The notes below the pieces were generated by a model. That model worked only from the letters and a program-made list of their open reading frames with translations, was not told where the DNA came from and made no database searches. This document shows positions 1-64,000 of a DNA stretch of 64,000 nucleotides, in pieces (within the stretch, counting starts at the first letter, position 1; every line of letters begins with the position of its first letter). The stretch is from a virus. A program made the position numbers and the translations under genes. Where the stretch lies: the IMG/VR virus record IMGVR_UViG_3300020404_000006; one strand, given 5' to 3'.

Positions 1-316
1 TCATGACGAAGAGCATCATCAGGATAGTGTTTGAAATATTCGGTTAAGTAATCCAGTTTATGTTTAATGTCACTCTCAGAAATGTTCTTCATAATCTGGG
101 CTTCGCCAATATACACATTATAAGTATTCATCTTCCCATTCTGCAAGCATATCCTCTAAGTCTTTGCGAATGTCTGGATGATACAATAAATGTGTGTCGT
201 TCTCTAATCGGAACTGAACGGATTCGTAGATGTACTCTAATGCTTTAGTATCCAATTCAACATTCATGTCTATGGTTTGTTTCATTTAACCTATCTATAC
301 ATTATAATTTTTCACT

Positions 317-892
317 TCAACATAACGAGATATCTCCAGCTACAGAAACCCGATAATCAGTTGTTGAATAATGAGGGTATACAATATGATTTATACTGCT
401 TGGGAAAACAAGTATCGTTCCCTCCATTTCTGGTGTCAGTATGAAATTCTTCTTTTGTATTCTTCCAGTTATATCCGTGTACACTAATACAAAGTCGCCT
501 GCTTCTGGTCGAAACCCTGGCTGTTGACTTCTTTCTTTGTTACCATCAAAAGGTATCTGCAACCAGATTACAAACGTAAACACACTTTGATGATCGTGTA
601 TGCTTTGATAGTCTCCATCTAAAGATACTCTAGCCCAGAAACGATTCATACAAAAGTCATGACTATGAGTAGTATTCGTTAGATATGGCACCCCATAGGT
701 ATTCATATACTCTTGACAGTATGAAGACAATACAGTATTTGCAAAGTAGTTATCCTCATCATCTAACTGCTTTTGAAAACCAGTCTTATCATTGTCATCA
801 AGATCTCCGATAAGACTCCAGAGGTAGTCACGTTCGGATTTTTTTAGGACACCTTGAACGTATCCCTGATTCGGCAGACTCTTACACTCCAT
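317..892 (-). CDS. Putative 2OG-Fe(II) oxygenase (TIGR02466-like, HxH...H)
   Basis: SIHDHQSVFTFVIWL ... ILVFPSSINHIVYP ... RVSVAGDI; double-stranded beta-helix motif pattern. Confidence 0.75.
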   Translation of the reverse strand: MECKSLPNQGYVQGVLKKSERDYLWSLIGDLDDNDKTGFQKQLDDEDNYFANTVLSSYCQEYMNTYGVPYLTNTTHSHDFCMNRFWARVSLDGDYQSIHDHQSVFTFVIWLQIPFDGNKERSQQPGFRPEAGDFVLVYTDITGRIQKKNFILTPEMEGTILVFPSSINHIVYPHYSTTDYRVSVAGDISLC

Positions 893-1397
893 GTAACTTA
901 TCCCGATACTTTCTACGACCAGTGACTACCTTCTCCATTTGTTGTTCACTATAACGTGTCGTATAATATCCCTTACTTGCTAAGAGTTTGGCAGAGTCGT
1001 CTAACGCGGTAATTTTTTGAACCATAACGATTGTAAATAACTGATCAACCTTCGTAAGTAACCATAAGTCTTTCCCCTTACAGTTTAAGAAAGTATTCAG
1101 AGCATCAACACCGCCACCCATAATATCTGGAGTAATGATATTCTGATTACTATGTGCAGCAACAATCACTACATCATGACTGCCATCAAACTTATCACAT
1201 TCCTCTGACACAACTTCCCAGAAGTCATATGCAGAGAAATAGTCATATACCTTTCTAAACTTGAGACGATTCTCATCTCTCGCTTTCTTTGCAAAGGGAC
1301 AACGAGGTCCCTTATAGTCAGGACTAATCGGATCAGGCTCCTGTAGATGAGCAATCCAATCATTCGTAAAGTCCTCCAGATGATCAAGTGGGTGCAT
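882..1397 (-). CDS. Hypothetical protein (CPFA motif)
   Basis: 171-aa ORF tightly coupled to its neighbours; RCPFAKKA motif. Confidence 0.6.
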   Translation of the reverse strand: MHPLDHLEDFTNDWIAHLQEPDPISPDYKGPRCPFAKKARDENRLKFRKVYDYFSAYDFWEVVSEECDKFDGSHDVVIVAAHSNQNIITPDIMGGGVDALNTFLNCKGKDLWLLTKVDQLFTIVMVQKITALDDSAKLLASKGYYTTRYSEQQMEKVVTGRRKYRDKLHGV

Positions 1398-1594
1398 TAA
1401 TACGAAGACTCCTCTGTACTCATATCTCCTGTAATGACAGCATACGACAAACTATCTGTATGATACGACTTATAGATTCTGCCCCAGATGACATCAAACT
1501 CTTCCTGATCTAGATTCTTAAACAAACACTTATTATCATAATAGATGTGATAAGTCTTTAACCCTTCACTCTCATTGGTACTTGGATTGTCCAT
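1397..1594 (-). CDS. Hypothetical small phage protein
   Basis: 65-aa ORF with stop/start overlap with the next gene. Confidence 0.55.
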   Translation of the reverse strand: MDNPSTNESEGLKTYHIYYDNKCLFKNLDQEEFDVIWGRIYKSYHTDSLSYAVITGDMSTEESSY

Positions 1595-1881
1595 GATCCT
1601 CCTTGTAACTCTACCATTTTAAAACACTTCTTATTGCGCTCGATCTCTAGTAACCAAGCTTCATTCGCAGTGTCTCCATATTTTACTCTAGGCTTACCCT
1701 TATAGTCAAGTATTGCTCCATCTACCATATAGTAGAGAGTATCCCATGTAAGAGTATCCGCTAGTTCACGAGCAATAATGACTTTCTCATCATCAGTTAA
1801 CTCTTCTTTCACTACGTCTGCTCGTGTCTCAACCAATTCATTCAGATTAATTCTGATGTAGGATTCATTGTAAATTGCCAT
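1558..1881 (-). CDS. Hypothetical protein, paralog of 1884..2192
   Basis: N-terminus ESYIRINLNELVE resembles DYEIRINLNELIE of the neighbour. Confidence 0.6.
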   Translation of the reverse strand: MAIYNESYIRINLNELVETRADVVKEELTDDEKVIIARELADTLTWDTLYYMVDGAILDYKGKPRVKYGDTANEAWLLEIERNKKCFKMVELQGGSWTIQVPMRVKG

Positions 1882-1883
1882 AA

Positions 1884-2192
1884 TTAAAACATGTCAATGC
1901 CAGATTCGTCAGGGAGGTCATTCAACCTTTCTTCTACCCAATGCTCTTTGTTATCAATCTTAGCAGCCTCAATATATCTCATGATATGAGTATCTACTTG
2001 TTGAAAGATAGGGTGAAGGTTTAGATCCATACGGATATCATGTGCAATCTCTGCTACTTGCTTCTCCGTTAAACAGTGATCTGGATGAAGTAAGTCACAA
2101 CAGGGGATTCTCTTTTCAATGAGTTCGTTTAGATTAATACGAATCTCGTAGTCTTGGTATACGGGCATGTCTTCGTCGTTTGGTTGTGCCAT
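1884..2192 (-). CDS. Hypothetical protein, paralog of 1558..1881
   Basis: 102-aa ORF with shared IRINLNEL motif. Confidence 0.6.
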   Translation of the reverse strand: MAQPNDEDMPVYQDYEIRINLNELIEKRIPCCDLLHPDHCLTEKQVAEIAHDIRMDLNLHPIFQQVDTHIMRYIEAAKIDNKEHWVEERLNDLPDESGIDMF

Positions 2193-2415
2193 TTGTATTT
2201 ACTTTTAATTATACCATGTATTACTACTTATGTCATCCCCCTATAACATTCAACCTCTGGGGCATTTTTTATATCCTCAAAATTTTTTGAATACGAATAA
2301 TATATAGCTCTCGATTTTGGTTCGTTGTAGGTTAGGGACTTATCGGTTTTTATAACCCGCTATAAAACATAATAAAACCCTGGCAAAAGGTGGGGAGAGT
2401 GTCCCCCCCCCCTCT

Positions 2416-2718
2416 CTAATTCATCTCATACCACATTAAGTTAGTCTTAAGTGCATCTACTAGATCGGACTTGTCTACGTTATACTCTAATGAGTTAATG
2501 AGATCATACAACCGTGTGTTTAGGTTGTCTCTCTGATCCTCTGTTAAACCTGTGTAAGGTGTTCCGATTAGGTTACGAGTAGACATAAGGCAAAAGTGTT
2601 TGTTTGTTATGTACTTATTATAATCACAAAGACCCCACATATGTGAGGCCATGTGACAGTTGTTAAACTGTCCTATTAACGTGAACATTATAACCGTTAT
2701 ATGATATAATCGCCTCAA
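2416..2718 (-). CDS. Small early hypothetical protein; true start probably near 2586, downstream of the promoter
   Basis: ORF track; promoter and CAAA leader at 2590-2675 lie inside the listed ORF. Confidence 0.45.
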   Translation of the reverse strand: MRRLYHITVIMFTLIGQFNNCHMASHMWGLCDYNKYITNKHFCLMSTRNLIGTPYTGLTEDQRDNLNTRLYDLINSLEYNVDKSDLVDALKTNLMWYEMN

Positions 2719-2878
2719 GTACTGGAAACTTAAAAAGTTCCTCTACTCTGTGGACCACGTTTAGCACGTCGAGTGCCTCATATTCGCCTAGGCATAACTC
2801 TGTGGCATATTCTTGGTCCTGTGTGTCAAAGTGTGGGAACTGTGTAAAGTCTAGTTTAATGTCTAATACTGTGAACAT
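2663..2878 (-). CDS. Small early hypothetical protein
   Basis: 71-aa acidic ORF downstream of the promoter at 2905-2964. Confidence 0.6.
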   Translation of the reverse strand: MFTVLDIKLDFTQFPHFDTQDQEYATELCLGEYEALDVLNVVHRVEELFKFPVLEAIISYNGYNVHVNRTV

Positions 2879-2962
2879 AATTGGTCCTTGTTTGTTATGT
2901 TCTTATTGTACATTAAAAAAGGGGTAATGTATGCCCCTTATGTGACAGTTACCAAAGTGGCA

Positions 2963-3196
2963 CTAGATTGCTTTACTTACCTTGCTGCCTGTGTTTATAC
3001 TAGCAGCGTGTACTGCCATGCCATTGTGCATGAAACTGCCTTTAGGAGCAGCGTTATTCCATGAGCGCCTTGCCATTGTGGCACCAGCATTGCTTCTCTT
3101 TAGGACCGTATATGTGACTACTCTGCCAGATGATGTCTTTAAGCGTGTTTGTTGTTTGATGTTGTTTGCCATGTGTGTTTGTTTGATTAGGTCCAT
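2963..3196 (-). CDS. Small basic early hypothetical protein
   Basis: ORF downstream of the promoter at 3195-3254; start may be the internal Met (MANNIK). Confidence 0.55.
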   Translation of the reverse strand: MDLIKQTHMANNIKQQTRLKTSSGRVVTYTVLKRSNAGATMARRSWNNAAPKGSFMHNGMAVHAASINTGSKVSKAI

Positions 3197-3238
3197 TATA
3201 AAAGAAAAAAGGGAGCAATAGTGCCCCCTATGTGCCAG

Positions 3239-3580
3239 TTAAGCAACCGCCAACTCGAACCCATCAGCGAAATCATGAGTAATGCCAGAAGCAGTTACGA
3301 ACCAGGACCAGTTCTTTTGAAATACGCCATTCTGTGTGCCGTCTGTGAATTCATTAATAAGAGCGTTCAATCTGCTCTTAGTTGTATTAGATTGCCAACC
3401 GCCATCGAAAAGAACCAGTGTATCATTGGTTACAGTCGCAATGTGGTTGCCATGAAGTTTTACGATTGCTTCCATCTGGTTTGTAGCGGAGTTGAAAGCG
3501 TTCTCTACAGTAGTGTTTGATGAGCGAAAGTCAGAGCGGTTGCGGATTGCAGCGTTCATGTCTGATTCGATTTTTCTCAT
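3239..3580 (-). CDS. Early hypothetical protein
   Basis: 113-aa ORF directly downstream of the promoter at 3609-3667. Confidence 0.7.
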   Translation of the reverse strand: MRKIESDMNAAIRNRSDFRSSNTTVENAFNSATNQMEAIVKLHGNHIATVTNDTLVLFDGGWQSNTTKSRLNALINEFTDGTQNGVFQKNWSWFVTASGITHDFADGFELAVA

Positions 3581-3685
3581 GTGTGTTACCTGTGTTTGTT
3601 ATGTTCTTATTATAGTACCGTGAAAGCACAAAACAACAGGCCATGTGCCAGTTCTTAAAGTGGCACACTGATGCTTACAAAGTGG

Positions 3686-3713
3686 TTGACAATTTCCTCT
3701 CATGCCCTATAAT
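3686..3713 (+). promoter_or_regulatory. Rightward sigma70 promoter TTGACA-N16-TATAAT
   Basis: TTGACA 3686-3691 and TATAAT 3708-3713; no ORF downstream. Confidence 0.75.
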
Positions 3714-3867
3714 AGGGTTATAAGAGATTCGGGGTAGGATCTATAAACTATTCGACACTCACCCTGCTCCGCAATAATTGTATCAGAATGTTACGGAATC
3801 CCTATGGCACATTTGACGGGCACAGTCAAGTCCTAGTGTGCCAGTGCATAAAGTGGCACAGTACTCG

Positions 3868-3896
3868 TTGACTTTCTGAGCATTCTGTGTTATAAT
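3868..3896 (+). promoter_or_regulatory. Rightward sigma70 promoter TTGACT-N17-TATAAT
   Basis: Starts 7 nt after the palindrome at 3837-3860; followed by AT-rich non-coding DNA. Confidence 0.8.
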
Positions 3897-4013
3897 GCCC
3901 GCCAAGATGTCTATAAAAACTCACATTAATTGCTTCATTTAACATAAAGAGATAATAAACACTTATATGTTTATTTTACCTTTTTTAAATGTTAATGAAA
4001 AAATCAAAGTGCC

Positions 4014-4223
4014 TTACAATTCATTACTTAATTCATGTACTTTTGTCTTAATTTGTGTTAGTAACTTATAGATATTTCCCTCTGTATTGTTGTTACTTAG
4101 TGAGTCATACTTACTAAGTGATTCTAATACTAATAACTTGATAAGTGCCATTTCATTCTTATCAAATAGTGGGGCATTTAGCATTGTTTCAATGTTATCA
4201 AGGGTCATAGGATTCAATGTCAA
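4014..4223 (-). CDS. Hypothetical protein
   Basis: 69-aa ORF in very AT-rich DNA. Confidence 0.4.
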   Translation of the reverse strand: MTLNPMTLDNIETMLNAPLFDKNEMALIKLLVLESLSKYDSLSNNNTEGNIYKLLTQIKTKVHELSNEL

Positions 4224-4340
4224 TTTCTATAGCATAGTCTGGGTAAATTTGTTCCTCTATATCATCTAAACCTTCAGATAATCTCTTAACGAATGCTTCA
4301 CTTGTTTCCGTAACTTTCTCCTTATGTGTAACTTTCTCCA

Positions 4341-4592
4341 TCAGACTGCCTCCTTATTGCTACACTTAGTAATGGCAATTTGTCCCAGATTTTCTACATA
4401 TAACGACTTAACTCTCTCTCCGTCACTATCATTTAATTCAAGTAACTTATTCCAGTTCCAGTTACTCGGTGGATTACAGTTTGCTTCACTAACTGTAAAG
4501 TCTAAAGTAACACGATAGCGGGTTACTGATTGTGATTGAGAAGTCATAAGATTGAGGCGGTGGATTACATTTAATTCTACCAGATATTGCAC
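4341..4592 (-). CDS. Hypothetical protein (start likely the internal MTSQSQ)
   Basis: ORF track. Confidence 0.5.
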   Translation of the reverse strand: MQYLVELNVIHRLNLMTSQSQSVTRYRVTLDFTVSEANCNPPSNWNWNKLLELNDSDGERVKSLYVENLGQIAITKCSNKEAV

Positions 4593-4867
4593 TAAATGTC
4601 AACTAAGCACGCATATTTCCTCTACTATGATGTTATTTAGTGGGGAAACATGGCAGTGTTATGTAATCTTAACGTGACCACGATTGCGGTTCTTATGTGT
4701 TACTTATAGAAAAAAATTTCGGGCGTTCGCCTCGAAGTGACTTTCATATATGTAATACTAATAAAGACGAATAGCACGATAAAATTGTTAGTTAGTGGTC
4801 TTACTAAGTGATTAACAAACAACTCACTTATGCCACTAAGTAACAATTAAAGACGATTAATTACTCA

Positions 4868-5131
4868 TTAAAATTGTCTGGTGGGAACATACTCTGGGAT
4901 TACATAATCATAATTAGAGGGTTTAATCTTATCACTATGCTTAGTCTTTACACGCTTTAAAGCACGTTCAATACTGGTGTTTATGGCATTGTATTCATTA
5001 CATTCTTCCGTCCAATAGTTTTCTATAATCTCTTTTTCATATTCTACTGATACTAACTCTTGAATCAGTTGTAACTGATAGAATGATAATTTAACTGTTG
5101 TTTGAATGTCACTTAATGCCTCTGTGTTCAT
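4868..5131 (-). CDS. Small early hypothetical protein
   Basis: ORF track; same orientation as the cluster. Confidence 0.55.
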   Translation of the reverse strand: MNTEALSDIQTTVKLSFYQLQLIQELVSVEYEKEIIENYWTEECNEYNAINTSIERALKRVKTKHSDKIKPSNYDYVIPEYVPTRQF

Positions 5132-5556
5132 GAGTGTTTCCTCCTTTTGTTGTTTTTGATGAATTGATTAAACTTTTTACTTTCTTTGGGTGACATACCG
5201 CAAAAATAGTTCAATAGGTTGCCTTCATACTGGTCAGCAAGTTCGATTAACTCTTTTGAGATCATTGAATCATATCCTCAAAACGCTTCATAGCAAGTTT
5301 AATTGCTTCTTCATCAATTTGATCTACTGAAACAGTTTTGTTTTTCATTTTGTAAAACTGTTCGATTTCTTCTAGTGATTCCTCATATAAGGACTCTAGG
5401 ATTGCTTCATTCTGTAAACAAGACATAGTTTTTAATCGTAAATTGGAGCGAATAGTTGATAGTAAAGGTCATTCATAAGACCGAATTCAAATGAAGTGGT
5501 AGCGTGCTCCTCATCAACACCTTCCCAACACTTCATAATTTCTGTGTAAGTATCCA

Positions 5557-5823
5557 TTATAAGCACTCACTAGGTGGTAAACCGATTGAAGCGATAGCAT
5601 TATCAAGTGCGACTCTATCAAGGTCAGGATCATCAAAATCAACACCAGCAGCGTGATCTACGCCCCACTCTGCTACTTCAAAGCAAAAATCGGTAAAGTC
5701 TTTGCATACCCATGCAACATTTTCAAAGTTCTCTACTTCTTTGATTCTGTTGATTAATCGTTCTGTTTTGGTCATAGTTGTTTGTTTGTTTGTTATACAC
5801 TTATTATAGGGCAGTGAGATCAA
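5557..5823 (-). CDS. Small acidic early protein (true start about 5775, MTKTER)
   Basis: Promoter 5803-5861 and CAAA leader lie inside the listed ORF. Confidence 0.6.
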   Translation of the reverse strand: MISLPYNKCITNKQTTMTKTERLINRIKEVENFENVAWVCKDFTDFCFEVAEWGVDHAAGVDFDDPDLDRVALDNAIASIGLPPSECL

Positions 5824-5827
5824 AAAT

Positions 5828-6169
5828 CTACACTGCTTGTGCCACTTTGATTAGTGGCACACTATCGGTTGACTCTACGCCCATTCCGAGGTAGTTTGAA
5901 AATATCATTTTGTTTATAAACTTCTTCCAAGTGTCTGCTACATTAGACTTAATGTAAAATGTTAAAAACTCTTCAATTTCAAAATTAGTCTCATTACTGG
6001 TAACATCAACTAGAAAATCGTTTTTATAAACAACTTCCGCAAATTTGCGCCCATAAGCATAGAGTCCAGTAATTCTAGAGTCTATTGCTTCAATTCTTAA
6101 TCCAGTATTCAATTTCAAATACTTACGTTGATTAAGAGCATCAACTACTTGTTTTTGTTCAGTATTCAT
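5828..6169 (-). CDS. Early hypothetical protein
   Basis: 113 aa; its 3' end is encoded through the palindrome at 5838. Confidence 0.6.
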   Translation of the reverse strand: MNTEQKQVVDALNQRKYLKLNTGLRIEAIDSRITGLYAYGRKFAEVVYKNDFLVDVTSNETNFEIEEFLTFYIKSNVADTWKKFINKMIFSNYLGMGVESTDSVPLIKVAQAV

Positions 6170-6306
6170 GATTTAGTAATTGTGAATTGTGCGGTAAGGT
6201 TTATAGCAGTATTTTGTTTGCTTTTTCTCTTCTAACTCTTCACACTTAGCGATTAAGTCTCTAAGTTTTTTAACGTCCTTATTGAATTGTTCAGTAGTAT
6301 AACTCA

Positions 6307-6537
6307 TTAAACTGCCTCCAAGTCAGATAGGAAGCATTCAACTGTTTGAAATTCATAGTCAGTTATCCAAGTTTTGATAACAGCATAGTCATTACTTCTA
6401 TCAAGAATAACCACTTCGCCCTCTAGTTCATCATGTATTTTTGATTGAACTGTAGTTCCAAGTTTGATCTCTGTAATATCTTGACCAATTCTCAAAACGT
6501 CCTTTTTACATAGTTCTTTGTACTCTTGAATCGTCAT
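6307..6537 (-). CDS. Early hypothetical protein (SH3-like beta pattern)
   Basis: Downstream of the promoter at 6565-6623; GTTVQSK...EGEVV...YAVIK. Confidence 0.65.
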   Translation of the reverse strand: MTIQEYKELCKKDVLRIGQDITEIKLGTTVQSKIHDELEGEVVILDRSNDYAVIKTWITDYEFQTVECFLSDLEAV

Positions 6538-6608
6538 AGTTGTTTGTTTGTTTGTTATACTATCATTATAGGGCAGTGAATACCAATTTCAACCACCACT
6601 GTGCCACT

Positions 6609-6854
6609 TTAACAACTGGCACACTTCCACTTGATTTTCTTCTCATCATTGAGTATATCAAAGCATATCTCGCATAAGCAATCTGCTTCGGGCATGGTAT
6701 CTCGCCAATCATAATCCTCCTCTATAGGATTATCCCAATAGTAATATAAGTCAGGTTGATAATCTATCGAAAATTTCTCTTTTTCGATTTCATGCTCTTC
6801 CATATCCTCTATATGGGAATAATCAAAGTTGCCACATACATCACAATATGACAT
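6609..6854 (-). CDS. Acidic Cys-rich (putative Zn-binding) early protein
   Basis: CDVC, CLCEIC and CASC motifs; D/E-rich. Confidence 0.6.
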   Translation of the reverse strand: MSYCDVCGNFDYSHIEDMEEHEIEKEKFSIDYQPDLYYYWDNPIEEDYDWRDTMPEADCLCEICFDILNDEKKIKWKCASC

Positions 6855-7051
6855 TACTCTGCCTCCTCTAGTATCTCGCCTGTATCTTGTACAGTAAACT
6901 CAATACCCATATCAGGATACCAACAAGTGCTCTCTAATTGACAATTAGTTAGAACATCATTTTTAAGATAGTAAAATGTAATACTATCATTCATATCATA
7001 ATTTGATAGTGTTTCGATTAGTTCTGATACTTTCATTATCTTACGCTCCAT
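6854..7051 (-). CDS. Small early hypothetical protein
   Basis: MKVSELIETLSNYD-type N-terminus. Confidence 0.6.
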   Translation of the reverse strand: MERKIMKVSELIETLSNYDMNDSITFYYLKNDVLTNCQLESTCWYPDMGIEFTVQDTGEILEEAE

Positions 7052-7296
7052 ACTGTCTCAAATGTCTTAGAATTCTCAACACTTGCTGAACCATAATCTT
7101 GCGCCCACTCTAAACAACTTTTCTTCGCTGTTTTTAAATCATTAGTATAGTGCTCATGATAACCAAGTGGGTGGTCACTTACTACGATAGTATAAGCAAA
7201 CTTGTGCCTAGGGTGCTGTGGTTCATTCTTAAGTTGCTCTTGAGCGATTATCTTAAGTTGTTTAAGTTGCTCTTGTAGAATTTCAATAGTTGTCAT
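7036..7296 (-). CDS. Early hypothetical protein
   Basis: Downstream of the promoter at 7319-7377. Confidence 0.65.
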   Translation of the reverse strand: MTTIEILQEQLKQLKIIAQEQLKNEPQHPRHKFAYTIVVSDHPLGYHEHYTNDLKTAKKSCLEWAQDYGSASVENSKTFETVWSVR

Positions 7297-7334
7297 AATG
7301 TTTGTTTGTTATATTACTATTATAGTGGATAAAT

Positions 7335-7607
7335 CTAGAATCCAGTTCTAGATTGTGCCACTTCTTCGATTGTCCTACTAGACATAAACTGAGCAGGTCT
7401 TTTAGTATTAACAGTAACAGCGTAGTTATTTTCTAGTAAAATGTCGATCTCCTCCGCCATGTCATACACGTTGATTGCGGTTTTCTCTGCTGTTTTACCT
7501 TTAAATGTGACTACCTTAAGTCTAGCGTTCTTACTAACATTATTGCGCCAGTCCTTTACTTCAAAGTAATCAACAACTGTATTGAGTGATTCAGATTGAA
7601 ATTGCAT
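7335..7607 (-). CDS. Early hypothetical protein
   Basis: Downstream of the promoter at 7635-7693. Confidence 0.65.
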   Translation of the reverse strand: MQFQSESLNTVVDYFEVKDWRNNVSKNARLKVVTFKGKTAEKTAINVYDMAEEIDILLENNYAVTVNTKRPAQFMSSRTIEEVAQSRTGF

Positions 7608-7709
7608 AATTGTTTGTTTGTTTGTTATACTATCATTATAGTAGCATGAAATACAATAACAACATATAGTGTGCCACTAATCAAACTGGCACACTATTGG
7701 TTGACTCTC

Positions 7710-7952
7710 CTACCATTCTGGTGTAGGTTGCTTTGCCTTGTTCTTTGCTACTTTCTCTTGCTCTTTGAATGTGAGAGCATCTACTCTATCTTTAATTGAT
7801 TTAATCTCTTTAACTTCATGATATTCGCTAGTGCGGTAGTAATCTACCATACTACCGTAATAGTCATCAAGAGCGCAATTAATGATACTTAGTTCAGTTA
7901 AACTAACATCTAATTTAATACTATTCATGAATCCAGTTTCCCTCGCCATCAT
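7710..7952 (-). CDS. Early hypothetical protein
   Basis: ORF track. Confidence 0.55.
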   Translation of the reverse strand: MMARETGFMNSIKLDVSLTELSIINCALDDYYGSMVDYYRTSEYHEVKEIKSIKDRVDALTFKEQEKVAKNKAKQPTPEW

Positions 7953-8193
7953 AATCTCCTTCAGTAATTGATTCTAGTCCGTAAGGGTCAGGGTCATTAA
8001 CAACTGATTGTAAACCTTTATACTCACGCCCTTGTAAACGATAAACTTCTTTTTGTTGTCTCAAGTCTCTATCAATTCTATATGATAGTTCACAATTAAG
8101 TGCCATGTATTGACGTTTATCATCACTATGCTCTGCATAATGGAATTGTAAACACTCTAACAAGTACTCAAGTTCTCTAATTGCAAATTTCAT
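7921..8193 (-). CDS. Early hypothetical protein
   Basis: ORF track. Confidence 0.55.
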   Translation of the reverse strand: MKFAIRELEYLLECLQFHYAEHSDDKRQYMALNCELSYRIDRDLRQQKEVYRLQGREYKGLQSVVNDPDPYGLESITEGDYDGEGNWIHE

Positions 8194-8435
8194 GATAATG
8201 CCTCCTCTAATAGATCACTCATGCAAGTAAGGTCAACAACATCACTAATACCTAGTGAAGTGTCATTATCAATAGCGAAGTCTAAAGCACTCTTTAGATC
8301 AGATACTCTACCACTATCAAAAGTAAGAGTGATTGAGTTAGTATTTGGATTTCTGTAGTAAATCATGTTTGTTTGTTTGTTATAATACTATTATAGAGCA
8401 GTCATACACGATAACAACCACCATTGTGACAGTAA

Positions 8436-8621
8436 TCAAACTGTCACATCATAGGTTGATTTGTTCTTTAGAATATGCCAATACTCATCATAAGTAAGAG
8501 TTTCTTCTTGCTCTGTATCCATATTGAGTACAATATCAAAAGGGTAAAAAGCATAATACTTAACGTGGTCATCTACATACTCTTTGATTTGTTGATACTT
8601 AGTCATCATTAGTGCCCTCAA
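8436..8621 (-). CDS. Early hypothetical protein
   Basis: Stop codon lies inside the palindrome at 8425. Confidence 0.55.
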   Translation of the reverse strand: MRALMMTKYQQIKEYVDDHVKYYAFYPFDIVLNMDTEQEETLTYDEYWHILKNKSTYDVTV

Positions 8622-8749
8622 TAAAAACGCCTCTATTGGTTAATATGTCCTCTATTTTGAATAAAATAGGTGCAATTTTTGTACTATCCATTTCTTCATA
8701 ATCACTTATATAATCATCAAGTGACTTATGAATAGTTTTTAATTCATCA

Positions 8750-9004
8750 TTACTGAACATTCTCTATAACCTCCGCTATAGTATCTGTAAAGTATTCATC
8801 AAAATACTCTTCAATTTCTACCATAGCATCATTAAATGTTTGGTCATCTATCCATCTTTGCATATCGTCAGTAACGTAGATTATCAAGTCCTTCATTGAC
8901 ATATTATCAACAATTCGCTCAACATAGTATTCCTTAAGAGCAGCAAACTGTTTGTCAGTCATGTTTTGTGCCTTGAGTAAGGTATCTTTGTTTGTTTTGT
9001 TCAT
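8750..9004 (-). CDS. Early hypothetical protein
   Basis: ORF track; coupled stop/start. Confidence 0.6.
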   Translation of the reverse strand: MNKTNKDTLLKAQNMTDKQFAALKEYYVERIVDNMSMKDLIIYVTDDMQRWIDDQTFNDAMVEIEEYFDEYFTDTIAEVIENVQ

Positions 9005-9198
9005 TAGTTGCCTCCGATAAGTTGATATGGTTCTGGAAATTCGTCCACTTTAAGTTGAGCGAATGAGTGAATCATAGTCCACACTTTTTGTCCAGATAGT
9101 TGTTTTTCATCACAAATGTGACTAGCGGTATCCTCTAATACTTCCAATACTTCAAAAGCATCAAGTTTCAACTGTTCTAATTCTTCAAATGTCATCAC
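9004..9198 (-). CDS. Early hypothetical protein
   Basis: ORF track; coupled stop/start. Confidence 0.6.
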   Translation of the reverse strand: MMTFEELEQLKLDAFEVLEVLEDTASHICDEKQLSGQKVWTMIHSFAQLKVDEFPEPYQLIGGN

Positions 9199-9428
9199 TT
9201 AGTCCTCGCAAATAGTTTTGAAATTCTATCGTCTATCTCATTACAACGCTCATAAACTGATCTACCCTCGATCAATTCATCTTCTTGTAAAGAGTCATCA
9301 TCATAGCAACGATAGTCCTCTAGTGAGTTAGCGATTGTATCCCACTCTCCATCAGTAAAAAATGAGCGGATTGTTTGTAGTTGGTCGAAACTGTAGTCTC
9401 TGACCAAAGAACCTTGACGATTCATCAT
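9195..9428 (-). CDS. Early hypothetical protein
   Basis: Downstream of the promoter at 9459-9517. Confidence 0.65.
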   Translation of the reverse strand: MMNRQGSLVRDYSFDQLQTIRSFFTDGEWDTIANSLEDYRCYDDDSLQEDELIEGRSVYERCNEIDDRISKLFARTK

Positions 9429-9506
9429 AGTTAAAACCTCTGTGTTTGTTATATTACTATTATAGGGCAGTGACTCAAAGAATCAACTGCCCTTGTGCCA
9501 GTTTGT

Positions 9507-9809
9507 TTACTGGTCTAGTACCCAAAGACTTCCACCATCAAAGTCTTTAGAGTATCCATAATTTCTTACGAGCATATCTCTGACTCTCTCTCTATCAAGT
9601 GAGTCGCCATCGCCCCAAGTGAATATGTCACTATCTAAATCAGATATTAGTTGTAGATAGTCCTCTGTAGCAAGTGTAATGTCATCTTTAGTGACATTCA
9701 TTTGATATAGTGCATCATCAGCACCGTAGAATGAAAAAACGTAATCAGTAAACTCATCAATTTGATTGATGTCATACTTGTTTTTTCCGATAGCAACGAT
9801 AGAAGTCAT
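9507..9809 (-). CDS. Acidic early hypothetical protein
   Basis: Downstream of the promoter at 9835-9893; stop codon in the next palindrome. Confidence 0.65.
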   Translation of the reverse strand: MTSIVAIGKNKYDINQIDEFTDYVFSFYGADDALYQMNVTKDDITLATEDYLQLISDLDSDIFTWGDGDSLDRERVRDMLVRNYGYSKDFDGGSLWVLDQ

Positions 9810-9881
9810 AAACCTGTTTGTTTGTTATACTATCATTATAGGGCAGTGATATTGAATATCAACCGCCCTTGTGCCACTTAT

Positions 9882-10073
9882 TCAACTGTCACTAGGTACT
9901 AGCATTTGTGGGATTCCATCATCAATATCTGCTAAACGTCCTAGTTTATGACGAATTTTCCTAAAATTGACATTAAAATCGTCATTCAATTTGTCAGTAA
10001 CCCTACAAGGCGTACCTAAGATAAGTTGTAGCAGAGCGTCACACTCTGCAGCAGTCAAGTTTGGGTCAGTCAT
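9882..10073 (-). CDS. Early hypothetical protein
   Basis: Stop codon inside the palindrome at 9870. Confidence 0.55.
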   Translation of the reverse strand: MTDPNLTAAECDALLQLILGTPCRVTDKLNDDFNVNFRKIRHKLGRLADIDDGIPQMLVPSDS

Positions 10074-10242
10074 TAGTCTTTAGGATACAAGTTTGTAATA
10101 ATGTCAGCAAGTTGATTCAACTGATCTTCATTCATTAGTTCGATCATAGCATCAACTATATCATAGGGAGCGGAATTGTCCGCCTCCTCTAAGATTTCTG
10201 CTATCTCTGAAAATAGAGTAGTCTTTAAGTCATTTGGATATA

Positions 10243-10722
10243 TCATGCTGACATTAACTCCTGTGGATAGTCAGCAGGGATTTCTTCCTTGATAGGTGTG
10301 AAAGTATCGTTGAAATCCTTAGTTTTCTCATTCCAAAAACTAATACCATAGCATACCAAAGTTCCGTCTAGTTCTTTGATGTAAGCATACTCTCCACAAC
10401 ACTTGTTAGTGTCCTCAAAGAAGTGTGAAGTAGTTTTGTGATGTTTAGGAGCATTGTCATCAATAGACTCTCCTCTATCTGTGTAGTAACAAGGTTTGAA
10501 CTCTCTGCCCTCTAGTTCCTCTGGTTCAGTAAGTTCCCAACCTGATTGAGTATGGCAACAACTCATGTCTCCACCATCAATAAGTTCAGCGATTGCTTCC
10601 CTAGTAGGAAAATGTTTGTTGAGAGTAACTCCCAACCACTGTGGATAACCGTCCCAATGATGATATGCGGATAGGATTGAACCATCAGCAAGTCTAAGTC
10701 CGATTCTTGAATTTGTTGACAT
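10243..10722 (-). CDS. Conserved-type phage hypothetical protein (YHHWDGYP motif)
   Basis: MSTNSRIG...SAYHHWDGYPQWLG motif, familiar from phage proteins; promoter at 10751-10809. Confidence 0.7.
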   Translation of the reverse strand: MSTNSRIGLRLADGSILSAYHHWDGYPQWLGVTLNKHFPTREAIAELIDGGDMSCCHTQSGWELTEPEELEGREFKPCYYTDRGESIDDNAPKHHKTTSHFFEDTNKCCGEYAYIKELDGTLVCYGISFWNEKTKDFNDTFTPIKEEIPADYPQELMSA

Positions 10723-10804
10723 GATTTGTTGTTTGTTTTGTTATGTACTTATTATAGTATGGTAGGAATGGAAATCTACCACCTGTGTGCCACTAATCCA
10801 AGTG

Positions 10805-11062
10805 TCACAAGTTTGCTGGGTCGGAAGGCATTACCTGTGGTAAGATCATCAGTTGTAACCTATCAACAACAGCGGGAACAAGTTTGCTACCATCAAAGGA
10901 GCAACTTCCGTCATCATTCTTGTTACCTAACTTCTCACAAATTGCATCACTAACTAACTCATATAGAGCGTTATGTGCCTTTGGATTGTTGTTAATATGT
11001 TCGATAACTTCCAATACCAAAGCATCAGCAAGTTTGTTTAATGTGTCCTTAGATAGTGTCAT
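10805..11062 (-). CDS. Early hypothetical protein
   Basis: ORF track. Confidence 0.55.
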   Translation of the reverse strand: MTLSKDTLNKLADALVLEVIEHINNNPKAHNALYELVSDAICEKLGNKNDDGSCSFDGSKLVPAVVDRLQLMILPQVMPSDPANL

Positions 11063-11204
11063 TTAATCCTCTTATCTTGATTTAAAGGGGAATTGAAATA
11101 GTCACGATTAACAACATAAAGTGTTACCATGGCGGTAAGAATACCAAAGAATCCGATAATCAAAATAGGACTCTTAGGGAAGTCGTAGAAAGGAATTTCA
11201 GTCA

Positions 11205-11432
11205 TTAGTTGTCGTATAGTGGGTAGTAAACTTCTGTGTCAACTGCGTGCTTCATAGTCTCATACATTGAAAACTCTGGGTCAGATAAGTCTTTGCAAGT
11301 TGATAAAATACTGATAACCTCTTCCATAAGGTTGACTATCATTTTTTCTTTTGGTGTGGTTTTTAGTTTTGATGCCATAATGTTTGTTTGTATAGTATTA
11401 TAATACAGGCAGTAGTATTTAAGTGCAACCAC
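11205..11432 (-). CDS. Early hypothetical protein (true start about 11378)
   Basis: Promoter at 11400-11459 overlaps the listed 5' end. Confidence 0.55.
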   Translation of the reverse strand: MVALKYYCLYYNTIQTNIMASKLKTTPKEKMIVNLMEEVISILSTCKDLSDPEFSMYETMKHAVDTEVYYPLYDN

Positions 11433-11444
11433 CTGTGTGCCAGT

Positions 11445-11798
11445 TTACAAATAGGTTATCTCTCCCTTTTCAACTGCCTCCTCTAGTTCATAATAGTTTG
11501 CTCTCTCTGCATCTATCTCTTCTTGATGATATTCAAATACCATATTCTGATAGATGTCGAACAAGTCCTGTAATACTACGCCTTCGAGGTCACTCCATGA
11601 ACCAACATAGTCTAACTGTGTCTCATCATATCCACCCTTCTCAAAACTAGGAGCGGATACAAAATTCATTCCAATGTCAATAAAGAAATGTCTGCCATAC
11701 TTCTCACTCACATGAGTTTTTGTTGGTATGAAATGGCAACCATGTTTGCCCTCTGGATCTCTCAAATCGTTGAAATCTCTATAAATGTATGTTCGCAT
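11445..11798 (-). CDS. Early hypothetical protein
   Basis: 117 aa; stop codon in the palindrome at 11436. Confidence 0.6.
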   Translation of the reverse strand: MRTYIYRDFNDLRDPEGKHGCHFIPTKTHVSEKYGRHFFIDIGMNFVSAPSFEKGGYDETQLDYVGSWSDLEGVVLQDLFDIYQNMVFEYHQEEIDAERANYYELEEAVEKGEITYL

Positions 11799-11964
11799 TA
11801 CAATTCCTCCACGTTTTCAATATTCCACTCTGACACATATTCATCTTCTACTTCAAATGAATTGATGTCAGCATGAGCAAGTTCTCTTGCCTGTTCCTCT
11901 GTGTCTGCTTCAACTAAGATAGTGAAGTAATTGACTTCAGAGCATTCTATTCTAAACTGATTCA

Positions 11965-12147
11965 TTATATACCTCCATCAACTGCTATCATTTTACGATA
12001 GATGTCATGAGAGATATAATCTCTTATATCATTTGAGAGATCAGGGTCATACTTTGTTTCTACTCTCTCTTTGAGTGAGAAGTAAGTCGGTTCAAATATC
12101 TCAAAGAGTCTATTGAACTCGGTGTCTGTTAGGATTAATGTTTTCAT
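11965..12147 (-). CDS. Early hypothetical protein
   Basis: ORF track. Confidence 0.55.
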   Translation of the reverse strand: MKTLILTDTEFNRLFEIFEPTYFSLKERVETKYDPDLSNDIRDYISHDIYRKMIAVDGGI

Positions 12148-12347
12148 TGTTCAAGTTTTAGACGTAAGAGTGAATCAACAACCGATTCCATAGTTGCTTT
12201 AGAAAAACCAACTGCATAGGGATAATCTTTTGTGTAATCATCACTATTCTGTTCTGAAGCACCATAACATACTTCGATTGATTCATTGAGTGACTTAATG
12301 ATTTGGTCAACAATGTAGGTTGGAATTTCAAGTCTTGAATACGGCAT
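12144..12347 (-). CDS. Early hypothetical protein
   Basis: GGAG SD upstream; lies downstream of the structured RNA. Confidence 0.6.
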   Translation of the reverse strand: MPYSRLEIPTYIVDQIIKSLNESIEVCYGASEQNSDDYTKDYPYAVGFSKATMESVVDSLLRLKLEQ

Positions 12348-12366
12348 TGATCTCCATGTATTTGAG

Positions 12367-12449
12367 AGGGGGCAACTCAGATTGGCAGTTTGAGATTAAA
12401 TCCTTCGAGTCAAAAGAACCGCTTCTTTTAACGGATCGCCTTGCCCCCT
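12367..12449 (-). ncRNA. Candidate structured RNA or leader (~83 nt)
   Basis: Begins just after the TATAAT at 12458-12463; 9-bp terminal stem AGGGGGCAA/TTGCCCCCT with internal hairpins; no ORF. Confidence 0.55.
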
Positions 12450-12500
12450 ATGTTTCTATTATAGTATGATGAAATAGTATTTCATGCACCTATGTGCCAC

Positions 12501-13448
12501 TTATTCAACTGGCACACCCCATGTCTTTTTCATATTGAAGTTTGCATAACTGAAGCGTTGACGTTTGATAAGTTTGTATGTACCATACTTGTTAGTCATC
12601 ACATAACCCTCATGCTCATAGGGTTGACCATCAATAAGGCACTCAACATCTTTTGATGTAACGATACCTTGCATCAATAGTTCTTTAACTTCAATAATCA
12701 TATTGTATAAGTGGAACAAGTTTTTTGAGTATCCTGTATCACTTGCAAGTTGATCGGGGTTAAGTTTCTTGCCTTCCCTCACATAACTGTTGACAATTAC
12801 CTTTAGTGCTTTTCCTTCCTTGAGCGTGGGGAACTCGGTAAAACGTACCAACGTGCGGGCGAGAGTGAGCAAGAATTCAATCTTGACACTTAAGCGGTTA
12901 TTCATAGTAGCATGAGTATCAACTTGATAGTGTCCTAAGTTGCGACAGTCAAGATTCCTATAATTATTGGGTCGATAATGGAATACTGCATCTAATTCTT
13001 GAATAGTTGCACCAATATACTGTGTATGAGTCGCTACAACTACTGACTGTTTGATGACCTTATCAAATTTGTATGTGATAGTATTAGGTTTGTAGGTATC
13101 ATTACCACCATAACCAATAAAGTCACATTGATACACTCCATGATCTGTGGGTAGAGTCTCAAGGCAAGTGTGTAGAATACTTGCTACATTTGGGATATGA
13201 CCATGATTAGTTTCAATATCTGTATGAGTATAGTTTATCTTGATCTTCTTCTTATTGAATACTGATTTAGTGCCAACAAAGAATCTACCATTCTCAGGGT
13301 TGACTCCATACACGATAGCAGGGGCACCATCATACTTGACTGATATTTGATTTCTCTTGCTCTTCAAAAACTTGATTACATCAATAGCACCACTCTTACC
13401 AAGAGTCAGGATACTATCTTCTGGGTGCTCTAGGTGTTTGTTCTTCAT
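12501..13448 (-). CDS. Nucleotidyltransferase/ligase-fold protein (Rnl2/DUF6267-like)
   Basis: SVKYDGAP (KxDG motif I), HEGYV (motif IV-like), YKLIKR (motif V-like); start reassigned to MKNKH at 13448. Confidence 0.65.
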   Translation of the reverse strand: MKNKHLEHPEDSILTLGKSGAIDVIKFLKSKRNQISVKYDGAPAIVYGVNPENGRFFVGTKSVFNKKKIKINYTHTDIETNHGHIPNVASILHTCLETLPTDHGVYQCDFIGYGGNDTYKPNTITYKFDKVIKQSVVVATHTQYIGATIQELDAVFHYRPNNYRNLDCRNLGHYQVDTHATMNNRLSVKIEFLLTLARTLVRFTEFPTLKEGKALKVIVNSYVREGKKLNPDQLASDTGYSKNLFHLYNMIIEVKELLMQGIVTSKDVECLIDGQPYEHEGYVMTNKYGTYKLIKRQRFSYANFNMKKTWGVPVE

Positions 13449-13509
13449 ACTACCATTATACACCATGGCAACAGGAAATCAACCACCTGTGTGCCAGTTT
13501 ATAAAGTGG

Positions 13510-13666
13510 GTGAGAGAGAAACGTGGGACTACTGTAATGGGTTTCACCCAAGAGTCCAAATTTACACTATGGGAATCGCTTACACCTGAACCCCTACTGA
13601 GTACTGACCTAGCAATGCTGGCGCTCCATGTTCGGGCATAGTAACCACATGAGTTATCTCTCTCAC
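13510..13666 (-). ncRNA. Candidate structured ncRNA (~157 nt), possibly manA-class cyanophage RNA
   Basis: Predicted start right after the -10 TATTAT at 13673-13678; terminal stem GTGAGAGAGATAAC/GTTTCTCTCTCAC; nested stems; no ORF longer than about 19 codons. Confidence 0.65.
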
Positions 13667-13719
13667 ATTTATATAATACTACATTGATGTAGGTTTACAA
13701 CCACCTGTGTGCCAGTTTA

Positions 13720-13911
13720 TTAAATGTCACACTCAGGGTTGAGAAATTGCCTATTTCGCTTTACTTTAGTAGTTGAAATATCAATTAAATCTTCTAACTC
13801 TTCTATAGAATTGGATAGGTTGTCATCATCTTTCTCCTCAGAATAGAAAAATAATGCTTCACTTAACAAGTTAAATTGCTTGTCAGTTAGTGTTACATTG
13901 ATCTGATACAT
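13720..13911 (-). CDS. Early hypothetical protein
   Basis: ORF track; stop codon in the palindrome at 13708. Confidence 0.6.
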   Translation of the reverse strand: MYQINVTLTDKQFNLLSEALFFYSEEKDDDNLSNSIEELEDLIDISTTKVKRNRQFLNPECDI

Positions 13912-13912
13912 C

Positions 13913-14482
13913 TTACCTCATAGGTATGTTAAACGACATTATTGTCCTCTGTTTATTTGATTTAGATACTGGCGATTCATGTAACAAAACAGAAGGAAAA
14001 GTTAGAATCTCGCCTTCATTTACTGGAGGCGCAATCTTATCTATTGTACCATAATAGGGGTTAGGGTGTGGACTATAGAATGTAGTAGGAAAATGCTCCT
14101 GTGGGTCAAACTCAACATACAATACACATGATATATTCATTAAACCATGATTATGAGCACCATGAAATTGTCCTATGGCATATCTCTGTGACCATAGTTG
14201 CCACTCCTCAACATTTTTGAAAGGGCAATCTCCTCCATATCTATCACTCAATATCTGTGTGTATTCATTGACTAACTTATCTAAATCAGTTTGCAATATG
14301 TCAACAAACTCATTAAGATATGGTGCTGTAGTCTGATACTTATAGTAGTCAGTCTGACATTCTATGATCTCATTATCAGTAAAATCTATTAGTTTTAAGA
14401 GTCTAGATTTCTTATCACTCCAATCGTCTATCACAAATTTAGTGATATTAAATCCAAATAGATTTAGAGACTGAGCATTCAT
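13913..14482 (-). CDS. Putative 2OG-Fe(II) oxygenase (TIGR02466-like)
   Basis: HGAHNHG ... ILTFPSVLLHES ... RTIMSFNI. Confidence 0.75.
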   Translation of the reverse strand: MNAQSLNLFGFNITKFVIDDWSDKKSRLLKLIDFTDNEIIECQTDYYKYQTTAPYLNEFVDILQTDLDKLVNEYTQILSDRYGGDCPFKNVEEWQLWSQRYAIGQFHGAHNHGLMNISCVLYVEFDPQEHFPTTFYSPHPNPYYGTIDKIAPPVNEGEILTFPSVLLHESPVSKSNKQRTIMSFNIPMR

Positions 14483-14623
14483 TTATGTTTGTAGTTTTTT
14501 CTGGATTTACGCCTTGGTCTTATACCTTTATCTCTTTTCAACTCCGCCTTAAGTTTCTTTAGAAATTTTAAGTGGTCAGGATACACTAATTTCATAAGGT
14601 CTTTTTTAGTTTGTCGAGACTCT

Positions 14624-14878
14624 CTAGAAATCTCTATCCACCTCAACATCATTTATATCTTGGAATGTGATATTGGCGATGTCTGAGTCAGTCCAATCTG
14701 TGATGTCATCAAGGAATAAATCTGCATCATCAAAATCATCTGCCTCGATCATCATTTCCTGTACTAATGCTTCAGCGTCCTCAAGTCGCACCTTGTCCAC
14801 CAGTTTGCTCATCTGTGTGGCGAACTGCTCTTCCATGACTGAAAGGCATTGTGCTCGGATTTTGTCAATTTGTGCCAT
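14624..14878 (-). CDS. Highly acidic small protein
   Basis: 84 aa with a D/E-rich C-terminal half. Confidence 0.55.
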   Translation of the reverse strand: MAQIDKIRAQCLSVMEEQFATQMSKLVDKVRLEDAEALVQEMMIEADDFDDADLFLDDITDWTDSDIANITFQDINDVEVDRDF

Positions 14879-14931
14879 TGGTTTTAGTTACCATGTAGTT
14901 TGATTATACTATAATTTTAGAATATTTGCAA

Positions 14932-16149
14932 CTACCTTGTCGCCCTTGATACCTGTGACTCTCCCTTAGTAAAGATAGTGTCAACAACTGACTGAAGGCG
15001 GCGTTCTGTACCAATACCCACATTACTGTAAACTGGTACAAACATCTTGCCAAATGGTTTTACATAACCATTTCCATTGATGTTAGGTTTGAGAGCACCT
15101 GTGCTAATCTTAAGTGCATCTTCCTTATGTAGTCGAATGACTCGACCAATAGTTTGTGCCATAGTGATTAGATCAAGATTCCTCAGTAGAATACAAGCAG
15201 TCAATCCACTCACATTCATACCCTCTGAGAGAATAGAATGATGAAACATGACAAACTTCTTGTCAGGGTCAGCACCCCACTTGTTCATCAAATTGAAGAA
15301 TGTCTTACGAGTGACCTTCTTACCATTGATGATAGCACCATACTTTGATGTAATCCACATTACATTGTATTTCATAGAGTGACATACTGCCATGAAATCA
15401 GTTTGAGTAATCAACTTGTGAATGTTCTTACTAGACTTAGCAGTGACCAATACTTTGTCCATGTGATCTTCATTTTCAAGAGCATCAAGAATCATACACC
15501 TGTCAATCTGCTCAACTGATTCATAGAACCCGATAGGATACTTGACTGACTTGACTTGAGGCGGTACGATATACCCCTTCTTAATCAACTCTGGAGCAGG
15601 GATCTCTGCAATTACCTTGCCATATACCTTCTCATTGTTCATACCTCTCTCTTGTGATGTATGATGTTTAGGTGTGGCAGTGAAGTAAAACTTACGTCTA
15701 GTAATGTTAGAGCGGTTCTTGACACTCTCAAAGAAGTTTCTTTGAACTGAATTGTGTGCCTCATCATAATATACTGTATCCGCTTCAACATCTTCCATGA
15801 TTCTGTGAAGTGAATGGTATGTAGTAAAGATCAACTGATTCTTTGTACTGTTATGATGCCACTCTTGAATCTCTTTAGGATTAGTTGTAGTCTGGTAGTT
15901 AGTCTCTCCACTATGAACATGAAGCACCTCGACATTATCAATCTGCTCTAGGAACTCCTCACACAACTGTTGAGCAAGTAAGATTCTAGGAGCAACAACA
16001 ATAATAGTCTGTGGAATAGGCATACTGAATCGCCACTTAGCATCAACAATCATACACATAGTCTTACCACCGCCAGTAGGTACAAGTACCTGACCACACT
16101 GGCGTTGCATGATATTTGTAATCTCTTTTTGATGATCTCTAAGTTGCAT
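14932..16149 (-). CDS. Superfamily 2 DEAD/DExH-like helicase (ResIII-like)
   Basis: PTGGGKT Walker A, YYDEAH motif II, TATP motif III, LSEGMNV motif V, AQTIGRVIR motif VI; ATG start at 16149. Confidence 0.88.
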   Translation of the reverse strand: MQLRDHQKEITNIMQRQCGQVLVPTGGGKTMCMIVDAKWRFSMPIPQTIIVVAPRILLAQQLCEEFLEQIDNVEVLHVHSGETNYQTTTNPKEIQEWHHNSTKNQLIFTTYHSLHRIMEDVEADTVYYDEAHNSVQRNFFESVKNRSNITRRKFYFTATPKHHTSQERGMNNEKVYGKVIAEIPAPELIKKGYIVPPQVKSVKYPIGFYESVEQIDRCMILDALENEDHMDKVLVTAKSSKNIHKLITQTDFMAVCHSMKYNVMWITSKYGAIINGKKVTRKTFFNLMNKWGADPDKKFVMFHHSILSEGMNVSGLTACILLRNLDLITMAQTIGRVIRLHKEDALKISTGALKPNINGNGYVKPFGKMFVPVYSNVGIGTERRLQSVVDTIFTKGESQVSRATR

Positions 16150-16181
16150 AGTCAGTTGTCTCAATAATCATAGTATAGGAT

Positions 16182-16207
16182 AAAAAAAGACCCCTGCAAG
16201 GGGTCTT
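16182..16207 (-). terminator. Intrinsic terminator lying within the helicase promoter spacer
   Basis: AAGACCCCT-GCA-AGGGGTCTT hairpin followed by a T-run on the minus strand. Confidence 0.75.
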
Positions 16208-16412
16208 GTGCCAGTCTTAGAACTGTGCCAATAGTTTTTGAGTCTCAGGGTCAAACTCCTCTTTAACTCCGTTAATGTCCATCAACCAATCATCTTGCTC
16301 TAGTCCTTCAAATTCATCAATCTGTTCAAAATCAAAATCGTCCATAGTGTTCCGTTTGTTTACTCTCATATAATAGTGTAATTTCAATAATGTGCAACCA
16401 CCTGTGTGTCAG

Positions 16413-16712
16413 TTATCCAACTGGAGGGGCGCCTGGTGCTTCAGCGGGCATTGCCTCCATATCAAATCTACTAGATGCTTTCTCTAGTTCCACCTTGCCC
16501 TTGAGAGCATTAACCTCTGCAATAAGAGTCTTAATGTCATCTTGCTGTTTGTATAGGGCAGCATTAACCATTGACTCTAGTGAAGTCAATCTCTCGTCAA
16601 GGTTGCCAATGGTTCGCATTGCTGCCTGTAGTTGTTTCTTAAGTCTATCAACTTGTTGCAACTTAGTCTTAGTAAGTGCTTCTGTATCTGATGTTAGTGA
16701 ATCGTATCCCAT
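16413..16712 (-). CDS. Coiled-coil hypothetical protein
   Basis: Heptad pattern; CTAAATAA late-like box upstream. Confidence 0.65.
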   Translation of the reverse strand: MGYDSLTSDTEALTKTKLQQVDRLKKQLQAAMRTIGNLDERLTSLESMVNAALYKQQDDIKTLIAEVNALKGKVELEKASSRFDMEAMPAEAPGAPPVG

Positions 16713-16752
16713 GATTTATGTTACTCTTGGATTATTTAGATAGGTGTGGGTA

Positions 16753-17178
16753 TTACCTGATATACAGATAACCACCCGCCCAGTCACAGTTTGCTAGCAT
16801 CCACTCACGTTGATTAATGTCTCTCATATCAAATCTAACGTGTTTAGCAGGTGCTTTCCATGAAGCAGGTTTGTAAACCTCTCCTGTCATTTTATCAACA
16901 AAAGCATGAACCCCTGCACTCTCATATTTGCCATTACGATAGTCATTCTGAATGATCTTATGATACTTCTTACCTGATGTGATAGTAAACTTCATGCACT
17001 CTTCATCATTCTCAAGTTTGTTGATCCTCTCCTGTAGATATGGATTCATTTCTGTTGAGTTATTCCTGATGCAAGAGCGAACTGCATAGTTCTTGTACTG
17101 TTGCTCAAGGGCACGACAAAGTGTTTCAGTCCATTGAAGCACTTCAACTTTTGTGAGTGATTTTTCGAGTGTTGACAT
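16753..17178 (-). CDS. Conserved-type phage hypothetical protein (HAFVDK..GEVYKPASWKAPAK)
   Basis: Motif familiar from phage proteins; start reassigned to MSTLEK after the CAAA-type leader. Confidence 0.7.
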   Translation of the reverse strand: MSTLEKSLTKVEVLQWTETLCRALEQQYKNYAVRSCIRNNSTEMNPYLQERINKLENDEECMKFTITSGKKYHKIIQNDYRNGKYESAGVHAFVDKMTGEVYKPASWKAPAKHVRFDMRDINQREWMLANCDWAGGYLYIR

Positions 17179-17298
17179 AATTCTGTTTGTATTGTTGTTT
17201 GTTAAAGAGAAAAGGGAAGGAAGGTAACAAACACAAAACCTTCCCTCCACATTCATATATTACTGCATTGTGGCGGTAATGCAACCACCTGTGTGCCA

Positions 17299-17502
17299 CT
17301 ACCTCAACTGTCCACTCCTAGTCAATCTGTGAATGTAGTAACCAATAAGAGCACCAATACCCATTTTTAACAAAGCACTGAAAGAATTATCAATCTGTCT
17401 GAAATTAATGTCTGCGCCTGTGCCATACTCACTATTCCTCAAATGATAGTGTGCGGTGTGTTTGGTTCTCATGGCAATAATATAATTGGGTGCGAGAAAC
17501 AA
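17299..17502 (-). CDS. Small membrane-anchored hypothetical protein
   Basis: C-terminal hydrophobic stretch; stop codon in the palindrome at 17292. Confidence 0.5.
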   Translation of the reverse strand: MFLAPNYIIAMRTKHTAHYHLRNSEYGTGADINFRQIDNSFSALLKMGIGALIGYYIHRLTRSGQLR

Positions 17503-17570
17503 AAACGAGGACTTACGTTACTTCAACTATGCAAATGCCTGTTCTGTTTCCCATTGTCATTATAGGGCAT

Positions 17571-18296
17571 CTACTTATCCTTGTCAAGTTCTTTGTTTTC
17601 GTTGTAATTTGGGTTGCACTCATCTGTAAAAGATTTGTGTCTCTCCTCTGGTGTCAGTTGTACCACTCGCCAACCGTAGTCTCCATTGGTAACAATGGTA
17701 GGCATCATGTTCATTGATAGTGTGACTCTGTTGTCTCCTTTATTATGTTGGTAACCATGTATGATTTGAGAGGGAAATATCATCAATTCACCTTCATTCA
17801 CCTGTATTTGATTGTCCTGATTGTAGTCTGTAAACTTCTTCCTCATCAAGGTTAGACTAGGCATTACAGGATAGTATAAACTCTCTTCTCTTGTGAAGTG
17901 TGTATTTACATGATCTTTTGTAACGTCAAAGTTCACATAATATATGCAACTTAAATAAGAATTACTATGAAAGTGTGGGTGTTGGTATCCACCTTTATCA
18001 CTTATGTTATACCAACTGTCTGTAACTGCTACTGTCTCCTGTATGTAATGACCTTGCACTTCCTTTGCATAGTATTCTCCTTGTTGTTCACACCAATTTC
18101 TAAATCTGCCATATTTCATATCCTCATTTAGCACAGAGTAATGTCCAACGTGCTTCAACTCCTTTGAGTTTGCATTATATGATAACTGATTAACTTTCTG
18201 TTCTTCAATATCATCTAACATATTTTGTTTTACCTTATCATGGAAAGGGCACTTCACGATAAGAACTGGTGTTGGCAGAATGTTTACTACTTCCAT
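17571..18296 (-). CDS. Putative 2OG-Fe(II) oxygenase (TIGR02466-like)
   Basis: QHPHFHSNSYLSCIYY ... FPSQIIHGY ... RVTLSMN. Confidence 0.8.
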   Translation of the reverse strand: MEVVNILPTPVLIVKCPFHDKVKQNMLDDIEEQKVNQLSYNANSKELKHVGHYSVLNEDMKYGRFRNWCEQQGEYYAKEVQGHYIQETVAVTDSWYNISDKGGYQHPHFHSNSYLSCIYYVNFDVTKDHVNTHFTREESLYYPVMPSLTLMRKKFTDYNQDNQIQVNEGELMIFPSQIIHGYQHNKGDNRVTLSMNMMPTIVTNGDYGWRVVQLTPEERHKSFTDECNPNYNENKELDKDK

Positions 18297-18297
18297 G

Positions 18298-18999
18298 TTA
18301 TAAATTAGGATAATCCCATAGTTTGCCTGATCTAAAGATAGTCATAGCAGTGTGTCTCTCATCTTTTGTTAGAGGTTCTATTCTAACATCATTGACATAT
18401 CTAGGCATCAAATTACATGATACTGTAATTCTATTATTGCCATAGTTAGTTGCATACCCATGACAGGTATTAGCAGGCCATAGTAACAACGAACCTTCTA
18501 ATCCTACCACTTCATTGATATAATTATACTTTGTCTCTTTTTGATTTGTCAACATATATGCGAGATAGTCAGGATATGTCTGACTATTATTTGGTCTATA
18601 AAAATATGTTGGAGCATGGACTTCATCATCAAAGTTTATATAATATAAGGCACAGACAGCGGCATTTATATGAAAATGAGGACCCTGTTGTCCACCAACA
18701 TCACACACATTTAACCAACTATCTGTCATTATAAAATCAGATGTTTCGTAGTTAAGTATATCTTTTGCGTATATTTCTGCTTGTAGTTCTATCCACTTTC
18801 TAAACTCCTTGTACTTATCTTGAGATAGAGGCGAGTAGTAATCTAAATGTTCTAATCCTTTAGCATATGCGTCAATCTTTTTATATTCATAATCACTGCC
18901 ATGACTATTGATCTCATCAACAATTAATGACTTTAATTTCTCATGTTCTGGATATAATACAGCACCCAATTTCAATGGCAATATATCTACAACTCTCAT
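18298..18999 (-). CDS. Putative 2OG-Fe(II) oxygenase (TIGR02466-like)
   Basis: QGPHFHINA ... WPANTCHGY ... RITVSCN. Confidence 0.8.
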   Translation of the reverse strand: MRVVDILPLKLGAVLYPEHEKLKSLIVDEINSHGSDYEYKKIDAYAKGLEHLDYYSPLSQDKYKEFRKWIELQAEIYAKDILNYETSDFIMTDSWLNVCDVGGQQGPHFHINAAVCALYYINFDDEVHAPTYFYRPNNSQTYPDYLAYMLTNQKETKYNYINEVVGLEGSLLLWPANTCHGYATNYGNNRITVSCNLMPRYVNDVRIEPLTKDERHTAMTIFRSGKLWDYPNL

Positions 19000-19637
19000 T
19001 AACTTGCACCTTTCTTTGCACCCAACCCTTCAGGTCCCCAAACTGCTTCTAAGAATGAATCAGGCAACATTTCTCTTGGAGCGGCACTCGTATTGAAACT
19101 CATAGTAATCCTCTCGCCTTCTGTATTATTAACTCTGCTTCCATGTTCTAACCATGAAGGAAATAGGTATAGATGATTCTCTTTAATTGGAATGTCAATC
19201 TCATATACTCCATAAGGTGTGGGTTGTATATTATGAATACACATCATGTATGGTTTAAGTGGCGATACCACATAAAATTGTCCGAAGTCTCCCTCTGGTA
19301 ACTGTAGATAAAAGGCACCACTAATCACACTAGACTCATGCCTATGTGTGGCAGTGTATCCACCTTTGGGCAGTATATTATACCATGAACCACTGAGAAT
19401 TGCAGGGTAATTTCCTATCTTACTATTATAATCGTTCAAACATTCATGAAGCACATCTATTATTGGTCTGCAATTCTCATCATCTAACGGGTCCCAACCA
19501 CCATGTGAACTGACACCATTGACAGCGAGTGAGTGTTCATTATTCTTGCCATTCTCTTTGATATGTTTCTTCAGATAGTCCAATCCAGGCGCTTCTGTAA
19601 GATCATACTCCTCTAATAATGTAGGAAATAAATCCAT
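18999..19637 (-). CDS. Putative 2OG-Fe(II) oxygenase (TIGR02466-like)
   Basis: ATHRHESSVISGAFY ... FPSWLEHGS ... RITMSFN. Confidence 0.8.
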   Translation of the reverse strand: MDLFPTLLEEYDLTEAPGLDYLKKHIKENGKNNEHSLAVNGVSSHGGWDPLDDENCRPIIDVLHECLNDYNSKIGNYPAILSGSWYNILPKGGYTATHRHESSVISGAFYLQLPEGDFGQFYVVSPLKPYMMCIHNIQPTPYGVYEIDIPIKENHLYLFPSWLEHGSRVNNTEGERITMSFNTSAAPREMLPDSFLEAVWGPEGLGAKKGAS

Positions 19638-19638
19638 G

Positions 19639-20163
19639 TCACTCCCATTTACAGTAGTCTATATTAAGAACAACTCTTAGTTCAGCATCAGTACATGATG
19701 TGCCTGCATGAAGCATATCTCCTGAGAATATAACTGCTCTATTCTCTTTTGATACTACCTTTTGTCCGTCCTCAAAGTATGTATATCCATTGTTGTCATT
19801 CATATATAACACACAAATTTGATAGTCTGGCACATGAGTGTACTTACCTTGATGATCTTGGGGACCCGAAACATCAACGTGTAGAGGTTTCTCTACTATC
19901 TTAGGTGTTTTTGTAGTTGCATTAAACTTAACCCTATGCAAGGCAAGAGGGTTAAGTGAATTTAATACAGGGACAACTATCTCAAATACTTCAGAGATAG
20001 GAACAAGATCAATATACAAGGCGTGACTGAACTGTGGGCAACCATCGCCTTCATGTACTGACGTAGGAGCGAAGTACCAAGGCATTCTCCCACTAAAGAC
20101 ATAATCTTTAATGGGGTCGAATACCTCAGAGGGCAAGAAGTTATCGTAAACTTGTATGCTCAT
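19639..20163 (-). CDS. 2OG-Fe(II) oxygenase-like protein, paralog of 58070..58552
   Basis: PLHVD ... MLHAG ... RVVLNIDY. Confidence 0.7.
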   Translation of the reverse strand: MSIQVYDNFLPSEVFDPIKDYVFSGRMPWYFAPTSVHEGDGCPQFSHALYIDLVPISEVFEIVVPVLNSLNPLALHRVKFNATTKTPKIVEKPLHVDVSGPQDHQGKYTHVPDYQICVLYMNDNNGYTYFEDGQKVVSKENRAVIFSGDMLHAGTSCTDAELRVVLNIDYCKWE

Positions 20164-21677
20164 ACACTATCGCTTTTTGCAAGGTTCTGATCTTTGAATA
20201 CTACTTGACTGTTCTCATATGAAGTTTTGCCTCCTAGTGAGTGTGGAATGATATGATCTAGACTTGTGATGTCTGAGTCTTTTGCTTCCTCACGACTAAT
20301 AGGGCGACCAGATAGAGCACAAACTCTGCCCTGTTCTTCCCAGAGAGGGATTCTCCAACGTGGATCTGCAAGTCTTACTTCATCTTTGACTACTGCAATT
20401 CCTTCGTCAACCAACATAGGAATTACATCTTCACGAATGTGCTCAACTCTGTGCTTTGCCTTGTACCAAGTGTTTGCACCGTAGAGATCATAGAACTTAA
20501 CCCATGTCTCACGATCTTGACCTGTATTGTACTTAGGTGTTTTGTCATCACACTTCTTGTCATACCACGCCATGTAGGCATCAAAGAGTCTCTTGTAGTT
20601 ACTCTTAGCGACTGAACCATTGAGTCTCTCAATCTCAACAAACAACCAAAAGAAATCATGTAAGATGTTTCTACCACCAGTTGCAGCAAGGTTCTTCCTC
20701 TTCACAACAGTTTCTCTCATAAAAGGAAGGAAAATGTTGTCAAGGAATTTCAAAAACTTATCATAGTTCTGTGTTACCTTTGTGTTATTGGTACTTCCAA
20801 CAACGTAGTCAGCATCAAGAGTAGATGTTGCATAAGGGTCAATCTGACCATGCCATGAATAGTAGTTAGACCATGCTGCGAGGTAGGCACAGAATTTGTA
20901 TCTGATAGAATTGGACTTTGTGATGAAGTCTGCAGCAAGGAACTCTTCCTTGAGTGAGTCATTCAAATTACGAATAGCACGACAGTAGAGCGAAGTATTG
21001 CAATTACGGAACTCCTCAGTAGTCAAGTCCTCATTATCATTCAATTTAATGAACAAATCCTTCCTCTCCTCAGAAGTTAGAGAAGGATACTCAAACCAGT
21101 TGAACAAAGCAGTATCAACTGCCCCTACAAGTTTAGCATAATCTCCACCTAAGTTCAAGAGAACTGACTTTGTGAAGTGATCTTCTTGATCTAAGATAAC
21201 TGTGGTGTACTTATACTCGCCAGTGATGCCGTCCCACTCTTTAACTGTATAGTTACCAGACTCTAGAGGAACTAGATCATTGTCCCAATCTTCAATGGCA
21301 TCACATCTGTTACCACCATCAATGTGTAGATACTTATAACCTTGTTCTTGGAAAGAGATCAATCTCTCTCTGTATTCAATATCTAAAGGATCATTGTACT
21401 GAGCAATCCTTGAGTTCATGGCATCTATTGTCTTTGCAATATTTACCAGATGAAATGATGAAAGTTCAGCGTATCCTTGAATAACAGCACTCATATAAGA
21501 TGACTGTTTGCCTGGAATATGTCTCCACACTGACTCTCTTTGTACGTCACGATCACGACCTGACACTTTCAGAATCTCCTTGAAAGTATGTCCTGTCTGC
21601 TCGTAAAAAGGTGTTTTGTCAAGGCACTTGTGTGACCTTAGACTCCTGATCGGAATCTTCTTTGTTGATTTAGGCAT
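20160..21677 (-). CDS. DUF262/ParB-like + HNH protein (GmrSD-like nuclease)
   Basis: LHIDGGNRCDAI and DLFIKLNDNEDLTTEEFRN (DUF262-like); C-terminal DHIIPHSLGGKTSYEN..QN..KS HNH; start reassigned to MPKS. Confidence 0.7.
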   Translation of the reverse strand: MPKSTKKIPIRSLRSHKCLDKTPFYEQTGHTFKEILKVSGRDRDVQRESVWRHIPGKQSSYMSAVIQGYAELSSFHLVNIAKTIDAMNSRIAQYNDPLDIEYRERLISFQEQGYKYLHIDGGNRCDAIEDWDNDLVPLESGNYTVKEWDGITGEYKYTTVILDQEDHFTKSVLLNLGGDYAKLVGAVDTALFNWFEYPSLTSEERKDLFIKLNDNEDLTTEEFRNCNTSLYCRAIRNLNDSLKEEFLAADFITKSNSIRYKFCAYLAAWSNYYSWHGQIDPYATSTLDADYVVGSTNNTKVTQNYDKFLKFLDNIFLPFMRETVVKRKNLAATGGRNILHDFFWLFVEIERLNGSVAKSNYKRLFDAYMAWYDKKCDDKTPKYNTGQDRETWVKFYDLYGANTWYKAKHRVEHIREDVIPMLVDEGIAVVKDEVRLADPRWRIPLWEEQGRVCALSGRPISREEAKDSDITSLDHIIPHSLGGKTSYENSQVVFKDQNLAKSDSV

Positions 21678-21732
21678 AATAATAACCAGTTGTGACAATC
21701 TAGTACTGCGTACCTCATGTCTTTACATATTT

Positions 21733-21761
21733 ACTATAACAGGTTCTCTTTGCCTTGTCAA
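21733..21761 (-). promoter_or_regulatory. sigma70 promoter TTGACA-N17-TATAGT for the GmrSD-like gene
   Basis: Plus-strand tgtcaa 21756-21761 and actata 21733-21738. Confidence 0.75.
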
Positions 21762-22067
21762 CCCCTAGTCCACAAATATGTGAGAACACTTGGGGCAACA
21801 GTGAACTTCCTTCTCTTTGTACATTTGTTTGTATTCTCTAGGGTTAGAGTATTTGATGATTAGATCATCAAGTTTCTTTACTTGTTTTTTCATTTTCAAG
21901 AATCTGCAACATTTCGAGAGCGCCTTGCACTTTCAAAAATTCTTCCTTCTTGAGTTCAAATTGTTTTGTTAGGTCTTGAATCTCTTGAGACAGGGAATTT
22001 GCTCTCTCCTGTAAATCTTCTTTATGACTCATAATAAGTTTGCGCTATATGGTATATATCATACCAC

Positions 22068-22075
22068 AATAAATA
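22068..22075 (+). promoter_or_regulatory. T4-late-type promoter (AATAAATA)
   Basis: About 25 nt upstream of the isolated plus-strand ORF. Confidence 0.5.
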
Positions 22076-22100
22076 GATTTGGCAAGACCTACCTAATGAT

Positions 22101-23726
22101 ATGGACGAGAATTATTCTTTAGAACAAGAACAAAAAGAATACGAGATAGCATCTAATCCCGAACTACAAAGGAATGAGTTGAACCCCTCTGTAGCAAAAG
22201 TCATGTATTCACATGAGAAGGTCTATAAAACTCTTGCAACTGTTGGCGACTTTATATGTCATATTTGGTACTATGATGATAACTATGACCCTCAGAGATC
22301 CACTGAGGGGTCTAAGAGAATCCATATCGTGCCTACTGATAACATTCTAAAGCATGATACTGACAGTGAACAGGTAAACCACTTGTTTAACGTTGCCAAT
22401 GATAAGTGGTCTCAAGGTGTAATCTTTGTCAACCCTGTCATAAGAAGGAATGGTGTTAAGTTTGTAAGTAATAGTGACCTTAGAGACTGTGTTAAGTATA
22501 TGTCAGGTGTTGCTGCACACTATGACGCAAACTCTAATGAAATTGTGGCGATTGATATTAAGGACGGCAATAAGATGTATGAAATGAGTTATGATATATC
22601 TTCTTCTAAGATATACTCTGACATATCAAATAATGTTTATGATGACTTCACTTCGGGACCTGTTGGTAATGGTAGTTTAAGTCTATCATACACTCAAAAG
22701 TTTGGAAGTGGTCAAATCTCTATGAGTGATCTTGCTGTTCAACTAAGTGGTTCTTCTCCAGAAAACTTCAGTCAGTATTATAGAGGCAATAAAGTTGCAA
22801 ATATATCTCAAAACAATAATGTACCTACGAGTGGCACTTTCTCATTCAGTCAGTTGAGAAACGTAACCACTGCTGTAGTTGCCAACTGTAATGGTAACTG
22901 GCAACATTTACAGGCAAGATACGAGGTGTTTACTGGTAATCTATACACATCAAGTTTAAACAAGAGATTAAATCTTAATGGTAATTTTGGAGGTACATCT
23001 AGCAACCCTGCACTACGATTCAATAGTGGTGGGTCTGGTAATATTGATGTCTATGTTGTTAATACTAATGGAAATCCATGTGTGAGAGGATTTGGTGGTT
23101 CGCCTGGGCAGGGAGGAACAGGACCTGGCGATGGTATCCCCAGTAATGGTCAAGGTGGTGGAAATGGTAATTTAGCAATTCAAGTTGCAACTCCAATCAG
23201 AATGCCCAGTGGTCACTTAAGTAGTAGAATCCGTGGCGGTGGCGGCGGAGGCGGAGGTGGCGGTAAAGGAGGTAAAGGCGGTGGCGGAGGTCACGGCGGA
23301 GGTAGAAAATGCAGAGGTTGGTTCTGTAATAGTTCGCAGAGAGTCTGCCATGACAATGGTGGCGAAGGTGGACGTGGAGGCAATGGAGGACCTGGAGGTA
23401 CAGGTGCTGGATATGTCTGGAATGGAAATAATGCTTTCGCAGCACACTCTGGTGCTGGTGGAGGTGGAGGAGCAGGCGGGCAAGGCGGCAACTCTAGAGG
23501 AGGTGGTCGTGGAGGTAATGGCGGAAATGGTGGAAATGGTGGTGGATTTGAGTCAAATGGTGCTGGAGGAAATACAGGTAATAACGGTAGTCAAGGCGGT
23601 AGTGACGAGGAAGGTTGCGGATACAGAGGTAATCGCAACGGTGGCAGTGGAAGCGGAGGCGGAGGAGGCGGAGGCAACTCTGGTAAAATATCCTACTCCA
23701 ACAATGGTGGTATAACTAATATCTAA
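22101..23726 (+). CDS. Glycine-rich, tail-fibre/virion-associated-like protein
   Basis: Internal SGQISMSDL...FSQYYRG...SGTFSFSQL module typical of phage Gly-rich proteins, then a long Gly-rich C-terminus. Confidence 0.7.
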   Translation: MDENYSLEQEQKEYEIASNPELQRNELNPSVAKVMYSHEKVYKTLATVGDFICHIWYYDDNYDPQRSTEGSKRIHIVPTDNILKHDTDSEQVNHLFNVANDKWSQGVIFVNPVIRRNGVKFVSNSDLRDCVKYMSGVAAHYDANSNEIVAIDIKDGNKMYEMSYDISSSKIYSDISNNVYDDFTSGPVGNGSLSLSYTQKFGSGQISMSDLAVQLSGSSPENFSQYYRGNKVANISQNNNVPTSGTFSFSQLRNVTTAVVANCNGNWQHLQARYEVFTGNLYTSSLNKRLNLNGNFGGTSSNPALRFNSGGSGNIDVYVVNTNGNPCVRGFGGSPGQGGTGPGDGIPSNGQGGGNGNLAIQVATPIRMPSGHLSSRIRGGGGGGGGGGKGGKGGGGGHGGGRKCRGWFCNSSQRVCHDNGGEGGRGGNGGPGGTGAGYVWNGNNAFAAHSGAGGGGGAGGQGGNSRGGGRGGNGGNGGNGGGFESNGAGGNTGNNGSQGGSDEEGCGYRGNRNGGSGSGGGGGGGNSGKISYSNNGGITNI

Positions 23727-24700
23727 TCTAAACCGTAAACTAATTCTAACTTAGTGCCATCATGTCCAGCAGTGATAATGGTGGCACCATGTACTGCTTT
23801 GGGTTGTTGTTCCCATAAAACTATTTCTTTCTCCCATTCTTCTGACATCCAATACCAATTCTTTACACTAGAGGAAATGTTAGATACAGATGTTTTATGT
23901 GATTCATGTCTATCCAAGTAGACTCCAAAATTATCTTGAGGTGTTGATCCCTCTGGAGCATCATATGAAAATCTTGTAGACAAAGCATATCCAATTTCTT
24001 TTACCAATCCAGTTGAATTAAATTCAATAACAATCTCTACTAAATTGTTATCCGAATCTACTATCAAGTTATCTACTAAAGAACTTACACCTTCAATATT
24101 CTGATATGTCTTGGTATTTGATCTAGTGCCATAGTATTTCAATACTTCCTCAGATATAGTGGAGGACGTTTTGTGCAATCCTATCCTAATAGACTTGTTT
24201 ATAACACTTATATCTGCCGTAGAGATTTCATAATCCCCAAACTCATCAGGTTCTAACATCTTCAATACTTCTCTTAAAGATGATGTGTCAGTATTACCTG
24301 TAACCTCAGTTGCAAGTTGACATAAGGCATCAATACTAGGGTCGATTAAAGGAGGCGATTCAAATGATAATATCTCATTTGTCATCACATTGTTATTAAA
24401 GTATAAGAACTTGTATTTGTTCAGATGTTTGAACAAAACATTCTTACCTAAGTTTCCATTGAAGTATTCGTAATCTTCAATTCCTGTAGGAATACTAAGT
24501 TTAAATCCATACTTGGGCGTATCCTTATCAGATTTAATAAGTCCAATAGAATCATGGGCACTAGAAACTACGTCAGGATATATCTCTGACAGTTCTCTTA
24601 TGGCATCAACGTCCGTACTGTTAAACAGGTTCGGGTATGTAGATATTGAAGTTAAGTGATCTAGGTTAACCATTCTTTTCCTTTTTCGTAACTGAACCAA
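23723..24700 (-). CDS. Hypothetical protein
   Basis: 325-aa ORF convergent with the Gly-rich gene. Confidence 0.65.
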   Translation of the reverse strand: MVQLRKRKRMVNLDHLTSISTYPNLFNSTDVDAIRELSEIYPDVVSSAHDSIGLIKSDKDTPKYGFKLSIPTGIEDYEYFNGNLGKNVLFKHLNKYKFLYFNNNVMTNEILSFESPPLIDPSIDALCQLATEVTGNTDTSSLREVLKMLEPDEFGDYEISTADISVINKSIRIGLHKTSSTISEEVLKYYGTRSNTKTYQNIEGVSSLVDNLIVDSDNNLVEIVIEFNSTGLVKEIGYALSTRFSYDAPEGSTPQDNFGVYLDRHESHKTSVSNISSSVKNWYWMSEEWEKEIVLWEQQPKAVHGATIITAGHDGTKLELVYGLD

Positions 24701-25242
24701 GTGATAACAGAATATCTTTCACCTTTTGTCACAGGTTTCACCTCATGTTTAAACAAGTGATTACTTGGATATACATGAGCAGAGTTACCTTTAGAGACAA
24801 TATCATGTTTACCCCAAAAACAAATATCGCCACCCTCATAATCATCATTAACAGTATATGATGTGGTTATTGAACCAGCATCAGCATCAACGTCTGCGTG
24901 GGGAGATAGATAACCGCCTTCTGGATACTTACATAACCAGTATCCTGAGTATTTATCGTATATTGGGTCTGTTGGTAATGTGTCTTTGTAATCATTATAT
25001 ATTGCAGGCATCAATCTAATGTGTGCCCTGTGAATGAGTCGATATATCTCTCCATGATGAGGTTCTATTTCTAGTGAGGATCTCCAACCTTCTATGTTGT
25101 AATAATTACCAGGCGGAGGGCAATCTGGTTCAGGCCAATCTAGTCCCTTAACGAGTTCGAGCAATCTTCTATGATCGAATGTAGAAAGAACATTCCCATG
25201 ATGAAAGAGATAGTGAAGTAGTCCTTTTGTTTCATTCAGCAT
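24661..25242 (-). CDS. 2OG-Fe(II) oxygenase, prolyl-4-hydroxylase-like
   Basis: LSPHAD ... DYEGGD ... LFKHEVKPVTKGERYSVITW. Confidence 0.85.
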   Translation of the reverse strand: MLNETKGLLHYLFHHGNVLSTFDHRRLLELVKGLDWPEPDCPPPGNYYNIEGWRSSLEIEPHHGEIYRLIHRAHIRLMPAIYNDYKDTLPTDPIYDKYSGYWLCKYPEGGYLSPHADVDADAGSITTSYTVNDDYEGGDICFWGKHDIVSKGNSAHVYPSNHLFKHEVKPVTKGERYSVITWFSYEKGKEWLT

Positions 25243-25999
25243 TAACGTCCACGTTTAAAGAGTTTGCAAATACAAATCCCGACATCGCCACTCTAGGCGT
25301 GTCCTTATACCACCCCTTCTTCATCACTGCACTGTGCCACATGAATGAAGGATAGATGATTAACCTATTAAACTTCATGGGAACATGATATTCTTCTTCC
25401 CACACATCTTCAATAAGCATTGTATCATTATCTATCATGTCAGTTGCCTTCTCAGAAAAATCATACACCCACTCTTTCAAATTCCAATACTCTTCCGTTC
25501 TCTTAAATGGTTTATGTATGTTTTCGGTATTAGTTAGACCAGTTGCCTTATGTCTAAAAAATGAGGTTCCACCTTTTCCATCATTCAAATATAATACTGT
25601 TGCATATACTGCTGGGTCAACGTGTGGTTGCACCGATACCCTAGGCACTTCTCTGTCACTAAACATTGCATTGACCTGATAGTTTACTTTAACTTCATCA
25701 GGATCAATATTCTTGAAGTCTGTACACTTCTGAATCATGTGACCGATAAGTTTAGTCAACTCTGGCAGTTCAATGAATAACCTAGACTGATAGCCTGGGA
25801 ATACCTCTTCTGGTTCTCCTCTACTCTCCAGATGATTATATTGCACAGGCAATTTCTCCACCACCTCACTAATGAAGTCATGGGGATTCTCCAGCACATC
25901 ATCAATTATGATTACTGGATGTGATTCTACTCTGGATACTTCATATTTTAATTCATCATTGACTCTATGAGTCTTATCATCAACAATATTCAAATTCAT
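25232..25999 (-). CDS. 2OG-Fe(II)-fold protein (DUF6445-like)
   Basis: VIIIDDVLENP, QPHVD, GGTSFFRHKATG, MKFNRLIIYPSFMWHS. Confidence 0.7.
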   Translation of the reverse strand: MNLNIVDDKTHRVNDELKYEVSRVESHPVIIIDDVLENPHDFISEVVEKLPVQYNHLESRGEPEEVFPGYQSRLFIELPELTKLIGHMIQKCTDFKNIDPDEVKVNYQVNAMFSDREVPRVSVQPHVDPAVYATVLYLNDGKGGTSFFRHKATGLTNTENIHKPFKRTEEYWNLKEWVYDFSEKATDMIDNDTMLIEDVWEEEYHVPMKFNRLIIYPSFMWHSAVMKKGWYKDTPRVAMSGFVFANSLNVDVNAE

Positions 26000-26002
26000 G
26001 GT

Positions 26003-26236
26003 TTATAACTCTAGGTTGTATTGACAAATCATACCGAACATTTTAGTTTGTATGTGTTTTAGGTATGACTCATTGACTGGCGGTATATCCTCCTTCATTT
26101 CAAGATATTCGGTGACGGTATGATGAAGTATTCTCACCTCTTCAATCCCCATCACCGCTTGACAGTGCCAATCCCCATCAAAGAACTCATGCGGATGCCA
26201 CTCTTCAGGCTTTTCCATGGCACCCTTCACAACCAC
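26003..26236 (-). CDS. Small hypothetical protein
   Basis: ORF track; overlaps the 3' end of the giant gene. Confidence 0.55.
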   Translation of the reverse strand: MVVKGAMEKPEEWHPHEFFDGDWHCQAVMGIEEVRILHHTVTEYLEMKEDIPPVNESYLKHIQTKMFGMICQYNLEL

Positions 26237-29200
26237 AATGATTGTTTAATTCTTTTTTCACATCATCAAGTTCAGTCTTGAGTTCTTTGATTGCCTCGAT
26301 AAGTACAGGAACTAACTTCTCATATTTAACAGTTAAGTATTCGTCAATAGGTCTGACTGCAACTGCCTCTGGGAAGATTTCTTGTACCTGTTGTGCAGAT
26401 ACACCCAACTGTTTGCCTTCTGGTAAGCGTAATGACCTACCTTCCTCGTTAAATTCGTATGTGAATCCACTTAACTTACAAACCTTGGCGACTGCACCTT
26501 GAATCTTCTCAATGTTAGTTTTCAATCTCATGTCAGATGCGAAGGCAGTGATGTCTCCACTAACAGATAGATTATTACTATTTGCATTGAAGGTCAAACC
26601 ACCATCTGATCGTATTGATTGATTACCACTTGAACCACCAAGCATAACTCTCAACGATCCAGATGCACCAGAAACATTAACTTGTGATGCGGAACCAGCG
26701 TTACCAGTGATATTACCAGTGATGCTACTACAGTTGATAGCAGCAACCGACAGTGTAGTTCCGTTAAATGTGAAGTTAGAACTAGATGTGGTGCTGTTGT
26801 TTGCATTATTGTAAGGAACTCTATTTGAACCGATAGCAATGTTGGATGCCAATGTTGCAGTATCAGCGTTACCTGAGAATCCACCAGAAGCAGTGAATGA
26901 TCCAGTAACAGTTAGGTTATTAATGGTAGAAGAACCAGTAATATTAGACCCACCAGCAGTTAGTCCGTTAGGGAAAGCACCTGATCCGCCTTGGAATATA
27001 CCAGTTGCAGTGATGTCCTTGACTTTCGTACTACCATTAGAGTCTCTACCCATAATAGATGCACCTGATGTCCAGTTGCTGTCTATCATTGTAAGACCAT
27101 CAAGTAAGTCAGCGTTCAAGTTTACACACTTGACACTAGATGATGTCTTGATAGGAGGTACGTTTGTTGCGATTGACTCAAACTGGAATGACTTGATCTG
27201 TCCAGCAGGACCTGCATCAATACTCATGTTTGCATTACCACCAGCACTTAGGGCAGTAATAATACCAACATCAGCGGTGATCTTAGGAGCAGCAAGTCCG
27301 TCACCGCCTGGACTCATATTGATTCTCGCCATTGTCATAGCGAAACCAGTGATACAAGTGTAAAGACCAGCGTTAGCAAAGATGGTCAACTGTTCTGACT
27401 CTACGCCAGGGTTGGGACCATATTTACTACCAATGTATCTTGTAAGTAAACCATCAGAATCAACATCATTCGAGAAGTATGCGTCAGGTCCGATTAAGTC
27501 ATCAGTAAATGTGATGTCTGTGGATGTAAGTTGATCTATGTTTGCAACTTCAATGTCAGCAGAACCAGTATTAGGAACTATTAAGTTAGTAATTGTGGCG
27601 TTAGTGACTGTCTCGTTAGCAATAGTCGCACTGTTTGTTACTTGTAAGTTAGTAGTGATACCTGTGAATACTCTGTTCTCATTGACATATTGTGTGCCTA
27701 CATGAGATAGAGTTGTAATACCAATATCAGCATACAATCCGTTAGTAACTACACCAACTGTGACGTGCAGATCAGTGATAATACCAGCAGTTGCATACAA
27801 ATCTTTCTTAACTGAAAGTGTATCAATACCAGAGTTAATGGCATTAACAAACGTACCATTAAACGTACCACCATCACACTCTAAGTTACCAACCTCCAGT
27901 GTGCCTGTGATTGTACTTACACCTGAGAATGTGGACTTATAAGGTCCTTCAATATGAATTGCAGATGCAGGCTTGAAGGTTACATAAGTACCAACAAATT
28001 CTGCATTGTAAAGTCTAGATGTACCCGCCTCATGTACCTGTGTGTAGAAACCATGTTGCTCCCAAGGGATTCCATCATAGGAAATACCACCTGTGGTATT
28101 GTATCCCCAGAAGTTTGCGTTCTTCTTGATGACCAATGTGTCATAAGACACACCAGCAAATGACTGGTTGGCAGCGAAGGTAACGATACCTGATACAAAC
28201 AAGTCTTTGATCTTGGCAACACCATTGACCTCAAGTGAATCCTTGAAGTTAAATATACCAACTCCAGACTGTCCAATACCAATCTGATCAAACTTGTAGA
28301 ATGATCTGTCTCTCTCCTGTGATACTGCACCAAATCTTCTCCATTCACCCTCTGCAAAGATGTGACCTAAGTATCCACCAGCGTTAGGAACACCAACGAA
28401 TGAAATATCACCTGATCTTGCAGCAGTTAATGGTGTAGAGATACCAACTGTGAACACTTTACCCTGTGGGGCATCTCCTCTAAGAGATAAGTTTACAGTC
28501 TCGATACCATCAGCAGATGTGTTAGTGAGTTTCTCTGTCATGTTGACAGGACCATAGAACTGTGATGTTCTATTGTTGTTGTCTCCACCCTCAACTGTGA
28601 GTGATTCTCTAATCAATACTTCATCAAATACACCTGATGCTCTCTTGATTGTCTCTGCCTCAGCATCGTCACCAACATAGGTGAACACTGGCGCTTCAAG
28701 AACTTCCTCTTCACCTGTAATAGATGATAACTTCTTATATCCTGTGAAGAAGTCTCCAGAGTCGTTCATACCAGTATAAACAACTGTACCACCGTCTAGT
28801 TCTTTCTTCTGAGCAGATAATGTCTCTTGATCTGAAAGAACTCTGTCCTGTTTCTGTGGTAATGATGTAGAGTAGTTTCCTGATCCATAACCAAGATACT
28901 CAAACGTATGACCAGATGCACGAAGGATCGAAGGCCTACGAAGTTCCATGGCAAGAACCTTGATCTTCTTGATCGTAGTTCCTGTTATGGCAGGCGATGC
29001 CAGTGTACCAAACTGACCTCTAAGGATATTGTTAATGTTGTCAGAGGTGAATCTTACAACTTCACCGTTAATTATACAGTAGTCTCCTCTTCTGAATCCT
29101 TCAGTAGATGACAATGTAATGGTAGTATCAGTGGATGTTAGCGGAGCATTGATTGTAGTAGAAATACCTGTATAGAAATAGGAAGATCTACCAGCAAGAT

Positions 29201-32200
29201 TGTTCTCACCAGCACTCAATGACTTACCGTTTGCAGATATACCAGTACCAAACAGTCTGTTGTCATTTATTGAGTATGATGTATCAATACCAGATGTGAT
29301 AATACCAACGTTGAAAGTAATACTTCTAAGTGGTAAACCATCCTCTACACCATCAACAACTAACTTTCTGTCATCAAACAGTGGGTTTCCTGTTCCTTGA
29401 ATTACGAATCCGTTGCCTGGAACAAGTGCGTGGTTGTTATCTGTTCTGACTGTTGTAAGTCCTGTCTCTCTCGAAACATCAATGTAAGTAACACCAACAC
29501 CAATGTTTGCTAAGTGATAAGTTGGTTGTCTCCTATCATCTCTACCTGTAAAGTATGGATCAAGATTTCTTGAAGTTCCAATCTCAACAGAAATAGACTT
29601 GGATGAAGGAACATCAACAATTTTGAATGTACCATTCAACTTAGGATCTTCAAAACCAGAGAGATTCAATCCATCTCCTATGTTTGTAAAGATAGAGGTA
29701 ACTGATACCACACCAGCGACACTAGGAGCACCAGCAGGGAATGAAGATACAGTCATGGTATTACCGATACCATAACCACAACCACCATCTAATAGTGATA
29801 CACCAGTAATTGTACCAGCAGCAGAGACTGTGATCTTAGCAGAAGCATTTCTACCGAGCAAAGCAGAGTTCTCAAGGTCTGCAGCATAGATTACAGTTGC
29901 AATACCTGATCCATTGTTGTATCCAGCGCCAGGATTGACAATACTTAGACCCTTCACAGAGTTAAAGTTATGTTCAACATCAGTGAATAGAGTAACAGTT
30001 GTGTTACCTGTACCAGTAATTACTGCACCAGTAGCAGCAAAACCTACCTGTTGTCCCTGCATGAAGTATCCAAGAGACTCTTTGGTGATAGATTTCTTCT
30101 TATCGTTAGTGATAACTTCACCGATAACTGCCGCACTAGAATGAGTGATAGTGGGTTCTGGATCAGAATCGTAGTTATCTCTGTCTTGTTGTGGATATAG
30201 ATTTCTTACGTCTTGCTGGAAAGACTTAGTAGATACACCAAATCCAAGATCCTTATCAAGTGGGATAGATGCACAAACCATAGTGATGTTGTACACACCA
30301 TCTTGTCCAGATGTGCCAGGCACATGAGGTTTGTTCTCTTGTACTCTGTAAACTGTGAAACTATCGAGTGCCTTTGATCTCTGAACTGTGGGTAATGCTT
30401 CGATCTGTTGTTGAGTAGTTCTCTGGTTTACCTGATTAAGGAATAGGCCTGGATCTGTATTGATACCAGTGACAGTGAACTTCTTAGTTGAAATAACATT
30501 ATCAACACCAAACTCACCATTATATCCTAATCTAAATGTTCCTAGACTATTGTTGACACTATCAATATTCCTGATAGTAACAATATCGCCTTTCTGTAAT
30601 CTATGTGGTTCTTCAGTTGTATATGAAATGGTTTGAGCACTGTAAGATGCCGTCTTGATAATCTTGACGTTCTTAAGTTGAGTTGGGTTACTCAAGTCTG
30701 CACTCAAGAATGATGCACTACTTACACCAACTGTCTTAGACTCTTGTAGAATGAAACCAGGCTTCGGAGCACGAGCATTGATATGTTCTTTTGGAATGAC
30801 ATATCTAATTCTATACAGTCTGTCGAGTAGAGATCTATTGTCAACTCTTCTCTTGAGGAATGTAGTTCCTGTTTCCTCTCCAATCACACCAACACCAATA
30901 GTATTGATAGCAGAGAAGATAGTATTGTCAGCAGTGCTTGAAGAACCAGTTAGATACCAACCACCAACTGTGTTAGGAATACTATTAATAGTATAAGTGG
31001 TTTCATCATACTGCATTGGGTGGCCTGGATCGCCAGGATTCTTATCTGATACAGTAGATCTTATTCTTAACTTACCACCACCATTTGAGATACCAGTGAT
31101 AGGTCGTCTAGCAATAGCATCGTTGAATGTAGATGCTAATTGGATTCTGTCCGCAGCAAGTGTACCACCAGAGATTGCAAAGTAAATCTTATCGTTGATG
31201 ATACCACTTGGAGTTTCACCAGTATTACTGAATACTCTGACCTTCTCACCATTTACAAGTTGATGATTGGTCTTGAACTGTAATACGTTAGAAATAATGG
31301 CGTTGACACCAGAGTTTCTAATAACTTCATACTCTTTGAATCCAGAAGTTCCAATACCACTAGGAACTTGCATGAAGATAGGAGATTCATATGTCTCCTG
31401 TACTGCCTGTCCAGATAAAGTATTAACCAAACTCAAGAATAATTTGTCATCAACTCTTGCACCAACTTTGAATGAATCAATCTCTGCTGGAGGAACTATC
31501 TCTTCGTTGTTGTAACTAAACAGATAGAATCTATCAGTTACACCAACACCAATAGTTTTTCTAGTGTCAATAGTCAACCAAGATACAGTAGAGTCCTCTC
31601 TTACAATTTCTCTTGGTGGAATAACGTGAGTAATGTAACCTACATCATCTCTGTCGAATGATACTGGACGGAAACCTGTAGACTCAAGAGCAGTCTGTCC
31701 AAAGTTAGAGTTAGAGTTGGTAATTGATGCGTCACCGCCTCGTTCTGCGTGGAAGTGTCTAGCATATGCAATAGCGAACACTGACACCAACTGGATAACA
31801 GAATTATTCCTAGTCCTCATGTGTGAGGTTTCATAATTCGGTTTGTATATTGCCCTTGAGTTAGAGTGTAGTGGTTTATCTGACTCTGATACTGTAGTAG
31901 TATCATTAAAGATTGCAGTTGTAGGATTATATAAGATGAAAGCGTTGTCGTCTTTCTGAATTGAAATACCAGTGAACTGAGCACAAACCATAGATTTGAA
32001 ACCAGTTGCCTTGTCTCCATCACAATCCAATCCGTTCATACCAAATACGGAACGGAGTGATACGTTAAAGATATATGGAGAAGCAGATCCAACAGTATCA
32101 GACTCAACTACAACACTAGAGTTCTGAATTTCTTGTGGTGTTGGTAATGCGTTAGCAGGAACATTTGGGGTTTGAACTGTGAACTGAGTATTACTTGTAA

Positions 32201-33215
32201 CTTCATCTACAAGGAATGAACCATTGTAGGAGTTGATTGCAGTTGTAATACCAGTAATCAAGACAGGAGTATCTTTGAATAATCCATGTGACTTGTTAGT
32301 ATTGATAGTCAGAGTTGCCGTTGGTGTGTTACCATCACCAGCCCTGATAGATGTAACACCAACTGGATCAGTTTGTAAGTCACCAACGATTCTAAACTCA
32401 TCAACACTAGGTTCAAAGTCATCAAATGTAGGATAGTCTCCAACTGGTCTACCAGATGAGTCTCCATATGCCTTTGCAACCTTGAAGTAGAACATATCAA
32501 GGTCTGTCAATCCACTGTCTGTGCCATCAATCAAGACGTTGTTTACACCATCAGCATAAGTAAATGTTGCTAACTTATGGTGTGAGTATGAAGGGGTTTT
32601 TCTATTACTATCATAATCATAGTATGCAAGCTTGGTGATGTCTGCATCAAAAATGGTGAAGGCAGTGAAATAACAAGTACCTGTAACTCTAAGAACACCA
32701 CCATATTCCATGGCATCATTCTGAGGATCAGGAACATAAAGTGGTCTTAGTTTGGTTTTACGAAGATCTAAACCAATGATAGATGTACCACGAGGCATGA
32801 TAGCACCACCTTCGGTACTATTATACTTGTATAGTTCGTTATTAGGATCTAGAACATCAAAATTACTTTCTGTTGTAAACTGTTCTAGAGAAGTTACTTG
32901 ATATCCAGCGTTCTTTCTGCACTTAAATTCTGCGTTACCACCACTATTTGTAACAGTAAATCCAGGCCTGTTGTCAATATAGTGTACGCCAGGATATGCT
33001 AAGATAGTTGTTCTGTCTATCTTATCGTTATTCTTACCAACTTGATATGAAAATCTTGCAGCCTCAATCAGCGCCCTCTGTATAGTTTTGAAGGGTCTTG
33101 TCTGAGAGTTACCTCTGTTTTCAATACTATCAGTCGCGTCAAAGTCACTAGGGTTTACATAGAGTATATTACCCTCAGCGTTCTTTAGAAAGTTTTCTAA
33201 TCTTGATAGAGGCAT
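26205..33215 (-). CDS. Giant virion structural / tail-fibre protein with C-terminal peptidase S74 chaperone domain
   Basis: 2336 aa; MPLSRLENFLKN cyanophage-type N-terminus; GIST/VTT beta repeats; SDMRLKTNIEKI...VKYEKLVPVLIEAIKEL S74 signature; CTAAATA late box at 33248-33254. Confidence 0.8.
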   Translation of the reverse strand: MPLSRLENFLKNAEGNILYVNPSDFDATDSIENRGNSQTRPFKTIQRALIEAARFSYQVGKNNDKIDRTTILAYPGVHYIDNRPGFTVTNSGGNAEFKCRKNAGYQVTSLEQFTTESNFDVLDPNNELYKYNSTEGGAIMPRGTSIIGLDLRKTKLRPLYVPDPQNDAMEYGGVLRVTGTCYFTAFTIFDADITKLAYYDYDSNRKTPSYSHHKLATFTYADGVNNVLIDGTDSGLTDLDMFYFKVAKAYGDSSGRPVGDYPTFDDFEPSVDEFRIVGDLQTDPVGVTSIRAGDGNTPTATLTINTNKSHGLFKDTPVLITGITTAINSYNGSFLVDEVTSNTQFTVQTPNVPANALPTPQEIQNSSVVVESDTVGSASPYIFNVSLRSVFGMNGLDCDGDKATGFKSMVCAQFTGISIQKDDNAFILYNPTTAIFNDTTTVSESDKPLHSNSRAIYKPNYETSHMRTRNNSVIQLVSVFAIAYARHFHAERGGDASITNSNSNFGQTALESTGFRPVSFDRDDVGYITHVIPPREIVREDSTVSWLTIDTRKTIGVGVTDRFYLFSYNNEEIVPPAEIDSFKVGARVDDKLFLSLVNTLSGQAVQETYESPIFMQVPSGIGTSGFKEYEVIRNSGVNAIISNVLQFKTNHQLVNGEKVRVFSNTGETPSGIINDKIYFAISGGTLAADRIQLASTFNDAIARRPITGISNGGGKLRIRSTVSDKNPGDPGHPMQYDETTYTINSIPNTVGGWYLTGSSSTADNTIFSAINTIGVGVIGEETGTTFLKRRVDNRSLLDRLYRIRYVIPKEHINARAPKPGFILQESKTVGVSSASFLSADLSNPTQLKNVKIIKTASYSAQTISYTTEEPHRLQKGDIVTIRNIDSVNNSLGTFRLGYNGEFGVDNVISTKKFTVTGINTDPGLFLNQVNQRTTQQQIEALPTVQRSKALDSFTVYRVQENKPHVPGTSGQDGVYNITMVCASIPLDKDLGFGVSTKSFQQDVRNLYPQQDRDNYDSDPEPTITHSSAAVIGEVITNDKKKSITKESLGYFMQGQQVGFAATGAVITGTGNTTVTLFTDVEHNFNSVKGLSIVNPGAGYNNGSGIATVIYAADLENSALLGRNASAKITVSAAGTITGVSLLDGGCGYGIGNTMTVSSFPAGAPSVAGVVSVTSIFTNIGDGLNLSGFEDPKLNGTFKIVDVPSSKSISVEIGTSRNLDPYFTGRDDRRQPTYHLANIGVGVTYIDVSRETGLTTVRTDNNHALVPGNGFVIQGTGNPLFDDRKLVVDGVEDGLPLRSITFNVGIITSGIDTSYSINDNRLFGTGISANGKSLSAGENNLAGRSSYFYTGISTTINAPLTSTDTTITLSSTEGFRRGDYCIINGEVVRFTSDNINNILRGQFGTLASPAITGTTIKKIKVLAMELRRPSILRASGHTFEYLGYGSGNYSTSLPQKQDRVLSDQETLSAQKKELDGGTVVYTGMNDSGDFFTGYKKLSSITGEEEVLEAPVFTYVGDDAEAETIKRASGVFDEVLIRESLTVEGGDNNNRTSQFYGPVNMTEKLTNTSADGIETVNLSLRGDAPQGKVFTVGISTPLTAARSGDISFVGVPNAGGYLGHIFAEGEWRRFGAVSQERDRSFYKFDQIGIGQSGVGIFNFKDSLEVNGVAKIKDLFVSGIVTFAANQSFAGVSYDTLVIKKNANFWGYNTTGGISYDGIPWEQHGFYTQVHEAGTSRLYNAEFVGTYVTFKPASAIHIEGPYKSTFSGVSTITGTLEVGNLECDGGTFNGTFVNAINSGIDTLSVKKDLYATAGIITDLHVTVGVVTNGLYADIGITTLSHVGTQYVNENRVFTGITTNLQVTNSATIANETVTNATITNLIVPNTGSADIEVANIDQLTSTDITFTDDLIGPDAYFSNDVDSDGLLTRYIGSKYGPNPGVESEQLTIFANAGLYTCITGFAMTMARINMSPGGDGLAAPKITADVGIITALSAGGNANMSIDAGPAGQIKSFQFESIATNVPPIKTSSSVKCVNLNADLLDGLTMIDSNWTSGASIMGRDSNGSTKVKDITATGIFQGGSGAFPNGLTAGGSNITGSSTINNLTVTGSFTASGGFSGNADTATLASNIAIGSNRVPYNNANNSTTSSSNFTFNGTTLSVAAINCSSITGNITGNAGSASQVNVSGASGSLRVMLGGSSGNQSIRSDGGLTFNANSNNLSVSGDITAFASDMRLKTNIEKIQGAVAKVCKLSGFTYEFNEEGRSLRLPEGKQLGVSAQQVQEIFPEAVAVRPIDEYLTVKYEKLVPVLIEAIKELKTELDDVKKELNNHCGCEGCHGKA

Positions 33216-33272
33216 TGCACCAACAACCTATAAAATTTCTTCTAACCTATTTAGACAGGATCAAATGACTAT

Positions 33273-33974
33273 CTATAAGAACAGTCTTTGACTCAACCTC
33301 ATTTCCTCTTCATACATGCCTGCCGTAACAAATGGTGCTTGCAACATATCAGCGGGAATAATAATCGCTCTATTGTATTCCATACCAAACATCATACATT
33401 GTTTCCATGCAAGAACTGATTCATAAACATCTTTTCTAAGTGAGAAAGCATCAGCATCTGCATACATATTCTTCATGTCCTCTTGAACAGAAGTCTTTCC
33501 AGCAAATGACCAAACATCAGTGCCACCGCAGTTGGGCATATTTTTATTGAGAAAAATTTCTATGGTAAATTGAAATGGACTTGGGTTTTCTGCATAGTAA
33601 ACTTGATGTGGTAGTAACTGTAATGGTTGTTTAGCAACAGTATCTTGGTCAATCCAATCCACTAGGAATGGCATGAAATCCATGTTCTTCTCTACAAAAC
33701 TTCTATCTGTTGGTCTACCCCAGAATTGGTCATCATAGAGTAATTCTTTGAATAATCTTTCAGTGTTCTTCCGTAACTCCTCAGTTTCAAGAACTGATCT
33801 AGTTCCTGAGTGATGATTAACTAATGGTATATCTTCTCTCTTTGGTAATCTAAGTGCCAGATTCCTTATCTCATCAGGATTCTGGTAAAAATTATCTATC
33901 AACATAGCAGACCTATTCTCAGGTCCTATCTCATTGATAGCAACAACTTCTAACTTTTCACTTAATTCAAACAT
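33273..33974 (-). CDS. DUF6445-like 2OG-fold protein with degenerate metal ligands
   Basis: MLIDNFYQNPDEIR, GGTDVW, MEYNRAIIIP; HxD replaced by HQV and distal H by Q. Confidence 0.55.
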   Translation of the reverse strand: MFELSEKLEVVAINEIGPENRSAMLIDNFYQNPDEIRNLALRLPKREDIPLVNHHSGTRSVLETEELRKNTERLFKELLYDDQFWGRPTDRSFVEKNMDFMPFLVDWIDQDTVAKQPLQLLPHQVYYAENPSPFQFTIEIFLNKNMPNCGGTDVWSFAGKTSVQEDMKNMYADADAFSLRKDVYESVLAWKQCMMFGMEYNRAIIIPADMLQAPFVTAGMYEEEMRLSQRLFL

Positions 33975-34155
33975 CTTTGTTTCTTTCTTCTACTAAATGT
34001 TCAACTTCTGAGGCAACTTTGTCCATAACCTCTCTCACATTAGTTCCTGATCCAGAGGTGTGGTAGTAATTCTGCCCTTCGGGGGCATAATGTCTGGTGT
34101 GAAGTGTCCAATGCCACTCTTTAATATCTTTTGAATACCAGAATTGTAATCTCAT
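33967..34155 (-). CDS. Small hypothetical protein
   Basis: 62-aa ORF just downstream of the tmRNA. Confidence 0.55.
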   Translation of the reverse strand: MRLQFWYSKDIKEWHWTLHTRHYAPEGQNYYHTSGSGTNVREVMDKVASEVEHLVEERNKDV

Positions 34156-34173
34156 GAGTGTTTTAATTTATAT

Positions 34174-34478
34174 AGGAGGGGGCAAAGCCCCCACAGTCAC
34201 TTGGTTAACAAGGAGTGACTAATCCCCGATTGCCCCTTAGGCAGTGACGAGTTCGTCAGTGCGGGCAAATTCTCTTGTGAGAACACGAGAGAATGCTACG
34301 ATGTTGTTCGCAGCGGTGTCGATGTTATTAGCATCTGTGTTTTGCTTATCCAAGCAGGTTTTCAGTCATGTTCCGTATACCCTGTCGAAGCCTGGGCATC
34401 CCCTTGAATGGAGATGAGGGGAATCGAACCCCTGTCCAGAATGTCGGTGACACCACCTACATGTCTTTTTGAGTCATA
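34174..34478 (-). ncRNA. ssrA: Circularly permuted (two-piece) tmRNA
   Basis: Minus strand reads acceptor piece ...GGACAGGGGTTCGATTCCCCTCATCTCCA (ends 34408), a 4-nt spacer, then coding piece AGGGATGCCCAGGCTTCGACAGGG (starts 34403) with G3:U70; tag frame ANNIVAFSR... like cyanobacterial tags; outer ends approximate. Confidence 0.92.
34237..34332 (-). other. tmRNA tag reading frame ANNIDTAANNIVAFSRVLTREFARTDELVTA*
   Basis: Translated by hand; GCT at 34332 and GCG at 34311 are in frame; TAA at 34239-34237. Confidence 0.85.
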
Positions 34479-34486
34479 CATCAGGA

Positions 34487-35077
34487 CTATACAATCCATG
34501 ATATCCACGAATATCTGACTCCTTTTGTAACTGGAGTCACTTCATGTGGAAACAAGTACAATGCTGGAAATACTAACACACTTCCCTTCTTTATATTGAC
34601 TGTGTGTTCCTTCCAAAACCTAAACTCACCTCCTTCAAAATCGTCATTCAACACACCCACCACACTGGTAACAGGTATGCCTCTAAATTGTCCTTGAAAG
34701 AAATCTCGTATATGATCGTAGTGAGGACTCAAATAATCGCCAACATTATACTTATTAAATTTTATACCTGAGCAAGCTTCCCAAAATGAACCGCTAGTTT
34801 GACCCTCCTCAACATCATAGTAATTATATTTTTCATGAAAAGCAGCAAACAACTCACCATTTATATGTGGTTGTATTATGTTTGTAGCCTCTGGAGCAGT
34901 TACGGTTGATTGCATATTTGATTCTTTATCAATATCAACCTGTTCAAAGTCCTGATACCACGAGAATTCACCCCATTCACGAGAATCTAAAAGAGATACT
35001 ATCTGATCACATTCCTGATCAGATAGCAAATCATATTCAAATATGTGGTCTTTAAGATTCGGGTATTTTAGGACCAT
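34487..35077 (-). CDS. 2OG-Fe(II) oxygenase, prolyl-4-hydroxylase-like
   Basis: LSPHYD ... DDFEGGEF ... LFPHEVTPVTKGVRYSWISW. Confidence 0.85.
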   Translation of the reverse strand: MVLKYPNLKDHIFEYDLLSDQECDQIVSLLDSREWGEFSWYQDFEQVDIDKESNMQSTVTAPEATNIIQPHINGELFAAFHEKYNYYDVEEGQTSGSFWEACSGIKFNKYNVGDYLSPHYDHIRDFFQGQFRGIPVTSVVGVLNDDFEGGEFRFWKEHTVNIKKGSVLVFPALYLFPHEVTPVTKGVRYSWISWIV

Positions 35078-35201
35078 CTTTTAACACCTTCTTGCCAGTT
35101 TGTTTGGCAATATATGCCGCTAGTTCTGGAGTTTCTTCCCACTCCCAGATTTGGTTATGTTGTGGATTCTTCTTTTGAATCGTGAGTGTGCGTTTTACCA
35201 A
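35052..35201 (-). CDS. Small protein (WEWEETPEL motif), TTG start
   Basis: GGGAGG SD upstream of TTG at 35201; 49 aa. Confidence 0.45.
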   Translation of the reverse strand: MVKRTLTIQKKNPQHNQIWEWEETPELAAYIAKQTGKKVLKDGPKIPES

Positions 35202-35457
35202 TTTCAACCTCCCTAGATAGAACTTCGATTTCTTTTTCAAGGCCAATGATCCGAAGTTCTGCATCATTAGCCGATCTTTCCAGAGCCCTAACACTGGAAG
35301 AAATTTTTGCAATCTCAGCACCGAAGGCATCTATGTTTTGCAAAAGTAAATTGTTGCCAAATGTTTGAGGATGTCCCTTCTCTGCGTAGGCAGTATCTTC
35401 TACTTCCTCACACTTCTTAAGATATTCCTCCTTTGACATTCTGTTGTTGTCAGTCAT
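35155..35457 (-). CDS. Coiled-coil hypothetical protein
   Basis: ORF track; coupled to the upstream gene. Confidence 0.55.
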   Translation of the reverse strand: MTDNNRMSKEEYLKKCEEVEDTAYAEKGHPQTFGNNLLLQNIDAFGAEIAKISSSVRALERSANDAELRIIGLEKEIEVLSREVEIGKTHTHDSKEESTT

Positions 35458-35981
35458 GAGTATTCCATGTAAATGTTTCCAGATATTGTAGTTCCCTCAT
35501 TGCCTGAGTTGACCATGTGCATGAGGAATGATGGGAATATAATTATACTCCCAGGCTCCAGATTCGGTTTATAGTCTAACGGAAACTGGGGCAAAGTGCA
35601 ACCAAAATGGTTCTGAATGTTATGAATTGAAGGATTAAAAAATGCAGTTCTTGATGTCACATCAACATATATCACATAACTCCATTGACTTTTAGGATGT
35701 ATGTGAGCATCTTGGTAATCATGTTTCTTATAAACATTCCTCCATATATGTCCAAACCTTGCGTTCTTTCCCATCAGTTGTGCTGAATAGAGATTTCTCT
35801 CTACCACACCAGATAAGTAACCCCAGATTGATTCTGGAATCTCTTCTTGTTTCTGCGATGAGAAACTAGACATAACTCCAGAATCCCAAGTGGGTTCTAA
35901 GGGAGCAAGAGGAATACAATCAAATTTAGTTACATCAACCTGATCATGAAAGATAGGTATTCCAAAGATTTCTTGTTTCAT
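35454..35981 (-). CDS. Putative 2OG-Fe(II) oxygenase (TIGR02466-like)
   Basis: QDAHIHPKSQWSYVIY ... IFPSFLMHMV ... TISGNI. Confidence 0.8.
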   Translation of the reverse strand: MKQEIFGIPIFHDQVDVTKFDCIPLAPLEPTWDSGVMSSFSSQKQEEIPESIWGYLSGVVERNLYSAQLMGKNARFGHIWRNVYKKHDYQDAHIHPKSQWSYVIYVDVTSRTAFFNPSIHNIQNHFGCTLPQFPLDYKPNLEPGSIIIFPSFLMHMVNSGNEGTTISGNIYMEYS

Positions 35982-36610
35982 TCTGAAGGTAATGGTACAG
36001 TTCTCATTGTTTTGTAGACAAGACTTGCTCTAAGTCCACGATATACTTCATTTGGTGGCATACCATGATGCCATATGTTCCCCTTGAAGAACACAACTCT
36101 GCCTGGGGCAGGGTCTACACCTTGCCATTCATCATTTAATTTATACTTTATCTGTCCTCCCCACTCTGGTTGCCAATGTTTATTAATATAGTAAACAAAA
36201 CTTATACCGTTATCACATGTGCAATCTTGATGAGGCGTTGTATTATGTATCCACTGTTGTCCATTTATCATTATCTCACCAAGTTCCACTTCAAATGGAA
36301 GTGTGTGCATAACTGCACTGTAGATCATTTTGAAGGAACTATCCTGTGCAATATCATTTCTGTCTGGAGGAAATATTTGTTGTTTCAATGCTGGTGCTTC
36401 TTCCCATGTTGGGTCTGCACCGACATCTCTACCATCTTCGGCATATCCACTGGTATGTCCCCAGAACCAGTTGTATCCTGTCATCACCATGTCATGTACT
36501 TGGTGAACAAACCAAGGCGGAAACATGTAGTCTACAACATAGACTTCATCCTTAGTCAGATCGTACTGTGACCAATCTAAGAATTGCTTTCTGCAATCAA
36601 TGTGTATCAT
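35978..36610 (-). CDS. 2OG-Fe(II) oxygenase
   Basis: TPHQD ... WQPEWGG ... IWHHG ... LRASLVYK. Confidence 0.82.
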   Translation of the reverse strand: MIHIDCRKQFLDWSQYDLTKDEVYVVDYMFPPWFVHQVHDMVMTGYNWFWGHTSGYAEDGRDVGADPTWEEAPALKQQIFPPDRNDIAQDSSFKMIYSAVMHTLPFEVELGEIMINGQQWIHNTTPHQDCTCDNGISFVYYINKHWQPEWGGQIKYKLNDEWQGVDPAPGRVVFFKGNIWHHGMPPNEVYRGLRASLVYKTMRTVPLPSE

Positions 36611-36612
36611 AG

Positions 36613-36810
36613 TTAATAAAGCCAGTCCTCATACTCGCCATCTACATCTAGTTCAGCGATTCTTCTCTCTTCTAATTCTCTCATGTCATCATGTAGTCTC
36701 TCCACAGGTGTTTTTTTCTTGTGCATTTTCTGATACTGATTTGCAGCAAGATTGTCTAAAAAATCATTCATCATAAGTATAATGTTGGTTTTGAGATTTA
36801 AAACTTTCAA
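36613..36810 (-). CDS. Small hypothetical protein
   Basis: ORF track. Confidence 0.45.
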   Translation of the reverse strand: MKVLNLKTNIILMMNDFLDNLAANQYQKMHKKKTPVERLHDDMRELEERRIAELDVDGEYEDWLY

Positions 36811-36882
36811 CCTGTTCTTTGGTTTTAAAGAACTTAAAAAGTTTTACATCTGAATGTTCTTTAAGTTGATACTTTACCTTAA

Positions 36883-38523
36883 TCATAAGTCATACCCAAA
36901 CTCTGCCCAGTTGTAATCTTCTATCGCTAATGCGTTTTTTTCGTTTGTTTTCTGTCTAGAATTGATGTATCCTATTGCTTGTAGGAAACCCCAAGCCCTA
37001 GTCTCATCTTCATTCCTCAGACTCCTCATAGCTTTCGCTCCATTTATATAGTGGTTTATTTTGGGTACGTTTGCGTTGATCAATTCATTCATTTCTTGTG
37101 TTTTGACCACGATTGCGTTATCGTATGTACCACAATCGCCTGGTATAGATCCGCCTGGAGGAACATTAGCGTAACCAATGGCATTTCCACCAGCATCTGT
37201 ACCACCCACACCAATAAAAATTCTCTGTCCTTCTGTTGCATAAGTGGTGCTAGATGGAGAACCATCTTCATCAACTGTACTGTAGGTAGGCCAGTTGGTT
37301 GTTCCTACATAATATTCAGCTCTACCATTACCAACTGCTGGCTCTGGATCTTCAATAACCTGTCTCCATTGTGCGGTGATGTTAGGATCACCATTGTTAA
37401 TTAGATCTAATTGGTGTCCTTTTCCTATGTTTACATTCTTGGCAATACCAATCTCTACTGGGTCGATTGGATTCTTAGATGATTCAAACTGAAGATCTTC
37501 TATATCGCCTGGTCTTACAACTATGAAAGAACTGTTTATGCCTGCTGTGGTAGGTTGTTGACTCAAGTTTGCAAAGTAATAATCAGATACAATGCCAATG
37601 TAGAATGACGTTCCTATGTCCTTGTTAACTGTGATACTCACGGCATTACTCAATTCAAACACATTGAGAACCATTTGTGCAGCGGATGTAATACCTGTGT
37701 TATCAGTATAAGTTATAATACCTACAGCAGTTGAAATACCTGTGATGGTAGTTCCAGATGCAACCATCCCTCCTCCACTTTTACCTGTATCACCATATAC
37801 AAAATCTCCTACACTAAAGTGTGTAAATATACCAATTTTACCATCGGCATAAATTTTGTTATCACCAGATGTACAGAATCCAGATAGAGGATAAACCTCA
37901 GCAGGGTATGGTGTCAGTCCAAATCCAAGAACACTTGTAGCATTACCTGATGGAAATATGGTTGGATTTATAAGAGCATCAGTAATCAAATCTCCTGTTC
38001 TAATGCCAGGATTTCTACCTGTGGTAAAACCAGTTAAGTATTCTGCATCAGCGTCGAATATCACCATGGCAGTACTACCTACGTTGACATCAGCGTTATC
38101 AATAGTCTCTACAACATTAGCACCATACTCCATGTTCTTTGGATACTTGAAATACTTAGCTCCGTAGAATCCCAAGTACTGATATGTGCCAGAATCTTTT
38201 TGACACTCCCATACCTGTACTTCTACATCATCATCATCACCAAATCTACTAAAATCAGATGTCCCTACTTGAACCCATGCTAAGTCACTCCTACATCCAT
38301 GAGATATTCTCTCCAGATACGCATTTTGAACAGCCGTTATTGCTGTGTTGATGGGATCAATGAGTGGAGGTAGTTTACTATCCAGTTTAATAATTATCTC
38401 ATCGAACTCGTCAATGAGTGCATCAGTCAATGCTAACTGTTCTGCAAGAACTTTACCCTCTTGTTTTTGGGTTTCGTTACTATCTCGTAATCTTTTCGCA
38501 ATTTTCTTTGGATCAGCAGCCAT
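36883..38523 (-). CDS. Cyanophage virion structural protein (baseplate/tail operon)
   Basis: 546 aa; GISTAVG-type repeats; coupled to the gp5 region. Confidence 0.6.
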   Translation of the reverse strand: MAADPKKIAKRLRDSNETQKQEGKVLAEQLALTDALIDEFDEIIIKLDSKLPPLIDPINTAITAVQNAYLERISHGCRSDLAWVQVGTSDFSRFGDDDDVEVQVWECQKDSGTYQYLGFYGAKYFKYPKNMEYGANVVETIDNADVNVGSTAMVIFDADAEYLTGFTTGRNPGIRTGDLITDALINPTIFPSGNATSVLGFGLTPYPAEVYPLSGFCTSGDNKIYADGKIGIFTHFSVGDFVYGDTGKSGGGMVASGTTITGISTAVGIITYTDNTGITSAAQMVLNVFELSNAVSITVNKDIGTSFYIGIVSDYYFANLSQQPTTAGINSSFIVVRPGDIEDLQFESSKNPIDPVEIGIAKNVNIGKGHQLDLINNGDPNITAQWRQVIEDPEPAVGNGRAEYYVGTTNWPTYSTVDEDGSPSSTTYATEGQRIFIGVGGTDAGGNAIGYANVPPGGSIPGDCGTYDNAIVVKTQEMNELINANVPKINHYINGAKAMRSLRNEDETRAWGFLQAIGYINSRQKTNEKNALAIEDYNWAEFGYDL

Positions 38524-39377
38524 TAGGTTCCATCTCCCTCATATTCTACAACTAATTTAGGAACATCTTTACGTTCAGCACAGACTAGATAACTGCAACG
38601 TATGTTGTGAGTTTTGAAATTATGTGGATTTACTATTATACTTAATGTATCTCCTTTTGAAACAGTATAACACAAATTTTGATTAATTCCAATAGGAGTT
38701 AAATGAACTGTTATGCTATCCTCATGAACCAGATCTTTCCAATAGTCTGGCAGTTCAATCACATTCTCTCCTTTCAATACTCCTCTAACATATACACCAA
38801 CCTCAGGACCCTCAATACAAGCATGTGCAAGACGATGACCTTCTCCTTTAGATGGGTGCGGAATATCAAACTTTTTGAAAGGTGCAGCAACTGAACCAAA
38901 TGCCCCAAAACCTGCAAATATCTTTGCACAAGTTATGTTGCCACCAACTGCAAGTAAACCAGCTATGGTAGCGAATCCAGCAACATTTATATTTGCGTTG
39001 AATTGAGATATGGCATTACCAACCTTCAATCCGTTCATGGTATTAATACCATTTGTAATACTTGCGGAGTTTCTAATCGTAGCACCAAACTTTGTACACA
39101 ATCCTGTAAAGTTACTGACTGCTATGACATTTAATACCCCATAGTAATTGGATATACCATGAACCTGTAAAGATAATGGTGCTGGAAAACTCATTGGAGG
39201 TCCAATCATGACCGTTGCCATTGGAACTCCAATATTAGGAACTAATCCAAAGTATGCAGGACCATTCGCCACCAAAGTGCCAGGAAATACCTTCGGTATG
39301 CCTGGCAAAAATGATGTGTCTAGTGCTCCGATGACAACCTTGTCACCGAACATTCCTATCGAAGCCGTTGCTGCCAT
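38523..39377 (-). CDS. gp5-region structural protein (FDIPHP...EGPE C-terminus)
   Basis: Beta-repeat core plus FDIPHPSK..HRLAHACIEGPEVGVYVRG domain. Confidence 0.65.
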   Translation of the reverse strand: MAATASIGMFGDKVVIGALDTSFLPGIPKVFPGTLVANGPAYFGLVPNIGVPMATVMIGPPMSFPAPLSLQVHGISNYYGVLNVIAVSNFTGLCTKFGATIRNSASITNGINTMNGLKVGNAISQFNANINVAGFATIAGLLAVGGNITCAKIFAGFGAFGSVAAPFKKFDIPHPSKGEGHRLAHACIEGPEVGVYVRGVLKGENVIELPDYWKDLVHEDSITVHLTPIGINQNLCYTVSKGDTLSIIVNPHNFKTHNIRCSYLVCAERKDVPKLVVEYEGDGT

Positions 39378-39949
39378 TATAAGAAGTCCTTAAATCTATC
39401 GAAGGCACCGATCAAAGCGCCAAGAAATCCACCCTGTATCTTATCGGTTTGTGTACCTATATCAACTGATGATCCACCAGAGACCTCAACGAAGTTACCA
39501 CCAAGAGAAAGGTTCTTAGTACCAAGAACATTTGTGTTACTGGCATCTAAGTTGAGAATAGGAGTCTTTCCTATGTAGATTTGCTCGCCTCCTCTCATAG
39601 TAAGTTCACCAGAGGCATCAAATCTTATATTTCTACCCTTTAATAATATATCACCATCTTGAGCTTCTATCACAATATGTCCGTATGCAGCACAAATAAT
39701 TTTACTGGGTTCGTCCTCCTTTCCTCTTATACCTACAGTTTCGTATGAACATCCATTTACAACTAACTTTTGAAGTCCATTCTTATAGAAAGAAATGCCT
39801 TGGTTATTATCAGTGATTACAGAATAGTCTGTCTCTTGTCCCTTTAAGTTTCCATCAGTAATTTTGACACCAGAAGTGACACGAAAGCCTGGATTGGTAA
39901 TGAAATATTCATTATCAGTTGTACTAACAACTTTTGGTTCAGTTGCCAT
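39377..39949 (-). CDS. gp5 C-terminal-like beta-helix spike protein
   Basis: Short beta repeats (GDILLKGRNIRFDASGELT); directly downstream of gp5. Confidence 0.55.
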   Translation of the reverse strand: MATEPKVVSTTDNEYFITNPGFRVTSGVKITDGNLKGQETDYSVITDNNQGISFYKNGLQKLVVNGCSYETVGIRGKEDEPSKIICAAYGHIVIEAQDGDILLKGRNIRFDASGELTMRGGEQIYIGKTPILNLDASNTNVLGTKNLSLGGNFVEVSGGSSVDIGTQTDKIQGGFLGALIGAFDRFKDFL

Positions 39950-42900
39950 TAGTATCCACCTCCGTAGCCTCCGCCACCCGATCCACCAGACCCGCCGCCA
40001 CCAGAAGGAGGAGGACTAGGAGGAGGGGTGCTCGGCGGAGTTGATGGTGGAGTTTGTTGTTGAGGTTGTTGAGGCTGTTGTGGAGCTGGTGTAGTTTCTT
40101 GTGGGGCTGTTGTATTAACAGATGGTGTAGAACTATCAGGTGTAACGGCAGGGGCATTTGTAGTCTCCGTTGTTGTAGTTGTCTCAGTAGGACTCGCAGT
40201 TGGACTAGGTGTTGTAGTGGTTGATGAAGGAGTGTAGGTAATCACTGGTGGTTGACCTAGACTTTCTTCTTTCGTATTATATATTGTGGCGTGTGGTGAA
40301 GATATATGAGTAGGTCCTACCATCTTAACTACTTTTCCATCATCTCGTACATGAACATGGAAGTCGCCATAATATGGATTACCATTGACCCAACCAACTT
40401 GTGTTGTACGTTGACTGTAAACACAATCAACCACCTTGACAAACAGAGTTCCACCTCTACCTGACTCATCAGTTGGCAGAATTCCACCTCCAACAACACC
40501 TCCGTCTATACTTGGTCTCTCTCCAATATCTGAAACATAATCAGGACTGTATGACATAATTGGATACAATCTAGCACCAATTCCTGTTCTCGTATCTATC
40601 GAGACTGTCGGAATCTTTTTATGTTTATCTTGACACCTGATATTATTGATTCCAGCAATAGACCCTGCTGGAGTCACAACCAAATCAAAAGAACAATCTC
40701 CTACTCTACCTTTATCTCCAGAAGTATATCCAATTCCAGGCCTATAGGGAACAAGATCAGTAACAATACCAACTGCCTCACTACCAATACCAGAAACACC
40801 TCTGGTTGTAAAGTTATAGGTATCAGTTCTGGCCATACCAGCAAACTGATTATCAAAGAGATCCATGAATGAACCCTCAGACATAGAGATATAATACTCA
40901 GTATTGAATCTTAGGTCATTCTTTGGGTCTATCTTAATGATTCTATCAGATAGGAATGATATTCTATTATTATTTACATTAATTCTTTCATGTACAACAT
41001 TAGTGCCAGCTTCCGTAATGGTAACATCCCCATTACCTTTTGTTATTGGTTCATTGAATGTGATAGACAATGATACAGAAGTCTGAACACCTACTGCATC
41101 ATCAGCGGGTGTGGTAAATGTAATGAAAGGATTTTCATCATCAGTATCCTCTGTGACAGGGAATTTTGGAGGAACTACATTAGTCGAAGGGCAGTATCCC
41201 TCTCCAGGCGATAACATGTAGATGTCAACAATAGATCCATTTTCATCTATGATCGCTTCAGCATTAGCACCGCCACCATGTCTGGTCTTGTCTATAATTG
41301 AAATCTTTGGAACTACCGTATAATTTAAGCCTGGTTCTAGTATCTCTAGAGTAAGAATACTTCCATCTATAGCTGAAACTATAGGCATGAGAACAGCAGT
41401 TTTTGTTCCATCACCATGAACTTCTACCTTAGGCGGAATACACTCACTCCATGTAAATCCTGGCGGCACTGCATCACCAAGATCATCTTGTGTTTGTGGG
41501 TTCTGTGTTCTAGCAGTGCAATCAAAAAATTCGTCAGCACCCATGCCTATCATACTGAGAAGTGAGAATTTAGCTGTTGCACTATATGCTCCATCACCAG
41601 TAGTGTCTGCTGCTCCAACAAAATTTTCAAACTTCTGTAAGAATTTCATGTTGTCAAGAACTTTTCCAAATTTTAGATTTGGTTTTTCTATAGCACCTAC
41701 TCCCTGTGTCCAATCGTCATAGTCTTTACATTTTAAATTAGCACAAGCAAAGAATCCCAATATCATATTAGCATAACTACTGATCTTCGATAACAGACTA
41801 CCAACCTTACCCAAAGAACCAGTCAACCAATCTAATCCGTCTAAAAGTGGTTTTAATGCTGCGAGTATTTTATCATAGATATCTGCCAAAATATTTGCAA
41901 TGAACTGTTCAACGGCACATACGGAGGGATTCAGTGCCTTTCCTATCATATCCTTGAACATATTCAGCAACATACCCAAGAAGTCTATGTTGAAAAGACA
42001 GAATAAGATGTCAAGTATTTTTTGTAGAGCTTTTATAACAGGAGACTTCTGTGGTTCTGGTATGATCAGTGCTTGTAGATTTCTGAATACCTTTGTTACC
42101 AGAGCAATAACTTTGTCTCTGATCATATTGACTATCTTTTTAACCGCAGCAGATACTAACTTAGCAGCCTTTCTGACTAACTTATTAATATCTTGAAGCA
42201 GATTGTTTGCAGTATCAATATAAGAACCAGCAAACTCAGTAAGTGAGTTTACTGTGGTTAGAAAACTACCAATCGTATGTGCAATATCACTCAAAGGACC
42301 GTCTTCACAGCCATTGTTCATACTATGAGGACCTAGTTGAGTATTAGAAAATGTTGTTTCTGACTTCCTATCGTTAGATACACCTTCATTTCCATTCTCT
42401 AGTTCGCCTGGTGAGTTTTTCTTTTCTTCACCAACTTTATTATCTGCGTTTAATTTTGTTTGACTCTCTCCAGTTGGTGATGAGTCTCCCCCTATTGGTT
42501 TGTTTTCATCATTAGGCATGGTGGTCATCCCATCAATACCCGCTCTTCTACCTGACATTACCTTGAAGGCATTATTCTCAGCGTCTACATTATCACTCTC
42601 TTGAATAGAGGAGGTAGCATTTTGGGGACCTAATTCTGGATTTATATTCCTTGCTAATGCACCAAAGATGACTGGTTGTTGTGCCTCTTCACCATCCAAG
42701 AAGAAACCAAAGACAGTTTCTCCACCAAGCATTTTTGACTTTTCACCTATAGTCGCTCCTCCAGCACCAGAGTTGGGATCCACCATGACATGTGCCCAAG
42801 GCAATTCCGCCTCACTCATCACGGCTTCATCGAATGGGTGATAACCTATTATTCTTACTTTACATCTATATGCCCAACCCTTTTTAGTATCAGTAGACGA

Positions 42901-42996
42901 ATTCTTCCAAACTGCTGGATCGGCAACTCTACCAATCCACCATATAAATCCGTCTTTTCCAACAAAGTTGGTTTGTGCAAGGGTGGTATCTAACAT
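39949..42996 (-). CDS. gp5: Baseplate hub subunit gp5-like (OB-fold N-terminus, Ig-like domain, P/T/Q/G-rich tail)
   Basis: WWIGRV...RCKVRIIGYH...LPWAHVM...GETVFGFFLDG. Confidence 0.8.
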   Translation of the reverse strand: MLDTTLAQTNFVGKDGFIWWIGRVADPAVWKNSSTDTKKGWAYRCKVRIIGYHPFDEAVMSEAELPWAHVMVDPNSGAGGATIGEKSKMLGGETVFGFFLDGEEAQQPVIFGALARNINPELGPQNATSSIQESDNVDAENNAFKVMSGRRAGIDGMTTMPNDENKPIGGDSSPTGESQTKLNADNKVGEEKKNSPGELENGNEGVSNDRKSETTFSNTQLGPHSMNNGCEDGPLSDIAHTIGSFLTTVNSLTEFAGSYIDTANNLLQDINKLVRKAAKLVSAAVKKIVNMIRDKVIALVTKVFRNLQALIIPEPQKSPVIKALQKILDILFCLFNIDFLGMLLNMFKDMIGKALNPSVCAVEQFIANILADIYDKILAALKPLLDGLDWLTGSLGKVGSLLSKISSYANMILGFFACANLKCKDYDDWTQGVGAIEKPNLKFGKVLDNMKFLQKFENFVGAADTTGDGAYSATAKFSLLSMIGMGADEFFDCTARTQNPQTQDDLGDAVPPGFTWSECIPPKVEVHGDGTKTAVLMPIVSAIDGSILTLEILEPGLNYTVVPKISIIDKTRHGGGANAEAIIDENGSIVDIYMLSPGEGYCPSTNVVPPKFPVTEDTDDENPFITFTTPADDAVGVQTSVSLSITFNEPITKGNGDVTITEAGTNVVHERINVNNNRISFLSDRIIKIDPKNDLRFNTEYYISMSEGSFMDLFDNQFAGMARTDTYNFTTRGVSGIGSEAVGIVTDLVPYRPGIGYTSGDKGRVGDCSFDLVVTPAGSIAGINNIRCQDKHKKIPTVSIDTRTGIGARLYPIMSYSPDYVSDIGERPSIDGGVVGGGILPTDESGRGGTLFVKVVDCVYSQRTTQVGWVNGNPYYGDFHVHVRDDGKVVKMVGPTHISSPHATIYNTKEESLGQPPVITYTPSSTTTTPSPTASPTETTTTTETTNAPAVTPDSSTPSVNTTAPQETTPAPQQPQQPQQQTPPSTPPSTPPPSPPPSGGGGSGGSGGGGYGGGY

Positions 42997-43002
42997 CAGG
43001 CA

Positions 43003-43230
43003 TTAATCGTCATAAATTAAGCACTCAGGCTCGTCTGGGTTTACTTCACAAAATAACTCTAGTGCGGTAGGATCGTGATGATCTCCAGACTCAATCTCTT
43101 GACGGTGATTATGAGAGTAAACTTCTAATTCATGAAGTTCTTCTTTGATATGCCTACGAGCAGCAGGACTTGTTGTGGGATCTTCTAAGATCTCCTTATC
43201 TTTTTGAATGTGTTTCTCTAAACTTTCCAT
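43003..43230 (-). CDS. cp12: Calvin-cycle inhibitor CP12
   Basis: DPTALELFCEVNPDEPECLIYDD C-terminal signature. Confidence 0.93.
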   Translation of the reverse strand: MESLEKHIQKDKEILEDPTTSPAARRHIKEELHELEVYSHNHRQEIESGDHHDPTALELFCEVNPDEPECLIYDD

Positions 43231-43239
43231 TTTTCCTCC

Positions 43240-44652
43240 TTATTGGATGCCATATGAATCTCTAATGAGATTTAGGGAGGTGACATTTCTCCCCTCAGTT
43301 ATTTCAAAGTGGTGTCGTACACTACGGATAACAAAGAATCCACTTTGTTCAGAGTCTGTTTGCTTCTGACCTCTAGGTGATTTGCTATGCGTATCACCTA
43401 CCTCTGGAAGTTCTACTCTAATTATACTCCCTACTCTTAATAGAGGATTACAGGGTACACTTATATTTAGGGACTGTTGGAAGAGCATTGTGTATCTAGT
43501 AAAGGCTTTTGCCATATCACTAGGATCTCTACCCTGTCCCTCTACATCTTCAGCAGATTCCTCAAGGCCTAGGTTCCACATTCCCCTATCACCCATTCTT
43601 ACAAGAACTCTTGAAGCATATTTGGTAAGATCTCCCTGTGGAATAGGAACATCTTCACCAGATCGCTTCAAATTGTCTTCTTTTACGTTATCCTTTAGAC
43701 TGTATTTCACCACATCTAACTTCCATTTTAACGGATCATACACATATGTCAAGTTACTATAAAGACCAACCCTTAAATTTTTCTGTAAATCTGTTGTTTT
43801 GTCTATACTAGCAAAAAGAATTTTATAATTATTTGATTCATCGTTTGAACTAATTAAAGTTGAATGAGTATATGTTGGGATACTATAGTCATTCATGAGT
43901 TTCTCTCCGTCATCTGGATAGTCCACTTGAGTAGCATCCACCATTTTATCTACTGACTTAAACTTATATCCATCATAATCTTCATAGAAAAAGAATCCAG
44001 AGGTTCCTTTTCCTTCTGCTTTTACTCCTTCTCCCGATGTACCTGATACTGTAGATGTTGTTGGAACTGCTTTTGGGCATAACCATTGTATAGTATAGAA
44101 TGGTTTTCTCATGTTACCTATGAAACCATAAGGAGTAATACTCTTCTCAATGCTCATCCTATCTTCATCAATTAGTAGAACATCTGTTAGTATGTTCTTA
44201 ACGTGTTCACTTATTAGTCCTTTTTCATATCTTTTCACGACTCTAGTAGTCTCATTTGAAAGATTACTCAGAGTACAGCACTTAAGAGTGAATGTCTCCT
44301 GTCCTTCAACTTGACTAACTTTTTCAATGGAAGAAACATATAAGGGATTTCCATTTTCCTCAGTAAACTTAACATCACCAAATGCAGTTCCTATAATAAG
44401 ATCAATTCTCTCATACCCTCTTATAGGTACTAAAGATAAGAGACCAGAAGTATCAGAGCATAACAATCTCACTGTTATTGCTGGAGATAAGAGATCCTCA
44501 AAATAATCACATTGCACAACTGAGTTCTTAATTTCGAGAGAATCTACTCCCTCTTTATTTGAGTCACTAGAACCACCCCTCTTGAGAGTAATGTTATTCT
44601 CAGGGGTGATTAAAACTTGTTTGAAATCAGCGTACAGTAAGGAATATGCCAT
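43240..44652 (-). CDS. Baseplate hub / tail protein (gp27-like position)
   Basis: YFEDLLSP, FFFYEDYDGYKFKS, ISVPCNPLLRVG, SGFFVIRSVRH; upstream of gp5. Confidence 0.6.
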   Translation of the reverse strand: MAYSLLYADFKQVLITPENNITLKRGGSSDSNKEGVDSLEIKNSVVQCDYFEDLLSPAITVRLLCSDTSGLLSLVPIRGYERIDLIIGTAFGDVKFTEENGNPLYVSSIEKVSQVEGQETFTLKCCTLSNLSNETTRVVKRYEKGLISEHVKNILTDVLLIDEDRMSIEKSITPYGFIGNMRKPFYTIQWLCPKAVPTTSTVSGTSGEGVKAEGKGTSGFFFYEDYDGYKFKSVDKMVDATQVDYPDDGEKLMNDYSIPTYTHSTLISSNDESNNYKILFASIDKTTDLQKNLRVGLYSNLTYVYDPLKWKLDVVKYSLKDNVKEDNLKRSGEDVPIPQGDLTKYASRVLVRMGDRGMWNLGLEESAEDVEGQGRDPSDMAKAFTRYTMLFQQSLNISVPCNPLLRVGSIIRVELPEVGDTHSKSPRGQKQTDSEQSGFFVIRSVRHHFEITEGRNVTSLNLIRDSYGIQ

Positions 44653-46544
44653 CAGGTTCTAGCTAAATTGTTAAGTTGAATTTGAGAAAGAATTGCTCCA
44701 ACATCTGTTATTGGCATTATTTGTGGAGAACCATCACCTCCTGATCCTGTTGCAACCACTCCAGCCTGAGCAGTTTGCAACTGTGGAGTAAGTGCAATAA
44801 GTTGTGGAGGTGATCCAGCTGGATCATCATAAGGCATATATCCCTCTGGAGATAATTGAGCAATCATATTAGGATTATTTGGATTGAGAGATGACTGATC
44901 TCCCATAGGATCAGTAGATTCAGTGAATCCCATTGCTCCTTTATGACTCCTAACACTGGCAGCAGCCTCTGCCTTAGTAATACTTCCATCACCATTCTTA
45001 TCTAAACCTGCATTTTGATCGTATGCTATGCCTCTATATCCCTCTATTGCACCCTTACCAAAGAGAACAAAATCATCTGGTTTACCTACAGCAACAGGGA
45101 ATAAAATTGACATGTAAAGATCATCAAGATTTCCACCTTCAATTCCTTTATTTGAAAAATACTTGTCAACATATTTTAATTGTTCAGTTCTTGTCATCTT
45201 TGATAGTTCTTCAGTAGATGTTCCCAATCCTTTTGCTGTTGATGGCATGAATTGAATCAAACCAGTAGCACCAGACCCCTGCATATTTTTCTTTGATGGA
45301 TCAAATGTCCCACCAGACTCAAAGCTCATTACAGCATATAGATCTTGCACACTTACATTATATTTTTGTGCAAGTTCATTAACTCCTCGTTGAAAATCTA
45401 GATCATTTGCAACTTTTGTAGGCACTTCACCTGTGTCAACAGTTAGACTCAACATGCTACTTTGTGATGAAACACTACTGGGATTGGCAGCTGCCATGAA
45501 CTCTGCAACTACCTTAAAAGGATCTTTTTGAATTCGTTCCTGTAACTTTTCTAATTCAGTCTTAGTTCTAAGATAGTTCTTAAGTTCCTCTGAGCCAGGT
45601 GGTAGACTTATTCCCCCAGCATCTCGAAATTGCTTTTCATTTTCTTCCAACTGTGCTTTAACTACTTCATTAATTTTTTCAATATCACTTTTTTCAGTTT
45701 TCTTGTCTTTGTCGTTTTTAGGTCCAAACACGGTATTCCACAAGTTACTAGTCGTGTTCTTTATAATGTTCCTGCCTTTCTTTGAAAGAGGATTTACAAC
45801 ATTTATTCCAAAACCAAGAGAATATACACCGTCATCAACTTTACCACCAGTAACTTTTCTGATGTCTTTCATTACCTTTTTGCGTAAATTATTCAACTTT
45901 TCGCCTACGGATGGACCTTCCTCCTCACCCATAAAGGCACCTTGTTTAGCAAGAAATTTGAATCTATCCATCAACTCTCCAAACTGTTCTACATTTTTCT
46001 TATCCAGACTTTGATCCTCAGTTGCCAGTCTATCATTCATTCTTTCTAGAGTACTATCATCAGAGTTAACTTCTGACTCAGTAATTTCTTCTGGACCTTT
46101 CTGAGATACTGCTTGAAGATCTTTCTTCTTGTCTAATGCTATGTCTTTATTCTCATCAGCAGTGGTTTCTACTTTTTTTAGTCCTTCGTCTCTAACCTTT
46201 TGTTCTTCATCGAGATCTTTCTGCATTGCTTTTTCGTTTCCACCATATTGGGTTTGGAGAAGTTCCTCTGTAGATCTCTCCTTTGACATCATTTGTCCCA
46301 AAACTAGAGGCAACATTATAGCACCACCAAGTAACATTTTATTCACTTTTGCACTCCTCCCACCACCGAAATTTTTTGCAAATAATCTAGCTTTTTTTAA
46401 TGTTTTCTTACTAGGAATATCCTTTGAAATACCTTTAGATATGACACCCATAAAGCGGGAAAATCGATCTATAGATGATTCAGATTTATCTACAGACTTC
46501 TGAGCCTTCTGTCGGATACCTGTTATTTTAGATTTATTCTTCAT
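44652..46544 (-). CDS. Baseplate hub/tape-measure-like protein with lysozyme-like (transglycosylase) domain
   Basis: VMSFESGGTFDP...GATGLIQFMPSTA; DKNGDGSIT EF-hand-like loop. Confidence 0.7.
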   Translation of the reverse strand: MKNKSKITGIRQKAQKSVDKSESSIDRFSRFMGVISKGISKDIPSKKTLKKARLFAKNFGGGRSAKVNKMLLGGAIMLPLVLGQMMSKERSTEELLQTQYGGNEKAMQKDLDEEQKVRDEGLKKVETTADENKDIALDKKKDLQAVSQKGPEEITESEVNSDDSTLERMNDRLATEDQSLDKKNVEQFGELMDRFKFLAKQGAFMGEEEGPSVGEKLNNLRKKVMKDIRKVTGGKVDDGVYSLGFGINVVNPLSKKGRNIIKNTTSNLWNTVFGPKNDKDKKTEKSDIEKINEVVKAQLEENEKQFRDAGGISLPPGSEELKNYLRTKTELEKLQERIQKDPFKVVAEFMAAANPSSVSSQSSMLSLTVDTGEVPTKVANDLDFQRGVNELAQKYNVSVQDLYAVMSFESGGTFDPSKKNMQGSGATGLIQFMPSTAKGLGTSTEELSKMTRTEQLKYVDKYFSNKGIEGGNLDDLYMSILFPVAVGKPDDFVLFGKGAIEGYRGIAYDQNAGLDKNGDGSITKAEAAASVRSHKGAMGFTESTDPMGDQSSLNPNNPNMIAQLSPEGYMPYDDPAGSPPQLIALTPQLQTAQAGVVATGSGGDGSPQIMPITDVGAILSQIQLNNLART

Positions 46545-48262
46545 TATAACGCACCTATAATATTAAACAGTGATTTAGTTGTCGTAATGTGCATGTTGTC
46601 CATATCTACTGAAAGTAATATGGGAGGTTCATTTGCCATTCTACTCATTTTGTATTCACCTTTTTGATTATTACCTTGTCCTACTGGAACTGGTATTGAT
46701 ATTGGCATTGGAGTATCTTTTACATCACTACCTCCTCTAGCTGGTTGACTTATACCATCTGTTATCTGTTCTACTGCTCCAAGAGTTTTCAGATCAGGAG
46801 AAATATCTAGTTTAGGAATTTCTGTTGAACTGTCTACACCTGTATTTAATTGACCTTTTTCTCTGTCTTTAAATAGATCTCCTCTCCCATCAAGGTCAGT
46901 CATTCCAAAAGTTAAAAAATCACCCAGACCAGCGAGACCTCTCATAAGTCCCTCTGGTTTAGGTTTCTCTGCCTCAGGTGCCTCAGGTGCCGCTGGATTC
47001 GTGACCGTAGTTTTACTGCCTGGATCTCCTTGAGGTCCAAGAGCACCTCTGTTTCCCTTGATAAACTCTATATTCTGAGGTTTTAGTACTAAACTAGGTC
47101 CTCCCTGTCCACTCAAATCACTTGTTGGTTCAGTAAGTGGTGTTACTTTAGTTTCATCTGGATCACCACCAACAACAGTTCCTAGAGGAATATTCTTTCC
47201 AGAGGAATCAACATTTTGGTCGTGTTTTTTATTAGGATCAGGTAAATCTACTTCATCAATTTTTTTAGTTGTCGTAACTGGTTGATTATTCTCTTTTAAA
47301 TATTCCTCATAGGTATCAGGAAGCGAAAGATCTTCAACTTTGGCATTATTATACTCATTCTCCGTCATTATCTTCGGTTTCTCTCCGTTTACTTGACTCT
47401 GATCATCCCCACTACCATCGCCAGAGCCATCGCCTTCTGTTGGTGGTTGATCATCTTGACTCCTTTTTCTAAGTCTTCTACCAAGTTTACCTTTGAACTG
47501 CATTTCAATGAGACTCAAAGCTTCATCAAATGTATCTAAAGATTTTTTAAATTGTTTAGTTACTTCTGCTGTAGTTCCGTCAATTACTTCGTCATCTTTC
47601 TTACGTCCAAAAACCTTCTTAGCAAGAGTAGCACCCTTTCCCAAAGGACTTGCCTTAAATAATGCACCACCTATTGCACCAGCGGCACCTAAAGCTAGTG
47701 GTGCTCCCTTAACTGCCAGTGCGGCCAACCCAACAACTGCGGCACCTTTTAGTACTCCTTTTACCAGACCTCCCTTTGACTTTTGGGGTTTGGCCTTCGC
47801 CATCTTCTCGATAAGATCAATGACGATCCCCTTCGCTTCACTTAAAAATCCTAGAGATCTTTTTAGAGAAGATTGCAGACCAGTCAACCCAGATCCAAAT
47901 TTCTCTAAAGAATTTAAACCACCATCAAATATTTTACCTAAGAACGCCTGTGGGTCAAAATCACTAACCTTTGATTGTACAGACTTTACTAAATTAGGAA
48001 CTAAGTTTTGGACTTTATTTTCTACTAATCTTCCAACTCTTTTGACACTTGTTCTAGGTGTTACCGTTTCGGGAGGTTTTAAAGCTTGAGGAACCAGAGA
48101 CATCTTGCCTCTGACTTTACTTAACTTCCCCTTTGTAGGTAGTATTGTATTCTTTGCACCATCTATTTGACTCTTGGTGTTTTTTCCAAAAATCTTATCT
48201 GCTTTTACAACTTTCTTTGCTTTTGCAGCTGTTTCAAATAGTGATGTAGTTACTTTAGCCAT
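46544..48262 (-). CDS. Baseplate hub / tail-length-associated protein (gp29-like position)
   Basis: Lys-rich helical N-terminus, hydrophobic GAAG stretch, low-complexity C-terminus; follows gp51. Confidence 0.5.
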   Translation of the reverse strand: MAKVTTSLFETAAKAKKVVKADKIFGKNTKSQIDGAKNTILPTKGKLSKVRGKMSLVPQALKPPETVTPRTSVKRVGRLVENKVQNLVPNLVKSVQSKVSDFDPQAFLGKIFDGGLNSLEKFGSGLTGLQSSLKRSLGFLSEAKGIVIDLIEKMAKAKPQKSKGGLVKGVLKGAAVVGLAALAVKGAPLALGAAGAIGGALFKASPLGKGATLAKKVFGRKKDDEVIDGTTAEVTKQFKKSLDTFDEALSLIEMQFKGKLGRRLRKRSQDDQPPTEGDGSGDGSGDDQSQVNGEKPKIMTENEYNNAKVEDLSLPDTYEEYLKENNQPVTTTKKIDEVDLPDPNKKHDQNVDSSGKNIPLGTVVGGDPDETKVTPLTEPTSDLSGQGGPSLVLKPQNIEFIKGNRGALGPQGDPGSKTTVTNPAAPEAPEAEKPKPEGLMRGLAGLGDFLTFGMTDLDGRGDLFKDREKGQLNTGVDSSTEIPKLDISPDLKTLGAVEQITDGISQPARGGSDVKDTPMPISIPVPVGQGNNQKGEYKMSRMANEPPILLSVDMDNMHITTTKSLFNIIGAL

Positions 48263-48446
48263 TCTTCATTTGAGCTTCCCTAGCTTTTGCTTTTAGGTTT
48301 TCTTCTTCAATGTGAAGTCTAAGTAATCCAACATAGATGTCTCTTTCCCAAGGCATCCAATTCTCAATATCCCACAAATTGTATTTATGGTACTGCATGA
48401 GAGCGAAATTGATTCGGAAGTATGTCTCAAGATTAATGTGAGACAT
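48255..48446 (-). CDS. gp51: Baseplate hub assembly catalyst
   Basis: YFRINFALMQYHKYNLWDIENWMPWERDIYVGLL. Confidence 0.85.
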   Translation of the reverse strand: MSHINLETYFRINFALMQYHKYNLWDIENWMPWERDIYVGLLRLHIEEENLKAKAREAQMKNG

Positions 48447-48448
48447 AC

Positions 48449-49165
48449 TTAGGCGAAAAAATCGGCTAAGCCCTCTAATACTACAGTGTTTTTCTTATTA
48501 GTGTTTGGATTAATTACAGTCACCGTATGTGACAATTTAGGCATGGTTTCAAAAAATCTTTCAAGTTTTTGAAACTGTTGTGAAGTCAACGCTTCGACCC
48601 ATTCTTTTAACTCTTTCTTAGTACAGTCTGATGCGGCAAACATCTCTGCATCATTATAAACCATCTCAATACAACTAGAGAGAACAGTAAATGATTTCTC
48701 AATAGTATCCTCACTATCAGTGAAATTAGTTTCAATGAACTGATTAAGAGAAGGATATTTCATCTTTACAGTCCAACCATCACCTATCTCAATTTCTGTT
48801 GTATGGTCTTCAGATCTTACAACTTGAATGGCAGAAATGGGAACATTTACACTCACTTCTGTTTTTCCATCATCACCACATGTAACAAGGAGATCAATAG
48901 ATTCACCTACAGACTTACCACGGATATTTAAAAATAAGTATTCAATATCAAAGGCAGGCAGATTATCAACCTTGAGTCCTTTTGTGATAACACACTCCTT
49001 AATTACTTGCTTGACTGCATTAGTAATCTCTTTTTGATTTCCACCCTCTAGAGCGAGAATAAGTATTTTTTCTTCTTTTACCAGAAACGGTCTGTACTTG
49101 ATAGTCTTTCCATTTGATGGCAATTCCAACTCATACTCAGTGGTCGTAATTTTTGGTAAAGGCAT
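48449..49165 (-). CDS. gp26: Baseplate hub subunit
   Basis: MPLPKI..YELELPS..KYRPFLVKEEKIL..DIEYLFLNIRGKSVGE..LEGLADFF; CTAAATA late box at 49186-49192. Confidence 0.9.
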   Translation of the reverse strand: MPLPKITTTEYELELPSNGKTIKYRPFLVKEEKILILALEGGNQKEITNAVKQVIKECVITKGLKVDNLPAFDIEYLFLNIRGKSVGESIDLLVTCGDDGKTEVSVNVPISAIQVVRSEDHTTEIEIGDGWTVKMKYPSLNQFIETNFTDSEDTIEKSFTVLSSCIEMVYNDAEMFAASDCTKKELKEWVEALTSQQFQKLERFFETMPKLSHTVTVINPNTNKKNTVVLEGLADFFA

Positions 49166-49206
49166 AATATGTAATTATTCGTTATTATTTAGAAGGGTTT
49201 TTGAAG

Positions 49207-50190
49207 CTATTTTGCTGTGGTTGAAGATTCCTCCTCATTGGTGATAGCTTGCTTGTCTGAAAGAGGAGTACTGTTGTCATCAGTGTCATTAGATGGAAAT
49301 GTAAGGCTTCCTCCAGTAAATCCAATAACATCAGCACTCCTCACCATAACATATCTGTCATAAGCAAAATTAACTGTAACTTGTAACACCTGAGAATTTG
49401 AATATGATAGTGCAACGTCTTGTATTGATGTAGGGAAGATATTAACAAACCTATAACTTAGTGCTTCTGGAACCAGTTCTTCCGATGAATCTGATAGGCT
49501 TAATGCGACACTTGTTGGACGAATGAGTGTTGTATCAATATTCCTCTCAAATTTAGTTATAGTCATACTTCTCTTGTATGAGTTTGGATATCTATATCTC
49601 AAGAAATTATTACTTGAAACATGTTTATTTTCTGGATATCCTGTAGCTGACGGGAAGAATCCCTGACCAACCCGACGTGATTTATCACTTGGAAGTTTGC
49701 CTTGACCATCATAAAGTGGGTTTATGTAGTTAATCCATTCTTGGAACAGTGTAAGACTTCTATAGTCTCCTGTCAAGTAATAAGTGACTGCAACATCATT
49801 AAATGTTCTCTGTGCTGCAAATTTCTCAACTATACCTTGTCTACTTCCAACCTCTGAAGTGGTTGCAAAAGTTGCTCCAGGCAATATTGCTTCAGTTGCC
49901 ATTAAGGAGAATCTTTCTTGACCCAATCCACCATCACTAGTATATACACCACATGCCTGTAACCACTTCTCTAAAGTGCTCTCTGAATTAGTAGGCGCTA
50001 GATCTAATCTTACTTTATAAAAACTTGACAGAGATGGATGTCCCAGAGCATCCAAGAAACTAGTTTCAAATGTTTCACCAACATCTAATGCAGTATCTTG
50101 TATGTCAGAAAAGGGTCTAGGATTTTGGGGACTTGCTCCCAAGTTTCCCACTTTAGTCGCAAAATAACTTTTTGAACTATCTAAGGCCAT
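49207..50190 (-). CDS. Baseplate tail-tube initiator / tail-tube-like protein (gp54-like)
   Basis: YRFVNIFPTSIQDVALSY..VTVNFAYD; gp19/gp54 fold pattern. Confidence 0.65.
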   Translation of the reverse strand: MALDSSKSYFATKVGNLGASPQNPRPFSDIQDTALDVGETFETSFLDALGHPSLSSFYKVRLDLAPTNSESTLEKWLQACGVYTSDGGLGQERFSLMATEAILPGATFATTSEVGSRQGIVEKFAAQRTFNDVAVTYYLTGDYRSLTLFQEWINYINPLYDGQGKLPSDKSRRVGQGFFPSATGYPENKHVSSNNFLRYRYPNSYKRSMTITKFERNIDTTLIRPTSVALSLSDSSEELVPEALSYRFVNIFPTSIQDVALSYSNSQVLQVTVNFAYDRYVMVRSADVIGFTGGSLTFPSNDTDDNSTPLSDKQAITNEEESSTTAK

Positions 50191-50202
50191 CTAAATAAGG
50201 TT

Positions 50203-50682
50203 ATGACTTACCATACTATGTATATGGCTTATAAGGGAAAATTTAAACCAAAACATACTAAAAAGTATAAAGGTGATCCCACTCAGATCATTTATCGCTC
50301 TCTATGGGAGAGAAAATTCATGGAATACTGTGATCTGACAGAGAACATAAGTCAATGGCAATCAGAGGAATTCTGGATACCATACAAGAATCCCTTAGAT
50401 AGAAAAATGCACAGATACTTTCCCGACTTCTTCATCAAATACACCGACTCAAATGGAAAGAAACGATCTGTTGTGATAGAAGTGAAACCCAAAAAACAAT
50501 GTAAGGCTCCTCCAAAGAATCCAAAAAGGAGAACTAAGGCATGGGCACATGATGTTCAAACATGGGTTATCAATGAAGCAAAGTGGAAAGCAGCAGAACA
50601 ATACTGTGCTGATAGAAAGTATGAATTCAAGATCATGACCGAAGACGATTTAGGTATATCTCATGATCGCAGAAGATATTAG
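50203..50682 (+). CDS. gp4: Head completion protein (TnsA-like endonuclease fold)
   Basis: YKGKFKP..YRSLWERKFM..YFPDF..IEVKP..INEAKW; CTAAATA at 50191-50197. Confidence 0.9.
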   Translation: MTYHTMYMAYKGKFKPKHTKKYKGDPTQIIYRSLWERKFMEYCDLTENISQWQSEEFWIPYKNPLDRKMHRYFPDFFIKYTDSNGKKRSVVIEVKPKKQCKAPPKNPKRRTKAWAHDVQTWVINEAKWKAAEQYCADRKYEFKIMTEDDLGISHDRRRY

Positions 50683-51157
50683 ACAACAAGCTGGTAAGAA
50701 AAATAAAAGTGGGGCATGGTATGTAAGTGCTCTCTCACAAGCATTGTCTAGTGTCCAGAATCCAGATATTAGTGCCAGTGACACTAGTGGTGTGACAGAA
50801 GGAGACCTATTTTTCTTTTCATACAGCCCATCTTTTCCTGAGAGATATGAATTCTGGGATACCCAACCCCTTGCAGTAGCACTAAAATTCTATAGAGATG
50901 GGTTTCTAGGATGTAATTTACACTATGTAAATCCATCTTATCGTGATGCAGTTGCAATGAGCTTACTAAATAGTGGAGGCGGAGCTGCGGTTCCTAAAAA
51001 TACACTGCACAAATACCTGTACTCTGGTGTGGGTAGTTTATTAAAAGTTCCTAAAAATGAGGATTGGGGAGAAATTTCTAAACTTCCTACAGAACAATTC
51101 ATAGGCAGGAACGGTATGAAGTATCCAAAACACCGAGCATTTAACTGGAAAAAATGA
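50663..51157 (+). CDS. gp2: DNA end protector-like protein
   Basis: LFFFSY..WDTQPL..FLGCNLHY..LHKYL..W..ISKLPTEQF. Confidence 0.7.
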   Translation: MIAEDIRQQAGKKNKSGAWYVSALSQALSSVQNPDISASDTSGVTEGDLFFFSYSPSFPERYEFWDTQPLAVALKFYRDGFLGCNLHYVNPSYRDAVAMSLLNSGGGAAVPKNTLHKYLYSGVGSLLKVPKNEDWGEISKLPTEQFIGRNGMKYPKHRAFNWKK

Positions 51158-52845
51158 CATCATCAGTAACATTCCAAAACGACGTTCAAGAGTACGGTAA
51201 CGAACTTAGGCTTAAGACAAATCTGGAACAAAACGTTATCAATGCCGAAGGTGGTAGAGATACTGTAAAATATAAAGCATTCATTAAAGAAGGCGAAGTA
51301 AAAATATGGCCTGTTGACGACATTGGTAAAATTATTGCTGGATCAGAACCAATATTTGAAAATGGAGAGTGGAAGCCTGGTTCTGTAACAAAAAAAAGTA
51401 ATGAAAATAAAGTAACTTTTACTGGAGTTGTTTTTGATAGCAAAGGAAATGTAGATACAACTAAATCAGTTTTACAACAACAATTAGCTGAGGAAGTAAG
51501 AAGTTATGCTAGTGTAACAAATGAAGAGGTTGCGCCATGGGCAGAAAACACAGATCTTACACCTCTACAAAAAGCAGAAAAAGATTTAGCAAGACTAAAA
51601 GAAGAAGGTTATATTAAAACAGGAAATACAGTAAGCGACTGGAGAGCGGGTCTAACATGGAATAGAGCAGTAAGACATGCTGAAAATCAAGTTGCAATAG
51701 AAGAAGCAAAAGTAGCAAACAATCAACAGCCAGGAGGAACAGATAATGATTCTAAAGGGCTTGTTGGTGTAACAGAAAGGATTAAATATGCTTTTGACAG
51801 GGACAATGAGATCATGTTCCTTAGACCTGTTGTATATCCACAAGATCTATCAATGAGTCAGGATCATATGGTCATTCAATGTTATACATATGAACCTCCA
51901 TATACTAGAGAGTTTACTAAAACAGATGAAAATTCTGAAGGTGGCGGTGGTGCTGCTTATGGTGCTCAAAGAGGATCACCACTTAGAAAAAAACTAGGTG
52001 CTCCAATCATGTTACCCATGCCTAATAACATGCAAGATTCAAACCCAAGAATTTGGGAAGAGAGTAACATGAATAATGCAGCACTAGATGCTATCAGAAA
52101 AGCTAATTCCAAAACGGTTGTTAAGACTTTTCTCCGAGGTACAGGTATCTTTCCAACTCTTGACGCAATAAACAATTTCTTCCAATTAACAACACAACAG
52201 GCTGGTAGAGCTGATATAATGGCAAACAAAATGAGTCAGTTGCTTGCAGATGGAGGATTTGATATTAGTTCAGATCAAATATTATCTAGAACTGGTGGTG
52301 TCATTGCAAACTCCAACACTGAACTTCTATTTGCTGGTGTTGGTTTAAGAAATTTTCAATTCCAATGGTTATTAACTCCAAGAGATGAAAATGAAGCACA
52401 TATATGCAGAATGATGATTCGTGCTTTTAAAGAATGGTCTGCTCCTAGAAAACTGGTAAAACTAACTGGTGATGGACAGACTGGTGGAACTGGTGCTGCT
52501 GGAGGACCTAGTTACTTCCTAGGCACACCAAACGTGTTTAGGTTGAGATATCTTACTGATGGAAACAAACCTATCATGGGTGCAAATATGTTCAAAACAT
52601 GTGCTTTGACTAGCGTAGATGTTAGTTATACTCCAGAAGGTCAATGGATGGCATATGCACATGGTCAACCCACATCATATAGTCTGACACTCCAGTTTAA
52701 CGAATTAGAACCTATATACAACACAGATTATCAACGAGACTCTGCTAACGATAGAATGTTTAGTGATAAAAATATTATGGGAGATTTGATGCCAATCTAT
52801 ATCATTAATCAGGATGATCCAAAGACTTCAATGATAGGATACTAA
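51154..52845 (+). CDS. gp48: Baseplate tail tube cap
   Basis: IMLPMP, NSNTELLFAGVGLRNFQFQW, CALTSVDVSYTP, LQFNELEPI. Confidence 0.85.
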   Translation: MTSSVTFQNDVQEYGNELRLKTNLEQNVINAEGGRDTVKYKAFIKEGEVKIWPVDDIGKIIAGSEPIFENGEWKPGSVTKKSNENKVTFTGVVFDSKGNVDTTKSVLQQQLAEEVRSYASVTNEEVAPWAENTDLTPLQKAEKDLARLKEEGYIKTGNTVSDWRAGLTWNRAVRHAENQVAIEEAKVANNQQPGGTDNDSKGLVGVTERIKYAFDRDNEIMFLRPVVYPQDLSMSQDHMVIQCYTYEPPYTREFTKTDENSEGGGGAAYGAQRGSPLRKKLGAPIMLPMPNNMQDSNPRIWEESNMNNAALDAIRKANSKTVVKTFLRGTGIFPTLDAINNFFQLTTQQAGRADIMANKMSQLLADGGFDISSDQILSRTGGVIANSNTELLFAGVGLRNFQFQWLLTPRDENEAHICRMMIRAFKEWSAPRKLVKLTGDGQTGGTGAAGGPSYFLGTPNVFRLRYLTDGNKPIMGANMFKTCALTSVDVSYTPEGQWMAYAHGQPTSYSLTLQFNELEPIYNTDYQRDSANDRMFSDKNIMGDLMPIYIINQDDPKTSMIGY

Positions 52846-52846
52846 C

Positions 52847-53608
52847 ATGAAAGGTTATTTTTCATATTTACCAAATATAGATTACGTCTCTAGATCTCCA
52901 GACAGAAGTTCTAATGATGAGTATATTCCAGTAAAAAATATTTTCAGAAGAGCAAAACTTCGTGAGGATCTTGATCAAGTAGCCACATCCTTTGAAGATT
53001 TCTTTATTCATGGCAATCTAAGACCAGATCAATTAGCATACACTCTATATGGAGATCCTAGATTTGATTGGGTTATATTAGTAGCGAACAATATAACAAA
53101 GGTTAGAGATCAGTGGCCACTAAACGATAATGATTTCAGAAAATACTGTTTAGAGAAATATGGTAGTGATGAGGGATTAGAAAAGATACATCACTATGAA
53201 ACTTTGGAAGATGTAGATTGGGCTGGAAGAATAGTTGTTCCAGAAGCATTAAGAGTAGATTCTAACTTTGATCTTAAATATTTGAAGTATAGACCAGAAG
53301 AGCAAAGAATTGTCTCATACAGTAGAGTCACTCAGTTAAATGAGTTATCAACTATAGATTCAGCTGGAACTGCAAGAGATGCCAATGGTGATGTGATTCA
53401 AAATCCCAACGTAACTCCTGTAACGAACTATCAGTTTGAAGTATCTATGAATGATGCTAAGAGAAGAATCAGAGTTATCAGACCACTTTACCTAAGCACT
53501 GTGATACAAGATTTAACCAGAATAGGCAAATATAAGAAATCATCTCAATTCAAGAGTAAAAGACTTAAGAGAGCATACAATCCCAGAATTGCTAGTAGTC
53601 TTACTTGA
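52847..53608 (+). CDS. gp53: Baseplate wedge subunit
   Basis: YFSYLPNIDY, RPDQLAYTLYGDPRFDWVILVANNI, IHHYET. Confidence 0.9.
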   Translation: MKGYFSYLPNIDYVSRSPDRSSNDEYIPVKNIFRRAKLREDLDQVATSFEDFFIHGNLRPDQLAYTLYGDPRFDWVILVANNITKVRDQWPLNDNDFRKYCLEKYGSDEGLEKIHHYETLEDVDWAGRIVVPEALRVDSNFDLKYLKYRPEEQRIVSYSRVTQLNELSTIDSAGTARDANGDVIQNPNVTPVTNYQFEVSMNDAKRRIRVIRPLYLSTVIQDLTRIGKYKKSSQFKSKRLKRAYNPRIASSLT

Positions 53609-53612
53609 TAAT

Positions 53613-53642
53613 AAAAAAAAGGGGTCTTGCGACCCCTTTCTT
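53613..53642. terminator. Bidirectional intrinsic terminator
   Basis: A8-GGGGTC-TTGC-GACCCC-TTTCTT between convergent gp53 and gp32. Confidence 0.9.
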
Positions 53643-53647
53643 ATTGT

Positions 53648-54562
53648 TTACTCTTCAGCGAGTTTTTGGAAGTAACTCAGTGCGTCGTCCTCTTCCTCTG
53701 TATCCGTATCAGCAGATGCAGCAGTGGCACTTGCACGGAGGTTAGATAGTTCCTCCTCAACTGATCCACGATCAGCATCTTCGTTGGATACTTCAACATC
53801 CTCTCTTGTAGGTGTTACAACAGCCTTCCTTGAAAGAACTGTGTCTAAACGTGCCTTGAGTTGTTCATATGTTTTGAACTGGTCTGCAGCAGTGAACTCA
53901 CTAAGATCATAGATCTTGTTATAGATCTCCTCTAGTTTGTCATCATCGTCCAAGAGTGCTTCTGATCTTGCAAACTCTGAACTATCATAGTTCCAGAATC
54001 CAGCAACCTGTTTGATCTTCAACTTGAAGTTAGCACCCTTCCAAAAATCAAATGGATTGATTGCTTCTTCATCATCGAACTCAGGTTGCATTGCAGCAGT
54101 GATCTTATCAAAGATCTTCTTACCAAACTTGTAAAGTTTTACTTGTCCTTCGTTCTCAGGATTACTAGAATCTTTTACAACATAAACATTTGCATAGTAA
54201 GAAAGCTTACGCTTTTGCTTACGAGCAATGTCTTTGTCAGATTCACGACCACTGTTCCAGAGACTGCGATTCAGTTCTCCAACAGGATCATCCTTGCCAA
54301 TAGTAGTTAAACTGTTCTCAATATACCAACCGCCTGGTCCTTGAAAAGCGTGACTCCAAACTTGAGTCCATGGCAGTTCACAATTAGCATGTGCAGGGAG
54401 GAATCGAACAACTGCGTATCCGTTACCCGCTTTATCTACAGCTGGTTTCCAAAGACGTTCATCAGTATTGTTACCTTTCTCGTTGAGTTTCTCAACTTTT
54501 TTCATCAATCTCTCTGTAAGAGAGCCTGCTTTAGATTGTTTCTTTAGTGCAGCAAATGACAT
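53648..54562 (-). CDS. gp32: Single-stranded DNA-binding protein
   Basis: GNGYAVVRFLP, HAFQGPGGWYIENS, PFDFWKGANFKLKI, YFQKLAEE. Confidence 0.95.
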   Translation of the reverse strand: MSFAALKKQSKAGSLTERLMKKVEKLNEKGNNTDERLWKPAVDKAGNGYAVVRFLPAHANCELPWTQVWSHAFQGPGGWYIENSLTTIGKDDPVGELNRSLWNSGRESDKDIARKQKRKLSYYANVYVVKDSSNPENEGQVKLYKFGKKIFDKITAAMQPEFDDEEAINPFDFWKGANFKLKIKQVAGFWNYDSSEFARSEALLDDDDKLEEIYNKIYDLSEFTAADQFKTYEQLKARLDTVLSRKAVVTPTREDVEVSNEDADRGSVEEELSNLRASATAASADTDTEEEDDALSYFQKLAEE

Positions 54563-54625
54563 TTAGTATTCTCCGTATTTTTGTATTGTAGGATTGTTTG
54601 TATTATAACAGATAATTGTGTTTTG

Positions 54626-54970
54626 TCAATCTGGAATATTTTCTTCCAGTTTGTCTAAGGTTTCAGTCAGAGTGTCAAAAAATTCTGCAATATTTTGACC
54701 TGGCTGGAGTCCCAGAAACTTGGCAGACTCTAAGATCTGCTCTCTCATCTCAATAGCATCAGGATCGTCCTTCTCTAATTGCAGTCTGAACATAAAGTTC
54801 CTCTGCTTTTCGAGTAGTGTCCTCATCTTTTGAATATGCAAAAGACCACCATCTACGGTAGGATTCCTCATACCGTTGATTGCCAGTCCTGACATGATAT
54901 CTTCTTGTAACTCCTGTATCTCTGCCATGGCAGCTCTTACTGGAGCGGATCTAAAAAATTCACCCATCAA
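54626..54970 (-). CDS. Cyanophage conserved protein (DUF1825-like)
   Basis: FFRSAPVRAAMAEIQELQE..LLEKQR..RLQL..DPDA; CATAAATA at 54990-54997. Confidence 0.7.
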   Translation of the reverse strand: MMGEFFRSAPVRAAMAEIQELQEDIMSGLAINGMRNPTVDGGLLHIQKMRTLLEKQRNFMFRLQLEKDDPDAIEMREQILESAKFLGLQPGQNIAEFFDTLTETLDKLEENIPD

Positions 54971-54992
54971 TCGAATCTGATACTAGTACTAT

Positions 54993-55277
54993 TTATGTTT
55001 TTTCTGATAACCATTTAGGTATGTAAACTAGGGATAATACTCCACCCCACCATACGGCAAGTGAGAGTATATCTACGTTTCTATGTGGTCCCAATGATAT
55101 ACCTATGATCACTAGAGACAGCCACACCCAGTCAAGTGCTGAGTGAAATTTCTTAAAACCGTCTCCAAATTTACTTATTAATTCTTCTCTACGCTTTGCA
55201 AACCAAGGCGATACATGCCTCATGATTACAAAACCTTCGTTGAGAACCATTACAGTAAATCCTATCCAGAATATCAC
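54993..55277 (-). CDS. Small membrane protein
   Basis: Three hydrophobic segments. Confidence 0.6.
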   Translation of the reverse strand: MIFWIGFTVMVLNEGFVIMRHVSPWFAKRREELISKFGDGFKKFHSALDWVWLSLVIIGISLGPHRNVDILSLAVWWGGVLSLVYIPKWLSEKT

Positions 55278-55528
55278 AGCGGTAACTTAGATTTAGAAGT
55301 ACGTTTTAAGTAATTCAATTCAGTTGCTTCCGCTTTTAATTTATCCTTGAGAGGTTTTGCGATCAATTTCCCAACTGACTCAAACTCAATATTATTTTCT
55401 TCGCAATAACTAATGATTGCTTCAATATAATTGAGCTCAGTGTCAAGTACCAGTTGTTCAACATCAGTAGTGAACTTGTTCTGGTCGAGAAATTTCGCTT
55501 TTAGTAAGTCGTTAACTTCTTTCTCCAT
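55274..55528 (-). CDS. gp33: Late promoter transcription coactivator
   Basis: NYIEAIISYCEENNIEFESVGKLIAKPLKDKLKAEA; start reassigned to MEKEV. Confidence 0.88.
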   Translation of the reverse strand: MEKEVNDLLKAKFLDQNKFTTDVEQLVLDTELNYIEAIISYCEENNIEFESVGKLIAKPLKDKLKAEATELNYLKRTSKSKLPL

Positions 55529-56201
55529 ACTCCCCGAGCTTGTGGGTGACGAATTCTTTAATATACTTGGTAAGAAGCTTAATATAGTCACGTTTGTTGG
55601 TTTTTTCATAAACTTTCACATCTCCATTATCAGCAACCATTAAGGTCACAATCTTCTCCACCGCAATACCTGTCATCTCAAAGTACATACAGGCATATGC
55701 AGTTTCTTGAACGAAATAGTTTTCTAACCACTTCTCTGGTTTAATCTTTTTAGATGTCTTGAAATCTATTACCGCTAACTCTCCGTTATATTCGGCAATG
55801 CAATCAACACGTCCAGCAATACCGAAGTACTCACTATATAGGGGTTTTTCCAAACAGTGAATATTATTGATATTGTTTAAGGAGTCCCTTGCTGCAATCC
55901 ACCTTGATTTTGTGGAAGGCAGAATGTCCTTCATAGAATTAATATCTTCATTTAAGAGATACTTTTCAACCAGATCATGAAACTTGGTTCCCCTGTCGGT
56001 GGCAACCTTTGTGATCTTATTGGCTTCTTCCTCACCAATCTTATTACGCCATTTGATAAACGTTTGGCGATTATAAAAACTGGTTATGGAAGTAATAGAT
56101 GGAGCTTTCTTTCCACTTGGAAGAGTGTAATATCTAACTCCATCTATAGTATTGGCTTCTAACTCAAAATCACCAAGTTTATTCAAATGAGTAAACGTCA
56201 T
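55512..56201 (-). CDS. PD-(D/E)XK (Cas4-like) exonuclease
   Basis: PSITSI, RGTKFH, IAGRVDCI, IDFKTS, QETAYA. Confidence 0.88.
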   Translation of the reverse strand: MTFTHLNKLGDFELEANTIDGVRYYTLPSGKKAPSITSITSFYNRQTFIKWRNKIGEEEANKITKVATDRGTKFHDLVEKYLLNEDINSMKDILPSTKSRWIAARDSLNNINNIHCLEKPLYSEYFGIAGRVDCIAEYNGELAVIDFKTSKKIKPEKWLENYFVQETAYACMYFEMTGIAVEKIVTLMVADNGDVKVYEKTNKRDYIKLLTKYIKEFVTHKLGEYGERS

Positions 56202-56974
56202 AAAGAAAGAGCGAGTTTAGTAACCAAGTAGTTTCTTACTAGACCAGAGCGAACAATATCATCTAAACCAAATTCAACCGTACCGAAATCATCTTCCATG
56301 ATCTCAATGATACGTTTAAAATCTAAGATGCCATTCTTCTCATTGGATTTTGTAAGATCCGTTTGAGTAGAGTCACCACAAAACATTATTTTACAGTTAT
56401 CTCCTACTCTTGTTATTATACTATCTAATTCATGAAAATTCAAGTTTTGCATCTCATCTACTAACACAATGCAATTATCAAGTGTTGTACCCCTGATAAA
56501 TGATGTGCTCCAGAATGAAATAGTCTCTTGTGCTTTCAAATTACCGTATAACATTTCAAAGTCATTGTCTGAGGGCATCTCAAACATATACTTTACCATA
56601 TTCTTATATGGAATCTGATAGAGTGATGACTTATCTTCATGGTCGCCTGGCAAGAAACCAATCTCTCTTGTGGAGACCAATGACCTAACAATATACACCT
56701 TATCATATGGTGTCATTTCGTCAAGTACATCTTTTAGTGCAAGATACAAACTAATGAATGTCTTACCAGTACCAGCACAACCATATGCAAAGATATTCTT
56801 ACCTTTAGCATATTCCTCAAAAAGAATCTTCTGATTATCTGTGATAGGTTCTACGTCAACCAACATAGCGTTGTTGATTGGTCTCTTCCTACGTCTTTGT
56901 TTAGCAGTCATTCCAGCTCCAACGTTACTATCACGATGTTGACTATTAGTGTTCCTTCTTTTTTTAGTTGACAT
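56198..56974 (-). CDS. phoH: PhoH-like ATPase
   Basis: GCAGTGKT, GFLPGD, FIRGTTL, VDEMQN, GDSTQTD. Confidence 0.95.
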   Translation of the reverse strand: MSTKKRRNTNSQHRDSNVGAGMTAKQRRRKRPINNAMLVDVEPITDNQKILFEEYAKGKNIFAYGCAGTGKTFISLYLALKDVLDEMTPYDKVYIVRSLVSTREIGFLPGDHEDKSSLYQIPYKNMVKYMFEMPSDNDFEMLYGNLKAQETISFWSTSFIRGTTLDNCIVLVDEMQNLNFHELDSIITRVGDNCKIMFCGDSTQTDLTKSNEKNGILDFKRIIEIMEDDFGTVEFGLDDIVRSGLVRNYLVTKLALSL

Positions 56975-57233
56975 TAATACCTCTGTTAGCTAAACGACCT
57001 TTTACCCCAGCAGTTTTCTCAGATTTTTTGAGAATCTCACTCCAGCCTGGATGTTTGTTGTTGAGTTTATCTCTCCACTCTCCAACCTCTCCTACGCCTG
57101 GCATTGTGGATGGATCTGAGTAATCCCTTGTCCAATCGGGATTATCCTCTCTCCATTTGTCCCACTTCATAATACTCATTACAACCTCTTTCTGTTCACC
57201 AGTTTTTGTGTTGACTACAGGGTATGTTGCCAT
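56964..57233 (-). CDS. Cyanophage conserved hypothetical protein
   Basis: MATYPVVNTKTGEQKE; located between thyX and phoH. Confidence 0.7.
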   Translation of the reverse strand: MATYPVVNTKTGEQKEVVMSIMKWDKWREDNPDWTRDYSDPSTMPGVGEVGEWRDKLNNKHPGWSEILKKSEKTAGVKGRLANRGINVN

Positions 57234-57922
57234 TAAGTTTGTTCTCCGTGAAGTTCTTTTTTGATTTGTTTTTGAATTTCAACCACACCATTTCTCCATT
57301 CTAATGCCTCAGAAACGATTGGAAACTCTTCTATAAAGACAGTTTTACATGCCTGTGCAATGTCCATGTGTTCCTTTTGAGTTCCATGAGCGGATCTCAG
57401 TTCAATATAATGAATCCATGATCTGCAAGAACCTGTCATGTAGATTCTTGTCGGTGTGCAAAGTGGTAAGACCATTCTGGCACATTCTTTTGCAACTCCT
57501 TCCACTAACATCTGTTGATATAAGGCGGTTGCAGAGTCAAACAAAGTTTTCATTTGTAGTTCCAACTTCTGTCTGACAAACTCGTCAAGATCGTCTGTTG
57601 AGTTTTGACGATTCTTTAAATCTTGTTTCCTAAGTTTAGGAATAGGGATTACTCCCAACTGTGTACTATCAGCATATCGTTGGGAAAACTCTTGAAATGT
57701 AAATGATCTATGCCTCAGTATTTGAGCCGCTATAGCCCTTGTTGTCTCTATCTCTAGAGTCATGCTAGACTGTTCAAATACAGACCAATGTTGATGATTG
57801 ATACAATACTTGAGAAGTCCAGCAAACTTCTCATTATCTTGGTTGGATGGATTTGAAACTCTGGCGATATGTGCCATTGTTTTTTCTGCATCTGGTGTGA
57901 TACTTACCAGTTTTACGGTCAT
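57233..57922 (-). CDS. thyX: Flavin-dependent thymidylate synthase
   Basis: HWSVFE, RHRSFTFQEFSQRY, KECARMVLP. Confidence 0.95.
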   Translation of the reverse strand: MTVKLVSITPDAEKTMAHIARVSNPSNQDNEKFAGLLKYCINHQHWSVFEQSSMTLEIETTRAIAAQILRHRSFTFQEFSQRYADSTQLGVIPIPKLRKQDLKNRQNSTDDLDEFVRQKLELQMKTLFDSATALYQQMLVEGVAKECARMVLPLCTPTRIYMTGSCRSWIHYIELRSAHGTQKEHMDIAQACKTVFIEEFPIVSEALEWRNGVVEIQKQIKKELHGEQT

Positions 57923-58068
57923 AATTCCTCTATTTGGTCTCCATACGTCACTTTTTGTTTTTCATGATCAGAGGAATATTGAGATAAATCTGAATAAACC
58001 TCAGACTCAAGTGCCTCTACGAGTAACTTTAAGTTTTTTACAATGAGTTTTAGTTTTGCTTTTTCCAT
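57919..58068 (-). CDS. Small hypothetical protein (MEKAKLKLIVKNLKLLVEALESEVYSD...)
   Basis: Hand-translated 49-aa ORF filling the gap. Confidence 0.55.
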   Translation of the reverse strand: MEKAKLKLIVKNLKLLVEALESEVYSDLSQYSSDHEKQKVTYGDQIEEL

Positions 58069-58069
58069 G

Positions 58070-58552
58070 TTAGATGAAGTAATTAAGGTTAATTACGCAC
58101 CTACGAAGGGTATCAGTCGGGGAGCATCCAGCATGTAAAGTATTTGAGTTAAATACTACCATCCTGTTTGCTATACTGTCAACCTTTGTACCATCTTCAA
58201 ATCGTGTGTAACCATCATTAGTATTTACATAATATATGGAAGTGATACAATCGTCAACATCTGTGTGAAGATCATATTCTTGCCTTTCGGGTGTTCTCAT
58301 ATTTAGATTAGCCTTGATCCTGACGATTGAAACAGGTTCCAACTCGTTTAGGATAGGCATAAGGTTGTAGAAGAAAGCACTTCTAGGTTCAAACTGTGCA
58401 TAAAACACATGACAAAATTGAAAATATCCATCATCAGGTGTATTAACACCGTTACCAAATTGCCATTGAAACGAAGAATCCTCCATCATCGTTTTGCGGA
58501 GGGCTTCGTAATCATCTGGTTTTAGGAAATCATCAATTACCTTCAATTTCAT
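58070..58552 (-). CDS. 2OG-Fe(II) oxygenase-like protein, paralog of 19639..20163
   Basis: DLHTD..IYYVNTNDGYTRFEDG..TLHAG..RCVINLNY. Confidence 0.7.
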   Translation of the reverse strand: MKLKVIDDFLKPDDYEALRKTMMEDSSFQWQFGNGVNTPDDGYFQFCHVFYAQFEPRSAFFYNLMPILNELEPVSIVRIKANLNMRTPERQEYDLHTDVDDCITSIYYVNTNDGYTRFEDGTKVDSIANRMVVFNSNTLHAGCSPTDTLRRCVINLNYFI

Positions 58553-58778
58553 TCGCTTCTTTCTCTAATTGAGATACGACCTTTTCAGTGCCGTCCAAGA
58601 GTTTAACTTGAAATAGATTAGACTTCATATACTTTTTGATCTTTTTATATTTTTTCAACACTTTATTGAACTCTTCTTTATTGAGTTCTACCTTTCCTTG
58701 TTTAGCATCACCAGTATATTTGCTACCAGCAACGTTTCTACCATCTCCCATAGGAGAAGATCCACTAAATTCACCCAT
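58533..58778 (-). CDS. Hypothetical protein
   Basis: ORF track. Confidence 0.55.
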   Translation of the reverse strand: MGEFSGSSPMGDGRNVAGSKYTGDAKQGKVELNKEEFNKVLKKYKKIKKYMKSNLFQVKLLDGTEKVVSQLEKEANEIEGN

Positions 58779-58941
58779 TTACAATATCTCCCTCAAAGTT
58801 CATCATAGCCAACAAAGTATCATATGGAATCCATGCAGGGTCTTCATTCTCGAACTGCACTTCTACTTCCTTGATATTTTTCTGTAAGAATCTGCTATAT
58901 GAGGTTCTTACATTTTTCACAACACTCATAGGATTAATCAT
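58771..58941 (-). CDS. Small hypothetical protein (VEVQFENEDPAWIPYDTL)
   Basis: Hand-translated 56-aa ORF. Confidence 0.5.
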   Translation of the reverse strand: MINPMSVVKNVRTSYSRFLQKNIKEVEVQFENEDPAWIPYDTLLAMMNFEGDIVNG

Positions 58942-59237
58942 TTACGTTTTTGTGGTTTTTTAGCTGGTGTTTTTTTCTTATCTGGATTGAGCATATCCTC
59001 ATTCCAGAGTTTAGGATTGATACTGCCTCTAGATTGAACCCATCCCTGTAGTCCTGTTTTATACTTATCGTAATAGTAATCAAACATTTCCACTTGTTTT
59101 TGACATAAAGTTACGTCATAACACACTTTGTCGTCCTTTACATAAGTTACAAGATATGCCGTGTAAGGCAACTTTGGATTTTCTGCTAGTTTTGGATCGC
59201 AATTTTCGTGTAGGATTTTCAACTTCGGTTCCCCCAA
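58938..59237 (-). CDS. Cyanophage conserved hypothetical protein
   Basis: LPYTAYLVTY..YD..FDYYYDKY..G.INPKLW. Confidence 0.7.
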   Translation of the reverse strand: MGEPKLKILHENCDPKLAENPKLPYTAYLVTYVKDDKVCYDVTLCQKQVEMFDYYYDKYKTGLQGWVQSRGSINPKLWNEDMLNPDKKKTPAKKPQKRK

Positions 59238-59803
59238 GTAATTTCTGGATAGGCTTCTGACACTAACTCCTTAGTGATGTTATATTTGGTGTTGAGAGCT
59301 TTATCTTTCACAAGAACAAGGATTTCTGCCTCTGGTTGAGGTAGAGTCTGGAGAATATTAATAAAAATAGACTCTCTCTTGATCTTGTTAAGTTGGTCGT
59401 CTCCACCCTTCACAAAACGGTAGAACTGTCTTGCAGCATTACGAATAGTTGTTCTCTGAGGAACACCCTGTTCTTTAGATGCCTGCACATCACCCTCTAC
59501 AGGTTGATATGGGACGTTTCCATCTGGAAGTACGGAAATGACTGATTCATCAAAGTTCCAAATCATAACCATTTTGAAAGAGTCATCACCATGAGTGCGA
59601 AGAATCTCTAACTTTTTAGCCTTTACTCTTTCAGAATCGACTGCTTCTAAGAGTTCATGAACCATAGGATTTGGTGGCAGTTCTTTCTTTTTGACTGTCA
59701 CAGTCCTTGGTTTTGTTGCAGTTTTGCGAGTGGAAGTGGTTTTCTTCCTAGTTGACGCTGATCTAGTCCTCGTCGTCTTCTTCGCTGTCGTCATTGTTTT
59801 CAA
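59219..59803 (-). CDS. T4-like conserved hypothetical protein
   Basis: WNFDESVISVLPDG..F.KGG..KRESIFI..L...EAEIL...KDK. Confidence 0.75.
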   Translation of the reverse strand: MKTMTTAKKTTRTRSASTRKKTTSTRKTATKPRTVTVKKKELPPNPMVHELLEAVDSERVKAKKLEILRTHGDDSFKMVMIWNFDESVISVLPDGNVPYQPVEGDVQASKEQGVPQRTTIRNAARQFYRFVKGGDDQLNKIKRESIFINILQTLPQPEAEILVLVKDKALNTKYNITKELVSEAYPEITWGNRS

Positions 59804-59993
59804 ACCTCACGGCTACTATTTCATCAGGAATAAGATTCCCATTTTCATCATACATCTCAGGATGCGTGTACGCCACTTGATTTTGTAAGTGAACGTAATT
59901 GTTTTGTTGGGCTAACCAGCCAATTATACCACCTATCAGCAGAAACGTAAAGCAAAGTATACTAAACATGACAAGAAGTACAGTGGTTTCCAT
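59763..59993 (-). CDS. Small membrane protein
   Basis: N-terminal TM helix; HPEMYDENGNLIPDE. Confidence 0.7.
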   Translation of the reverse strand: METTVLLVMFSILCFTFLLIGGIIGWLAQQNNYVHLQNQVAYTHPEMYDENGNLIPDEIVAVRFENNDDSEEDDED

Positions 59994-60002
59994 TTTGACC
60001 TC

Positions 60003-60149
60003 CTAAGGCTGTTTCTTTTTTATGTCCAACGATAATCTGAACTCTCTATTAAATAGACTCAGTTTAATGTCGAAGAACTTTGGTTTGTTTTGGGGTTTAG
60101 GTTGTCTCTCTCCTCGGAGTATAAGTTCTACGCCCTTATTTATGTCCAT
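60003..60149 (-). CDS. Small basic hypothetical protein
   Basis: Hand-translated 48-aa ORF MDINKGVELILRGE... Confidence 0.5.
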   Translation of the reverse strand: MDINKGVELILRGERQPKPQNKPKFFDIKLSLFNREFRLSLDIKKKQP

Positions 60150-60150
60150 G

Positions 60151-60399
60151 TCAGGAGGCATCATTGGAGAAAACCCTATGTTCTTTTAGATATTTTAATG
60201 TTTGATTTGCGTTTCCGATAACCTTATTATCTAACATTACTTGAGGCAAATCAATCACATCTGGGAATTTGAGTTCAAATTCCTCTGCTGTGTAGTCTTT
60301 GTTTAATTCTTTGTAGACATAATCTCTACCTAACATTTCAAAGACCGTTTTGACCTTATAACACATGGGGCATTCTTCTTTCCCATAAATTGTAAACAT
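60151..60399 (-). CDS. Glutaredoxin (NrdC-like)
   Basis: IYGKEECPMC..LPQV..VIG. Confidence 0.85.
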   Translation of the reverse strand: MFTIYGKEECPMCYKVKTVFEMLGRDYVYKELNKDYTAEEFELKFPDVIDLPQVMLDNKVIGNANQTLKYLKEHRVFSNDAS

Positions 60400-60401
60400 A
60401 A

Positions 60402-60640
60402 TTAATACCTAATTACTTCTACTTTTTCCCACTCACATTGATAGACAAGTAAACCTCCGAGTGTTTCTTCGTTATAGCATACTGTAAAGTATGATTGTAG
60501 TTTTTTACCGTCAAGTCTCCTTTTGGGAGCGTCTTGAGAATCTACAAAAAGAACCCGACCTTCTAGTGGTTTTCCACCTAAAACATCAGGTACTCTAACT
60601 ACTGATCCTTCACGAATAGATCTCGTTTTCGCAGTGTCTA
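60402..60640 (-). CDS. Hypothetical protein (start uncertain)
   Basis: 3' part of ORF 60402..60803; the 5' part overlaps another gene. Confidence 0.4.
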
Positions 60641-60810
60641 AGAAAATGGGCTTCGATTCCGTTGGTGTCTGCTTTCCCTTGCGATACCCAGATATCGCAG
60701 AATTCGTAGAGTTGTCGGACATGAGAGAGGGTGTTGTATTTTTTGAGAGCGAGGAAGGTCTTTTGACGGATGGCCATGCGCTCTTCATTATAACGCCAGT
60801 CATTCACCAT
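60610..60810 (-). CDS. Cyanophage conserved hypothetical protein
   Basis: DWRYNEERM..YEFCDIWV. Confidence 0.65.
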   Translation of the reverse strand: MVNDWRYNEERMAIRQKTFLALKKYNTLSHVRQLYEFCDIWVSQGKADTNGIEAHFLRHCENEIYS

Positions 60811-61033
60811 CTTCCTTACTCTCCTTGATTGCTCTATCTAGTTTATCAAAGAGCCCATCGGTAGTCATCAAAGTCTCTATGTGAGATAACATACCTCCCA
60901 ACTCCCTACAAATGTAAGGTCTTTCTGTTCTTGCAGCGAAGGCGAGAGCTTCTCGAATGTTCCTCTCCGCCTCTTTCATACTGTCTTCTACTTGTTTAGA
61001 TAATGCCATCAGTTTTTCTGAATTGAATCCCAA
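60800..61033 (-). CDS. Hypothetical protein
   Basis: LREALAFAARTERP-like helix; ORF track. Confidence 0.6.
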   Translation of the reverse strand: MGFNSEKLMALSKQVEDSMKEAERNIREALAFAARTERPYICRELGGMLSHIETLMTTDGLFDKLDRAIKESKEDGE

Positions 61034-61662
61034 TCTTTCTGGAACAGGTCAAGTCCTTTGTCTGTAAGAATATGATTATACATCTTATCGAATACACCAA
61101 CAGGTAATGTACAAACATCACTACCAGCACCAAAACAACGTCCTACATGATGAACATCTCTTAGAGATGCAGAAAGAACCTGAGTTCTTGCAAGGTGTTC
61201 ACGATATACAGCAGAGATTGTCTGTACAAGTGAAACTCCAGAGAAGGAATTGTCATTCAACCTTCCAACAAAAGGAGAAACATATGTTGCATCTGCTTTT
61301 GCAGCAAGAATCGCCTGGGAAACAGAGAATACCAAAGTCACATTGGTAGTGAATCCATCGGATACAAGTAACTTACATGCTTTCAGTCCTTCAACTGTAC
61401 ATGGAACTTTGATAGTCACATTCTTCATTTCTTTGAAGACTTGAGCCTGTTCAATCATGTCCAGAGCATTATCTGCAACAACTTCAGCAGAGATAGACTC
61501 AAAATGAGGGAAGTCCTGAGAGAGTTGTCTAATGACCTCTACAGGGTCTCTACCGCTTTTGCGGATAAGTGTGGGGTTTGTAGTTACGCCGTCAATCAGA
61601 CCCGACTGGTCACGTTTGGCGATTTCATCATATTCTGCTGTGTCAAGAAAGATTTTCATCAT
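61009..61662 (-). CDS. talC: Transaldolase (TalC/FSA family)
   Basis: IFLDTA, GVTTNPTLI, VTIKVP, TNVTLVFS, YVSPFVGRL. Confidence 0.95.
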   Translation of the reverse strand: MMKIFLDTAEYDEIAKRDQSGLIDGVTTNPTLIRKSGRDPVEVIRQLSQDFPHFESISAEVVADNALDMIEQAQVFKEMKNVTIKVPCTVEGLKACKLLVSDGFTTNVTLVFSVSQAILAAKADATYVSPFVGRLNDNSFSGVSLVQTISAVYREHLARTQVLSASLRDVHHVGRCFGAGSDVCTLPVGVFDKMYNHILTDKGLDLFQKDWDSIQKN

Positions 61663-61755
61663 TTGGTTTGGGTTTTTTGTAAAGTTTCTTTATTAACTTG
61701 GCGTATTTCACGTCCTCTTCAGTATACCAGCTAGGATGCTTTTTTGCAACCTTTA

Positions 61756-61938
61756 TTAGTCGTTTTGCTGTTTTTCTCTGATCCTTTCTAATGATTTCGT
61801 CCAACATGTTCGCTCTTTTTCTCTACTCCGTGTTTTACTATTTAACACACCAGATAGGTAAAAGTACGCTTTGGAACCATAACATCCAGATTCTCTTAAC
61901 TTTCTGACAATCAAGAGTTGTTCTTCTAGTATGTTCAA
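61756..61938 (-). CDS. Small hypothetical protein
   Basis: ORF track. Confidence 0.5.
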   Translation of the reverse strand: MNILEEQLLIVRKLRESGCYGSKAYFYLSGVLNSKTRSREKERTCWTKSLERIREKQQND

Positions 61939-62129
61939 CGTCTTAGTGTCTGCAAGTAGTTCAGAACCTCCTCACGAATCCACATTAGTTCGTTATAGCA
62001 ACCTTGATTATGAGCACAAGATCTAAGTTTAGAGTCTGGTTGATGAACAGATTCAATAAAGATGTCAAGTCCACGATTCCATTTAACATCTTGAGATTCA
62101 TGTTCGTCTATCTTAAGTCTGTCATTCAT
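61935..62129 (-). CDS. Cyanophage conserved hypothetical protein
   Basis: WNRGLDIFIESV..PD..LRSCAHNQ.CY.EL. Confidence 0.7.
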   Translation of the reverse strand: MNDRLKIDEHESQDVKWNRGLDIFIESVHQPDSKLRSCAHNQGCYNELMWIREEVLNYLQTLRR

Positions 62130-62431
62130 AATTCTAAAGGTTTCGGAGGGTTTTCTGGGTGTTCGGTGCAGTATTTATCAGCACCAGTGACTATTTTTAC
62201 TTGTTCAATGGTCATCCACTGCTTTTCCATCTCCGATACCAAATAAGAAATCTTTTTGTTCTGTATATCTACAGTTTCTAAAAGATATGCAATGGTATGA
62301 GCAAGAGTTTGCCTATTACCATCCTCATCTTTGAGGTAAATTGAGTAGGATGTTCGGAATTTACGAACCAAGTGGATTCTTAGTATAACATAAAGAATCA
62401 GGTTAGTAAAGAGAATCCAGAAAAAAGTCAT
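62126..62431 (-). CDS. Membrane-anchored hypothetical protein
   Basis: N-terminal hydrophobic helix. Confidence 0.55.
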   Translation of the reverse strand: MTFFWILFTNLILYVILRIHLVRKFRTSYSIYLKDEDGNRQTLAHTIAYLLETVDIQNKKISYLVSEMEKQWMTIEQVKIVTGADKYCTEHPENPPKPLEL

Positions 62432-63120
62432 TTCTTAAATTTCGATTTAACAAATCCAAAGGTCATTTTGGCGAAACTCCACAATACTGTCATGGCAGGG
62501 TATGGATCTCCCTCTGACAATTCATTGAACATATACATGTTCAAACGAAATGCGTAATTTGCTTCAACTATTACATCATTTTTTTCTGAACTCTTTAAAG
62601 GTAGAGAATCCAGTGCTTTACGATACTTATCTTTAAAGATTTTAGAATGAGGTATTTCGTCAAACTTGTAGAAGTCAAGACCTCCATCATACAAGTTAAG
62701 TGCCTTTTGTGCAATATTCTTAAGAATCATTCCACCAGATAAGTCACCCAAGTAACGTGTGTAGTGATGTCCTACAAGTAATTCTGGTTCTACCTCTTCA
62801 ATACGAGCAATGTACTGTTTGGCAGCGGCAGAAGGAGATACTGTCTTTTTCCAATCAGATCCATAAAAATACTCACAATCTCTTGCTAAAGAATCAACTC
62901 TCTTGAGTTGATCAAAGGCAATAGGAGCGATTGCAGGGTGTTCCTTATTTTTGTCAATTTCTTTTTCAAGAGCTTGATAGACAAAATAGAAATTAGCAAC
63001 CAGTTTCCTGTAATTCTCCTTACTGATGACACCAGAGAGAAAATTGGAAACAAATCCAGTGTTTTCTGCAGCGGTATGAGAAACCTTGGTGCCTTCTTTG
63101 ATTTCTTTTGAAAAATTCAT
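62428..63120 (-). CDS. ho1: Heme oxygenase
   Basis: KEGTKVSHTAAE, LVGHHYTRYLGDLSGG, EANYAFRLNM; start reassigned to MNFSK. Confidence 0.93.
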   Translation of the reverse strand: MNFSKEIKEGTKVSHTAAENTGFVSNFLSGVISKENYRKLVANFYFVYQALEKEIDKNKEHPAIAPIAFDQLKRVDSLARDCEYFYGSDWKKTVSPSAAAKQYIARIEEVEPELLVGHHYTRYLGDLSGGMILKNIAQKALNLYDGGLDFYKFDEIPHSKIFKDKYRKALDSLPLKSSEKNDVIVEANYAFRLNMYMFNELSEGDPYPAMTVLWSFAKMTFGFVKSKFKK

Positions 63121-63242
63121 AATGTCATTATAGTGTGTCTTTCTCTTTTTGTCCAGCTGGATGGAAAGAGTATTCATTATCCCATTTAAACTTGGTATTG
63201 TTCAACACATGCTTTTTTTTAAAAAGTCTATTAAACAGTCTT

Positions 63243-63719
63243 TTAATCTTCTGAATCATTTTTCTTTATATAATCAACAAATAAAATGCCTTCTAGATGG
63301 TCAATTTCATGTTGAACTACCCTTGCGGCAATACCATCTAGTTTCCATTTCTTATATTTACCCTCTTTATTCTGGAAGGTTATTTTTATCTCTTTTGGAC
63401 GTAATACCTCCCCATTTTGGTCTGGAACGCTCAAACACCCTTCATCAAATAAGACCTTTTCTTCACTTTTCCACGTTATTTTTGGATTTACCATCAAATG
63501 AGCATATTTGCCATGTTCCTCTGTTGTCTCATCTACTATTATCACTCTTTTATTGATTCCTATCTGTGGTGCTGCTAAACCAATACCATCTGCTTCCCAC
63601 ATAGCATCACACATGTCTTTATAGAGTTCTGTCATTTCCTTTTTATCAAAAACGACTTCCTCAGAGATAACTCTGAGGCATCTATCTCCAATAGTTTTAA
63701 TCTTCTTCGGGGAAGTCAT
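63243..63719 (-). CDS. def: Peptide deformylase
   Basis: GIGLAAPQIG, EGCLS, QHEIDHL. Confidence 0.96.
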   Translation of the reverse strand: MTSPKKIKTIGDRCLRVISEEVVFDKKEMTELYKDMCDAMWEADGIGLAAPQIGINKRVIIVDETTEEHGKYAHLMVNPKITWKSEEKVLFDEGCLSVPDQNGEVLRPKEIKITFQNKEGKYKKWKLDGIAARVVQHEIDHLEGILFVDYIKKNDSED

Positions 63720-63822
63720 ATGGTCCTTTTAGTTTACGTTCTAGTTCTCTTTCATCAAGAACTTCATGTAATAGTTTTTTAATTTCTTGTTTTAATTTAT
63801 CTGAGAGCAATTCAAGAGTCAT
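63697..63822 (-). CDS. Small hypothetical protein (MTLELLSDKLKQEIK...)
   Basis: Hand-translated 41-aa ORF. Confidence 0.45.
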   Translation of the reverse strand: MTLELLSDKLKQEIKKLLHEVLDERELERKLKGPYDFPEED

Positions 63823-64000
63823 GGTCATGTCCACCAAGATTACTGAACCTCTCATTACGCCCATGTCCGTGAGCAATACCTAATTCATGCTCTCTTGCAT
63901 GTTCGGCAATTTCATCTTTGAGATCTTTACCCCCTGCACCAAAAGTCATGTATAGTCCGTACACAACTGTTGCCAGTAGTAAAACACCTAAAAATACTGC
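63812..64000 (-). CDS. psbN: PsbN-like membrane protein, 5' end outside the window
   Basis: ..LLLATVVYGLYMTFGAGGKDLKDEIAEH..; TM helix plus Y..FG..L.D..EEH-like pattern; His-rich tail. Confidence 0.6.
   Translation of the reverse strand, partial: AVFLGVLLLATVVYGLYMTFGAGGKDLKDEIAEHAREHELGIAHGHGRNERFSNLGGHDHDS

What the first reader, a model, noticed from the sequence alone, without database searches (positions are those of the whole stretch)
13510..13666. ORF-less 157-nt multi-stem RNA with its own operator-linked promoter
The predicted TSS coincides with the first base of a 13-bp closing stem (GTGAGAGAGATAAC/GTTTCTCTCTCAC). Inside are ACTATG/CATAGT, CCCGAAC/GTTCAGG, AGCA-T-TGCT and GGACT/AGTCC enclosing TGGG-TGAAA-CCCA, plus a possible GGAGCG/CGATTCC pseudoknot. 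It is more GC-rich than its flanks and bracketed by two operators (13490, 13708), so it looks like a stand-alone RNA cassette. It may belong to a cyanophage-associated Rfam class such as manA or wcaG, or be new. Its 3' neighbour encodes a ligase-fold protein.
Basis: partly seen in the sequence, partly recalled or inferred. Interest (0 to 1): 0.75.

Follow-up and report, generated by a model that had tools for sequence, protein, structure and literature searches.

The report
Uncatalogued structured RNA of ocean cyanophages
The 157-base gene-free stretch encodes a real folded RNA made early in infection by a T4-like virus of marine cyanobacteria. It belongs to a large, strongly conserved RNA family that is absent from Rfam and from every paper I could search, and its function is unknown.

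Summary
The RNA is real and lies on the minus strand (13666 to 13510). A sigma-70-type promoter places its start at the first base of the closing stem. No Rfam family matches, so it is not manA or wcaG. The invariant 21-base core occurs in at least 119 IMG/VR viral contigs, in Prochlorococcus phages P-SSM2 and P-SSM5, and in none of 185,579 prokaryote genomes.

A covariance model built from 26 compact relatives finds the window copy at 89.6 bits. Across 96 distinct sequences, 94.9% of modelled pairs hold and 23 of 34 pairs show compensatory changes. G-U pairs outnumber A-C about 10 to 1, which fixes the strand.

The fold is a three-way junction (P1/P2, P3, P5) with invariant unpaired segments. 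One arm, P4, is either a short hairpin or carries any of a dozen unrelated inserts on an AGUA/GAA (loop-E-like) base.

The closest cultured relative, S-SSM7, has a different RNA module in the same slot.

I could not establish the function. My best guess is a stable early RNA whose invariant core binds a conserved partner. A cis-acting leader role is nearly as likely.

This scan has met the same family before on other genomes (e1-5725395, e1-5362454).

The parts
13708..13731 (.). Upstream palindrome of the repeated early cassette (stem-loop or operator, PeSL-like)
   Evidence: Member of a 13-copy repeat family in the window (D5). It overlaps the stop of ORF 13720-13911.
13673..13700 (-). Sigma-70-type promoter TTGTAA-16 nt-TATTAT. 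The predicted +1 is about 13666.
   Evidence: In at least 25 distinct homologous loci a -10 box sits exactly 7 nt before the first P1 base.
13510..13666 (-). The structured RNA (157 nt)
   Evidence: Model R1 scores 89.6 bits, E 2.8e-22. Covariation is shown. G-U outnumbers A-C 229 to 24.
13653..13666 (-). P1 5' strand. It pairs with 13510-13522.
   Evidence: All 8 family P1 pairs (helices 1 and 2 of the count) show double changes.
13510..13522 (-). P1 3' strand. Its last bases overwrite the left arm of the next palindrome.
13646..13648 (-). P2 5' strand (GUG). It pairs with 13523-13525 (CAC).
   Evidence: The family alternates GUGG/CCAC with ACGG/CCGU.
13637..13642 (-). P3 5' strand. It pairs with 13566-13571.
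   Evidence: All six pairs covary (helix 4).
13631..13636 (-). P4 base, 5' side: CCC plus GAA
   Evidence: CCC-GAA ... AGUA-GGGG frames every long P4 insert in the family.
13599..13630 (-). P4 cargo insert, specific to this copy
   Evidence: At least 12 unrelated inserts of 25-90 nt occupy this position in relatives. A strict pattern for this insert found no other copy in the loci held.
13591..13598 (-). P4 base, 3' side: AGUA plus GGGG
13572..13591 (-). Invariant 20-nt core GUUCAGGUGUAAGCGAUUCC, which includes a small conserved hairpin
   Evidence: Exact in at least 119 viral contigs. A search anchored elsewhere turned up only five kinds of single-base variant.
13558..13565 (-). Junction strand J3/5 (GUAAAUUU)
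   Evidence: The TAAATTTGG stretch is invariant in alignment A2.
13526..13557 (-). P5 hairpin with an asymmetric internal loop and the apical GG-UGAAA-CC (loop at 13542-13546)
   Evidence: Stem pairs covary and the loop is invariant.
13455..13482 (-). Next promoter, TTGATT-16 nt-TATAAT. It serves the probably leaderless ligase-like gene at 12501-13448.
   Evidence: The ligase fold is shown.

Best explanation
SHOWN. The stretch is a non-coding, independently folding RNA on the minus strand. It belongs to a large family confined, as far as I could search, to T4-like marine cyanophages. The fold is a three-way junction:
- P1/P2 joins the two ends of the RNA.
- P3 carries the variable arm P4 and a 20-nt invariant segment.
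- P5 ends in an invariant UGAAA loop.
A host-type (sigma-70) early promoter is placed so that transcription starts at the first base of P1.

INFERRED. The RNA acts as RNA. Its invariant junction core, J3/5 and P5 loop form one surface recognised by a conserved macromolecular partner, either a host or a phage protein or machine. P4 points away from that surface and tolerates, or displays, interchangeable cargo hairpins mounted on a rigid AGUA/GAA loop-E-like motif.

The mechanism I commit to is a stable, trans-acting early RNA (a decoy, sponge or cofactor). Its 5' end is made by initiation, and its 3' end by processing of a read-through transcript. This would be analogous to the small stable RNAs of the T4 tRNA cluster.

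Odds: about 0.9 that it is a functional structured RNA of this family, and about 0.4 for the trans-acting partner-binding mode.
For: Family and structure:
- No Rfam or tRNA match.
- At least 119 viral contigs carry the exact core, and no prokaryote genome does.
- The covariance model gives 100 hits in the loci.
- 94.9% of cells are paired against 83.5% in shuffles and 33-57% with slid partners. 23 of 34 pairs show double changes.
- G-U outnumbers A-C 229 to 24.
- Insert and hairpin lengths differ by non-multiples of three, so no reading frame is conserved.

Start site:
- A -10 box lies exactly 7 nt before P1 in at least 25 distinct loci, and likewise in the window.

Independence from gene context:
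- No flanking protein family occurs in more than about 35% of loci.
- There is one copy per genome in P-SSM2 and in a complete 202-kb genome.
- Stems vary while the unpaired core stays nearly fixed.

Presence in RNA libraries (weak):
- Contigs from four marine metatranscriptome studies cover the conserved core. One reaches depth 173 against about 5 for the flanks. These contigs come from relatives, and DNA carry-over is not excluded.
Against: - No partner is known.
- No terminator or processing site is visible after the RNA.
- About 40% of family copies lie within 70 nt of an ORF start, and most others are followed by further RNA modules and then an ORF. That pattern fits a cis-acting leader equally well.
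- The depth contrast in metatranscriptomes is expected from DNA or RNA alike, because many phages share the core but not the flanks.
- The extreme sequence identity of the core could partly reflect recent horizontal spread.
Confidence: 0.42

Rival explanations
1. Cis-acting portable leader. The nascent RNA folds at the 5' end of an early transcript and alters that transcript's fate. It might modify the host RNA polymerase so that it reads through downstream stem-loops, as HK022 put RNA or the Bacillus EAR element do. Or it might shield the mRNA from 5'-end-dependent RNases. In the window it would serve the long transcript form of the ligase-like gene.
For: - P1 begins at +1 of a host-type promoter in at least 25 loci.
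- The element is always co-directional with downstream ORFs.
- 45 of 113 copies are followed by an ORF start within 70 nt, and 43 by other modules.
- No terminator follows it in the window.
- The surrounding region is full of promoter plus stem-loop cassettes, and such stem-loops terminate transcription in T4-type PeSLs (PMC2839356).
Against: - There is only one copy per genome, although the early region holds a dozen or more promoters.
- Downstream genes are diverse and mostly small and unknown.
- In the window the next gene has its own promoter.
- Some copies lie behind an ORF or behind other modules rather than at a 5' end.
- The palindromes lack U-tracts, and none is called a terminator in the 13300-13950 stretch scanned.
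Confidence: 0.3
2. Ligand-sensing aptamer (riboswitch-like). The invariant junction would form a small-molecule pocket that controls downstream expression.
For: - A compact three-way junction with invariant unpaired nucleotides and a closing P1 is typical of aptamers.
- Other cyanophage leader motifs (glnA, manA, wcaG) are thought to be regulatory (PMC2864571).
Against: - No expression platform is present. There is no terminator and no alternative pairing with a ribosome-binding site.
- Downstream genes share no pathway.
- The element is often separated from the ORF by other modules.
Confidence: 0.08
3. Selfish or neutral cassette. The promoter-plus-RNA unit spreads by recombination between conserved cassette sequences, and its conservation reflects recent spread rather than a service to the phage.
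For: - S-SSM7 is 93% identical in the flanks but carries a different module between the same promoter and the same outer stem. The 3' motif of that module recurs in three other loci.
- Modules are nested inside one another.
- PeSL-mediated shuffling is documented (PMC2839356, PMC4122927).
Against: - Stems have diverged with compensatory changes while the loops stay fixed. That is purifying selection on a fold, not recent copying.
- The RNA strand is specified by G-U pairs.
Confidence: 0.08
4. Self-cleaving or processing ribozyme that cuts module arrays into separate RNAs.
For: - The RNA has an invariant core within a junction.
- The family often sits in chains of RNA modules that would need processing.
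Against: - There is no match to any ribozyme family in Rfam, even at E up to 10.
- In many loci, and in the window, it is solitary with its 5' end at +1, so nothing needs cutting.
Confidence: 0.05
5. Not an RNA gene: a short protein-coding ORF, or a DNA-level site such as an operator or origin.
For: Stop-free stretches of 40-50 codons occur in some frame in most copies. The window has antisense ORFs of 51 and 94 codons.
Against: - The open frame and strand differ between copies.
- P4 and P5 lengths vary by non-multiples of 3.
- Substitutions are compensatory in stems.
- The G-U over A-C asymmetry excludes a strand-neutral DNA cruciform.
Confidence: 0.02

Closest known systems
manA (RF01745), wcaG (RF01761), glnA (RF01739) and PhotoRC-II RNA motifs of T4-like cyanophages (Weinberg et al. 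2010, PMC2864571)
   Same: They are structured, ORF-less RNA motifs found in intergenic regions of marine cyanomyoviruses and their metagenomes. They were defined by covariation, and their function is unknown or only partly known.
   Different: There is no sequence or structure match. Those motifs sit before specific gene classes, whereas this one is independent of gene context, begins at +1 of its own promoter and has a cargo-bearing arm.
T4 small stable RNAs rnaC and rnaD (species 1 and 2) of the tRNA cluster
   Same: They are 119-139-nt phage-encoded stable RNAs with no assigned function in the T4 record or to my knowledge. They are made as part of multi-RNA transcripts in a T4-type genome. 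An earlier scan note (e1-5725384) reports a family member in one operon with tRNA-Thr.
   Different: Model R1 does not match them with filters off. Nothing better than 4.7 bits overlaps them. rnaC carries a tRNA-like T-arm, which this RNA lacks.
PeSL cassettes (promoter-early stem-loop) of T4-type phages (Arbiol et al. 2010, PMC2839356; Comeau et al. 2014, PMC4122927)
   Same: The RNA is delivered by, and bracketed by, a repeated palindrome plus sigma-70 promoter cassette. The S-SSM7 comparison shows a cassette-type swap at this slot.
   Different: PeSLs flank protein ORFans, whereas here the cargo is an RNA. The palindromes here lack U-tracts, and none was called a terminator in the stretch scanned. 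The PeSL paper I searched for cyanophage terms (PMC4122927) does not mention them.
HK022 putL/putR RNA and the Bacillus EAR element (cis-acting processive antiterminator RNAs; cited from my own knowledge, not tested here)
   Same: They are promoter-proximal structured RNAs in early phage transcripts that act regardless of the downstream gene.
   Different: There is no sequence or structural similarity, and any effect on RNA polymerase is untested.

Membership tests
This uncatalogued cyanophage RNA family (model R1) | Match to a covariance model built only from other members | tested here: met
   89.6 bits, E 2.8e-22, full model length. The window sequence was not in the seed alignment A2.
This uncatalogued cyanophage RNA family (model R1) | Invariant 20-nt core, J3/5 and GG-UGAAA-CC loop in the right order between covarying P3 and P5 | tested here: met
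This uncatalogued cyanophage RNA family (model R1) | -10 box 7 nt before P1 | tested here: met
   The window's TATTAT box ends at 13673 and P1 starts at 13666. At least 25 loci show the same spacing.
manA (RF01745) / wcaG (RF01761) | Score at or above the Rfam gathering threshold | tested here: not met
   There is no match at the gathering score or at E up to 10, either in the window (13300-13900) or in a compact relative.
tRNA / tmRNA | Cloverleaf or tRNA-like domain detectable by ARAGORN | tested here: not met
   The only ARAGORN hit in the window is the tmRNA at 34146-34498.
T4 rnaC / rnaD | Homology detectable with the family model | tested here: not met
   no match on the annotated RNAs, with filters off.
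Riboswitch | Aptamer followed by an expression platform (a terminator, or sequestration of the ribosome-binding site) | tested here: not met
   No terminator-like site was found. What follows varies: ORFs, other modules or a promoter.
Riboswitch | Ligand binding | not testable with these tools
   This needs in-line probing or ITC.
PeSL cassette | Repeated stem-loop next to a sigma-70-like early promoter, flanking variable cargo | tested here: met
   13 palindrome copies, with promoters at fixed spacing. The cargo differs from S-SSM7.
PeSL cassette | The stem-loop acts as a transcription terminator | tested here: inconclusive
   No U-tract terminator was called. The copy after the RNA has lost its left arm. 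Function needs an assay.
Loop E / sarcin-ricin motif (at the base of P4) | AGUA opposite GAA between two helices | tested here: met
   The sequence signature is present in the window and in all long-insert members. The three-dimensional form cannot be tested here.
ATP-dependent RNA/DNA ligase fold (neighbouring gene 12501-13448, DUF6267) | Nucleotidyltransferase fold with motif I, KxDG | tested here: met
   KYDG is invariant in 24 sequences. The model has pLDDT 78.8. Z is 8.9 (rmsd 3.6 A, 184 residues) to Naegleria RNA ligase, and all of the 50 entries listed are ligases. Foldseek E-values were weak, 0.1 or higher. Activity is untested.

The most novel reading that the evidence does not exclude
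The family is a new functional RNA class: a natural scaffold whose invariant three-way-junction core engages a central host machine (RNA polymerase, ribosome or an RNase), while its P4 arm displays interchangeable cargo hairpins. Ocean cyanophages would then assemble, nest and swap RNA modules much as they swap ORFan genes. The invariant core could alternatively prove to be a new ribozyme or a processive antiterminator.
Probability: 0.25. Interest if true: 0.85.

Novelty: new variant of a known kind. Interest (0 to 1): 0.62.

Why it matters
T4-like cyanophages infect Prochlorococcus and Synechococcus, the most abundant phototrophs in the ocean. This is a structured RNA that they make early in infection. 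Its unpaired core is almost invariant across well over a hundred divergent viral contigs, yet it appears in no RNA catalogue and in no paper I could find.

Conservation of that kind usually marks a ribozyme, an aptamer or a binding site for a central cellular machine. P-SSM2 carries a compact copy and is a cultured, tractable system, so the question is directly testable.

The cargo-bearing arm, the nesting of modules inside one another, and the swap against a different RNA in S-SSM7 together show that cassette shuffling in T4-type genomes moves RNA genes as well as protein ORFans.

Tried and rejected
- **Rfam 15.** I scanned the whole window at the gathering score, 13300-13900 at E up to 10, 16 homologous loci (111 kb), and a compact relative. 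The only hit was the window's tmRNA.
- **ARAGORN.** No tRNA was found next to any copy in 28 loci.
- **Tertiary pairing of UUCA in the core with UGAA in the P5 loop.** A search anchored on J3/5 and the P5 loop found many copies with UACA or UGCA and an unchanged loop. The one C-to-U variant says nothing either way. I rejected this pairing.
Neither is conserved.
- **Homology to T4 rnaC and rnaD.** None was found.
- **Prokaryote genomes.** No exact core was found in 185,579 species genomes. This does not exclude divergent copies.
- **Conserved protein neighbour.** None was found.
- **Papers.** No paper holds the core sequence, and cyanophage ncRNA papers list only CfrI, PhotoRC-II, wcaG, manA, glnA and abiF.
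- **Metatranscriptome contigs.** They cover only the conserved core, and parts of the flanks at low depth. Uncovered parts say nothing, and DNA carry-over cannot be excluded.
- **Resemblances recalled from memory only.** These were the core to a tRNA T-arm with an insertion, CCCGAAC and GUGAAAC to 5S rRNA, and a cargo hairpin loop (ACUUAGAAG) to the 23S GTPase-centre loop. The Rfam rRNA and tRNA models gave no hit. I treat these as leads, not findings.
- **The window's own assembly is not held**, so I could not count copies in the whole genome. The 64-kb window has one copy.

Full report
**What is there**

Genes in this part of the window run on the minus strand. They belong to a T4-like cyanomyovirus from a marine metagenome. 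Its nearest cultured relative is Synechococcus phage S-SSM7, which is 93% identical in the flanks.

Read on the minus strand, 13666..13510 is a 157-nt stretch with no meaningful ORF. It lies between a 63-codon ORF and a DUF6267 gene.

A sigma-70-type promoter (TTGTAA, 16 nt, TATTAT) ends at 13673. That places +1 at about 13666, the first base of a closing stem of 10 bp plus 3 bp. A second promoter at 13482..13455 serves the DUF6267 gene, and no terminator-like site lies in between.

The stretch is richer in G+C than its flanks, 0.45-0.47 against 0.31-0.38. The single-sequence fold is only modestly better than shuffles (-49.1 kcal/mol, z -2.05). The case for an RNA therefore rests on comparison with relatives.

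**Not a known family**

Rfam 15 finds only the window's tmRNA at gathering thresholds. It finds nothing at E up to 10 in 13300-13900, nothing in a compact relative, and nothing in 111 kb of 16 homologous loci. ARAGORN finds no tRNA here.

The papers that list cyanophage non-coding RNAs name CfrI, PhotoRC-II, wcaG, manA, glnA and abiF only. No paper in the library contains the core sequence.

**A large family**

BLAST against cultured phages showed a conserved 57-nt core in P-SSM2, P-SSM5 and four single-cell 'marine virus' records.

It occurs in none of 185,579 prokaryote species genomes.

I built a covariance model from 26 compact members, without the window sequence. It finds the window copy over its full length at 89.6 bits, E 2.8e-22. 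It gives 100 hits in the fetched loci.

There is one copy each in P-SSM2 and in a complete 202-kb viral genome, and one in this window.

**Structure and covariation**

RNAalifold on the seed alignment predicts 36 pairs, 18 of them with compensatory changes. On 96 distinct sequences:
- 94.9% of cells pair, against 83.5% in column shuffles and 33-57% when partners are slid.
- 23 of 34 pairs show changes on both sides.
- No shuffle out of 500 reaches any observed measure.

G-U and U-G pairs outnumber A-C and C-A by 229 to 24. The folded molecule is therefore the RNA of this strand, not a DNA cruciform. The alignment was fitted to the model, which favours the structure, but the seed alignment made by MAFFT shows the same covariation.

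The architecture is a three-way junction, with window coordinates given in the parts list:
- P1 plus P2 join the two ends of the RNA.
- A short GUU linker follows.
- P3 has six pairs, all covarying. It encloses the variable arm P4 and a 20-nt invariant segment that can form a small hairpin.
- An invariant junction strand (GUAAAUUU) leads to P5.
- P5 is a covarying hairpin with an asymmetric internal loop and an invariant GG-UGAAA-CC tip.

A search anchored on J3/5 and the P5 tip, and so unbiased for the core, found only single-base core variants: UUCA to UACA, UGCA or UUUA; GG to GA; and GUGUAAG to GUGCAAG. Those variants disprove the UUCA:UGAA tertiary pairing I had considered.

**The variable arm**

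P4 takes one of three forms:
- a CCCC/GGGG hairpin with a 9-nt loop;
- CCC-GAA-[insert]-AGUA-GGGG, with at least a dozen unrelated inserts of 25-90 nt;
- a form of about 95 nt with a different base.

AGUA opposite GAA is the sequence signature of the loop E / sarcin-ricin motif. That assignment rests on established knowledge of RNA motifs, and the three-dimensional form is untested.

The window copy has the second form, with a 32-nt insert of its own that a strict pattern did not find in the other loci. Some inserts also occur as free-standing modules next to the element.

Lengths of P4 and P5 differ by non-multiples of three. Stop-free frames are not consistent between copies. A coding reading is therefore excluded.

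CCCGAAC does not pair with GUUCAGG. The proposed GGAGCG/CGAUUCC pseudoknot uses the variable insert and is not conserved.

**Context**

In at least 25 distinct loci a -10 box lies exactly 7 nt before the first P1 base, usually behind a palindrome of the same type as in the window. In other loci the element follows another RNA module or the end of an ORF.

Flanking ORFs are almost all co-directional, but no protein family is present in more than about 35% of loci. Those seen include an N6-adenine methylase, a helicase, DUF7717 and small unknown ORFs.

Downstream of 113 distinct copies:
- 45 have an ORF start within 70 nt;
- 43 have another recognisable RNA module;
- few are followed by a palindrome-type site like the one in the window.

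The window carries none of the other modules.

S-SSM7 keeps the same promoter, the same outer stem and the same downstream cassette. Inside, it carries a different insert of about 60 nt, whose 3' motif recurs in three other viral loci. This is a cassette-type replacement of one RNA by another. [quoted passage not shown]

**Expression**

Contigs from four marine metatranscriptome studies cover the conserved core. One reaches depth 173 against about 5 for the flanks. The contigs come from relatives, as their loose ends differ. Depth sums over many phages that share the core, and DNA in RNA libraries is not excluded. This is a weak hint only.

**The neighbouring gene**

The DUF6267 protein has an invariant KYDG motif. 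Its model has pLDDT 78.8. Foldseek E-values were weak, 0.1 or higher, though the top rows were nearly all ligases. VIA-align gave Z 8.9 (rmsd 3.6 A, 184 residues) to Naegleria RNA ligase and Z 7.2-7.5 to T4 Rnl1, T4 Rnl2 and fungal Trl1. Every one of the 50 entries listed is an ATP-dependent ligase. The 'ligase fold' claim holds.

Only about 10 of 123 family copies have this gene within 3 kb. A functional link between the ligase and the RNA is therefore not supported.

**How it most likely works**

Shown:
- It is a non-coding RNA with a selected fold.
- It starts at +1 of a host-type promoter.
- It has an almost invariant unpaired core.
- One arm is tolerant of insertions.
- It occurs independently of gene context.
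- It is usually present once per genome.

Inferred: the invariant core, J3/5 and P5 tip form one recognition surface for a conserved macromolecular partner, and P4 points away from it.

I commit, at about 0.4, to a stable trans-acting early RNA released from a read-through transcript. It would be comparable in kind to the T4 small stable RNAs rnaC and rnaD, to which it is not homologous.

A cis-acting leader role, in antitermination or stabilisation, is nearly as likely at about 0.3. The reasons are that many copies directly precede ORFs and that no terminator follows the element. Riboswitch, ribozyme, selfish-cassette and non-RNA readings are less likely, for the reasons given under the rival explanations.

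**Novelty**

The family is in neither Rfam 15 nor any paper I could search. Earlier reports of this scan met the same family on other genomes and reached the same view: real, modular and of unknown function. Those are AI notes, not independent proof. Everything stated above I tested here myself.

Noticed in passing
window 34146-34498 (-): The phage carries a circularly permuted (two-piece) cyanobacterial-type tmRNA. Rfam cyano_tmRNA scores 111 bits, and ARAGORN reads the tag peptide as ANNIDTAANNIVAFSRVLTREFARTDELVTA.
   Followed up: no
window 2652-17315: At least 13 copies of an 8-bp-arm palindrome (TGTGCCAS-N8-STGGCACA) occur here. Each lies next to a sigma-70-type promoter on the minus strand. 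This is a PeSL-like cassette system across the early region.
   Followed up: partly
L001 (S-SSM7) 1610-1700, against window 13510-13666: S-SSM7 is 93% identical in the flanks and keeps the same promoter and outer stem. Inside, it carries an unrelated insert of about 60 nt. The 3' motif of that insert recurs next to family members in L017, L046 and L099. A 34-codon ORF is annotated over it (SSSM7_050) and is probably spurious.
   Followed up: partly
L005 6940-7000, L013, L023, L026 and about 20 other loci: About a quarter of family copies are directly followed by a second conserved module. It is an H-type pseudoknot of about 50 nt with two covarying stems and an invariant loop (GAGGCGAUAGGAAAC). 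It has no Rfam match.
   Followed up: partly
L002 (P-SSM2) 1390-1690; L004, L012, L017, L045, L047, L053: These loci hold chains of several other recurrent RNA modules. Some are nested inside hairpin loops of others, including inside P4 of this family. None matches Rfam in 111 kb scanned.
   Followed up: partly
L004, L047, L053, L038 (downstream of the element): These are tRNA-like pieces that ARAGORN does not call. Each has an acceptor-like stem plus a canonical T-arm (GGUUCAAUUCC) with large or odd inserts. They resemble the T-arm end of T4 rnaC.
   Followed up: no
window 12501-13448 (-): The DUF6267 / phrog_455 protein has an RNA/DNA-ligase nucleotidyltransferase fold (invariant KYDG; Z 8.9 to Naegleria RNA ligase). 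Its -10 box (13455-13460) puts the transcript start at about the ATG, so the mRNA is probably leaderless.
   Followed up: partly
window 12367-12449 (-): A second ORF-less closed-stem RNA of about 83 nt begins directly after the next cassette's TATAAT box. I did not examine it further.
   Followed up: no
L017 1210-1338 and 2119-2259: One 25-kb viral contig carries two copies of the family about 900 nt apart, one compact and one with a long P4 insert.
   Followed up: no
L022, L025, L059, L076, L078, L079, L091 (P4 insert): The largest P4 cargo contains a hairpin with a covarying 5-bp stem and a fixed 9-nt loop, ACUUAGAAG. From memory, that loop shares 7 nt with the 23S rRNA GTPase-centre (1067) loop. 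I did not test this.
   Followed up: no

Follow-up and report, generated by a model that had tools for sequence, protein, structure and literature searches.

The permuted ssrA genes of Methylophilales phage Melnitz and Pelagibacter phage HTVC008M provide described precedents for the gene reported here: each is carried by a lytic, T4-like marine phage lacking smpB, and a role in ribosome rescue or amino-acid recycling has been proposed for both (PMC9004378). Phage tmRNA more generally has been surveyed repeatedly. Phage examples in a 2014 census came only from mycobacteriophages and Bacillus phage G (PMC4131195), while the 2022 ARAGORN survey of 18,146 phage genomes by Buchholz et al. found tmRNA in 402 phages, corresponding to 133 unique forms of which 53 were two-piece, 50 of these deriving from marine or aquatic phages (PMC9004378). 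The 2025 update of the tmRNA database included RefSeq viruses (PMC11915505). Table S1 of Buchholz et al. gives 'Permuted' for the phages S-SSM7, S-SSM6a, S-CAM1, S-CAM3 and S-CRM01 (PMC9004378), so that a permuted cyanophage tmRNA is not new as a kind and the gene in the window (the whole 64-kb stretch of viral DNA analysed), with a near-twin in S-SSM7 tabulated in 2022, adds little taken alone.

Several differences nevertheless separate the gene from the other described systems. The tmRNAs of Melnitz and HTVC008M were reported to be related to those of SAR11 (alphaproteobacterial), whereas that of the window is of cyanobacterial type; a glutamine riboswitch is located at the 3' end of the Melnitz tmRNA (PMC9004378), while only tmRNA families are found by Rfam in the window. 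The mycobacteriophage Bxz1 group and Bacillus phage G also possess ssrA without smpB, but their genes are one-piece and unpermuted, and the TLD-only RNA of mycobacteriophage DS6A has no tag template, which the window gene retains (PMC4131195).

The permuted tmRNA gene and its parts

Default settings of ARAGORN suffice to detect the gene, which is called as a permuted tmRNA ('tmRNA*') at 34146-34498 on the minus strand, the sole gene called in the 64-kb window. The Rfam model RF01851 (cyano_tmRNA) matches over its full length (model positions 1-288) at 34178-34481, minus strand, with 111 bits (gathering score 70; E-value 3.3e-29), and the merged permuted model, RF04321 (tmRNA_permuted), scores 84.2 bits against a gathering score of 47. 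At gathering thresholds no Rfam families other than the tmRNA ones were matched in the window. The preliminary description of this DNA had placed a permuted two-piece tmRNA at 34174-34478 on the minus strand, almost exactly the interval recovered by the two programs. It had also put the T-arm and 3' acceptor piece before the 5' piece, and inspection of the sequence bears this out: reading along the minus strand, the T-arm and 3' acceptor strand (34410-34433) precede the 5' acceptor strand (34397-34403), in the circularly permuted order. The full set of parts is present, namely a T-arm, a 7-bp acceptor stem, a 17-pair P2, a tag frame with its stop codon, a 3' pseudoknot and a terminal hairpin, as listed here.

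34178-34481, minus strand: whole permuted tmRNA gene (precursor), as delimited by Rfam cyano_tmRNA; the ARAGORN call is wider
34409-34481, minus strand: acceptor piece, first transcribed, comprising 5' leader, P2 5' strand, T-arm, 3' acceptor strand and the A at 34409; 5' end predicted
34437-34457, minus strand: P2 5' strand, GGU.GUGU..CC.ACAUUCUG, from covariation
34417-34433, minus strand: T-arm, AGGGG-UUCGAUU-CCCCU, invariant in 26/26 viral genes
34410-34416, minus strand: acceptor stem 3' strand, CAUCUCC, including U70; 98.4% paired
34404-34408, minus strand: 5-nt spacer UUCAA between the pieces, presumably removed on processing
34178-34403, minus strand: coding piece, from G1 (presumed RNase P site) to the terminal hairpin; putative ends
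34397-34403, minus strand: acceptor stem 5' strand, GGGGAUG, with G3 at 34401, from model and covariation
34364-34384, minus strand: P2 3' strand, CAGGGUAU..GG.ACAU.ACU, from covariation
34343-34356, minus strand: hairpin UGCUU-GGAU-AAGCA ahead of the tag template (helix 4, 87% paired)
34321-34335, minus strand: phage-specific hairpin hpA, GAUG-CUAAUAA-CAUC, holding the first GCU (34330-34332), with A(-4) at 34336
34237-34332, minus strand: tag frame, 31 codons plus TAA (34237-34239), encoding ANNIDTA + ANNIVAFSR + VLTREFARTDELVTA, from ARAGORN
34295-34314, minus strand: hairpin hpB, GCUGCGA-ACAACA-UCGUAGC, tag codons 7-13; 99.4% paired
34195-34230, minus strand: 3' pseudoknot, stem AUCGGGGA/UCCUUGUU, whose loop AGUCAC is complementary to GUGACU (34195-34200)
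34178-34192, minus strand: terminal hairpin GGGGGC-UUU-GCCCCC, probable 3' end (helix 8)

The details of the preliminary description fared variously. Its G3:U70 pair does occur in the window, and is invariant in all 26 aligned viral copies. The 5' strand given there as AGGGATG in fact reads GGGGATG, and the 'CCA' within TCTCCA represents C71-C72-A73, with the discriminator A73 at 34409; a terminal CCA is not encoded (TTCAA comes next). Of its two cross-piece pairings, AGGGT/ATTCT survives as part of P2, whereas covariation and the model favour GUGU/ACAU and GGU/ACU over ACATG/CATGT. The ANNIV core of the tag stands, but the tag cannot be described as a plain ANNIV one, having seven extra codons ahead of the core and a longer tail. 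As read by ARAGORN it comprises 31 residues, ending VTA: ANNIDTAANNIVAFSRVLTREFARTDELVTA*.

The picocyanobacterial layout previously attributed to the gene is indeed found, the same permuted order being present in Prochlorococcus, Synechococcus and Cyanobium. In common with the tmRNA of picocyanobacteria from freshwater and the sea (RF01851), the window gene has the permuted order, T-arm, G3:U70, A73, P2 and pre-tag hairpin, as well as the ANNIV..FSR core, the 3' pseudoknot, the terminal hairpin and an unencoded CCA (likewise not encoded in the Rfam consensus). Its two pieces are separated by a shorter spacer, 5 nt compared to about 14 nt in the Rfam consensus, and the 31-residue window tag, with its hairpin-forming seven-codon prefix and VTA end, contrasts with tags of 16 residues ending PVAA or SVAA in the 114 host species listed. 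Such a tag, with its Ala-Ala degron end, characterises the host subgroup and does not enter into how Rfam defines the family. The results support the identification of a phage-borne tmRNA gene that is complete, circularly permuted and of picocyanobacterial type.

The stop codon of the upstream gene (34487-34489) lies a few bases ahead of the tmRNA match. A sigma-70 promoter scan upstream of the tmRNA produced 4 matches where 3.0 were expected by chance, and none has a position from which it could serve the tmRNA. Since no T-run follows the terminal hairpin, we do not call it a terminator. Directly after this hairpin, at 34165-34172 on the minus strand, lies TATAAATT, some 10 nt before the ATG (34155) of a 62-codon ORF (33967-34155); it would differ at a single base from the T4-type late-promoter motif TATAAATA. 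Elsewhere, a 13-pair inverted repeat with a T-rich tail, flagged as terminator-like, occurs at 34997-35028 (minus strand) within the 2OG-Fe(II) oxygenase ORF (34487-35077). A single-sequence MFE fold (z = -3.8) missed the T-arm and P2 and was therefore left unused for the anatomy, although it pointed to hpB.

Phage context and relatives

The comparison covered 14 of the 64 kb, namely those around the gene. Over 96% of this stretch, identity to Synechococcus phage S-SSM7 and to Cyanophage S-SSM6a is 87.3%; both are T4-like cyanomyoviruses (Kyanoviridae, Lipsvirus) with Synechococcus WH8109 as their host of isolation. Gene order around the tmRNA is shared by the window and both isolates, in which the tmRNA occupies the same genomic place and is 94% identical to that of the window over 353 nt. 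Upstream is a gene for a 2OG-Fe(II) oxygenase, while downstream are a small ORF, a 'minor coat protein' and a tail fiber. The same arrangement recurs in several independent IMG/VR contigs, one of which (G002) is 230,739 bp long and 99% complete; this contig and S-SSM7 each contain exactly one cyano_tmRNA match, scoring 109 bits.

A lack of smpB in the window, previously claimed, agrees with a tblastn search using host SmpB, the best match of which has a chance-level E-value of 1.5. Nor was SmpB found in the complete S-SSM7 genome or in the 99%-complete G002, for which searches a host control scored 177.6 bits.

The preliminary description had allowed that the contig might be a host-phage chimera at this point. 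This is excluded by the presence of the same arrangement, with the same junctions, in two isolates and several independent metagenomic contigs, a recurrence that equally opposes host contamination. A related proposal is that the locus is an attP-like tmRNA fragment used for integration, and 3' fragments of tmRNA genes do often serve temperate phages as attachment sites (PMC4383910). The present gene, however, is complete, and neither S-SSM7 nor G002 was found to contain a tyrosine integrase. We accordingly regard this whole group of explanations as vanishingly improbable.

The GenBank records of S-SSM7 and S-SSM6a contain no annotation of the tmRNA. At this locus the S-SSM7 record (NC_015287.1, 21009-21227, equivalent to L001:3043-3261, plus strand) has SSSM7_025 (YP_004324078.1), a 'hypothetical protein' of 72 residues starting at GTG, and a 72-codon open frame from GTG does exist there, as would be required were this a small protein-coding gene. 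The tag frame, however, makes up its final 31 codons, and the region ahead of these crosses the T-arm and acceptor stem. Furthermore, the equivalent frame in the window, where the sequence is 94% identical, is interrupted by TGA 43 codons before the stop, which argues that the S-SSM7 CDS is an artefact. A protein-coding gene thus hardly deserves credence as an explanation of the locus, and SSSM7_025 is probably a false CDS, mis-annotated in the reference genome. We consider it very probable that the virus, a lytic T4-like cyanomyovirus belonging with S-SSM7 (Lipsvirus-like), possesses a functional two-piece ssrA gene of cyanobacterial type.

Conservation and descent of the viral genes

Viral relatives were collected from IMG/VR through two scans, the first with a T-arm/acceptor pattern and the second with a tag pattern, and the resulting counts are lower bounds. 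ARAGORN, applied to the collected loci, recognised at least 94 unique viral permuted genes of cyanobacterial type, having at least 49 distinct tags. Covariation was assessed using the Rfam-model structure on an alignment of 26 viral genes; since these sequences are related, and the alignment partly model-guided, the figures obtained speak of structure being maintained and not of independent events. In this alignment 79.3% of cells are paired, compared to 44-54% when the 3' partners are slid. P2 (helix 1) has 89.9% of its cells paired and compensatory changes at 9 of its 17 pairs, while pair 5:68 of the acceptor stem occurs variously as UA, CG, GC and AU. The pairing of the pseudoknot loop with the segment following CCAA appears at only 47.7% when measured by columns (helix 7) as a result of alignment shifts; checked sequence by sequence, it persists in 90 of the 94 listed, with over 20 covarying versions among them. 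Every one of the 94 unique viral genes among the matches listed has an open tag frame. P2, the acceptor stem and the 3' pseudoknot are preserved by compensatory changes, and the gene is real and under selection.

For comparison with hosts, a pattern specific to the picocyanobacterial permuted gene matched at least 120 genome contigs, nearly all of them from Prochlorococcus, Synechococcus and Cyanobium. In the 114 host species among the matches listed the tags have 16 residues, are essentially ANNIV[RS]FSRQxAPVAA or ANKIVSFSRQTAPVAA, and end PVAA or SVAA. The same pattern also matched contigs labelled Klebsiella, Sphingobacterium, Bordetella and Lacticaseibacillus (L217, L146, L180 and L160), probably through binning or contamination errors; of these, L217 carries ANNIVRFSRQTAPVAA as its tag and clusters with Synechococcus.

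In a maximum likelihood (ML) tree containing 30 viral and 45 host rows, a branch with SH-aLRT support of 100 sets 29 of the viral rows to one side. The window falls within this all-viral side, its nearest row being S-SSM7. The separation of the viral clade indicates that the phage gene is not a recent capture, and this bears directly on the proposal that it is merely a passenger, a host ssrA acquired recently and decaying slowly with no role in the phage. Host-derived genes are certainly frequent in cyanophages and this one is of the type found in the host group, but the viral copies form a deep, separate clade that is not nested among the hosts, and at least 94 unique sequences have retained their helices via compensatory changes and kept the tag frame open. 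A passenger origin is therefore very improbable. The comparison indicates that the viral tmRNAs are a lineage of their own, evolving in phages apart from hosts.

The lone viral exception on the tree, L087 (657-1007, minus strand), has a very long branch among the hosts. Its tRNA-like domain groups with tmRNAs resembling those of Candidatus Synechococcus spongiarum, its tag is short (ANNIVSFRRTAVAV), and its sequence 3' of the tag is not alignable to the viral family. It may represent a separate capture or a broken copy.

The phage tag and its possible roles

The literature searched contained no account of the features of cyanophage tags. In 90 of the 94 unique viral genes among the matches listed, exactly seven extra codons (21 nt) precede ANNIV, encoding prefixes such as AKTDTPA, AKTSDTA, ANTSDSA and AKSSDTA; the ANNIDTA of the window is shared, among the matches listed, by L069 and three other viral genes. 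The tag-pattern scan was enriched for the seven-codon form, as it needed the sequence just past the prefix, but the same pattern emerged from the T-arm/acceptor scan, which made no requirement of the tag. The ends of the viral tags are diverse: among the 94 listed are ATA (29), VAA (28), VTA (14), ATV (11), VAV (6) and others, following tails of variable length.

The 21 nt of the prefix correspond to hairpin hpA, whose stem covaries (AGAUG/CAUCU, AUCUG/CAGAU, GACG/CGUC). The register first apparent in the window gave just 25% pairing across the family (helix 5) and was rejected; a register one base shorter, that used by the family, fits instead, with 88.9% paired and two pairs fully compensatory in 11 of 24 sequences. 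The next 20 nt constitute hpB, with the consensus GCNGCGA-AYAAYA-UCGUNGC, in which both UA to AU and GC to AU exchanges are seen. S-SSM7 and the window have the long tag tail ...LTREFARTDELVTA in common, but differ in prefix, AKSSDTA in the former and ANNIDTA in the latter; as a consequence hpA has 6 bp and a 6-nt loop in S-SSM7 as against 4 bp and a 7-nt loop in the window.

Three tmRNAs of the viral clade, from IMG/VR contigs L053, L062 and L080, have host-like tags (ANNIVSFSRQ..VAA) without the seven-codon prefix and are grouped next to L078. Their position inside the viral clade implies that the prefix was lost there or was gained more than once. A complete tRNA gene is present in the tmRNA spacer of three IMG/VR contigs: Asn-GTT in L069 (2411-2483, minus strand), Tyr-GTA in L070 (13582-13664, plus strand) and Asn-GTT in L062 (1412-1486, plus strand). 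Ordinary tRNA processing would, in these cases, free both tmRNA pieces.

Three Ala codons are candidates for the point at which translation resumes, the first GCN and the two immediately before AAY-AAY. The first lies at the same distance past the upstream hairpin as does the host resume codon and has A at -4 in 59 of 59 distinct segments, while the base at -4 of the two later codons varies (C/A/U and C/U, respectively). Tag codons 1 and 2 vary at third positions only. Among the upstream bases of E. coli tmRNA the most conserved is A86, which precedes the resume codon by four positions and chiefly determines the frame (PMC2481249). These sequence features suggest that the resume codon is probably the first GCU, at 34330-34332. 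As a counterpoint, this codon and A(-4) would lie in or beside hpA, and pairing around the resume codon has been proposed as the cause of lost activity in one E. coli tmRNA mutant (PMC2481249). In the light of that argument, that such pairing can block function, the conserved hairpin at the resume site is the most unusual feature of the family.

By analogy with the steps of transcription, processing and charging established for bacterial two-piece tmRNAs (PMC9004378; PMC11915505), a single precursor would be made, its transcription probably coinciding with, or coming immediately after, that of the upstream 2OG-Fe(II) oxygenase gene. Host RNase P would cleave ahead of G1 (34403), the 5-nt trailer past A73 would be trimmed and CCA would be added by the host enzyme, leaving two pieces held together by the acceptor stem and P2. 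The RNA would then be charged by host alanyl-tRNA synthetase and brought by host SmpB to ribosomes stalled on broken mRNAs. Translation would resume most likely at the first GCU, adding ANNIDTAANNIVAFSR...LVTA, so that the junction in a tagged protein would read X-ANNIDTAANNIV (AKSSDTA... in S-SSM7). The likely benefit to the phage would be that ribosomes are kept free as host mRNA is degraded and the supply of host ssrA falls. Ribosome rescue via host SmpB, or competition with host tmRNA, would each be a reasonable role during infection.

The second of these roles can be put more strongly: the RNA might act mainly as a competitor altering host trans-translation, taking up SmpB and AlaRS and either adding a tag with an altered degron, or none, or slowing tagging by the host, with rescue secondary. 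A phage without smpB must share that of its host, the nearly invariant PVAA or SVAA ends in the 114 host species listed stand against diverse viral ends and a seven-codon prefix in 90 of the 94 viral genes listed, and there is a precedent in mycobacteriophage DS6A, whose TLD-only RNA is similar to a molecule for which inhibition of tmRNA has been demonstrated (PMC4131195). On the other hand, tag frame, pseudoknot and A(-4) are all conserved, features that a pure decoy could do without, and 28 of the 94 viral genes listed still end in VAA. We consider a mainly competitive role unlikely, and prefer rescue through host SmpB.

Even with rescue as the main role, a tag that is longer than that of the host and does not end in PVAA may lead to a different fate for tagged proteins, and the VTA end, in place of the host VAA, makes degron function uncertain. 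It is possible, although we offer the idea tentatively and with some doubt, that this is an old phage-only lineage whose message has been rebuilt, with a 21-nt hairpin placed around the resume codon and A(-4), seven residues added and the tag end drifted from PVAA. If so, the phage would do more than top up rescue, changing either the start of tagging or the fate of tagged proteins, for example by evading or re-targeting host Clp/FtsH proteolysis, or through rescue without degradation.

Phage-borne tmRNA indicates an investment in ribosome rescue by certain lytic marine phages, and bears on how translation proceeds while host mRNA is destroyed. With its separate clade, its seven-codon hairpin at the resume site and its diverse tag ends, the cyanophage family offers a testable contrast with respect to the choice of resume codon and the role of the tag C-terminus in cyanobacteria.

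Follow-up and report, generated by a model that had tools for sequence, protein, structure and literature searches.

The window analyzed here, a 64,000-nucleotide virus record (IMG/VR IMGVR_UViG_3300020404_000006), carries on its minus strand a phage-borne, cyanobacterial-type two-piece tmRNA (ssrA) gene, and the tag frame of this gene has 31 codons and ends in Val-Thr-Ala. Trans-translation is the main ribosome-rescue route of bacteria, and infection by T4-like phages destroys host mRNA, which should leave many stalled ribosomes. The gene was already known in the relative S-SSM7 from a survey of 2022, while the design of its tag, found here in dozens of ocean phages, seems undescribed. This work adds the helix-by-helix anatomy of the tag region, the origin of an in-frame hairpin insert and evidence as to which resume codon is used. 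The gene is likely to be a working, though putative, phage copy of the picocyanobacterial two-piece tmRNA.

A permuted tmRNA gene in an S-SSM7-like cyanomyovirus

By use of ARAGORN on the window, positions 34146..34498 (minus strand) were reported as one permuted tmRNA with the 31-aa tag ANNIDTAANNIVAFSRVLTREFARTDELVTA*. Full-length matches were obtained to the Rfam models cyano_tmRNA (RF01851; 111 bits compared to a gathering score of 70, at 34178-34481) and tmRNA_permuted (RF04321; 84.2 bits compared to a threshold of 47). The order of the parts is permuted: the T-arm (AGGGG-TTCGATT-CCCCT, 34433-34417) and the acceptor 3' strand (CATCTCC, 34416-34410), placed by the sequence and by the columns of both Rfam models, precede the acceptor 5' strand (GGGGATG, 34397..34403; sequence and Rfam alignment). 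With the discriminator A at 34409, the former two make up the 3' end of the acceptor piece (34409..34433), and the latter is the 5' end of the coding piece. Between the pieces lies an intervening segment of 5 nt (TTCAA, 34404..34408), for removal when the precursor is split in two; a whole tRNA-Asn gene was found at this position in four relatives. The 7-bp acceptor stem is formed by G1-C72, G2-C71, G3:U70, G4-C69, A5-U68, U6-A67 and G7-C66, the 3:70 pair being G34401:T34412. G3:U70 is the alanine identity pair, and together with the T-arm bearing GGTTCGATTCC and the discriminator A it gives the gene a tRNA-Ala-like domain; CCA is absent from the gene in the window sequence. The coding piece further includes a hairpin of the pseudoknot-1 region upstream of the tag (TGCTT-GGAT-AAGCA, 34343..34356), which is part of the Rfam structure line and is kept in phages and hosts, and a 3'-terminal hairpin (GGGGGC-TTT-GCCCCC, 34178..34192) detected by Rfam and RNAalifold. 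The upstream gene for a 2OG-Fe(II) oxygenase ends at 34487, within the 5' extension of the tmRNA reported by ARAGORN, which suggests co-transcription followed by processing. No convincing promoter was found for the tmRNA itself, as the promoter scan gave a count in the range expected from shuffled sequence.

The virus of the window is a T4-type cyanomyovirus similar to S-SSM7. Positions 30000-40000 were about 87% identical to Synechococcus phage S-SSM7 and cyanophage S-SSM6a (genus Lipsvirus, host Synechococcus WH8109) with a like gene order, and the tmRNA locus was 94% identical to the loci of these two phages with gene order unchanged. Identity was about 72-75% to the tmRNA loci of Sf-FS3, S-CAM1 and S-CAM3, and all of these loci were permuted tmRNAs by ARAGORN and Rfam. 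Permuted tmRNAs have been listed for S-SSM7, S-SSM6a, S-CAM1, S-CAM3 and S-CRM01 by Buchholz et al. (2022; Table S1, PMC9004378), a survey that listed the genes and left their tags undiscussed. The tmRNAs of S-SSM7 and S-SSM6a are like that of the window in the 31-aa tag design, the VTA end and the genomic neighbourhood. They differ in the start of the tag (AKSSDTA, compared to ANNIDTA in the window, the two being related by a compensated +1/-1 shift) and at residue 17, which is Ile in these phages and Val in the window through a compensatory stem change from A-U to G-C.

In GenBank and RefSeq the homologous stretch of the relatives is entered as 'hypothetical protein' coding sequences (e.g., SSSM7_025), and these end at the tag stop, as would be expected if the stretch were a small protein-coding gene. 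Such a gene is extremely improbable in the window: a TGA (34368-34366) upstream closes the tag frame, with no start codon between, no ORF of at least 40 aa is listed in this frame, and the covariance-model scores are far over threshold. The public annotations of this RNA gene are corrected accordingly.

A prefixed tag design and its resume codon

The tag frame (34237..34332, minus strand; 31 codons and TAA by sequence and ARAGORN) reads, from 34332 to 34237, GCT AAT AAC ATC GAC ACC GCT GCG AAC AAC ATC GTA GCA TTC TCT CGT GTT CTC ACA AGA GAA TTT GCC CGC ACT GAC GAA CTC GTC ACT GCC TAA. It is composed of a 7-codon prefix (here ANNIDTA, 34312..34332), a host-like core (ANNIVAFSR, 34285..34311), the 24-nt hairpin insert and a tail that ends in Val-Thr-Ala. 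The stop (34239-34237) lies inside a helix that closes over the tag end and is at the homologous position in the alignments of all relatives. Viral tags of this kind were collected by two scans of IMG/VR, with ARAGORN then run on the loci found. A pattern for the T-arm of the tRNA domain gave many matches that were other types of tRNA and tmRNA, and it provided a sample unbiased by tag sequence. As the core sequence was fixed in the second scan, evidence for an invariant core comes mainly from the 13 prefix-type frames obtained with the tRNA-domain pattern. In total, 115 cyanobacterial-type permuted tmRNAs were identified on viral contigs by ARAGORN, with 70 unique tag frames, and the junction of prefix and core (GCN GCG AAY AAY ATC GTN GCN TTC) was detected on 109 viral contigs of IMG/VR.

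One design was common to 66 of the 70 unique frames: a prefix A[KN]xxxxA, the core ANNIVAF(S/T)R and a variable tail. A set of 63 unique frames of this design translates to 45 distinct peptides. The commonest prefixes are AKTSDTA and ANTSDSA, and the core varied only at synonymous third positions and by Ser or Thr at its eighth residue (13 prefix-type frames). Tag lengths were 21, 22, 23, 28, 29, 31 and 32 aa, all ending at the homologous stop, and typical tails were STVAA, TRELATA, QAAPVAA (the host tail after the phage prefix) and PVSPVRTRELVAA. Tails of the window type follow the pattern [VIL][LMF][TS]REF[AS]R..EL[VA][TA]A. The window belongs to this lineage by its ANNIDTA prefix, its ANNIVAFSR core and its helices at 34335-34321 and 34314-34295. 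The prefix, core and these helices, as well as the closing helix, are shared with S-CAM1, S-CAM3, Sf-FS3 and about 100 IMG/VR contigs, which by contrast are without the 24-nt insert and have tags of 21-29 aa. The duplication of ANNI noted previously is present in the window and in three relatives (L146, L150 and L207); it does not extend to the family, in which the prefix is A[KN]xxxxA.

For comparison to hosts, 120 tmRNAs of Prochlorococcus, Synechococcus and Cyanobium were taken from species-representative genomes. The 16-aa tag AN[NK]IV[SRA]FSRQxAPVAA with its Ala-Ala end was found in 120 of 120 host species. Three of these tags were given as 18 aa (VTANNIV...) by ARAGORN, which we read as a resume codon placed two codons too early. 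The 7-codon prefix was in none of the 120 host tmRNAs, and a sample of 401 host-family genomes gave no match to the prefix-core junction motif. The two-piece tmRNA of marine and freshwater picocyanobacteria (RF01851) is otherwise similar to that of the window: in it, too, the acceptor piece precedes the coding piece, and it has the same T-arm, G3:U70 acceptor stem and lack of an encoded CCA, the same pseudoknot-1 hairpin, resume codon position, A at -4 and ANNIV.FSR core, and the same closing helix from the FSR codons to the sequence past the stop. It differs in a tag of 16 aa rather than 31 aa, in a tag end of Pro-Val-Ala-Ala rather than Val-Thr-Ala, in having no 24-nt hairpin insert, in a resume hairpin GCKAAC/GUUMGU for which the phage has two other hairpins, and in its intervening segment, which in the window is only 5 nt. 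Thus, a lengthened phage tag without the Ala-Ala end, as the earlier note had described, is borne out by the host sample.

Two in-frame Ala codons may serve for resumption, GCT at 34332-34330 and GCG at 34311-34309, and these positions, with the TAA stop, were confirmed by sequence and ARAGORN. The two had been put forward as candidates, for a 31- or 24-aa tag. Both are indeed in frame; they are not equally likely, as the first is favored by the A at -4 and by its position. This A (34336), the counterpart of E. coli A86, was present at the first site in 68 of 68 unique phage sequences and 120 of 120 hosts. At the second site the -4 nucleotide was C in 36, T in 31 and G in 1, and A in none of the 68 sequences. 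In E. coli the frame is set chiefly by A86, and activity is lost when this base is changed to C or U (PMC2481249), although this rule for A at -4 was established in E. coli and not in cyanobacteria (PMC2481249). The first GCN is also placed as in hosts, after the same hairpin and an A-rich linker, with the region upstream otherwise collinear. Counted from TTCGAC, it is reached after 58 nt in hosts, after 56-57 nt in phages whose pseudoknot-1 hairpin is of the standard form, and after 49-50 nt in members of the S-CAM1 type, in which this hairpin is shorter. Many phage members read UAGAU|GCA at this site, near to the UAGUC|GCA of E. coli. Taken together, the A at -4 and the host-like position make the first GCT most likely the resume codon and, by this analysis, the tag 31 rather than 24 aa in length.

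Resumption at the second codon, by which the tag would be 24 aa and the 21-nt prefix an untranslated spacer, is unlikely but has features to recommend it. The host-like sequence ANNIV begins at this GCG, and the codon, like the resume codon of hosts, is in the 5' arm of a hairpin with its 3' arm in the Ile-Val codons. Besides its lack of A at -4, the second codon is buried in a 7-bp stem and is 21 nt further on than the first, which is the one that aligns with the host resume codon. The prefix moreover behaves as coding sequence: it is always 21 nt and free of in-frame stops, an internal pair of +1 and -1 indels within it is compensated, and its codons 1, 2 and 7 vary at the third position alone. 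Resumption at the first GCT, an Ala codon with A at -4 that is followed in frame by a stop within a helix, predicts diagnostic tryptic peptides from the prefix, namely SSDTAANNIVAFSR and TSDTAANNIVAFSR (S-SSM7 or Sf-FS3 types), and also ...ANNIDTAANNIVAFSR joined to truncated proteins.

Helices and reading frame of the tag region

Five helices were present in the MFE fold of 34344-34225, which had an energy of -41.1 kcal/mol compared to -23.1 ± 3.2 for shuffled sequences (z = -5.6), and compensatory changes were found in all five. The resume hairpin (GATG/CATC, 34335-34332/34324-34321; MFE fold and family covariation) is formed around the resume codon by pairing of nucleotides -4..+1 with +8..+12. 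In the family AGAUG/CAUCU alternates with AUCUG/CAGAU, with both sides changed in 8 sequences, and in the group of the window the register is shifted by one base to GAUG/CAUC (GACG/CGUC in L152 and L213). This pairing accounts for the change of Ser to Asp in the fourth codon, and the prefix of the window reads ...N-I because CAUC must pair with GAUG. Hairpin alpha (GCTGCGA/TCGTAGC with loop ACAACA, 34314-34308/34301-34295; RNAalifold) is paired in 99.7% of cells, and in 13 of 45 sequences a U-A pair is replaced by A-U through two synonymous third positions.

The third helix is the 24-nt in-frame hairpin identified by alignments, with 5' arm TTCTCTCGTG (34293-34284), loop TTCT and 3' arm CACAAGAGAA (34279-34270). 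Its 5' arm consists of the codons for FSR plus one base of the codon that follows, its first; the 3' arm is complementary to this 5' arm, and column pair 61/66 is G-C, A-U or C-G. Compared to tags of 23 aa it amounts to 8 extra codons (FSR-VLTREFAR-T... compared to FSR T...). By the alignments, the insert is peculiar to the S-SSM7-like lineage and makes the 31-aa tag out of one of 23 aa. The extra residues of the tag, previously placed on hairpins, are made up of this one insert and the family-wide 21-nt prefix.

The closing helix (TTGCCC/GGGCAA, 34268-34263/34235-34230) extends over the tag end and the stop; pairing in it is complete (100%) and 3 of its pairs covary, and 117 of 120 hosts have the ancestral form of this helix, UUCUCCC/GGGAGA. 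As a consequence of this pairing, Phe-Ala-Arg alternates with Phe-Ser-Arg. Inside the closing helix is a hairpin that encodes D-E-L-V (TGACG-AACT-CGTCA, 34258-34254/34249-34245) and has 2 covarying pairs, through which Asp...Val is coupled to Ser...Ala. This hairpin and that of the insert were the two named in the earlier note, and both are real by the MFE fold and by compensatory changes in 17 relatives. An alternative hairpin TGCC/GGCA with the stop in its loop was rejected, as it can form only where the closing strand reads TTGCCC and it lacks covariation.

The reading frame was conserved through many changes in length. The length variants of the tag differ only by multiples of three, with at least six such changes. 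Two frameshifts are compensated: in the prefix, AKTSD (ACATCTGAC) and A[KN]NID (AACATCGAC) differ by +1 and -1 indels that cancel, and in relative L216 a change of ACAAGAGAATTT to ACAGAGAAACTT restores the ELATA tail. A clean insertion of 3 nt is present in L146. In both loop codons of the hairpin insert, positions 1 and 3 are variable and position 2 is always T, such that only V/I/L and L/M/F are encoded. Neutral decay, a check proposed with the earlier note, is not what was observed: the homologues have no uncompensated frameshift or stop, and the frame is open despite many indels. RNA structure and reading frame are conserved together. Thus, of the idea that both RNA structure and peptide are selected, the part that held is that helices and frame are kept; several of the residue changes are by contrast mere stem covariation.

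Many residue changes follow stem covariation and are therefore not to be read as adaptive change of the peptide. The differences D/V versus S/A, FAR versus FSR and, within the prefix, S versus D are by-products of this covariation, and the 'rewiring' of the tag is primarily RNA remodelling, with the frame and a small, non-polar C-terminus kept as a constraint. The region clearly exemplifies a short reading frame in which it is mostly pairing in the RNA that drives change in the amino acids. These same observations, together with tails that differ widely among lineages and the finding that the tag template of E. coli can be altered with little effect on rescue (PMC2481249), give some weight to the explanation that the peptide is irrelevant, such that selection acts on ribosome release alone and the frame stays open merely as a consequence of constraints on RNA structure. 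We consider this doubtful in view of the repeated length changes in threes (at least six), the two frameshifts that were each compensated within a few codons, the core that is invariant in amino acids except for S/T at one residue, and the restriction of the insert loop codons to V/I/L and L/M/F and of the three C-terminal residues to A, V, T, L and P. We conclude that selection acts on the frame and probably also on the broad nature of the peptide, although a selected frame is no proof that the function of the peptide is selected.

Possible roles of the tmRNA and fate of tagged proteins

In the proposed working of this gene, one precursor, probably co-transcribed with the upstream 2OG-Fe(II) oxygenase gene, would be split into the acceptor and coding pieces. 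The resulting tmRNA would gain CCA and be charged with alanine, with host SmpB, EF-Tu and proteases as its partners. Ribosomes stalled on broken mRNAs may thereby be freed during infection, with translation most likely resuming at the first GCT (34332) and the 31-residue tag added. A stabilised helix blocks function in E. coli tmRNA (PMC2481249), which counts against such a working of the RNA. No match to the SmpB or ClpP families was found in S-SSM7, Sf-FS3, S-CAM1, S-CAM3 or a 231-kb relative, which in these five relatives suggests that the RNA uses the SmpB and proteases of the host. The nearest relative record, a 21-kb fragment, has neither SmpB nor tmRNA. A likely role is that ribosome rescue is sustained while host transcripts are degraded, as already proposed for phage tmRNAs (PMC9004378; PMC7162821).

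Phage-borne ssrA genes are also carried by mycobacteriophages of the Bxz1 group, Bacillus phage G, huge phages, and Melnitz and other pelagimyophages, and are thought to maintain or exploit host rescue. The tmRNA of Melnitz and its relatives is likewise in two pieces. These tmRNAs are, however, of different bacterial origins (one-piece or of alphaproteobacterial type), and no equivalent tag prefix has been reported for them. Some huge phages also encode SmpB (PMC7162821), unlike the tmRNA-bearing cyanophages examined. By literature search, no description of cyanophage tmRNA tags was found, the text supplements of a 2025 tmRNA database paper name no phages, and in the papers found neither the prefix nor the hairpin insert is described, nor are the choice of resume site and the difference from host tags.

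Inhibitory forms do occur in phages (PMC4131195), such as the mycobacteriophage DS6A molecule that consists of a tRNA-like domain only, and the RNA of the window could in a similar manner be a decoy that soaks up SmpB. The 5-nt intervening segment is unusually short and could hinder processing. A decoy is nonetheless very improbable, since the acceptor stem is canonical with G3:U70 and a full tag frame (here 31 codons with a conserved stop, of which DS6A has no equivalent), the A at -4 and the downstream helices, all needless for a decoy, are kept in more than 60 unique sequences. A working tmRNA is the reading that we prefer, and the systematic difference of its tag from the near-invariant host tag suggests that the phage tunes the pathway rather than merely topping it up.

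The tag may also alter the fate of tagged proteins, by slower degradation, by use of another protease or adaptor, or by marking of host proteins for amino-acid recycling; we regard this as possible but tentative. The Ala-Ala end, a hallmark of the host tag and not a requirement for rescue, is in 120 of 120 hosts compared to 12 of the 45 distinct phage tags. Thr-Ala is at the end of 21, and the others end in TV, LA, AV, VA or PA. Some close relatives of the same tag type as the window (L184 and L066) end in Val-Ala-Ala. In Synechocystis and E. coli, accumulation was found to be set by the last three tag residues in the order LVA < AAV < ASV (PMC2860132), and an effect of VTA on degradation is plausible on this basis. 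The survival of the frame, and hence of the C-terminus, through many indels is consistent with an altered fate, as is the avoidance in the final three residues of charged residues, Gly and Ser, whose codons are neighbours of those for Ala. By contrast, Val-Thr-Ala is still small and non-polar, such that its degradation may match that of Val-Ala-Ala; the Thr varies among relatives with this tag type, stem covariation determines much of the tail, and the search of the five relatives for a phage protease or adaptor, which covered ClpP only, gave no match. More speculative still, and somewhat less probable, is that T4-like cyanophages have evolved a tagging code of their own, in which the prefix and the tails without Ala-Ala would lead to a fate different from that of host-tagged proteins. 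If so, not only ribosome rescue but also protein quality control would come under phage control in the infected cell. Handles for experiments are provided by the predicted 31-aa tag, by the tryptic peptides diagnostic of the resume codon and, for degradation assays, by the natural tail variants VAA, VTA, ATA, ATV and VAV.

A tRNA gene nested within the tmRNA gene

In four relatives having the tag type of the window, a whole tRNA-Asn (GTT) gene was found within the permuted tmRNA gene (locus L155, 2703-2778; L185, 2331-2406; L207, 1865-1937; and L209, 6697-6772), where it occupies the intervening segment that in the window is TTCAA only. To release both tmRNA pieces, nothing would be needed beyond the maturation of this nested tRNA-Asn by RNase P and the enzymes that process tRNA 3' ends. 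No tRNA gene was detected by ARAGORN across all 64 kb of the window (1-64000); in cyanophages Sf-FS3, S-CAM1 and S-CAM3, the tmRNA is located within a tRNA gene cluster. Immediately past the tmRNA 3'-terminal hairpin, a TATAAAT motif resembling T4-type late promoters (34165-34174) precedes a small ORF (33967-34155, minus strand).

Prefix-less phage tags and the host resume codon

A second type of phage tmRNA, without the prefix, was identified at L113 (503-804), L073 (1377-1678) and L092 (2457-2757). Its tag, AN[KN]IVSFRRTAVAV, is 14 aa in length, shorter than the host tag, and has Val-Ala-Val at its C-terminus. The tRNA-like part of this type is 82% identical to its Sf-FS3 counterpart. On the 3' side of the gene, the flanking sequence matches the tRNA-Asp/cpeT region found in other cyanomyoviruses.

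In the host tmRNAs (120 species, L222-L341), base 3 of the resume codon and base 1 of codon 6 were found to covary perfectly, with the pairing GCUAAC...GUUAGU in 70 species and GCGAAC...GU[UA]CGU in 46. Based on this sequence covariation, the Ser/Arg split between Prochlorococcus-type and Synechococcus-type tags looks to be driven by a 6-bp hairpin that begins at the resume codon.

Public annotation of related tmRNA genes

Annotation of the tmRNA is absent from the public records of S-SSM7, S-SSM6a and S-CAM3. Instead, all three carry 'hypothetical protein' coding sequences overlying the gene (L001, 1543-1761; L002, 1600-1761; and L005, 1459-1599, respectively), of which those of S-SSM7 and S-SSM6a correspond to the tag frame with an upstream extension.
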